A stretch of 20,000 nt of DNA, taken from an uncultured virus (IMG/VR IMGVR_UViG_3300042290_000472). Lineage: Duplodnaviria; Heunggongvirae; Uroviricota; Caudoviricetes. How positions within the stretch are numbered: the stretch's first letter is position 1; each line of letters begins with the position of its first letter. Of this stretch, positions 1 through 20,000 are shown piece by piece. A model generated the notes under the pieces. The model searched no databases. It was not told where the DNA came from and saw only the letters and a program-made list of their open reading frames with translations. The translations under genes were made by a program, and so were the position numbers. The DNA lies in the IMG/VR virus record IMGVR_UViG_3300042290_000472. One strand, written 5' to 3'.

Positions 1-754
1 CGGACTCCGGGTTCTTGGCTTGGTAGTCGATCAAGCGCCCGGTCAGGTCCAGCTTGCCCCAGCGCGTCATCACAATGATGATCGCCCCGCCCGGCATCAG
101 TCGCTGGAGCGGGCCCGTCTGGAACCAAGACCACGCAGTGTCGAAAGCCAGCCGTGAGTTGGCCTTGACGTCCTGCTCCGAGTGAGGATCGTCAATAACG
201 AACAGATCAGCACCACGACCAGCAAGAGCGCCTCCTACGCCTGCGGCGTAGTATTGGCCCCCGGCTGAAGTGCTCCACTTGCCTGCCGCTTTCTGGTCAT
301 CGGCTACCAGCGTTCGGGGGAAAAGGCCATGGTAATCCTCGTCAGCGAGCAAATTTCGCACCCGTCGGCCGAAATCTTCCGACAAACCGGCTGTGTGGGT
401 GCCCATGATGATCTTCTTCTCGGGGAAATTACCCAAAAAGAAGGCCGGAAACAGGTAAGAGCTGAATTCGGACTTGCCCATACGCGGCGCGATGTTGATG
501 ATCACCCGTTTTTTGGTTCCGGCGATCACTTCCGAGAAGATTTTGGCCAGTTTTCTGTGGTGGGGGCCTATTTTGAAGCCCGGATACACCGCTTTGGCGA
601 ACTCGATCATGTCCGACCGGGACAAGTTCTTCTGCTTGTGGGCCTGCGCCTTGTCCAGCAGCTCCAACGCCTCCAGCTTCTCGGCCGCTGTCAGCTTGCC
701 AAGGTTTTTGAACAGCGCTTGCGCTTGCTCAGGCGTCAGTGTGGCTGTTGTCAT
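1..754 (-). CDS. terL: Phage terminase large subunit, N-terminal ATPase domain (partial, runs off the left edge)
   Basis: Manual translation of the minus strand from ATG 754: MTTATLTPEQAQALFKNLGK...KRVIINIAPRMGKSEFSSYLFPAFFLG...YAAGVGGALAGRGADLFVIDDPHSEQD...AIIIVMTRWGKLDLTGRL. Contains Walker A-like PRMGKS, Walker B VIDDP and coupling motif MTRW. Absent from the supplied ORF track because there is no stop codon in the window. Confidence 0.95.
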   Translation of the reverse strand, partial: MTTATLTPEQAQALFKNLGKLTAAEKLEALELLDKAQAHKQKNLSRSDMIEFAKAVYPGFKIGPHHRKLAKIFSEVIAGTKKRVIINIAPRMGKSEFSSYLFPAFFLGNFPEKKIIMGTHTAGLSEDFGRRVRNLLADEDYHGLFPRTLVADDQKAAGKWSTSAGGQYYAAGVGGALAGRGADLFVIDDPHSEQDVKANSRLAFDTAWSWFQTGPLQRLMPGGAIIIVMTRWGKLDLTGRLIDYQAKNPES

Positions 755-1337
755 CAGGCGTTGGGGGTGTGGTGGTGATTTCGACGATGTCCGTCACGTC
801 AGCGTCGGACACATCCATGAACTTGGCCAGCTTTTCCTTGAGGCGCTTGTCGATCTCGTCCTCGGTCATGTCCGTTTTCTTGACCTCGATCTTGTCGGTG
901 AACAGCCCCACCTCCGTGACCTTGCCCAGCAGGCCGAGCGCCTTCAAGCGGATGTTGGCGTTGGCGTTGTTGGTCTCCTCGACCAGCTTGGCCACCGTGT
1001 ATCCCCGAAGTTCCTTGGCCTGCTCGATGAACTCCCAGTCGTAGGCCGTCAGCATGCCCGTGATGTGGCGCACAGCTTCCGGCGTCTTGAGCTGGACCAG
1101 CGCAGCCTTCTGCTCGGTCGTGTCGGTGTTGGTGGTCAGGGCCTGAAACGCCTTGCGTGCGTCAGCCTTCTCAAGTTCGTCAATCACTTCGTCGTCCGGG
1201 GGCACGCCCAGCTCCTGCAACCAACTGGCCGTGGTTACCTGCGCGGCCAAGACTTCTCCCGGCTCGGCGTCGGCCAGTCTCGTCATGATCCCGGGCGGTG
1301 TTGGCTCCGGGTTGAATTGCACCAAGTGTTCAAACAT
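729..1337 (-). CDS. Putative terminase small subunit
   Basis: About 202 aa from ATG 1337 (MFEHLVQFNPEP), directly upstream of and overlapping terL by 26 bp. The C-terminal IRLKALGLLGKVTEVGLFTDKIEV resembles the 'ALELLGK.lGmF.dkve' TerS tail. The start codon is inferred. Confidence 0.7.
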   Translation of the reverse strand: MFEHLVQFNPEPTPPGIMTRLADAEPGEVLAAQVTTASWLQELGVPPDDEVIDELEKADARKAFQALTTNTDTTEQKAALVQLKTPEAVRHITGMLTAYDWEFIEQAKELRGYTVAKLVEETNNANANIRLKALGLLGKVTEVGLFTDKIEVKKTDMTEDEIDKRLKEKLAKFMDVSDADVTDIVEITTTPPTPDDNSHTDA

Positions 1338-1398
1338 ATTGCGTAGGCCGTGTAACCTCGTTGCGCGTAATGTACACCTATTTTCAAAACAAGTGGTG

Positions 1399-1414
1399 TG
1401 TCCAGAGTTTGACA
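1399..1414. promoter_or_regulatory. TGTC-N8-GACA dyad upstream of terS (operator candidate)
   Basis: TGTCCAGAGTTTGACA; its reverse complement matches 8069-8084 at 14 of 16 positions. Confidence 0.4.
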
Positions 1415-1672
1415 GAGGTTCCTTGGGATTTTTTAAAAATTGGGGTAAGCCGCATTTCGTGCGCAAGGGGTGGGCGGGATTTGTCTAAGTTTTTACAAAC
1501 TGCTGGGAGCGGGTGGGAAACAGTGTTCACGCGGACTAGCCTTGTCTGCCACACAAAGGCTTGGTGGGGGGTGGGTGGGGTCGCCACACCAGAGCCCAGC
1601 CCCCGAATACCCCCTACTTTCACCCCCATCCGTACAGTAGAGGTATCGGTTAGGGAATTAGCCCGAGTCGAT

Positions 1673-1695
1673 CTGGGGAGAACGGTTCTCCCCAG
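1673..1695. repeat. 23-bp palindrome, copy 1
   Basis: CTGGGGAGAAC-G-GTTCTCCCCAG, 25 nt upstream of the ATG at 1721. Confidence 0.97.
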
Positions 1696-1720
1696 TCATC
1701 AACCTTTAGGAGAATGCAAC

Positions 1721-2161
1721 ATGAGTAAAGCAACCAACCACGTTCAGGCGTTCATCGCCATGAACACAGTAGCCTTCAATGCCGCCGCTAAGGTGTTTAG
1801 TGCCATCGAGACCCAATCCGACAAGTGGGCAGAATCCCTTGCGGAAGCGGGCATCGTAGGTCCGGACATTAAGGTTTACGCAATCATGTGGGTGTCTAAG
1901 CAGTCGGGCATTGCGCCCAAGGACGGGCAACGCGGTCTGTGCTTCGAGAAAGACAGCAAGGAAGCTAACCGGGTTAAGTATCTGGTGGCTGTCGCCACTG
2001 GCGCAGCAGCAGAGAAGGCAGCGCGGCGCGGCGCGGCGCACACACCCGTTAAGGTCAACAAGGCTAAGGTGAGCGCAATCGTAGAGCTTTGCGCCGGTTT
2101 GACCAAAGCCGAAGTGGTGGCGCTGTTGGCCGCTGCACGTGATGCCATCACATTTGAGTGA
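1721..2161 (+). CDS. Hypothetical early protein (146 aa, Ala/Lys-rich)
   Basis: AGGAG RBS then ATG 1721 (MSKATNHVQAF); bracketed by palindrome copies 1 and 2. Confidence 0.8.
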   Translation: MSKATNHVQAFIAMNTVAFNAAAKVFSAIETQSDKWAESLAEAGIVGPDIKVYAIMWVSKQSGIAPKDGQRGLCFEKDSKEANRVKYLVAVATGAAAEKAARRGAAHTPVKVNKAKVSAIVELCAGLTKAEVVALLAAARDAITFE

Positions 2162-2166
2162 CCCGA

Positions 2167-2189
2167 CTGGGGAGAACGGTTCTCCCCAG
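2167..2189. repeat. 23-bp palindrome, copy 2
   Basis: Identical core, 5 nt after the stop at 2161, followed by TTTTT. Confidence 0.97.
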
Positions 2190-2258
2190 TTTTCCCTGCA
2201 ACGGTGTCAGCATGGTGCTGGCCCGTTGTTCCTTCCCATGTCAAACCCGGAGATTCTC

Positions 2259-2444
2259 ATGCCCGAACAACTTTTATTCACTGTCCTCGTCCTACTTGAC
2301 CGCCTGCTCGACCCTGATTGCGGCGAGATCGAACACTACGAAATCGACCAAGAAATCCAGCGCTTGCAACACTTCATGCACCCCACCGACAGCGGCTACT
2401 TCCAAGCCGTCCTCGACATTGCGGCCGTCGCCAACAGCTTCTAA
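2259..2444 (+). CDS. Small acidic hypothetical protein (61 aa)
   Basis: GGAGATTCTC-ATG start; MPEQLLFTVLVLLDRLLDPD... Confidence 0.7.
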   Translation: MPEQLLFTVLVLLDRLLDPDCGEIEHYEIDQEIQRLQHFMHPTDSGYFQAVLDIAAVANSF

Positions 2445-2454
2445 GGAGATTCTC

Positions 2455-2616
2455 ATGCAATTCACCATCATCGCCCGTGACTGCGGCATCGACCGCAACT
2501 ACCCATGCAACACATACGAGGAAGCCAACTTCCTGTTCAACGCCTTGAGTCTTGCGGCTCGCCACGTTGAGTGGTGGAAGGGCGCAACCCTCGTCACCCA
2601 ATACGTCAACAACTAA
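2455..2616 (+). CDS. Small hypothetical protein (53 aa)
   Basis: Same GGAGATTCTC-ATG start context as the preceding gene; MQFTIIARDCGIDRNY... Confidence 0.7.
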   Translation: MQFTIIARDCGIDRNYPCNTYEEANFLFNALSLAARHVEWWKGATLVTQYVNN

Positions 2617-2683
2617 GGAAACTCTCTCAGCCTTGCGTGCAGGGCTGAGGGGGCAATCCTGCCCGTTAACTGGAGTATCAACC

Positions 2684-2863
2684 ATGAGCAATCGCTACAC
2701 AATCAAGACCCTGAACCTCAACCAACTGCGCGAACTGCGAGGCGAGCTGCGCCGTGATGCCGAGGCCAGCGCACGTAAGCGCAAGATGGTCGAGCAGGCC
2801 CGCACACGTGACAACGCGTGGACTGAACTCAAAGGCACTACTCGCCCTCTGCGTATTAAGTAA
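2684..2863 (+). CDS. Small basic hypothetical protein (59 aa)
   Basis: GGAG RBS, ATG 2684; MSNRYTIKTLNLNQLRELRG... Confidence 0.7.
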   Translation: MSNRYTIKTLNLNQLRELRGELRRDAEASARKRKMVEQARTRDNAWTELKGTTRPLRIK

Positions 2864-2869
2864 AACAAA

Positions 2870-2892
2870 CTGGGGAGAACGGTTCTCCCCAG
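2870..2892. repeat. 23-bp palindrome, copy 3
   Basis: Identical core, 6 nt after the stop at 2863. Confidence 0.97.
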
Positions 2893-2924
2893 TAACACGT
2901 TGTGGAAAACCCCCTAAAAAGGCA

Positions 2925-3145
2925 TACCCACCACGTCCCAGCGTTTACACCCCCAGTGCAGCGCATCTGGGCGTCCGCCAAGCCAATGTTTATGCGGTGT
3001 CCAGCGTACACCCACCTAAGCACCTATATATAAATATAAGATTTTCTCTAGATATATATATATACGTGTGCAAGTGGGTATACTTTCGTGCGTTTGTTTG
3101 GTTTGGTTAAAGCTCTTCCAAAATGCTGGGTATCGTGGGCTGGAT
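2925..3145. other. Non-coding AT-rich core with flanking imperfect repeats (candidate replication origin)
   Basis: (TA)n-rich tract 3025-3064 in otherwise GC-rich sequence, with imperfect inverted repeats on both sides. Confidence 0.4.
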
Positions 3146-3256
3146 ACCAAAGAAATGGCGTAACCACGGGGCTTCAAGCCATCCCCACCACCACGTCATC
3201 GCCCGAGAATCAGGGGGTATAATGTCCACGGGTTACACACAATCATGGAGTTTCCA

Positions 3257-3985
3257 ATGGAACACAGCGACAATTTTCACCTTGCACCTGCCCGTGCGCA
3301 CGATGGCAAGGCCCTCAAAGCAGCGGCGTTCTGCCCTGACTGTCAGACGGTCAAGCCCTTGCCCGAGTTCAAACGCTACCTCACAGGCGGGGAGCTTGCG
3401 GCCCAAGGCTACACCTCTGGCGCAAAGGTCGAGATCGAGACGGCCAAGTGCCGATCATGCAGGCCCAAGCGCAAGCCTGTGCAGAAGCTGAACACCGCTG
3501 AGCTGAAGAACCGTGCGGCCAACGGGGACATCAAACCCTACGTGGCGCAGCAGATCATGCAGGAACGCAAGAAGCGGGGGCTTGCTGCGCAGCGTGCGGG
3601 GGCCATCAAGTCCTATCTGTCCAAGGTCAAGGCCAAGTGGACGCCCATCTTGGCCGGGTTCCAAGCCGAGGCTGTGCCCGTGCGCCACCAGCTCAAGTAC
3701 GAACGCGCCCGAAACCCGGACAGCCCGTTGATGGCCTTCCTCACCGCGTACCAAACGATGCTGCAAGAGACCGCATCCCTGCTCAAGTTCCATCACATAC
3801 GCTTGAAGCCTTCGATGCCCGAGAAGGACCGACCGGACTGGCAGCAGCACGTGCCCAAGCCCCAGCGTGCGAAGCTGGAGGCCCTATGGAACGCCGTACC
3901 CATTGAGAAGCGGGTGAAGGTGCGTATGCCTGCGCTGTTCACCTACCGCATAGCGGAAGACCGGGAACATTCATCAACCTGCTGA
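3257..3985 (+). CDS. Basic hypothetical protein with an N-terminal CxxC...CxxC zinc ribbon
   Basis: CPDCQTVKPLPEF...KCRSCR; GGAG before ATG 3257 (alternative start 3245); perfect TATAAT at 3218-3223 upstream. Confidence 0.75.
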   Translation: MEHSDNFHLAPARAHDGKALKAAAFCPDCQTVKPLPEFKRYLTGGELAAQGYTSGAKVEIETAKCRSCRPKRKPVQKLNTAELKNRAANGDIKPYVAQQIMQERKKRGLAAQRAGAIKSYLSKVKAKWTPILAGFQAEAVPVRHQLKYERARNPDSPLMAFLTAYQTMLQETASLLKFHHIRLKPSMPEKDRPDWQQHVPKPQRAKLEALWNAVPIEKRVKVRMPALFTYRIAEDREHSSTC

Positions 3986-3986
3986 A

Positions 3987-4009
3987 CTGGGGAGAACGGT
4001 TCTCCCCAG
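3987..4009. repeat. 23-bp palindrome, copy 4
   Basis: Identical core, 1 nt after the stop at 3985, followed by TTTTTCTTTCT. Confidence 0.97.
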
Positions 4010-4026
4010 TTTTTCTTTCTGAATCC

Positions 4027-4045
4027 GTGAGACACCCTGTCTCAC
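4027..4045. promoter_or_regulatory. GTGAGAC-N5-GTCTCAC dyad, copy 1
   Basis: GTGAGAC-ACCCT-GTCTCAC, intergenic. Confidence 0.75.
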
Positions 4046-4092
4046 AAACCGCCGCCAGTCGGCCACTGGCAAACAACCTATGGAGAAGCAAC

Positions 4093-4530
4093 ATGAACCT
4101 CAACGATATGCCCATCACAATGGACGAACCCCAACAGCCAGCCCACGCTGTGCACCACACGCTCATCGACGCGCTGCTCAGCCAGTTCACCGCGCACATC
4201 GACATGCTGGTGGAGACCAAGTTCCACGCCATGCTGGCCAACCGCAACGCGCTCAAGCTCATGGACGAGGAGATGCACAAACAGATCGAGGCCATGATCG
4301 AGAACCGCATGCTCGACCACGAGGGCAGCAGCGATCACTTGGACGAAGCAAACGTGGAGCAGCTCGCCGCTGACACCGCACGTGAGACGCTGAAAGAGTA
4401 CGCCAGCACGCAAGAGGGCTGGGTCACCAAGGACCAAGTGCAGGACATCATCACCGAGCAGATGGACGAAGAGCTCGACAACATTGACTGGGACGAGAAG
4501 GTCAAAGACGCTATCCGTAACCTGTTGTGA
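4093..4530 (+). CDS. Acidic helical hypothetical protein (145 aa)
   Basis: GGAGAAGCAAC-ATG start; D/E-rich C-terminal half. Confidence 0.8.
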   Translation: MNLNDMPITMDEPQQPAHAVHHTLIDALLSQFTAHIDMLVETKFHAMLANRNALKLMDEEMHKQIEAMIENRMLDHEGSSDHLDEANVEQLAADTARETLKEYASTQEGWVTKDQVQDIITEQMDEELDNIDWDEKVKDAIRNLL

Positions 4531-4540
4531 GGAGATGGCC

Positions 4541-4696
4541 ATGCACCACGAGCTGGACAAGACCATCGAGTCAATTGAAAAGATCATGCGCCTCATGTGG
4601 GACATGCTGCCTGAGAAAGATCAGGCGCTGCTCGCACATGCGTATGCCTTCGCGCTGATCCGGCGCATCGCCAACAAAGGAATGGAGAGATCATGA
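4541..4696 (+). CDS. Small hypothetical protein (51 aa)
   Basis: GAGGAG RBS; stop overlaps the next ATG (ATGA). Confidence 0.65.
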   Translation: MHHELDKTIESIEKIMRLMWDMLPEKDQALLAHAYAFALIRRIANKGMERS

Positions 4697-4830
4697 AACG
4701 ATACACCGGGCCAGCAAAGCCCATCCCCACAAACGTGAGACAGCCCGTCTCACGCTACATCACGTGCGCCATCTACGTGGCGTGCATTGTCGTCCTCTTG
4801 TTGGACTTGTTTTATTGGAGAGCAGGATGA
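4693..4830 (+). CDS. Small single-pass membrane protein (45 aa)
   Basis: Manual translation MKRYTGPAKPIPTNVRQPVSRYITCAIYVACIVVLLLDLFYWRAG; GGAG RBS; ATGA overlaps at both ends. Confidence 0.65.
   Translation: MKRYTGPAKPIPTNVRQPVSRYITCAIYVACIVVLLLDLFYWRAG
4735..4753. promoter_or_regulatory. GTGAGAC-N5-GTCTCAC dyad, copy 2 (inside a small ORF)
   Basis: GTGAGAC-AGCCC-GTCTCAC. Confidence 0.7.
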
Positions 4831-5138
4831 AAACATCTGAACTGACAAGACACGCCCTTGATTGGGCGGTGCATCAAGCACGGTTTGAAGGGGCTTGCCA
4901 TGACGAGCCGTTCCCCAGTTACTCAACCGACTGGAAACATGGTGGGCCGATCGTTGAGCGTGAGAAGTTGTTCGTGAAGCCTACCATCAGCAAAGGGTGG
5001 AGAAGCTATCAGCGTGATCCGTTCGGCAACGGCATCTGCCATTCACAGTACGGCCCCACACCCCTGATCGCCGCTATGCGGTGCTACGTTGCATCCAAGC
5101 TGGGTGACGACATCAACATTCCCGAGGAGTTGAAATGA
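4827..5138 (+). CDS. DUF2591 / NinX-like phage protein
   Basis: Motifs LDWAV, YSTDWKHGGPIVERE and GPTPLIAAMRCYVASKLGD are characteristic of this family. Confidence 0.8.
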   Translation: MKTSELTRHALDWAVHQARFEGACHDEPFPSYSTDWKHGGPIVEREKLFVKPTISKGWRSYQRDPFGNGICHSQYGPTPLIAAMRCYVASKLGDDINIPEELK

Positions 5139-5437
5139 AAAGACCTAGCTTGTGGGCACTGCCCGCGCACATGAAAGCCGCACAACCCATGGCGCTGCCG
5201 ACCAAGACCATCACGATGATTGACTACGACGCAGTGCGCGAGCACTTGCAGGCGCACGGCTTCATGGTGCTGCACGTACCGGTGGAGGAGCTGCGCACCA
5301 ACAAGTGTGGTGCGGACGAGGCCCCGGATATCAAGTGCATCATCAGCGCAGCGGCCATGCGCAAGTGGCCGAAGCTCAACACGTACCGCATCGACGCCAC
5401 GCGCTGGCTTATCAAACTACAAGGAGAAAGCAAATGA
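5135..5437 (+). CDS. Hypothetical protein (100 aa)
   Basis: GAGGAG RBS; ATGA coupling to both neighbours. Confidence 0.7.
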   Translation: MKRPSLWALPAHMKAAQPMALPTKTITMIDYDAVREHLQAHGFMVLHVPVEELRTNKCGADEAPDIKCIISAAAMRKWPKLNTYRIDATRWLIKLQGESK

Positions 5438-5625
5438 ACGAAGGACAAGAGCACGAATGGCACATCGAGCTGGACTACATGCTGGCAAAGGTGCGCCACG
5501 CTGTGCAGATTCTCAATGAGAGCAACTTAAAAACACTGAGTGACGGCTACGCCATCAAAGAACTGGAGCCTGTGTTGTTCAGGCTTCAGGAGTTGTGCAA
5601 TTTAACCAAAGGAGAAAGCAAATGA
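5434..5625 (+). CDS. Hypothetical protein (63 aa)
   Basis: AAGGAGAAAGCAA-ATG start. Confidence 0.7.
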   Translation: MNEGQEHEWHIELDYMLAKVRHAVQILNESNLKTLSDGYAIKELEPVLFRLQELCNLTKGESK

Positions 5626-5894
5626 GATTCAAGATTAGATTCGGTAACGCTGAGCTGTTGCTCACAGCAGAGCAGCTCGACGCCATGGTGGCCCTTGCTG
5701 AGCAGGCAGAGACCATCGAGGAGAACTACGTGGGCAGACAAAGCGGGTACGTAGGCCACGATAACAACTACGAGTTGCGCTTCGCGCTGTTCGATACGCA
5801 GCGCAGCGCCGCAGTGCAGGTCGTGTCAACCAAGGAGCTGGACAAGTGGCACACACTCAACGCATACCGTCAACAAAAGGAGAACGAGCAATGA
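5622..5894 (+). CDS. Hypothetical protein (90 aa)
   Basis: Same AAGGAGAAAGCAA-ATG start context; MRFKIRFGNAELLLTAEQL... Confidence 0.7.
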   Translation: MRFKIRFGNAELLLTAEQLDAMVALAEQAETIEENYVGRQSGYVGHDNNYELRFALFDTQRSAAVQVVSTKELDKWHTLNAYRQQKENEQ

Positions 5895-6058
5895 AAGCGT
5901 ACACAGTACACATCCAAGCAGTCGAGTTCTACACCATCGAGGTGCAGGCCGAAGACAAAGAGCAAGCCGAGGAAAAAGCATGGCGCTTGTTCCCACACCA
6001 CAGCGCCAACTACGGCGAGAACAACGTGACTGAAATTGAGGAGCACTCAAATGACTGA
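5891..6058 (+). CDS. Small acidic protein, DpnD/PcfM-like pattern
   Basis: MKAYTVHIQAVEFYTIEVQAEDKEQAEEKA matches the 'Y.V.I......veVeAes.eeA.ekA' pattern of small phage proteins. Confidence 0.6.
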   Translation: MKAYTVHIQAVEFYTIEVQAEDKEQAEEKAWRLFPHHSANYGENNVTEIEEHSND

Positions 6059-6737
6059 AGAAACCGAAACAGAACAGACCGAGTTCAGCTACCAAGAACT
6101 CAGCCAACGCGCCAAGGACAAGGCGTTGCAGTGGTTCAGCGAATCGCTGGACCACGAGTGGTGGGACGGTGTGTACGAGAACGCCAAAGCAGACGGGCCT
6201 GAACGTGGCTTCGAGATTGACGACATACGCTTCTCAGGCTTCTGGTCACAAGGTGATGGCGCATCGTGGACAGGCAGCGTGCGCATCAAAGAGTTCCTTG
6301 ACTACCACCTCAAGGAAGATCACCCCGACTTCGGCCGCTACTTCATACTGCAAGCCATCCTCAACGAGGGGTACGACTGGGTCGAGCGCTACACCAACGT
6401 CAACCGCAGTGGCTTCCACTACGTGCACGACAACATGATGCGCCTTGAGAGCATCAGCTACAGTAACCTCGAATGCCTCGACGAGGACGATGAAGAGCGC
6501 TTGCAAGAGGAAGGCCCGCTGCAACGTGCGAACATCTACCAACTGTACAAGGGCGCAGACATCGACCACCTGATCGACGACCTTGAGACGTGGATACTCG
6601 AAGAGGCGCAGGCCTACGCACGCCAGATATACGACGACCTTGAGTCCGAGCACGAGCACCTCACCAGTGAGGAGTCACTGATCGAAGCCGCCGAAGCCAA
6701 CGGCTGGATGTTCGACGAGGATGGAGCGCTTGTATGA
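6051..6737 (+). CDS. Highly acidic protein of the family commonly annotated 'antitoxin of toxin-antitoxin stability system' in mobile elements
   Basis: Motifs ELSQRAKDKALQW, FSGFWSQGDGASW and YDDLESEHEHLTSEE...EANGWMFDEDG; about 56 of 228 residues are D/E by manual count. Confidence 0.7.
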   Translation: MTEETETEQTEFSYQELSQRAKDKALQWFSESLDHEWWDGVYENAKADGPERGFEIDDIRFSGFWSQGDGASWTGSVRIKEFLDYHLKEDHPDFGRYFILQAILNEGYDWVERYTNVNRSGFHYVHDNMMRLESISYSNLECLDEDDEERLQEEGPLQRANIYQLYKGADIDHLIDDLETWILEEAQAYARQIYDDLESEHEHLTSEESLIEAAEANGWMFDEDGALV

Positions 6738-7009
6738 CACCGGACGAGTGGGTCTTGGTCGCGCCGACCATCTTGACGGTAGCGGGTCTGGAGTTCACTG
6801 TACACAACCACGGCGAACACATCATCGTGTACAACATAGACCGGCACGGCCGCAGGCACGAGTACCACCTGTGGCCCACCACAGGTACGTGGCGACACAA
6901 ACCCCCGGGAAACGAATGGGGTACTGGGACCAACCACACCCATATCAGGAAAAAGTTCGGCGGTGTGCGCGGTCTCGTGCGCTACATACAAGAAGTTCTT
7001 ACCGAGTAA
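6734..7009 (+). CDS. Hypothetical protein (91 aa)
   Basis: GGAG RBS, ATGA overlap with the upstream gene. Confidence 0.65.
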   Translation: MTPDEWVLVAPTILTVAGLEFTVHNHGEHIIVYNIDRHGRRHEYHLWPTTGTWRHKPPGNEWGTGTNHTHIRKKFGGVRGLVRYIQEVLTE

Positions 7010-7015
7010 TCAACC

Positions 7016-7034
7016 GTGAGACATGTCGTCTCAC
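7016..7034. promoter_or_regulatory. GTGAGAC-N5-GTCTCAC dyad, copy 3
   Basis: GTGAGAC-ATGTC-GTCTCAC, in the gap between the stop at 7009 and the RBS of the gene at 7056. Confidence 0.75.
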
Positions 7035-7055
7035 ACAACACTAGGAGAAGCAACC

Positions 7056-8021
7056 ATGTTTTCATCATCCATACACACGCTGCCCAACGTCACCACGTGG
7101 GAGTCAGCGCACAACACGTTCAACAACACGCCGCGCCCAAAAGGCCCACGCAGCACACAGAAGTGGAACGACAACCAACGCCCGCTCAAGGACAACCGCT
7201 CGTGGCACTACCGCATCGAGCGCATCAACGGGGGCGAGCACTACGACGTGTGCCTGCACCACACAGTGATGGCACGCTACTACAAACCAACAGCAGACGG
7301 GCGGCGCGTGCTGTACACCGGGCACCCCTCCAACATGAGCAAACAGTTCATGCGCCACGTGCTCAATGTGCGCCATCAAAACACGTGGATGACGACGGAC
7401 GGGCGCACTGTGGCAGTGCCTATCGCCAACAGAGACAGCATCCCAGACAAAGGCTCCTCGTTCAGCGCTGACCTGTGGCTGGTTAAGCATGAGGTGCTCT
7501 ACGGCCTGCGCCTCGACGTGGCCAAGTCATCGCACACAACACACTACGTCAAGCGCATGAGCCCCGACGACAGAGCCACGCACAAGCGGGCACGGGCCAA
7601 CATGGAGAACCTCATTACGCTGGCCTGCATGCGCATACCCGAATTTCTTGGGCGTGTGTATCTCGACTACGACTTGCTCGAACCGTTCCAAGGGGTTGAC
7701 GTAGGTTATGCCGAGCGTGCCGCGTTAGATTCGCTTGCATCAGGACAGTTCGCCGCACTCAAGCCGGAGTCACAAGAAAGGCACATCGCTGAGTTCATGC
7801 GACTGGCCGAGGATGTGTTCGACTACGAGGCGGTCAAGGTGGCGGAGCGATACCCCAACGACTCCATACTGGAACACGTTACAGAGAAGGTTCTGGCTGA
7901 CGCGTTGTGGAGAATAGCCAAGCGAGAGTGCAGCGTCCTCAAGCGCAAGTCCGACGCTATCCAACTGGCCCCGTTCATGGACGTGAAAGACTTCCCCAAC
8001 ACAGCCACGCCCTACCCCTGA
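7056..8021 (+). CDS. Hypothetical phage protein (321 aa)
   Basis: AGGAGAAGCAACC-ATG start; long ORF with no recognisable motif. Confidence 0.8.
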   Translation: MFSSSIHTLPNVTTWESAHNTFNNTPRPKGPRSTQKWNDNQRPLKDNRSWHYRIERINGGEHYDVCLHHTVMARYYKPTADGRRVLYTGHPSNMSKQFMRHVLNVRHQNTWMTTDGRTVAVPIANRDSIPDKGSSFSADLWLVKHEVLYGLRLDVAKSSHTTHYVKRMSPDDRATHKRARANMENLITLACMRIPEFLGRVYLDYDLLEPFQGVDVGYAERAALDSLASGQFAALKPESQERHIAEFMRLAEDVFDYEAVKVAERYPNDSILEHVTEKVLADALWRIAKRECSVLKRKSDAIQLAPFMDVKDFPNTATPYP

Positions 8022-8067
8022 CGTGTCAGGGAGAGAAGGAACATTCATCAATCTTTTTGCAAAGGAG

Positions 8068-8097
8068 TTGTCAAACAATGGACAAATGAGATACAAT
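8068..8097 (+). promoter_or_regulatory. Sigma70-type promoter for the AAA/vWA operon
   Basis: TTGTCA (8068-8073), 18-nt spacer, TACAAT (8092-8097), in an AT-rich intergenic gap. Confidence 0.65.
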
Positions 8098-8105
8098 ATC
8101 AAAAA

Positions 8106-8128
8106 CTGGGGAGAACGGTTCTCCCCAG
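8106..8128. repeat. 23-bp palindrome, copy 5
   Basis: Identical core, immediately downstream of the predicted transcription start. Confidence 0.97.
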
Positions 8129-8169
8129 TAACCTCTCAATTTTTCTTTCATCACTAGGAGTTCTTAATC

Positions 8170-9294
8170 ATGAACAAAATGCTTTCTTTCACTCAAGTCC
8201 TCAACCTCATCGCCGCTGTTGGCGACAAGCGCACCGTCATCGTCGAGGGCGAGAACGGCATAGGCAAGACCGCGCTGTTCCACGCGCTCAAGAAGCACCC
8301 CAAGTTCGCTGGCCACATCGCAGTTGACCCTGTCGATTGCACACAGCTCTCCGATGGTTCTGTGTGGATGCCTGACCTCGACCGCGAGAACGGCGTGTCA
8401 CGTGAGTTGCCAAACGAGCGCTTCGGTGTATCGCGCACCAATCAGATGGGTGTCAACGATGCCAAGCCAATCATGGTGTTCCTCGACGAGATCGCCAAGG
8501 CTCCGCAGTTCATCAAGAACGTGCTGGCCCCGATCATCTACGAGCGCCGCGTTGGCAACTACCACATGCCCGAGGGTAGCGTGGTGTTCTGTGCAACCAA
8601 CTTGGCTGTTGAGGGTCTTGGCGATAGCATTCAGGCGCACCTGCGCAACCGTCTCGTGTTCGTCAAGATGCGCAAGCCTACCGCTGGCGAGTGGGTGCAG
8701 TGGGCCATCGACAAGGGCGTCAACGCTTCGGTGATTGCATTCGTCAACAGCTACGCTCAGGTCATGGACTCGTTCCTCGACTACGAGAAGGGCGGCAAGC
8801 ACGAGGGCAAGGATCAGTCCAAGGACAACGGCTACATCTTCAATCCTCGCTCGATGGCACTGGCATATGCTACGCCGCGCAGCTTGGTTGCAGCGGGTGA
8901 CGTGCTCGATGCTGGTGACGGTGTGCTCGACGATGACACGCTTGAGGCTGCGTTGATCGGTACGCTGGGTGCCACGACTGCTGAGGCGCTGTCTTCATTC
9001 GTACGCTTTGGCCGTGACATCTGCTCACTCGAACGTGTGCTCAAAGACCCTGCGACTGCGCCGCTGGCCGACAACCCCACTGCGCAGCTTGTGCAGGTGT
9101 TCCAGTTCGTCTCACGCGTTGACAAGCGCGACGATGCGGCCAAGGTTGTTGAGTACGTGCTGCGCATGCGCACAGAGATGCAGTCGATCTTCTGCAACAG
9201 CGTGGCCAACTCGTCCAACATTGCGCACTATGTGTCGTTGACGAACTTCGGTTCGCTCTTGGCATCGCACAAGATTTTCTTCAGCACGAAGTAA
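8170..9294 (+). CDS. MoxR-like AAA+ ATPase
   Basis: Walker A GENGIGKT, Walker B VFLDE, sensor-1 ATN, arginine finger LRNR, sensor-2-like TPRS. Confidence 0.9.
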   Translation: MNKMLSFTQVLNLIAAVGDKRTVIVEGENGIGKTALFHALKKHPKFAGHIAVDPVDCTQLSDGSVWMPDLDRENGVSRELPNERFGVSRTNQMGVNDAKPIMVFLDEIAKAPQFIKNVLAPIIYERRVGNYHMPEGSVVFCATNLAVEGLGDSIQAHLRNRLVFVKMRKPTAGEWVQWAIDKGVNASVIAFVNSYAQVMDSFLDYEKGGKHEGKDQSKDNGYIFNPRSMALAYATPRSLVAAGDVLDAGDGVLDDDTLEAALIGTLGATTAEALSSFVRFGRDICSLERVLKDPATAPLADNPTAQLVQVFQFVSRVDKRDDAAKVVEYVLRMRTEMQSIFCNSVANSSNIAHYVSLTNFGSLLASHKIFFSTK

Positions 9295-9297
9295 GTC

Positions 9298-9624
9298 ATG
9301 AGCACAGTACGCGCAATGAACAAGTACGACTATGTGGATGTGGACATAGACGTCAGCAAGCTGCTGCGTACCCCGAAAGGGGCGCTGCGGCTCGACGCTA
9401 AAGCGGCGTACAAGGAGGGGTGGGCAATGCTCTCCGTGTACGGCTTCTGGCACCCCACGGTGTTGGCCGGAAGGCACGGCATCGCGCAGCGCACCATCTT
9501 GCACCGCATGTTCGTGCCGCGTGACACGCCCAAGGCGGAGAAGCACCGCATGCTGCGAACCATGTGCGATCTGTTTGCTGTGAAGCACGGCACTGAGTAC
9601 GCACTGAGGAGCAAGCTGAAATGA
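9298..9624 (+). CDS. Hypothetical basic protein
   Basis: Fills the operon gap; ATGA overlap with the next gene; start uncertain (9298 or 9316). Confidence 0.6.
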   Translation: MSTVRAMNKYDYVDVDIDVSKLLRTPKGALRLDAKAAYKEGWAMLSVYGFWHPTVLAGRHGIAQRTILHRMFVPRDTPKAEKHRMLRTMCDLFAVKHGTEYALRSKLK

Positions 9625-9974
9625 CAGCACGTTACGACAAGTCGCAGAACATCAACCTGTTTTGCCGTAACGCTGACGGCGAGATCGTGATCGTGTCCAA
9701 GGTGTGGCTGACCGCATCGAAGGGCAAGGCAGCTGTCTCGCTGTATGCAGGGCGCGGCATCAAGGACAAGGCCCTGCGCCTTGTTCACCGTGAGTTCTTC
9801 GACAAGGCCACGCACACCAAGGACATGGTGATCGCAGCACGTGACACCGTCGCGTTCTTGTGGGCCATGCACTTCGGTGTGTCTGACTTTGTCGTGATCC
9901 ACCACGAACCAAAGATGTCGGAGCTTTACCATCCGACCGAACTGAACCTTAAACAACAGGAGAAGCAACCATGA
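9621..9974 (+). CDS. Hypothetical protein (117 aa)
   Basis: GAGGAG upstream; ATGA overlaps at both ends. Confidence 0.65.
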   Translation: MTARYDKSQNINLFCRNADGEIVIVSKVWLTASKGKAAVSLYAGRGIKDKALRLVHREFFDKATHTKDMVIAARDTVAFLWAMHFGVSDFVVIHHEPKMSELYHPTELNLKQQEKQP

Positions 9975-11155
9975 GCTTTGACAAACTTACCCCCAACCAG
10001 AAAATCCAAGCGTGCAACATCGACGTGATGCGTCACCACAAGTTCGCGCTGCTGTCCGGCATCGTGTGCATGGGCAAGTCCGAGGCATGTGATGACATGC
10101 CCACTGCTGCAACCAACGGCAAGGACAAGCTGTACGGCACAGCGTTCATCAGTGACCTGACACGCAAGGAGCTGCGCTTCGTTGTGCTGCACGAGAACTT
10201 CCACGTGGCGCTCAAGCACTGCGTCTTGCCAGCGTACATTGGGTACAGCAAGCGCTTCGGTCCGCAGATCAACAACGCGGCCATGGACTACGTGGTCAAC
10301 GGCCTGATCGACGAGCTTGACCCTGAGCGCAAGTTCATGGATTTCCCCGCCAAGATCAAGATTCTGTTCGACGAGAAGTTCAAGGGCATGTCGTACCCGC
10401 AGGTGCTGCAAGAGTTGCTCAAGGATGCCGACGAACAGCCGCAGGCCATGGACGACCACCAGATGAACGGCGAGGGTGGTGGTGACCCCATGACACCCGA
10501 GGAGTCCGAGAAGCTGGGCAAGATGGTCGACGATGCCAACCGCCAAGGCGAGTTGCTTGTGCGCAAGATGCGTGGCGATAAAGAGGGTGGCCGTGACATC
10601 CTTGGCACAGCGCAGGAGCGCGTGACCAACTGGCGTGATGCGTTGCAGGACTTCATCAGTTCTGTGTGCGTTGGCGACGAGAACTCACGCTTTTGCCCAC
10701 CCAACAAGCGCTTGCTTGCGTCCGGCTTCATCATGCCTTCGCACTTCGACGAGAACATTGGCGAGATCGTCATTGCGTGCGACACGTCAGGCTCCATGCA
10801 CTGGGCGTACCCTGTTGTGTTCGGTGAAGTGGCGCGTATCGTGCAGAACACACGACCAGACAGCGTGCGCATGTTGTGGTGGGACACGGAGGTGTGCGGC
10901 GATCAGGTGTTCAAGCCCGAGCAGTACCAAGACATTGCCACGCAGCTTGCACCCAAGGGCGGTGGCGGCACCGTTGTGTCGTGTGTTGCTGACTACGTGG
11001 CCGAGCACAAGATCAAGGCCAAGGCTGTCATCATGCTGACCGATGGCTACATCGAGTCCGACTACCGCATGACCGACATGCCGACCTTGTGGGGTGTCGT
11101 GGACAACGAAGACTTCATGCCACGCGCAGGCAAGGTGTTGAGGATTCGTCCATGA
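9971..11155 (+). CDS. DUF2201-type putative metallopeptidase with a vWA domain
   Basis: N-terminal TAATNG and HENFH (HExxH); C-terminal MIDAS elements DTSGS, GGGGT and LTDG. Confidence 0.9.
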   Translation: MSFDKLTPNQKIQACNIDVMRHHKFALLSGIVCMGKSEACDDMPTAATNGKDKLYGTAFISDLTRKELRFVVLHENFHVALKHCVLPAYIGYSKRFGPQINNAAMDYVVNGLIDELDPERKFMDFPAKIKILFDEKFKGMSYPQVLQELLKDADEQPQAMDDHQMNGEGGGDPMTPEESEKLGKMVDDANRQGELLVRKMRGDKEGGRDILGTAQERVTNWRDALQDFISSVCVGDENSRFCPPNKRLLASGFIMPSHFDENIGEIVIACDTSGSMHWAYPVVFGEVARIVQNTRPDSVRMLWWDTEVCGDQVFKPEQYQDIATQLAPKGGGGTVVSCVADYVAEHKIKAKAVIMLTDGYIESDYRMTDMPTLWGVVDNEDFMPRAGKVLRIRP

Positions 11156-11379
11156 GCGAGCCCGAGCTGGTCAAGTGGAGACTGTTCAAGCCCCCCACGG
11201 AGGACATGTTTGACTTCCGGGTCAGGCGTCAGCACTTCGGGACACCTTACATGTACGCAGTGGAGGCCAAGTGCCGTAGCAGCGGCACCACGTACGTGCT
11301 GGCTGCGTTCACCACCAGCGCACCTCTCACCAACGCGCTGCGTGATACGTGCATCAACCTTGTGAGGTGTGCAGCATGA
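11152..11379 (+). CDS. Hypothetical protein (75 aa)
   Basis: GAGGA RBS, ATGA coupling. Confidence 0.6.
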   Translation: MSEPELVKWRLFKPPTEDMFDFRVRRQHFGTPYMYAVEAKCRSSGTTYVLAAFTTSAPLTNALRDTCINLVRCAA

Positions 11380-11633
11380 GCAAAGGCATTGACTTCGACT
11401 TCCGCCCGAGGGGGCAGTACCGACGAGGGGAGCGCCCCCTTTTTGTCAGGCCCCCGTTCAACCAATCAGGGCAGATCATCTACGGCACCTACTCGGAGCC
11501 GGGCTTTAGCCCACCAGTCGTGGCATTCATGCACGACTTCTACGCAGTCAGCGCTGACGAGCAACGGCAGATGGTGCAGAGCACCATACTGCTTTGCGAA
11601 ATGATGTACCAACAACAGGAGAACCAACCATGA
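11376..11633 (+). CDS. Hypothetical protein (85 aa)
   Basis: GAGG RBS, ATGA coupling. Confidence 0.6.
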   Translation: MSKGIDFDFRPRGQYRRGERPLFVRPPFNQSGQIIYGTYSEPGFSPPVVAFMHDFYAVSADEQRQMVQSTILLCEMMYQQQENQP

Positions 11634-11860
11634 ACCAACCGATACCCAACGCACTGGCCAACACGGTCTTGCTCGCAGATCACGACGAGGCAATACAACG
11701 CGCAGTCGTCGATGCAGTGGAGAAGATCGTTGTGAACTACTTGCAGGTCCACATGCACGAAGTCAGCACCAATATTGTCTCGTACCAACAAGCCCAAATT
11801 GAGCGCATCGCACTGCGCGCAGTCAAGCAACACTTCACCAACGCATCCAACATTTACTAA
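11630..11860 (+). CDS. Hypothetical protein (76 aa)
   Basis: AGGAGAACCAACC-ATG start. Confidence 0.7.
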   Translation: MNQPIPNALANTVLLADHDEAIQRAVVDAVEKIVVNYLQVHMHEVSTNIVSYQQAQIERIALRAVKQHFTNASNIY

Positions 11861-11872
11861 GGAGAACCAACC

Positions 11873-12751
11873 ATGAACACAACTCGCTACAACATCGACA
11901 CCTGCGCCATGCTCACCGAATTCAACGCCAGCGTGTGGACCGCACGCAAGCTGGACAGGGGCGCAACAGACGAGATCGTCACATCCAAGAACGCTGCGGC
12001 CAAGGATGCAGCACGCGTCAACAAGCACCTGCTTGCAGGGCGCACAGAGCTGGAGGTTATTCAACAGATGATCGGCCGTGCTCGCACCTACGTGTACGAC
12101 CACACGCTGCCATGGTCTGACTCGGGCCTGCGCTTGCTGCCTACTGCCAACTTCGAGCGCTTCGCTACCAAGATGAACGACTTCGAGGACGAGTTCGCAA
12201 TGATGGTCGAGTCGTTCGTCAACATCTACCCCACGCTCATTACAGCGCAGGCCATGGCCTTGGGTGATATGTTTCAGCGCAACGACTTCCCCTCACAGAA
12301 CGAGATCATGACCAAGTTTGCCTTCCGTGTGAACTACCTGCCCGTGCCTACGGCGGGTGACTTCCGTGTGGATGTGGGCAACGCTGCGATGGACGACATC
12401 AAGGCCAAGCTCGAACGTGTGGCACAAGAGCGTGTGGACGCGGCCATGCAGGACGTGCGCCAGCGTATCGGTGACCACCTCAAGCGCATGTCGGACCGCC
12501 TCACTACCGACTACGTGCAGGGTGAAGCCAAGCCTCGCAGGTTCCACGACAGCCTTGTCGATGGTGCCTTGGAGCTGTGCGACTTGACCAAGACGCTCAA
12601 CGTGGTCAATGATCTGGACCTCGAAGCCGCACGCAGCGCGTTGGAGAAGGCACTGTGCGGTATCGCACCCACCGACCTGCGCAAAGATGAAGCGCTGCGC
12701 CAAGACACCAAGAAAGCCGTCGATGACATCCTCAACAAATTCTCCTTTTAA
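11873..12751 (+). CDS. DUF3150-like helical phage protein
   Basis: Motifs SVWTARKLD, VNKHLL, TLPWSDSGLRLLP and FPSQNEIMTKFAF are typical of this family; strong RBS. Confidence 0.7.
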   Translation: MNTTRYNIDTCAMLTEFNASVWTARKLDRGATDEIVTSKNAAAKDAARVNKHLLAGRTELEVIQQMIGRARTYVYDHTLPWSDSGLRLLPTANFERFATKMNDFEDEFAMMVESFVNIYPTLITAQAMALGDMFQRNDFPSQNEIMTKFAFRVNYLPVPTAGDFRVDVGNAAMDDIKAKLERVAQERVDAAMQDVRQRIGDHLKRMSDRLTTDYVQGEAKPRRFHDSLVDGALELCDLTKTLNVVNDLDLEAARSALEKALCGIAPTDLRKDEALRQDTKKAVDDILNKFSF

Positions 12752-12761
12752 GTTGGAAGGC

Positions 12762-13202
12762 TTGAAGATAGACACGGTGCCATTAGCTAGGGGTTTCCTA
12801 CCGCAAGCGACTTGGTACGCACGCTTCGTTCTTGCTGATACGAGACGGATCGCGGAGCTGACATCGTGGCGCGACAAGATAGGCGTTGTTGGCTTCATCG
12901 AGATGGCGCAGCGCTCTTGGCTCAACCCGGACAAAATCGGATACAGCGCACGTATCGGGAGCTTCAGCGTGCGTGTTGAACTCGGAGACTATGTTATCGA
13001 CGACGCGCTGAACTTAGAGGACGCGTTGTGGTTCGCATGCAGGGAACTCAACCCAATGCTGGAGACGTTCACCACGTTGTTCGGCATCAAGAACGACATC
13101 GACATCGTTGTCGAACACGGGCTTCGGCCTGTCAACAAGCTGTTGCACAACATCGTGCAACCTTTTAGGCAAACAACTCCGAAAGGAAGGTTCACACTAT
13201 GA
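12762..13202 (+). CDS. Hypothetical protein (probable TTG start)
   Basis: In frame with ORF 12609-13202; GGAAGG precedes TTG 12762; fills the gap between neighbours. Confidence 0.55.
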   Translation: MKIDTVPLARGFLPQATWYARFVLADTRRIAELTSWRDKIGVVGFIEMAQRSWLNPDKIGYSARIGSFSVRVELGDYVIDDALNLEDALWFACRELNPMLETFTTLFGIKNDIDIVVEHGLRPVNKLLHNIVQPFRQTTPKGRFTL

Positions 13203-13360
13203 ACACGAAATTCTTGACCCTCGCCCGTAAGAACTTCTGCAACGACTGGGCACCAGTCCATGTGCAGCGACACAACATGCGCCAGTGGGCTCGCTCGCTG
13301 CGCCTGCTCGGAAACAAGTGGCTCCTCGCCGTACCCATCAACCAGATCGCAACCAAGTAA
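13199..13360 (+). CDS. Small hypothetical phage protein (53 aa)
   Basis: Manual translation MNTKFLTLARKNFCNDWAPVHVQRHNMRQWARSLRLLGNKWLLAVPINQIATK; AGGAAGG RBS; ATGA overlap. Confidence 0.7.
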   Translation: MNTKFLTLARKNFCNDWAPVHVQRHNMRQWARSLRLLGNKWLLAVPINQIATK

Positions 13361-13372
13361 GGAACATTCATC

Positions 13373-13942
13373 ATGCCAGACATCAAGACCGCGTTTGAGC
13401 AAGCGCTCGCAAAAGCCCAACCCGATCCGCAACTGCCCGCCGATTGGGACGACGAAGGCGGCGAAGCCGCTATCGAATCCATCACCACCAAAGCCAAGGA
13501 GGCAACCATGCCCAGACAGTTCTTCACCACAACCAACAACGTGACACGCGCCACGTTCGATTACATCGTCAAGCACCCCGGCAAGACCCGCAAAGAAATT
13601 CTCAACGCGCTCGAAGCGCAAGGCTACAAACAGGGCTCCACGTCCTCACTGATAGGCCAGTTCACAAAGCAAGGGCACATCGTCAACCGTGACGGCTTTA
13701 TATTTGCACAACATTCGGAGTACAAGCCCTTGAAGACACAGCGGAGCAAGGCCGATCAAACCCCCGCACCAAAGGCAGCAAAGGCAGCAAAACCAAAAGC
13801 CAAACCGGAAGTCAAGACAGAAGCCGCGCCGCAGGTCAACACTTTTGACTTGGTGTGGAACGCGGAGAATTTGCTCAACAGCTTGAGCATCAAGCAAGCC
13901 CGTGCGCTGTACGATGAGCTGCGCAAAATCTTCGGGGGTTGA
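13373..13942 (+). CDS. Putative winged-helix DNA-binding protein
   Basis: ATFDYIVKHPGKTRKEILNALEAQGYKQGSTSSLIGQFTKQGHIVNRDG has a wHTH-like pattern, followed by a Lys/Ala/Pro-rich linker. Confidence 0.6.
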   Translation: MPDIKTAFEQALAKAQPDPQLPADWDDEGGEAAIESITTKAKEATMPRQFFTTTNNVTRATFDYIVKHPGKTRKEILNALEAQGYKQGSTSSLIGQFTKQGHIVNRDGFIFAQHSEYKPLKTQRSKADQTPAPKAAKAAKPKAKPEVKTEAAPQVNTFDLVWNAENLLNSLSIKQARALYDELRKIFGG

Positions 13943-13943
13943 T

Positions 13944-14036
13944 ATGCGCGAATGCCAACACCGATGGGAGCCCATCACTGGGCCGGGTATGTACAAGTGC
14001 GCCCGATGCGGCGCGTTCAGGAGGATCATCAAATGA
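13944..14036 (+). CDS. 30-aa mini zinc-ribbon protein
   Basis: Manual translation MRECQHRWEPITGPGMYKCARCGAFRRIIK (CxH...CxxC); tightly packed between neighbours. Confidence 0.55.
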   Translation: MRECQHRWEPITGPGMYKCARCGAFRRIIK

Positions 14037-14143
14037 ACGAAGACGAAGACAAGCCAACCCCGGCTGACGGGCAGTTGATCTGGATACTGTGGGCCTTCAT
14101 CGTGCTGATGCTGGGCCTGTTGACATTGAGGAGTTGTTTATGA
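14033..14143 (+). CDS. 36-aa membrane peptide
   Basis: AGGAGG RBS; hydrophobic stretch LIWILWAFIVLMLGLLTL. Confidence 0.6.
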   Translation: MNEDEDKPTPADGQLIWILWAFIVLMLGLLTLRSCL

Positions 14144-14394
14144 GAGATGTGATTGAGATGGCGCGTAGAGCAGGTGCTGTATTTCCTTTAGATGGGAGCT
14201 ACCACACGTTTGAGCGCCGCGAAGACCTTGAAGCCTTTGCCGAGCTTGTTCGTGCTGATGAGCGTGAGGCGTGTGCAAAGGTGTGTGAAGGTTGGGATTT
14301 TGTCCCGGGTGGTCACGAGTTCACCCCACAGCAATTGACCAAAAACCTGACCGAAACCATTGCGAGACACATCCGAGCAAGGGGGAACACATGA
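14140..14394 (+). CDS. Hypothetical phage protein with EREACAKVCE motif
   Basis: LEAFAELVRADEREACAKVCE is a motif common in small proteobacterial phage proteins; GAGGAG RBS. Confidence 0.75.
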   Translation: MRDVIEMARRAGAVFPLDGSYHTFERREDLEAFAELVRADEREACAKVCEGWDFVPGGHEFTPQQLTKNLTETIARHIRARGNT

Positions 14395-14546
14395 CCAAAG
14401 AAGACGCACTCAAACTGATCAAGCTGCTGTCCGCGATGGAGAGCTGGGCGTTCAGCACCAAGACCCAACTGCCTGACTACCTGCACGAAGACCTGTGTCT
14501 TTCTGTGGAGAAGTTGGAGAAAATTGTTTTGAAGGAGAAGCCGTGA
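14391..14546 (+). CDS. Hypothetical protein (51 aa)
   Basis: Overlapping start and stop with both neighbours. Confidence 0.6.
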   Translation: MTKEDALKLIKLLSAMESWAFSTKTQLPDYLHEDLCLSVEKLEKIVLKEKP

Positions 14547-15022
14547 GAAAGCGTAGCAAGTACAAACCCCGGCAGATCATCCCGGACACCATGACGTGGG
14601 TGCGTGCGGGCCTGAAAAAAGTTGACGAGATCAGCGCAGGCACCACGCTCAAAATCCGCAACCACGATGCCATGAACAACCTGCGCCTTGGCGCAGCCAC
14701 GCGCTTCGACATCGACGCACTGATTGACGCTGCAAACATCACCGAAGCGCTGGCCAACCGGGGCATAGGCGAGGACTGGAAGCCGGAGATACGCGCCGGT
14801 CAAGATGCCATCCTTGCGCTGGCCCGCCGGGGTGTGGCCAACAGCTTTCGGTTTGTCGCCAAAGGCCCGGAGCTTGTGGCTTTGAACCTGCTCATTGAGG
14901 TTCATGATGCGCAGCTTGAGACCGTGACCGTCAAGCAGCTTGAGACCGCCATGGCCGATGTCATGGAGAGCTTGCGCTTGAAGAAGATGCGCCCTATTGT
15001 GGAGGCCCCGCATGCCGTTTGA
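14543..15022 (+). CDS. Hypothetical phage protein (159 aa)
   Basis: AAGGAG RBS, GTG start (MRKRSKYKPRQIIPD). Confidence 0.75.
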   Translation: MRKRSKYKPRQIIPDTMTWVRAGLKKVDEISAGTTLKIRNHDAMNNLRLGAATRFDIDALIDAANITEALANRGIGEDWKPEIRAGQDAILALARRGVANSFRFVAKGPELVALNLLIEVHDAQLETVTVKQLETAMADVMESLRLKKMRPIVEAPHAV

Positions 15023-15076
15023 CATACAATCCAAGACTGGACAAACACGAACAGTAATAACTTCAGGAGTAGCAAC

Positions 15077-15316
15077 ATGACACAGACAACAGCCGACACC
15101 GTGCAGATCGGCGGCACGCACTACAAAGACATGGGCATGCAGCCTTGGCATGTCATGGAGGCGGTACTCACGCCCGAAGAATTCAAAGGTTTCCTCAAAG
15201 GGAACATCATCAAATACGCCATGCGTCAGGGCAAGAAAGAAGGCACTGACGACGGCAACAAAGCCCAGCACTACAAGATGAAGCTGGACGAAATTTGTAG
15301 CAAACACGAGAGCTGA
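15077..15316 (+). CDS. DUF3310 protein (T7 gp1.7 / SaV-like nucleotide kinase domain)
   Basis: QIGGTHYK...QPW...GFLKGNIIKYAMRQGKKEGTDDGNKAQHY. Confidence 0.88.
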   Translation: MTQTTADTVQIGGTHYKDMGMQPWHVMEAVLTPEEFKGFLKGNIIKYAMRQGKKEGTDDGNKAQHYKMKLDEICSKHES

Positions 15317-15345
15317 GTTCATGGTTGCACAACGCGTACAAGCCC

Positions 15346-15449
15346 GGTAGATGCAAGTACGCTTTGTCGGTGAGAGGGCGCTCAGCTCGCGTTACCCAGC
15401 TCACCAACTCCTCACAGCGGCGGGGGCGCTGAATCTACCCGTACCCCCG
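15346..15449 (+). ncRNA. Candidate structured RNA with a pseudoknot
   Basis: Nested complementary segments GGTAGAT/ATCTACC, GGTGAG/CTCACC and CAGCG/CGCTG, plus loop CGGGGG complementary to downstream CCCCCG, in an intergenic gap. Confidence 0.5.
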
Positions 15450-15481
15450 ATCTTTTACCAACACATCACGGAGAAGCAACC

Positions 15482-15787
15482 ATGGCATCAACGCCAGAAG
15501 CACTGGTCAAAAAGAAGATCAGAAAAATACTTGACGCCGAGGGCGTCTACTACGCCATGCCTATCGGCACAGGCTACGGCAACAGCGGCGTGCCCGACTT
15601 CCTGTGCTGCGTTGCAGGCAGGTTTGTGGCCATCGAGGCCAAGGCAGGCAAAGGCACAACCACCGCGCTGCAAGAAGACCACCTAGCCAGAATCACGGAG
15701 TCTCGCGGCGTGGCAATGGTCATCAACGAGCAGAACCTCTACACGCTGGAGCCGTTGATTCACTTCATACGGGGGCGCGATGAATAA
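15482..15787 (+). CDS. VRR-NUC domain nuclease
   Basis: TPEALVKK...GVPDFLCC...FVAIEAKAGKGTTTALQ: PD-(D/E)xK VRR-NUC signature. Confidence 0.9.
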   Translation: MASTPEALVKKKIRKILDAEGVYYAMPIGTGYGNSGVPDFLCCVAGRFVAIEAKAGKGTTTALQEDHLARITESRGVAMVINEQNLYTLEPLIHFIRGRDE

Positions 15788-16067
15788 AGACATTGCAAAC
15801 AAAGCGGTGGAGGCCATCACGAAGGCCGCGCAGGACATGACCACGCAACAGAAGGAACACTTCGCCAGCGTGCTGACGTTGCTGGCAACGTGTTATGGAA
15901 AAGATGCGACGTTCGGCGGCGTGTTGATCCTGTCTGACGGCGCAAAGAGTGTCCTTGTCGGCATCAACGCCAACGAGTTTGAAGTGGCGGGCCTTATCAG
16001 CGAAGCCCACGAACTTATCGTCAACGAAATCAAAGTAGAGGCTCCCGACCACGGGATGTACAACTGA
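15780..16067 (+). CDS. Hypothetical protein (95 aa)
   Basis: Overlaps the VRR-NUC stop; its stop overlaps the polymerase start (TGATG). Confidence 0.7.
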   Translation: MNKDIANKAVEAITKAAQDMTTQQKEHFASVLTLLATCYGKDATFGGVLILSDGAKSVLVGINANEFEVAGLISEAHELIVNEIKVEAPDHGMYN

Positions 16068-18094
16068 TGGCAAAACCATACGACACGATCATCGCAATCG
16101 ACTTCGAGACGCGCTGGGACAAAGAAAGTTTCACGCTCTCCAAAATGACAACAGAGGAATATATTCGTGACCCACGTTTTAAAGCATTCGGCGCTTGCGC
16201 CAAAGAGTTCGGAGCAACAGGCAAAGCGCCTTGGATCAGGCACGACGACTTGCAAGACTACTTCAACAGCATCGACTGGAGCCGCACAGCCGTGCTCGCA
16301 CACAACGCGCAGTTCGATGTCTCGATCATGGAGTGGGTCTACGGCGCACGCCCGTGTTTTATCTTTGACAGCCTCTCTATGGCTCGGGCCTTGCGCGGGG
16401 TCGAAGTAGGCAACTCGTTGCAGAAGCTGGCCAGTGACTTCGGCCTGCCCGACAAAGGCAAAGCGGTGCACAGCACCAACGGCATGGAAGAGCTGGACCC
16501 GAAGACTGAGCAGGAGCTGGCCGCGTACTGTGCGCATGATGTGTATTTGTGCGAGCAGGTGTTCAGCAAGCTGATGATGCGCCTTGACCCTGCGACGGGG
16601 ATGTCCAACGGGCTGTACCCCACCAAGGAGCTGCGCCTGATCGACATGACGCTCAAGATGTACACGCGCCCGGTGCTGGAGCTGGACCAGAGCATGCTCA
16701 CTGACGCGTTGTACGATGAAAAGGAAAAACGTGAAGCACTCCTACAAAAGATCGGTGTTGACGAATCTTCACTTGCGTCAAACAAACAGTTCGCTGAAGT
16801 CCTGCGCGGACTCGGCATGCCCCCGCCCTACAAGAAGAGCAAGACGACTGGCAAACAGACGCTTGCTCTTGCAAAGAATGACGCGCTTTTTCAAGCGATG
16901 CTCAACGGGGACAACGAAGACGTTGCCGCTTTGTGTGAGGCTCGCCTCAAAGTTAAATCGACCACTGAGCGTACGCGGGCGCAGCGGTTTCTGGACATCT
17001 CGAAGCGCGGAAGACTACCTGTTCCGCTCTCGTACTACGGTGCCAAGTCCGGGCGCTGGACGGCCAGCAAAGGCAGCGCCATCAACATGCAGAACCTCAA
17101 GCGAGGATCGTTCTTGCGCAAAGCTATTATGGCTCCCGAAGCGCACCAACTGGTCGTCGGTGATCTGTCACAGATTGAACCGCGAGTTCTTGCGTGGCTG
17201 GCTGATTACGAGGACATGCTACTCATCTTCCGGCAGGGCGGTGATCCTTACGCGGCGTTCGGCGCTCAGATGTTCAACATACCGGGCCTTACAAAAGAGT
17301 CACACCCTGATCTCCGCCAGTCGGCAAAGTCCGCGCTTCTGGGCTGTGGTTACGGACTGGGCTGGGCTTCATTTGCCGCCCAGCTACTCGTGGGTTTCCT
17401 CGGTGCGCCGCCTCAACGCTACAACAAAGACTTTGCAAAGAAGCTCGGCGTTACCACGACGTACATACAGAAGTTTCTTGAGTGGGACGACAACGTCAAG
17501 AAGATGATGGAGATTCCGCGCACCTGCACAGACGACGAACTGCTGGTGCACTGCATAGCGGCCAAGATGATCATCGACAAGTACCGCGCCACGGCGTGGC
17601 CTGTGGTGGCGTTCTGGGATATGTGCGGGTCGTTGATCGAGCGCTCACTTTACGGCGGCAACGAGTTCACGTATAAATGCGTCATCTTCCGCAAAGAAGA
17701 AATCGTTTTGCCCAACGGCATGAGCCTGCTGTACCCCAACCTGAGACAAGTCAGGGAGAAGGTCAAGGACGAGGACGGCAACGAGAAGGAAGGCGGCTTG
17801 CAGTGGGTGTACGGCGATGACGCAACGAAGCTGTATGCTGGTAAGATAACGAACAACATTGTGCAGGGCGTAGCCCGCATTGTGATGACTGATGGCATGC
17901 TGCGCGTCGACAAGAAGTACCCTGTGAAGGGCACCGTGCACGACGAGCTGATTGCTGTGGTGCCGGACGATGAAGTTGATTTCGCTAAGACTTGGGTCTT
18001 GGCGCAAATGACTATGGAGCCAAAGTATTTGCCGGGGATTCCTCTGGCCGCTGACGGTGGCGCACACCGTCGATATGGGTTGGCCAAAAACTGA
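16067..18094 (+). CDS. Phage DNA polymerase, family A (3'-5' exonuclease plus polymerase)
   Basis: ExoI DFET, ExoII AHNAQFD, ExoIII YCAHD; motif A GDLSQIEPR, motif B RQSAKSALLGCGYG, motif C TVHDE. Confidence 0.96.
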   Translation: MAKPYDTIIAIDFETRWDKESFTLSKMTTEEYIRDPRFKAFGACAKEFGATGKAPWIRHDDLQDYFNSIDWSRTAVLAHNAQFDVSIMEWVYGARPCFIFDSLSMARALRGVEVGNSLQKLASDFGLPDKGKAVHSTNGMEELDPKTEQELAAYCAHDVYLCEQVFSKLMMRLDPATGMSNGLYPTKELRLIDMTLKMYTRPVLELDQSMLTDALYDEKEKREALLQKIGVDESSLASNKQFAEVLRGLGMPPPYKKSKTTGKQTLALAKNDALFQAMLNGDNEDVAALCEARLKVKSTTERTRAQRFLDISKRGRLPVPLSYYGAKSGRWTASKGSAINMQNLKRGSFLRKAIMAPEAHQLVVGDLSQIEPRVLAWLADYEDMLLIFRQGGDPYAAFGAQMFNIPGLTKESHPDLRQSAKSALLGCGYGLGWASFAAQLLVGFLGAPPQRYNKDFAKKLGVTTTYIQKFLEWDDNVKKMMEIPRTCTDDELLVHCIAAKMIIDKYRATAWPVVAFWDMCGSLIERSLYGGNEFTYKCVIFRKEEIVLPNGMSLLYPNLRQVREKVKDEDGNEKEGGLQWVYGDDATKLYAGKITNNIVQGVARIVMTDGMLRVDKKYPVKGTVHDELIAVVPDDEVDFAKTWVLAQMTMEPKYLPGIPLAADGGAHRRYGLAKN

Positions 18095-18109
18095 CCAAGG
18101 AGAGCAACT

Positions 18110-18412
18110 ATGCAACTACCAAAATCAATCCGCGTTGGAGAAACGCGTTACCCAGTGGTGCAGCCGTACATGCTGATACCCCCCGACCGCGCAGGCAGCG
18201 TGACATACGGACAAACCATCCGTGTTGCGTTCAAGATACGCACGGGGGGCCGCAGCACCGCACGTTCCGAGCGCCAGCGCAGCGAGACTTTCTGGCACGA
18301 GGTGACGCACGCCATCTTGCACGACATGGGCAGCAAGCTCGAATCTAACGAACAGTTTGTCACTGCGTTTTCCAAGAGGCTCAACGATGCGATACGTTCC
18401 GCAAAGTTCTGA
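18110..18412 (+). CDS. Small HExxH putative zinc metallopeptidase
   Basis: SETFWHEVTHAILHD followed by a downstream NEQFV; AGGAG RBS. Confidence 0.75.
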   Translation: MQLPKSIRVGETRYPVVQPYMLIPPDRAGSVTYGQTIRVAFKIRTGGRSTARSERQRSETFWHEVTHAILHDMGSKLESNEQFVTAFSKRLNDAIRSAKF

Positions 18413-18650
18413 GGAGCAGACCAAGGTCGACGTCATGGAGCTGTTGGGCTGGACAGTCACACACCCGGCCTTTGACTCTGAGCACACAAAGCGGGGCTGG
18501 TTGTACGCAAACCCGCCAGCCACAGTCCGAGACCGCTACCCAATTCCTGTGATAGCGGACAGCTTTGAAGACGCGTTCAACTATTTTTTACGGAACAAAG
18601 ACAGATATGAAAAAACCAGCTTGGTCACACTCGTCCCTCAAAGACTTTGA
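18387..18650 (+). CDS. Hypothetical protein (start uncertain, 18387 or 18435)
   Basis: Fills the gap between the HExxH gene and the nuclease gene. Confidence 0.45.
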   Translation: MRYVPQSSEEQTKVDVMELLGWTVTHPAFDSEHTKRGWLYANPPATVRDRYPIPVIADSFEDAFNYFLRNKDRYEKTSLVTLVPQRL

Positions 18651-19272
18651 GGGCTGCGCACGGCGCTACCACGAGGTCAAGGTCTTGAAGAAATACCCTT
18701 TCCAAGAGACCGAGGCCACGCGCTACGGCAACCAAGTGCACGAGTCGCTTGAGCTGTATGTCCGGGACGGCAAGCCGATCCCACCTGAGCACGAGCAGTT
18801 CAAGGACGTGGCCGATGCGCTTATCAAGAAGCCCGGGCGCAAGCTGGCTGAGTTCGAGATGGCGCTGACCGTGGACTTGAAGCCCACTGAGTGGAAGTCC
18901 AAAGACGTGTGGGTGCGCGGCATTGCTGACATCCTGATCGTTGACGACGACAACCTGACGGCGTGGGTGGGCGACTACAAGACGGGCAACAACAAGTACC
19001 CTGACCGTGACCAGCTCGTGCTCATGTCCTGCATGGTGTTCGAGTACTTCCCGCACATCCGCAAAGTCAACTCGGCCTTGCTCTTCATCGTGAAAAACAG
19101 TATGGTCAAGTTGCAGATGACGCGTGATCAGAAGGCTGCGGCGTGGTGGCGCTACCGTGAGCGCACGGCGCGGCTCGAAGCGTCTTTTGCCAACGACGTG
19201 TGGAACCCAAACCAAACCCCGTTATGCGGCTGGTGCCAAGTCACTGGCTGCGAATTCAACCCCAAACACTAA
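18607..19272 (+). CDS. PD-(D/E)xK exonuclease, Cas4/RecB-like
   Basis: WSHSSLKDFEGCARR, YGNQVHESLE, RGIAD, DYKTG, QL, and C-terminal LCGWCQVTGC (1+3 Cys arrangement). Confidence 0.88.
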   Translation: MKKPAWSHSSLKDFEGCARRYHEVKVLKKYPFQETEATRYGNQVHESLELYVRDGKPIPPEHEQFKDVADALIKKPGRKLAEFEMALTVDLKPTEWKSKDVWVRGIADILIVDDDNLTAWVGDYKTGNNKYPDRDQLVLMSCMVFEYFPHIRKVNSALLFIVKNSMVKLQMTRDQKAAAWWRYRERTARLEASFANDVWNPNQTPLCGWCQVTGCEFNPKH

Positions 19273-19282
19273 GGAGCCTGAA

Positions 19283-19543
19283 ATGCCCTACAAGAACCCC
19301 AAAGACCGCGACACATACCCACCATACGCGCAGACCACGAAAGCCAAGAAGTCGCGTGCTGAAAGCAACAAGGCCCGGCGCATGCTCATGAAAGAAGGCG
19401 TTGTGGAAAAGGGTGACGGCAAAGACGTGCACCACAAGAAGCCCCTGTCCAAAGGCGGCACCACGACGCGCAAGAACCTCAAGGCAATACCCAAGAGCCA
19501 GAACCGGACGTTTGATCGCAATAGCGACCACTCGATCAAGTGA
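19283..19543 (+). CDS. Small HNH endonuclease-like protein
   Basis: GDGKDVHHKKPLSKGG...NL...QNR; AAGGAG RBS. Confidence 0.8.
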   Translation: MPYKNPKDRDTYPPYAQTTKAKKSRAESNKARRMLMKEGVVEKGDGKDVHHKKPLSKGGTTTRKNLKAIPKSQNRTFDRNSDHSIK

Positions 19544-19926
19544 TGCCCAGTAAAGTGATGCCCAGTATCTACACTTCGCCCAGTTTGGGTTCTGCCGGAC
19601 AAGTTCTTACAAGCGGCGCTACGAACACTGCCTTCGGCTTCTCCAGCCCTTCTAACGCAACAGGAACTTTCCGTGCGCCTGACGGCGTCATTTCAAACGA
19701 CGTGGAGGTAAGTATGGAAGACCTTGAAAGCCTGCCGTTCAGCACACCGATAGAGACGCTACTCAATCTCTGGGTAGCACGTTATGGAAACGAATGGGTA
19801 GACGTCAAAGACGTGCTTGCCGAGGAGTTCTACGGACTCACCTACAAGCGGCTCAAAGCTATGGGCAAACTTGAAACACATTACCTGACGAACCGGGCGC
19901 GGTTCGTTTGTAGAAAACCAGCATAG
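19540..19926 (+). CDS. Hypothetical protein
   Basis: GTGA overlap with the HNH stop; start uncertain. Confidence 0.6.
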   Translation: MMPSKVMPSIYTSPSLGSAGQVLTSGATNTAFGFSSPSNATGTFRAPDGVISNDVEVSMEDLESLPFSTPIETLLNLWVARYGNEWVDVKDVLAEEFYGLTYKRLKAMGKLETHYLTNRARFVCRKPA

Positions 19927-19935
19927 GAGTGCAAC

Positions 19936-20000
19936 ATGAGTTTGATGAACAGTGTATTTGGCGGGGCCTACCCCGGATCGCAGGCGGACTACGAGGAGCA
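19936..20000 (+). CDS. Start of a hypothetical gene (partial)
   Basis: AGGAGTGCAAC-ATG start context; frame open to the window edge. Confidence 0.55.
   Translation, partial: MSLMNSVFGGAYPGSQADYEE

What the first reader, a model, noticed from the sequence alone, without database searches (positions are those of the whole stretch)
1673..8128. Five identical 23-bp palindromes partition the phage early region into gene blocks
Seen: CTGGGGAGAAC-G-GTTCTCCCCAG occurs without a single mismatch at 1673, 2167, 2870, 3987 and 8106. It is always intergenic and always has the central G on the + strand; I saw no copy in the remaining 12 kb. Three copies start 1-6 nt after a stop codon, one lies 25 nt before a start, and one lies just after a predicted sigma70 transcription start. 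Only two have a 3' T-run, so ordinary terminators do not explain them, and terminators do not usually keep exact identity. Inference: a dedicated system acting on the first-expressed genes. Options are dispersed operators or roadblocks for a phage dimeric regulator, RNA hairpins for processing or stabilisation, extruded DNA hairpins, or recombination sites that shuffle early gene cassettes.
Basis: partly seen in the sequence, partly recalled or inferred. Interest (0 to 1): 0.85.

Follow-up and report, generated by a model that had tools for sequence, protein, structure and literature searches.

The report
Phage early hairpins matched to protein
Five identical palindromes in a lake phage's early genes belong to a family of stem-loops placed right after stop codons, and their sequence changes together with the phage's first early protein, which points to a matched protein-hairpin switch for early gene expression.

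Summary
CTGGGGAGAACGGTTCTCCCCAG occurs five times without mismatch (1673, 2167, 2870, 3987, 8106), where chance gives none. Independent lake metagenome contigs span the copies.

It is not peculiar to this genome. In a large uncultured phage clade, each genome carries its own stem-loop family in the 3-6 kb beside the terminase genes. These families are mostly intergenic and sit a median of 4 nt after a stop codon.

The stem forms 10-13 pairs, about -18 to -20 kcal/mol. Between relatives it changes by two-sided swaps at the same sites. The copy after the first early gene is a conserved intrinsic terminator.

Stem type follows the N-terminal domain of that first protein (1721-2161; basic, predicted dimer, no known family). 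It does not follow the terminase, the protein's own C-terminal part, or the interspersed early genes.

My best reading (0.4) is a matched protein-hairpin pair that controls read-through of the early operon. Rivals are passive terminators homogenised by recombination (0.25) and DNA operators or roadblocks (0.2). Nothing here shows binding.

The parts
1673..1695 (+). Copy 1 of the 23-bp palindrome. It lies in the leader of the first early gene, 25 nt before its ATG, and has no T-run on either side.
   Evidence: stem of 10 pairs plus 2, -18.3 kcal/mol
1721..2161 (+). gp1, the first early gene (146 aa). It is basic, belongs to no known family and is predicted to form a homodimer through residues 3-94. 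Its N-terminal domain co-varies with the hairpin type.
2167..2189 (+). Copy 2, directly after the gp1 stop and followed by TTTTCCC. It is an intrinsic terminator or attenuator, and the site is conserved across the clade.
2626..2649 (+). Single hairpin of unrelated sequence (11 pairs, one of them U.G), starting 10 nt after the stop of 2455-2616.
2870..2892 (+). Copy 3, after the stop of 2684-2863. An A-run lies upstream (a T-run on the - strand); there is no T-run on +.
3020..3070 (.). AT-rich TATATA element between copy 3 and gene 3257. Relatives have similar elements at the same place. It may be a promoter cluster or an origin.
   Evidence: the Rfam match there is far below threshold
3987..4009 (+). 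Copy 4, starting 2 nt after the stop of 3257-3985 and followed by TTTTTCTTTCT. It has the best terminator form of the five.
   Evidence: 13 pairs
4027..4045 (+). Second hairpin family, GTGAGACA-ccc-TGTCTCAC, 17 nt after copy 4.
4734..4754 (+). Second-family hairpin, after the stop of 4541-4696.
   Evidence: -12.7 kcal/mol, z -4.8
7016..7034 (+). Second-family hairpin, after the stop of 6734-7009 and before the repeated leader GGAGAAGCAAC.
8068..8097 (+). Sigma70-like promoter (TTGTCA, 18 nt, TACAAT), conserved in the relative G007.
8106..8128 (+). Copy 5, at or within a few bases of the predicted transcript start of the ATPase operon. In G007 a different hairpin sits at the same place between conserved flanks.

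Best explanation
The five palindromes are this phage's version of a stem-loop element that a whole clade of uncultured freshwater phages places in the early operon. The element sits just after early promoters and, mostly, within a few bases after the stop codons of the first small genes.

Transcribed on the + strand, it folds into a stem of 10-13 pairs with a CGG loop. The copies at 2167 and 3987 carry a U-tract and act as intrinsic terminators or attenuators. The first of these shuts the operon right after gene 1.

I propose that the stem sequence is read by gp1 (1721-2161), a basic dimer. Its N-terminal domain sets which stem it recognises. Once gp1 has accumulated, it changes what RNA polymerase does at these hairpins, most likely allowing read-through into the later early genes. 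In logic this resembles lambda N with its nut hairpins, or LicT with its RAT hairpin; both comparisons are recalled.

This requirement would keep all copies in a genome alike and make them change together with gp1.

Shown here: the positions, the fold, the conserved terminator after gp1, the two-sided swaps between relatives, and the co-variation with the gp1 N-terminal domain.

Inferred: that gp1 binds the element, that the target is RNA rather than DNA, and that the effect is read-through rather than stronger termination or RNA stabilisation.
For: Anatomy:
- There are 5 exact copies against 0 expected.
- The RNA folds at -18.3 to -19.9 kcal/mol per copy.
- T-runs follow 2167 and 3987.

The clade as a whole (80 terminase-selected loci plus 5 others, using my own hairpin and gene finders):
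- Hairpin families of 3 or more copies are intergenic in 73 of 87 cases, where 11% of the DNA is non-coding.
- 62 of those 73 lie between co-directional genes. The median distance from the stop is 4 nt and to the next start 56 nt.
- Families are confined to 3.3-6 kb of contigs of 34-61 kb, including one complete 61 kb genome.

The site right after gp1:
- 43 of 52 distinct relatives have a hairpin there, 17 of them with a T-run.
- Other early stops give 130 of 418 hairpins and 9 T-runs. Stops more than 7 kb downstream give 12 of 103 and 1.
- On 28 distinct relatives, 83.1% of cells are paired against 58.9% when shuffled.
- 66 cells changed on both sides against 22.3, and the covariation score is 0.645 against 0.208 (0 of 500 shuffles reach it; slid controls 0.10-0.17).

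Swaps at fixed sites between conserved flanks:
- In the window versus L003, sites 2167, 2870 and 3987 carry CTTGCGGACA-type palindromes of the same size.
- In the window versus G007, the same holds at 8106.

Co-variation with gp1:
- Pairs with 50% or more identity in the N-terminal domain share the hairpin type in 35 of 40 cases; other pairs in 169 of 863.
- With terminase at 88% or more but a dissimilar N-terminal domain, the figure is 8 of 29.
- With a similar C-terminal part but a dissimilar N-terminal domain, it is 4 of 18; with the reverse, 23 of 28.
- With another early gene shared but a dissimilar N-terminal domain, it is 6 of 25. With a similar N-terminal domain and no other early gene shared, it is 27 of 31.
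- 5 of 6 N-terminal-domain clusters have a uniform hairpin type although each spans 2-4 terminase clusters.
- In all 7 terminase clusters that hold 2 or more N-terminal-domain clusters, the hairpin type splits with that domain.

gp1 itself:
- It is the first early gene in 53 of 85 sources.
- Its median pI is 9.7, range 8.8-10.5.
- The AlphaFold2 model has pLDDT 82.7.
- The homodimer score is 0.59 against a best control of 0.00. That mark was reached by 20 of 30 proteins solved as pairs of one chain and by 1 of 23 solved as single chains. The runs agree in at least 85% of contacts and the partner pLDDT is at least 76.

RNA level:
- In intergenic hairpins between + genes, single interior mismatches are G.U on the sense strand in 17 cases and on the antisense strand in 3. 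Inside genes the counts are 36 and 36.
Against: - No binding was tested. The gp1 fold matches nothing clearly: the best Foldseek E-value is 0.88, the best VIA Z is 5.0, and there is no Pfam family.
- The family-type hairpins themselves show no strand bias. G.U is 10 on sense versus 9 on antisense under loose criteria, and about 3 versus 3 among the strict cases by my reading of the list.
- In hairpins between - strand genes the bias is 4 to 0 in the wrong direction.
- Only 12 of 63 family hairpins have a sense T-run, so most copies cannot terminate on their own.
- One protein does not explain the second families in the same genomes: GTGAGAC three times in the window, and a third type twice in G007, one of them at the 8106 site.
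- In L003 the copy before gp1 is of the window's type while gp1 and the three later sites are of the other type.
- One N-terminal-domain cluster of 5 members is mixed.
- The pairs counted are not phylogenetically independent. I estimate roughly 5-10 independent switches.
- The 'same type' rule is loose, with about 20% background matches.
- The centres of the hairpins were chosen by folding, which leans towards pairing.
- A symmetric dimer would fit a duplex DNA palindrome at least as well as an RNA hairpin.
Confidence: 0.4

Rival explanations
1. The hairpins are passive RNA elements with no dedicated protein. They serve as terminators or attenuators and as hairpins that protect the 5' and 3' ends of mRNA. 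Copies are kept alike within a genome because recombination and gene conversion between copies, and between co-infecting relatives, homogenise them, as proposed for the stem-loop part of T4-type PeSL cassettes. On this view gp1 co-varies only because it travels with neighbouring hairpins.
For: - T-runs and the conserved terminator after gp1.
- The 8106 copy sits at the predicted 5' end of a transcript.
- G.U falls on the sense strand in 17 cases versus 3 in intergenic hairpins generally.
- Several unrelated hairpin families coexist in one genome.
- Arm variants assort freely at the outer pair 3-21 in G004: G-C twice, C-G twice, C-C twice and G-G once. This looks like crossing-over at the palindrome centre.
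- The region is mosaic, with gene gains and losses.
- PeSLs are described as promoter plus poly-G/poly-C stem-loops among early ORFans (PMC2839356, abstract and section 13 read; PMC4122927, abstract read).
Against: - Linkage does not explain why hairpin type follows the gp1 N-terminal domain across a C-terminal part with a different history (23 of 28 against 4 of 18).
- It also does not explain why hairpin type ignores early genes that lie between the hairpins (6 of 25).
- In G007 and L003 the other-type hairpin after gp1 is an island between window-like sequence on both sides.
- In the GCGGACA and GGGTCA clades my hairpin listing shows no same-type hairpin before gp1, so hitch-hiking with an upstream copy fails there.
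Confidence: 0.25
2. The elements are DNA-level operators or roadblocks. The gp1 dimer binds the duplex 23-bp palindrome. Copies just after promoters (8106 and perhaps 1673) repress initiation, and copies after genes block elongation, like the stoperators of Cluster A mycobacteriophages, whose repressors and sites also co-evolve.
For: - The palindrome is perfect and two-fold symmetric, and gp1 is a basic protein predicted to form a symmetric dimer (score 0.59 against a best control of 0.00; pI).
- gp1 and the hairpin type co-vary.
- Arm spacing is constant within each family while the centre letters vary freely.
- The family-type hairpins show no G.U strand bias.
- The weak top Foldseek rows are winged-helix regulators (E 0.88-2, probability about 0.1).
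- Stoperators are numerous repressor sites that stop elongation (PMC9283540, abstract seen in the listing; PMC6550527, title and start of abstract seen).
Against: - Between families, every one of the inner 7 stem positions changes while staying complementary (93% or more paired). A dimer that contacts a few bases per half-site would not require this.
- The site after gp1 carries a T-run in 17 of 43 hairpins, which is an RNA-level terminator signal.
- The tight anchoring to stop codons (median 4 nt) is typical of 3'-end RNA elements.
- The fold search gives no significant DNA-binding fold.
- Unlike stoperators, the sites are symmetric and confined to a few kb.
Confidence: 0.2
3. The palindromes are recombination sites or small mobile hairpin elements (like integron attC, REP/RAYT or PeSL mini-circles) that move early gene cassettes.
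For: - The region consists of small, variable genes of one orientation, each followed by a palindrome.
- Hybrid arm combinations occur in G004.
- A lake variant contig joins the window at 5421 right after a foreign-type hairpin (loose ends).
- L003 switches parent about 12 nt before copy 4.
Against: - Neither family scan of the 30 window ORFs I submitted (PHROGs and Pfam) found an integrase, a RAYT or an IS200-type gene.
- The element is 23 bp and lacks the attC layout; that layout is recalled.
- The two gene gains or losses seen between the window and L003 are bounded by repeated ribosome-binding leaders, not by the palindromes.
- The motif has 0 matches in 185,579 species genomes.
- This reading does not explain the link with gp1.
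Confidence: 0.07
4. The hairpins are promoters for an injected phage RNA polymerase, as in N4.
For: - Every copy lies upstream of a gene.
- No sigma70-like site was found before gp1.
- A complete relative encodes a 2461-aa protein among virion and ejection genes.
Against: - That protein has only an LPD38 polyvalent-protein domain and no match to any solved polymerase.
- The hairpins are anchored to the upstream stop, not to the downstream start.
- T-runs follow the hairpin after gp1.
- The stems are about twice as long as I recall for N4 promoters.
Confidence: 0.03

Closest known systems
Lambda N protein with its nut (boxB) hairpins in lambdoid phages (recalled; no paper on this point was read here)
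   Same: - The first early gene encodes a small basic factor.
- A hairpin lies in its own leader and just after a second early promoter.
- A terminator follows the gene.
- Factor and hairpin differ between related phages and change together.
   Different: - gp1 has no sequence or fold likeness to N and no arginine-rich N-terminus.
- gp1 is a predicted dimer.
- Here the recognised stem is the terminator stem itself, and it recurs 4-8 times.
- No boxA-like partner was looked for.
PeSL cassettes of T4-type phages (PMC2839356, abstract and section 13 read; PMC4122927, abstract read)
   Same: - Both are repeated intergenic stem-loops with G-runs then C-runs, placed among small variable early genes between a stop codon and the next ribosome-binding site.
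- The PeSL stem-loop was shown in that paper to act as a terminator.
- One PeSL subclass has the stem-loop just after the -10 box, as at 8106.
- Both are linked to mosaic gene content.
   Different: - PeSLs are defined by a strong sigma70 promoter. Here only 1 of 5 copies has one.
- Copies here are strictly identical within a genome, and their type is tied to a protein.
- The breakpoints seen here lie at repeated leaders rather than at the hairpins.
- The phage lineage is unrelated.
Stoperators and immunity repressors of Cluster A mycobacteriophages (PMC9283540, PMC6550527; listings only)
   Same: - Many dispersed intergenic sites are read by one phage protein.
- The sites and the protein co-evolve.
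- The effect is on elongating polymerase.
   Different: - By the title and abstract in the listing, stoperators are asymmetric, bound by a monomer and spread across the genome. That they are 13 bp long is recalled.
- The elements here are perfect 23-bp palindromes confined to 3-6 kb, and some carry U-tracts.
RNase III sites between phage T7 early genes, and REP elements of enterobacteria (both recalled)
   Same: - Both are structured RNA elements that punctuate polycistronic transcripts and protect 3' ends.
- REPs close to stop codons affect the upstream gene.
   Different: - The stems here are too short for RNase III as I recall its needs.
- No RAYT-type gene was found, and there are no host copies.
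- T7 sites are not identical to each other.

Membership tests
Intrinsic (Rho-independent) terminator | G+C-rich stem-loop in the transcript | tested here: met
   All 5 copies fold to 10-13 pairs at -18.3 to -19.9 kcal/mol.
Intrinsic (Rho-independent) terminator | U-tract directly after the stem on the sense strand | tested here: inconclusive
   Met at 2167 and 3987; not met at 1673, 2870 and 8106. Clade-wide, 12 of 63 family hairpins have one. At the site after gp1, 17 of 43 hairpins have one.
Intrinsic (Rho-independent) terminator | RNA 3' ends at the site | not testable with these tools
   The only RNA run found holds contigs of a relative at 90-95% likeness, and contigs cannot show ends.
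PeSL (T4-type promoter-early stem-loop) | Sigma70-type early promoter joined to the stem-loop | tested here: not met
   Only the 8106 copy has a promoter-like site (8068-8097). The scan found 4 sites in 20 kb against 6.3 expected, and none lies beside the other four copies.
PeSL (T4-type promoter-early stem-loop) | Lies in a hyper-variable region of small genes, with gains and losses bounded by the elements | tested here: inconclusive
   The region is variable: many window genes between 2259 and 7009 have a match in only 1-3 of the 85 sources, the window counted. However, the two gains or losses against L003 are bounded by repeated leaders. One parent switch lies about 12 nt before copy 4.
N/nut-type antitermination | Factor and hairpin form matched pairs that differ between relatives | tested here: met
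   Searches show co-variation only; no binding was tested.
N/nut-type antitermination | Factor is homologous to N (arginine-rich motif) | tested here: not met
   No Pfam family in 53 members. All 120 listed relatives are unnamed or named hypothetical protein. No arginine-rich N-terminus is seen in the sequence.
N/nut-type antitermination | Hairpin lies just downstream of early promoters | tested here: inconclusive
   Met at 8106. No promoter-like site was found before 1673.
Stoperator/repressor system | Asymmetric short site spread over the whole genome | tested here: not met
   The site is a symmetric 23-mer. All copies lie within 3.3-6 kb of contigs of 34-61 kb.
Stoperator/repressor system | DNA-binding (helix-turn-helix) repressor | tested here: inconclusive
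   The best Foldseek rows are winged-helix regulators, but at E 0.88 or worse. The best VIA Z is 5.0.
Integron attC or REP/RAYT element | Cognate recombinase or transposase gene, and copies in host genomes | tested here: not met
   No such gene among the 30 window ORFs I scanned. The motif has 0 matches in one genome each of 185,579 species.
N4-type hairpin promoter | Virion RNA polymerase encoded by the phage | tested here: inconclusive
   The window's own genome is not held. In the complete relative G012, the only giant protein (2461 aa) has an LPD38 domain, no PHROG match and no match to a solved structure.

The most novel reading that the evidence does not exclude
gp1 founds an undescribed family of phage proteins. 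Its N-terminal domain would read the sequence of a terminator-type hairpin, giving a natural set of at least ten mutually distinct protein-hairpin pairs. Examples of the stems are GGGAGAAC, GCGGACA, GGGTCAC, GGGGACA, TTTGGGACA, CAGACA, GGGGGTA, GTGCAGAA and GTTGACA. These pairs would time the early operon of an abundant freshwater phage clade. When a phage acquires a new N-terminal domain, its hairpins would be replaced one by one to match.
Probability: 0.4. Interest if true: 0.8.

Novelty: new variant of a known kind. Interest (0 to 1): 0.62.

Why it matters
If the pairing is real, an uncultured but very common lake phage group would control its first genes with a matched protein-hairpin code that has diversified many times. 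The group has more than 600 terminase relatives in one viral collection, and this phage is present in at least 23 lake runs.

That would matter in three ways:
- It would be a new example of how early gene timing is set without any known antiterminator or repressor family.
- It would be a natural case of a regulator and its many sites changing specificity together.
- It would offer a ready set of orthogonal protein-hairpin pairs for controlling read-through in engineered operons.

If the passive reading is right, the finding is still a clear case of concerted evolution of terminators in a phage, but an ordinary one.

Tried and rejected
- The window's own genome is not held, so there was no genome-wide count. 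I used the near-identical G001 and larger relatives instead.
- Megablast of the window against named phages found nothing.
- The nearest named phages are far off. Terminase identity is 45-52% (DSL-LC04, Planktothrix phage Pag-Yong1, Pelagibacter phages HTVC027P and HTVC023P). Polymerase identity is 30-33%.
- DSL-LC04 and HTVC027P have a different gene layout beside the terminase, so they are no model for this element.
- The DSL-LC04 paper has no occurrence of palindrom-, terminator or repeat in its main text (PMC10611076, term search only).
- Rfam gave one far sub-threshold match in the AT-rich stretch (29 bits against a gathering score of 100), which I rejected as chance.
- Fold searches for gp1 gave nothing clear. 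The protein atlas gave only unnamed viral clusters.
- A global rank correlation between a crude 7-letter arm distance and protein identities was weak for all proteins. I replaced it with categorical and cluster counts.
- I tested whether the hairpin arm recurs inside the gp1 coding sequence, which could mean RNA-RNA pairing. It does in 10 of 37 loci. Several of these look like mis-called starts, four belong to one clade, and the window has none, so I did not pursue it.
- RNA run X24 carries only relative-level contigs, which are no evidence of transcription or of ends.
- Literature searches for the same phenomenon listed nothing that describes genome-specific hairpin families tied to a protein in this or another phage group. 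These were word searches of open-access text only.
- I did not use the metagenome-contig scan.

Full report
**1. Observation**

The 23-mer CTGGGGAGAACGGTTCTCCCCAG occurs on the + strand at 1673, 2167, 2870, 3987 and 8106 without mismatch. No further copy with up to 3 mismatches occurs in the 20 kb, and none appeared in 200 shuffles.

The window is phage DNA. It holds:
- the N-terminal part of a large terminase subunit on the - strand (2-754);
- a + strand block with a NinX-like protein, an ATPase, a VWA/DUF2201 protein, DUF3150, DUF3310, a family A DNA polymerase and a PD-(D/E)XK nuclease.

With a small gene finder of my own, all genes from 1721 onwards are on +. Copy 1 ends 25 nt before the first early gene (gp1, 1721-2161). 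Copies 2-4 start 2-7 nt after the last base of a stop codon. Copy 5 starts 9 nt after the -10 box of the only sigma70-like + strand site of the early region.

T-runs follow copies 2 and 4. Copies 3 and 5 have A-runs upstream instead. Each copy folds as RNA into 10-13 pairs with a CGG loop, at -18.3 to -19.9 kcal/mol.

The phage is a lake-water virus. Twenty-three runs hold 96% or more of the sampled words of 1400-8400. Contigs from other samples run through the copies: X21 covers 1400-7880 and X22 covers 1830-4092. The repeats are therefore not an assembly artefact.

A 99% identical contig (G001) that extends about 16 kb past the window has only copy 5.

A second family, GTGAGAC-N3-5-GTCTCAC, sits at 4027, 4734 and 7016, and single hairpins sit at 2626 and 8016.

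**2. Relatives**

The window's own genome is not held, and named phages are distant. IMG/VR, however, holds many relatives.

The exact motif occurs in 6 contigs. One very diverged relative (G004; terminase about 44% identical) has 7 copies in 3 kb with variants. These include a C-G swap at pair 3-21, G.U pairs, and unpaired hybrids C-C and G-G.

A close relative is the most telling. L003 is 98% identical over window 1-1738 and 85-100% identical over 2461-4575.
- It keeps copy 1.
- At the places of copies 2, 3 and 4 it carries a different palindrome of the same size: GCGGACAA-G-TTGTCCGC, CTTGCGGACAA-C-TTGTCCGCAAG and CTTGCGGACA-TTT-TGTCCGCAAG.
- The gene between copies 3 and 4 stays 99% identical.

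G007 has terminase 98% and ATPase 99% identical to the window.
- It has the GCGGACA type at sites 2-4 and at one extra cassette.
- At site 5 it has a third type, CGGGAACAC-G-GTGTTCCCG, between flanks that are otherwise nearly identical to the window, promoter included.

Two other relatives show single compensatory steps from the window's stem:
- L018 has CTGGGGGGAAC-N-GTTCCCCCCAG, where pair 7-17 changed from A-T to G-C.
- L024 has CTCGGGGGAAT-N-ATTCCCCYGAG, where pair 11-13 changed from C-G to T-A, and pair 4-20 is seen as G-C, G-T and A-T.

**3. A clade-wide habit**

A search with the terminase fragment found at least 600 relatives and returned the best 80 loci. I analysed these plus five others with my own hairpin finder.
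- Hairpin families of 3 or more copies are intergenic in 73 of 87 cases. Singleton hairpins are intergenic in 266 of 1223 cases, and 11% of the DNA is non-coding.
- Of the 73, 62 lie between co-directional genes. The median gap from the upstream stop is 4 nt and to the next start 56 nt. A sense T-run follows 12 of 63, and an antisense one 8 of 63.
- Each genome has its own stem, for example GGCAGACA, CGGGTCAC, GGGGAAA, GTGCAGAA, TGGGGGTA, TTTGGGACA or GTTGACA.
- In large contigs all copies lie in a few kb beside the terminase genes. G008 has 6 in 3.6 of 48.7 kb, the complete genome G012 has 4 in 4 of 61 kb, and G010 has 5 in 3.3 of 58.7 kb.
- The window motif is absent from one genome each of 185,579 prokaryote species. 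It is therefore not a host repeat.

**4. The site after gp1 is a terminator**

gp1 homologues are found in 53 of 85 sources and are always the first gene of the + block. I defined this site by position alone, as the 46-51 nt from the gp1 stop.
- 37 of 52 distinct sequences fold at -12 kcal/mol or better.
- 43 of 52 have a hairpin of 6 or more pairs starting within about 16 nt of the stop, and 17 of these are followed by a T-run.
- For comparison, other early stops give 130 of 418 hairpins and 9 T-runs. Stops more than 7 kb downstream give 12 of 103 and 1. The - strand stops give 72 of 378 and 7.

I aligned 28 distinct 23-mers at this site.
- 83.1% of cells pair, against 58.9% in shuffles.
- 9 of 10 pairs show changes on both sides.
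- 66 cells changed on both sides, against 22.3.
- The covariation score is 0.645 against 0.208 (0 of 500 shuffles reach it; slid controls 0.10-0.17).
- The inner seven pairs are paired in 93% or more of sequences, and the outer three in about half.
- One caveat applies: the centres were chosen by folding.

**5. The link with gp1**

Comparison of gp1 across the first relatives gave the lead.
- The window and G007 have near-identical backbones, but the gp1 N-terminal domain is 32-37% identical.
- L018 (terminase 75%) has 79% identity in that domain, and G004 (terminase 44%) has 52-53%.
- The hairpin type goes with that domain.

I then classed all pairs among 43 loci that have a gp1, a terminase fragment and a hairpin after gp1:

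| Pair class | Pairs sharing the hairpin type |
|---|---|
| N-terminal domain 50% or more identical | 35 of 40 |
| N-terminal domain below 50% | 169 of 863 |
| Terminase 88% or more, N-terminal domain dissimilar | 8 of 29 |
| C-terminal part similar, N-terminal domain dissimilar | 4 of 18 |
| N-terminal domain similar, C-terminal part dissimilar | 23 of 28 |

The last two rows matter because the C-terminal part lies between the N-terminal domain and the hairpin.

As a control for linkage, I looked at pairs that share another early gene within 3.5 kb but have a dissimilar N-terminal domain. They share the type in 6 of 25 cases. Pairs with a similar N-terminal domain and no other shared early gene share it in 27 of 31.

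By clusters:
- 5 of 6 N-terminal-domain clusters are uniform in hairpin type although each spans 2-4 terminase clusters; one cluster of 5 is mixed.
- In all 7 terminase clusters that contain 2 or more N-terminal-domain clusters, the type splits with that domain.
- The largest such cluster has 10 members, 5 N-terminal-domain clusters and 5 hairpin types.

In G007 and L003 the GCGGACA hairpin after gp1 is an island between a window-like C-terminal coding part and a downstream flank that is 100% window-like.

In several clades my hairpin listing shows no same-type hairpin before gp1. Hitch-hiking with an upstream copy therefore cannot explain the link.

The pairs are not independent. I estimate 5-10 independent switches.

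**6. What gp1 is**

- It is basic: median pI 9.7 (range 8.8-10.5), and 9.3 for the window's copy.
- It belongs to no Pfam family.
- The profile search found 140 relatives at E of 0.001 or less; the 120 listed are all unnamed or called hypothetical. The atlas gives only unnamed viral clusters.
- The AlphaFold2 model (pLDDT 82.7) is helical with one beta hairpin at residues 67-74.
- It has no significant match. The best Foldseek E-value is 0.88; the top weak rows are MarR and LysR winged-helix regulators. The best VIA Z is 5.0.
- Two copies are predicted to pair symmetrically through residues 3-94. The score is 0.59 against a best control of 0.00. That mark was reached by 20 of 30 proteins solved as pairs of one chain and by 1 of 23 solved as single chains. 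The runs agree in at least 85% of contacts and the pLDDT is at least 76.
- This supports a dimer but does not show one.

**7. RNA or DNA?**

For RNA:
- The T-runs.
- The anchoring to stop codons.
- Complementarity is kept at every inner stem position across unrelated stems.
- Among intergenic hairpins between + genes with one interior mismatch, G.U falls on the sense strand 17 times and on the antisense strand 3 times. Inside genes the counts are 36 and 36.

Against RNA, or for DNA:
- The family-type hairpins themselves show no such bias (10 versus 9; about 3 versus 3 in the strict list).
- Hairpins between - strand genes show 4 to 0 in the wrong direction.
- Spacing between arms is constant within a family.
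- A symmetric dimer suits a duplex palindrome.

I leave this open and lean towards RNA.

**8. Mechanism proposed**

Early transcription makes gp1 and stops or is attenuated at the terminator right after it. gp1 then recognises the genome's own stem, both in the terminators and in the promoter-proximal copies, and changes read-through of the early operon.

The need for every copy to match gp1 explains two things: identity within a genome, and joint replacement when the N-terminal domain is exchanged.

The steps shown and inferred are marked in the Best explanation section. The rivals are:
- passive terminators and end-protecting hairpins homogenised by recombination (PeSL-like; PMC2839356, abstract and section 13 read; PMC4122927, abstract read);
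- duplex operators or roadblocks (stoperator-like; listings of PMC9283540 and PMC6550527);
- recombination sites or mobile hairpins;
- N4-like promoters.

**9. Novelty**

Each ingredient has precedents: terminator hairpins, matched factor-hairpin pairs in lambdoid phages (recalled), co-evolving repressor and stoperator sets, and PeSL cassettes. The combination is what my word searches did not find in print (open-access text only). That combination is:
- a new protein family whose N-terminal domain tracks a terminator-type stem;
- a stem repeated 4-8 times in a few kb;
- occurrence across a large uncultured freshwater clade.

I rate it a new variant of a known kind. Its interest depends on a simple binding test.

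Noticed in passing
window 4027-4045, 4734-4754, 7016-7034: A second family of intergenic hairpins (GTGAGAC-N3-5-GTCTCAC) lies in the same early region. The first copy sits 17 nt after palindrome copy 4. The same stem word occurs as a family in relatives L034 and L035.
   Followed up: partly
window 4082, 7044, 9959, 15470 and 2249/2445: Identical ribosome-binding leaders recur before several genes: GGAGAAGCAAC four times and GGAGATTCTCATG twice. The window's gene 2259-2444 is missing from L003, and the gap is bounded by the second leader. An extra gene in L003 is bounded by the first leader.
   Followed up: partly
window 3020-3070: An AT-rich TATATA stretch lies in the 364-nt gap before gene 3257, is 100% conserved in L003, and has look-alikes at the same place in L018, L073, L056 and G004. 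It may be a promoter cluster or a replication origin. A sub-threshold Rfam microRNA match there is chance.
   Followed up: no
window 3257-3985: This 242-aa protein has two CxxC pairs (CPDC and CRSC) and a very basic middle part, and has no family match. Weak homologues (23-32% identity to the window protein) were found in 12 other of the 85 sources. It is 99% conserved between the window and L003 although the hairpins flanking it differ.
   Followed up: partly
window 1645-1672, and the same place in G007, L018, L029, L061, L069: Another hairpin-like element (ATCGGTTAGGGA... with its complement) lies just upstream of copy 1. Its sequence is conserved across relatives with different gp1 clades. 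It may belong to the unknown earliest promoter or leader. No sigma70-like site was found before gp1.
   Followed up: no
window 3964-3977 and 8038-8051; 1696 and 3971: Short exact repeats occur at gene ends: GGAACATTCATCAA twice and TCATCAACC twice. The parent switch in L003 falls right after the first GGAACATTCATCAA.
   Followed up: no
window 8170-12751: An ATPase (PHROG 1297), a DUF2201 metallopeptidase-like plus VWA protein, and a DUF3150 protein form a conserved block, 94-99% identical to G007 and 56-82% identical to more distant relatives. Its role in this phage group is unknown.
   Followed up: no
relative G012 (L107:2744-10129, - strand): The complete 61 kb relative encodes a 2461-aa protein among ejection and virion genes. 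It has only an LPD38 (large polyvalent protein) domain and no PHROG or solved-structure match.
   Followed up: partly
loose ends at window 1658, 4020 and 5421: Contigs of other samples leave the window's sequence next to hairpins of foreign types (GGGGACA, TTCCCCAAG, CGGGTCAC-A-GTGACCCG). This shows that co-occurring variants differ in cassette content beside hairpins.
   Followed up: no

What the first reader, a model, noticed from the sequence alone, without database searches (positions are those of the whole stretch)
15346..15449. Candidate pseudoknotted ncRNA upstream of the VRR-NUC / DNA polymerase operon
Seen: a 165-nt gap in an otherwise tightly packed region. P1 GGTAGAT (15346-52) / ATCTACC (15433-39) encloses a weak small TACG-loop hairpin, a long hairpin GGTGAG (15369-74) / CTCACC (15400-05) with inner GGG/CCC and CGC/GCG pairs, and a hairpin CAGCG (15415-19) / CGCTG (15427-31). 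The loop CGGGGG (15421-26) is perfectly complementary to CCCCCG (15444-49) just 3' of P1. I do not recognise it as a tRNA or a named riboswitch or ribozyme. Inference: a cis-regulatory or catalytic RNA between a nucleotide-metabolism gene and the replication genes.
Basis: partly seen in the sequence, partly recalled or inferred. Interest (0 to 1): 0.7.

Follow-up and report, generated by a model that had tools for sequence, protein, structure and literature searches.

The report
New triple-pseudoknot phage RNA
A roughly 145-base stretch between two phage genes folds into an intricate, evolutionarily conserved RNA knot unlike any catalogued RNA family; it travels among freshwater phages and a few bacteria and may help the rest of its long gene string be expressed, or may be a new self-cutting RNA.

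Summary
The element is real and larger than reported: 15310-15452 (+). Homologues (178 distinct copies, 90 below 80% identity) support six helices forming three interlocked H-type pseudoknots. Two missed 5' helices (P0, PK-A) replace the small TACG hairpin. Every helix covaries. There is no Rfam match and no conserved peptide.

The RNA lies on the coding strand just after a stop codon, one copy per genome, at varied gene junctions of ~65-kb phages, and between MerR and VIT-vWA genes in a few Burkholderiales. It shows no covarying Shine-Dalgarno pairing and is sometimes followed by a terminator plus promoter, so a riboswitch for the next gene is unlikely. It is kept in the phage clade whose replication genes lack a nearby promoter and mostly absent in the clade that has one (essentially one clade contrast).

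Best guess (0.30): a protein-free, cis-acting antitermination/processivity RNA that works like HK022 put but has a different fold. Rivals: xrRNA-like decay barrier (0.20), new self-cleaving ribozyme (0.20), trans-acting decoy (0.15), riboswitch (0.07). Transcription and function are not shown.

The parts
15310..15452 (+). whole structured RNA: three interlocked H-type pseudoknots (PK-A/P2, P0/P1, P3/PK-B) plus a 3-nt tail
   Evidence: model R1 113.7 bits (the window was in its training set); median length 146 nt in 86 parsed copies
15310..15317 (+). PK-A 5' arm (contains the TGA stop of DUF3310); pairs with 15381-15388
   Evidence: cognate -15.4 vs swapped -8.4 kcal/mol, better than nearest-relative swap in 70 of 83
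15318..15328 (+). linker L1a, about 10 nt, spans P2; weak CAT/GAT bias
15329..15339 (+). P0a 5' arm; pairs with 15357-15367
   Evidence: double changes at all 11 P0a pairs on a sequence-only alignment; better than nearest-relative swap in 76 of 86
15342..15343 (+). P0b 5' side (2 bp with 15353-15354), closing the 9-nt loop that holds the P1 5' arm
   Evidence: C-G 94, G-C 1 of 96; G-U 44, G-C 38, A-U 4 of 96; G-C swap in 2 of 24
15346..15352 (+). P1 5' arm; pairs with 15433-15439
   Evidence: 98% of cells paired; double changes at 4 of 7 pairs
15353..15356 (+). P0b 3' side and the conserved purine pair of the internal loop
   Evidence: G 77%, A 84% in 71 copies
15357..15367 (+). P0a 3' arm
15369..15378 (+). 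P2 5' arm (core 15369-74), abuts P0a; pairs with 15396-15405
   Evidence: better than nearest-relative swap in 82 of 86; 6 of 6 pairs with double changes on a fitted alignment
15381..15388 (+). PK-A 3' arm at the start of the P2 loop
15396..15405 (+). P2 3' arm
15406..15414 (+). J2/3, about 9 nt, pyrimidine-rich; ends in a conserved purine
   Evidence: TCC in 72 of 90; A 87%, G 11%
15415..15419 (+). P3 5' arm; pairs with 15427-15431
   Evidence: 5 bp in 92 of 98; top pair G-C in 96 of 96
15421..15426 (+). PK-B 5' arm (G-run in the P3 loop); pairs with 15444-15449
   Evidence: double changes at 5 of 6 pairs; 26 better, 4 worse, 56 ties against nearest-relative swap
15427..15443 (+). ring strand: P3 3' arm, single A (15432), P1 3' arm, linker
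   Evidence: 15-16 nt in 93 of 98 copies, 17 nt in the window
15444..15449 (+). PK-B 3' arm
15450..15452 (+). 3' tail, family consensus A-C-Y (the window departs at position 2)
   Evidence: A 91%, C 81%, C 69%/T 23% in 98 copies
15077..15316 (+). upstream gene, DUF3310 protein (79 aa)
   Evidence: PF11753 E 9e-16
15470..15473 (+). Shine-Dalgarno-like GGAG of the next gene
   Evidence: sequence
15482..15787 (+). downstream gene, VRR-NUC-like endonuclease (101 aa)
   Evidence: phrog_93 E 7e-11; tblastn hits annotated VRR-NUC; no Pfam hit
16067..18094 (+). family A DNA polymerase
   Evidence: PF00476, PF01612

Best explanation
A cis-acting, protein-free antitermination/processivity RNA. SHOWN (comparative): a ~145-nt six-helix fold with three interlocked pseudoknots, a conserved compact core (P0b/P1/P3/PK-B) and a dispensable 5' extension (PK-A, P2), on the coding strand just after a stop codon, one copy per genome. 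INFERRED: it folds on the nascent transcript where ribosomes leave the RNA. It then either binds host RNA polymerase (as HK022 put does) or blocks Rho from threading the transcript, so that transcription started far upstream reaches the replication genes without a promoter of their own. One copy anywhere upstream in the unit would suffice. Because only host machinery is needed, it also works when moved into a bacterial MerR/VIT-vWA operon.
For: Single copy at shifting junctions. In G531 and G529 it sits 2.1-2.4 kb upstream, beside the vWA gene, and the VRR-NUC gene has no gap and no second copy. One strong match in each of 10 of 12 near-complete records that I picked. Always on the strand of the flanking genes: 47 of 80 and 27 of 76 VRR-NUC loci have a match, all on +. 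A sigma70-like promoter lies between RNA and VRR-NUC in 5 of 35 RNA-positive loci, and within 1.2 kb upstream in 21 of 29 RNA-negative loci. On a polA tree one clade is 29 of 30 RNA-positive with no such promoter scored; the other has 4 of 29 RNA-positive and mostly has one. In several phages the RNA stands directly before an intrinsic terminator (L064, L568, L587, L594, L163/L284, L257), like lambdoid nutR/putR after cro (recalled). No Q-type antiterminator in 5 of 5 complete genomes. put acts over at least 10 kb, on intrinsic and Rho-dependent sites, without phage proteins (PMC9378689, passages). The RNA fills the MerR/VIT gap in five bacterial genomes, while 23 other such operons lack it and 11 of 24 have overlapping genes.
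Against: The promoter association is essentially one contrast between two clades plus scattered losses or gains; the tree is a quick, unfinished search with long branches. G535, an RNA-positive genome, has a promoter-like site 44 nt before VRR-NUC. In five RNA-positive genomes of the promoter-poor type, at most one weak intrinsic terminator was found in the scanned stretch downstream of the RNA (up to about 11 kb; shorter for G536 and G535), and most terminators lie upstream of it. In the unrelated phage G542 the RNA is about 1 kb from the end of its same-strand gene run. The fold shares nothing with put's two stem-loops. No transcription or polymerase-binding data.
Confidence: 0.3

Rival explanations
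1. An xrRNA-like mechanical knot. P1, P3 and PK-B form a ring around the strand 5' of P1 and stop 5'-to-3' acting machines (RNase E scanning, degradosome helicase). Decay of the upstream mRNA then leaves a protected 3' species: a stabilised replication mRNA, or a free ~200-nt RNA where a terminator follows.
For: Same connectivity as flaviviral xrRNA: the L3 loop pairs with the strand just 3' of P1 and stacks on P3 (PMC12081666, passages). The strand between the PK-B arms is 15-16 nt in 93 of 98 copies, and the xrRNA ring is 15-16 nt (PMC8374639, passages). Two more helices lock the 5' strand.
Against: In xrRNAs PK1 pairs the 5' end with bases between P3 and P1; here that junction is a single A and the 5' strand pairs with the P1-P2 strand instead. 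No RNase J over the family cut-off in 5 of 5 bacterial carriers. A local stabiliser would not be expected to move 2 kb away without leaving a copy. Threading is not shown.
Confidence: 0.2
2. A new class of self-cleaving ribozyme that splits the polycistronic early mRNA, giving the downstream part a 5'-OH end and doing the job of a terminator-plus-promoter module.
For: Multi-pseudoknot core with near-invariant unpaired C, U and A residues. A shortened natural copy (L290) lacks P2 and PK-A. It is indifferent to the neighbouring genes and has no expression platform. It alternates with terminator-plus-promoter at the same junction.
Against: No recalled catalytic core word of hammerhead, twister, pistol or hairpin is conserved (at most 10 of 90 copies). 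No known ribozyme replaces it in 20 RNA-negative loci. Always one copy. No read ends to show a cut.
Confidence: 0.2
3. A trans-acting RNA, trimmed out of the early mRNA, that binds a host protein, possibly by mimicking a tRNA acceptor arm (5+7 bp pseudoknotted stack followed by A-C-C), as in plant-virus tRNA-like ends (recalled).
For: One copy per genome in flexible places, including at the end of a transcript. P3+PK-B = 11-12 bp in 84 of 98 copies; tail ACC in 52 of 98.
Against: ACCA in only 10 of 98 copies, and the ACC control (22 of 518) was not matched for intergenic DNA. No conserved T-loop word (14 of 90 on +, 16 on -). It nearly always follows an upstream stop codon closely, which suggests it has no promoter of its own. 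A vWA partner is not required.
Confidence: 0.15
4. A riboswitch whose ligand stabilises PK-B and controls the next gene.
For: Compact conserved core 20-30 nt upstream of a Shine-Dalgarno sequence in 52 of 71 copies scored automatically.
Against: No covariation of J2/3 (p 0.10) or the PK-B 3' arm (p 0.93) with the downstream leader. Unrelated downstream genes. Copies followed by a new promoter.
Confidence: 0.07

Closest known systems
HK022 put RNA and Bacillales EAR RNA (RNA-based antiterminators)
   Same: Untranslated structured RNA inside an early operon; would act in cis on host transcription; put needs no phage protein.
   Different: put is ~70 nt, two stem-loops, near the promoter; this is ~145 nt with three pseudoknots, often more than 10 kb into the unit. 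No Rfam match. Activity untested.
Flaviviral class 1/2 xrRNA
   Same: P1 enclosing P2 and P3; the P3 loop pairs with the strand 3' of P1; ring strand of 15-16 nt.
   Different: The 5' strand pairs with the P1-P2 strand (P0), not with the P3-P1 junction; extra PK-A; found in DNA phages and bacteria that lack RNase J over the cut-off.
Small pseudoknotted self-cleaving ribozymes (HDV-like, twister, pistol, hatchet, glmS)
   Same: Multiple pseudoknots, compact conserved core, little regard for neighbouring genes.
   Different: Helix order fits none of them (topologies recalled); no Rfam score; recalled core words are absent.
Fremin et al. 2023 candidate structured RNAs from IMG/VR (PMC10690425)
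   Same: Same source collection; a fragment of this RNA could be among the 8,495 candidates.
   Different: Those average 67 nt. No VRR or VIT entry in the searchable within-25-bp table. Their alignments could not be searched, so overlap is not excluded.

Membership tests
Any Rfam 15 family | score at or near the family gathering threshold over the element | tested here: not met
   nothing on the element in the window at E<=5; in 20+20 homologue loci only weak hits far below gathering, on adjoining terminator hairpins or flanks
put/EAR antiterminators | two-stem put fold or EAR consensus | tested here: not met
   six helices with three pseudoknots; put described; no Rfam hit
put/EAR antiterminators | terminators downstream that need read-through | tested here: inconclusive
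   adjacent terminator in six loci; at most one weak intrinsic site downstream in five other genomes; Rho sites not testable
put/EAR antiterminators | binds RNA polymerase and suppresses termination | not testable with these tools
   needs in vitro transcription
flaviviral xrRNA | PK2 between L3 and the strand 3' of P1, ring of 15-16 nt | tested here: met
   definition
flaviviral xrRNA | PK1 between the 5' end and the P3-P1 junction | tested here: not met
   the junction is a single A in nearly all copies
flaviviral xrRNA | base triple between a 5' nucleotide and a P3 pair | tested here: inconclusive
   C 94% and U 90% lie 5' of P1 and P3's top pair is G-C, but too little variation to test
flaviviral xrRNA | halts a 5'-3' exoribonuclease | not testable with these tools
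   needs an Xrn1/RNase J1 assay
known self-cleaving ribozymes | conserved catalytic core words and helix order | tested here: not met
   recalled words in 0-10 of 90 copies; no Rfam hit
known self-cleaving ribozymes | site-specific self-cleavage | not testable with these tools
   only assembled contigs were available
riboswitches | expression platform that covaries with the aptamer | tested here: not met
riboswitches | functionally coherent downstream genes | tested here: not met
tRNA / tRNA-like structure | cloverleaf, T-loop, 3' NCCA | tested here: not met
   ARAGORN 0 genes; T-loop word 14 of 90; ACCA 10 of 98
small-peptide or recoding element | conserved open frame or frame-preserving length | tested here: not met
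   any one frame open in at most 13 of 90; lengths mod 3 = 36/28/26

The most novel reading that the evidence does not exclude
A new class of natural self-cleaving ribozyme with a core of three interlocked pseudoknots, carried by freshwater phages and moved horizontally into bacterial island operons, where it splits polycistronic mRNA in place of a terminator-plus-promoter module.
Probability: 0.2. Interest if true: 0.95.

Novelty: categorically new. Interest (0 to 1): 0.8.

Why it matters
Large, multi-pseudoknot RNAs with strong covariation are rare, and many such RNAs have proved to be ribozymes, riboswitches or machine-binding RNAs (own knowledge). This one has no catalogued relative, a ready alignment of about 180 copies, natural shortened variants and precise helix-breaking and rescue mutations. 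Each rival is therefore a short in vitro test. Any of the top three outcomes would be notable: a further RNA-only antiterminator fold, a bacterial counterpart of viral exonuclease-resistant knots, or a new ribozyme class. It might also be a portable part for synthetic operons. 'Categorically new' refers to the fold; the function may turn out to be of a known kind, and large unsearched candidate sets may already hold the sequence.

Tried and rejected
Single-sequence folding: not above shuffles. DNA similarity to annotated phages: only short chance-level pieces, none on the RNA. Expression: 3 of the 8 listed runs were laid, all contigs; X1 covers 27 of 30 bins at similar depth, which cannot show strand, ends or level. 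Anti-Shine-Dalgarno and other extra pairings (J2/3, L1a, L2 3' part, tail): none covary. Obligate vWA partner: rejected; G542 has the RNA without the DUF2201 gene, and G539 and G540 have the gene without the RNA. Known ribozymes replacing it at the junction: none in 20 loci. Slippery or readthrough frame: no conserved frame. T7-type RNA polymerase search: 0 of 5, but no control rang, so uninformative. G-U versus A-C count (268 vs 14) is biased by my helix scoring; strand rests on the G-Y pair. The PK-A mean was corrupted by an empty segment and was redone. Scripts stopped with errors after partial output. Earlier scan findings: none returned in five look-ups. Paper searches that showed no description of this RNA among the papers listed.

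Full report
Setting. The window is phage DNA; its own assembly is not held and the nearest record is G001. A long + strand run of genes includes an AAA ATPase, a DUF2201 vWA protein, DUF3310 (15077-15316), a VRR-NUC-like nuclease (15482-15787), a family A polymerase and a PD-(D/E)XK nuclease. Close relatives are uncultured ~65-kb phages. The host is not shown. Betaproteobacteria are inferred only because the same RNA occurs in Limnohabitans and Burkholderiales genomes.

Observation. The stated helices are at the stated places, but the sequence alone folds no better than shuffles. Rfam shows nothing on the element and ARAGORN finds no gene. Regions upstream of 80 VRR-NUC relatives showed diverged copies. 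A filter for P1, P3 and the 3' pseudoknot, after dropping 10 loci judged false by eye, left 178 distinct copies. These reduce to 90 below 80% identity, with median pairwise identity 0.48.

Anatomy. The order is PK-A 5', linker (~10 nt), P0 5', P1 5', P0 3', P2 5', PK-A 3', linker (~10 nt), P2 3', J2/3 (~9 nt), P3 5', PK-B 5', P3 3', one A, P1 3', PK-B 3', tail. This gives three H-type pseudoknots: PK-A/P2, P0/P1 and P3/PK-B. The loop strand of the third pairs into the hairpin loop of the second. Median lengths are PK-A 8, P0 10 and P2 11 bp, total 146 nt; P3 is 5 bp in 92 of 98 and PK-B 6-7 bp in 88 of 98. Natural variants lack PK-A (L230, L247, L328), lack both P2 and PK-A (L290), or rearrange the 5' part without a pseudoknot (L257). 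The core is therefore P0-P1-J2/3-P3-PK-B.

Covariation. On a sequence-only MAFFT alignment of 63 copies, P0, P1 and P3 gave 301 double-change cells against 116 in shuffles, 0 of 500 as high. Alignment-free swap tests on 86 of the 90 (4 short ones left out) gave cognate arms better than nearest-relative swaps in 76 (worse 7) for P0, 82 (2) for P2, 31 (1; 54 ties) for P3 and 26 (4; 56 ties) for PK-B, all with permutation p 0.0002. PK-A gave 70 (12) of 83, with 7 left out. My DNA patterns fixed most P1 letters, so their invariance is partly built in. Copies reached through the protein and the model add double changes at 4 of 7 P1 pairs and a swapped P0b pair. A G-Y pair (G-U 44, G-C 38, A-U 4 of 96) points to the + strand. 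R-scape was not available. No frame is conserved.

Distribution. Matches occur in 47 of 80 and 27 of 76 VRR-NUC loci (overlapping, redundant sets), always on the gene strand. In the second search no match fell between 55 bits and E = 1. Matches also occur in 54 of 80 metagenome loci. Near-complete records carry one copy: 10 of 12 that I chose; G542's second 14.6-bit hit is a short unstructured fragment. G539 and G540 lack the RNA and have a terminator and a promoter-like site at that junction. In bacteria it is rare: 4 of 18 pattern hits were real, and 1 of 151 and 2 of 127 genomes searched matched. All lie between a MerR-type HTH gene and a VIT-vWA gene; four more such cases are visible in the cut output, named by N-terminal likeness. 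Of 24 MerR loci from 401 genomes only the query's own has the RNA, and 11 have overlapping genes.

Context. The upstream stop codon lies within 12 nt of the PK-A start in 69 of 79 copies and inside the arm in 30; tight packing alone could cause this. Junctions vary: before VRR-NUC, before polA, before an exonuclease, either side of the vWA gene, and others. An automatic count of 71 copies gave 52 followed directly by a gene, 5 by a promoter, 4 by a terminator, 2 by both and 8 unclear. Three terminator calls (L092, L223, L255) look spurious. Clear terminator cases are L064, L163/L284, L257, L568, L587 and L594; a promoter-like site follows in L064, L257, L568, L587 and L594. No part of the RNA covaries with the downstream leader. 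Together these argue against a switch for the next gene.

Mechanism. A single copy that moves without leaving one behind fits a long-range cis function or a trans function. Near-constant placement right after a same-strand stop codon fits a co-transcriptional role. The promoter pattern (5 of 35 against 21 of 29) follows two polA clades, 29 of 30 against 4 of 29 RNA-positive (59 of 64 rows; quick tree). It suggests the RNA matters most where replication genes depend on distant promoters, but it has few independent events. I therefore rank an RNA-only antiterminator first (0.30). Against it are the scarcity of intrinsic terminators downstream, the promoter-like site in G535 and the late position in G542. 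The 3' half matches xrRNA connectivity and ring size but not its PK1, and carriers lack RNase J over the cut-off: 0.20. Self-cleavage fits the indifference to context but has no positive sign: 0.20. A trans decoy gets 0.15, a riboswitch 0.07, and other explanations 0.08. Transcription is unshown: the runs laid were contigs only.

Literature. Seen as passages: PMC8632103, PMC8374639, PMC12081666 and PMC9378689. Seen as passages plus partial supplements: PMC10690425; files 1, 2 and 4 and the largest files could not be searched. Seen as outline plus passages: preprints 10.64898/2026.09.22.753630 and 10.64898/2026.10.21.760802, whose supplements and database I could not see. None of the passages describes this RNA. 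Searches listed nothing on it; most subscription papers are outside the library. Recalled, from no call: nutR placement after cro, EAR's position between genes, ribozyme topologies and core words, plant-virus tRNA-like ends, RNase E scanning.

Verdict. A real, uncatalogued and unusually intricate structured RNA, larger than first reported, whose function is open but directly testable. Interest 0.8.

Noticed in passing
window 1673-1696, 2166-2190, 2869-2893, 3986-4010, 8105-8129: Five near-identical ~25-bp palindromes in gaps of the early region; likely operator sites, though one is followed by a T-run and scores as a terminator.
   Followed up: no
L066, L555, L584, L604 and related loci: Phages of the promoter-bearing clade carry a different short palindrome repeated in early gaps and just before the terminator-promoter module upstream of VRR-NUC.
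   Followed up: partly
window 2665-11878: A 19-23-nt leader with a Shine-Dalgarno sequence recurs before five or six early genes (families D2 and D3).
   Followed up: no
L343-L366: MerR-type HTH plus VIT-vWA two-gene operons in 22 of 401 genomes searched, three in G002, often with overlapping stop and start; beside a SNF2 helicase in L202 and a muramidase-like gene in L211. Function not examined.
   Followed up: partly
G542:C1:35055-35226 (L115): A phage without matches to the window's VRR-NUC, polA or vWA genes carries the RNA near the end of a gene run, which suggests transfer between phage groups.
   Followed up: partly
L290 and L257/L278: Natural variants: a shortened copy without P2 and PK-A, and a copy with a rearranged 5' part followed by two terminators; good constructs for testing.
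   Followed up: partly
window 3006-3083 (-): AT-rich hairpin giving weak microRNA-family scores far below gathering; in the non-coding early control region, probably chance.
   Followed up: no
window 2-754 (-): Open frame resembling a terminase large subunit (label recalled from its motifs, not scanned), transcribed away from the + strand early unit.
   Followed up: no
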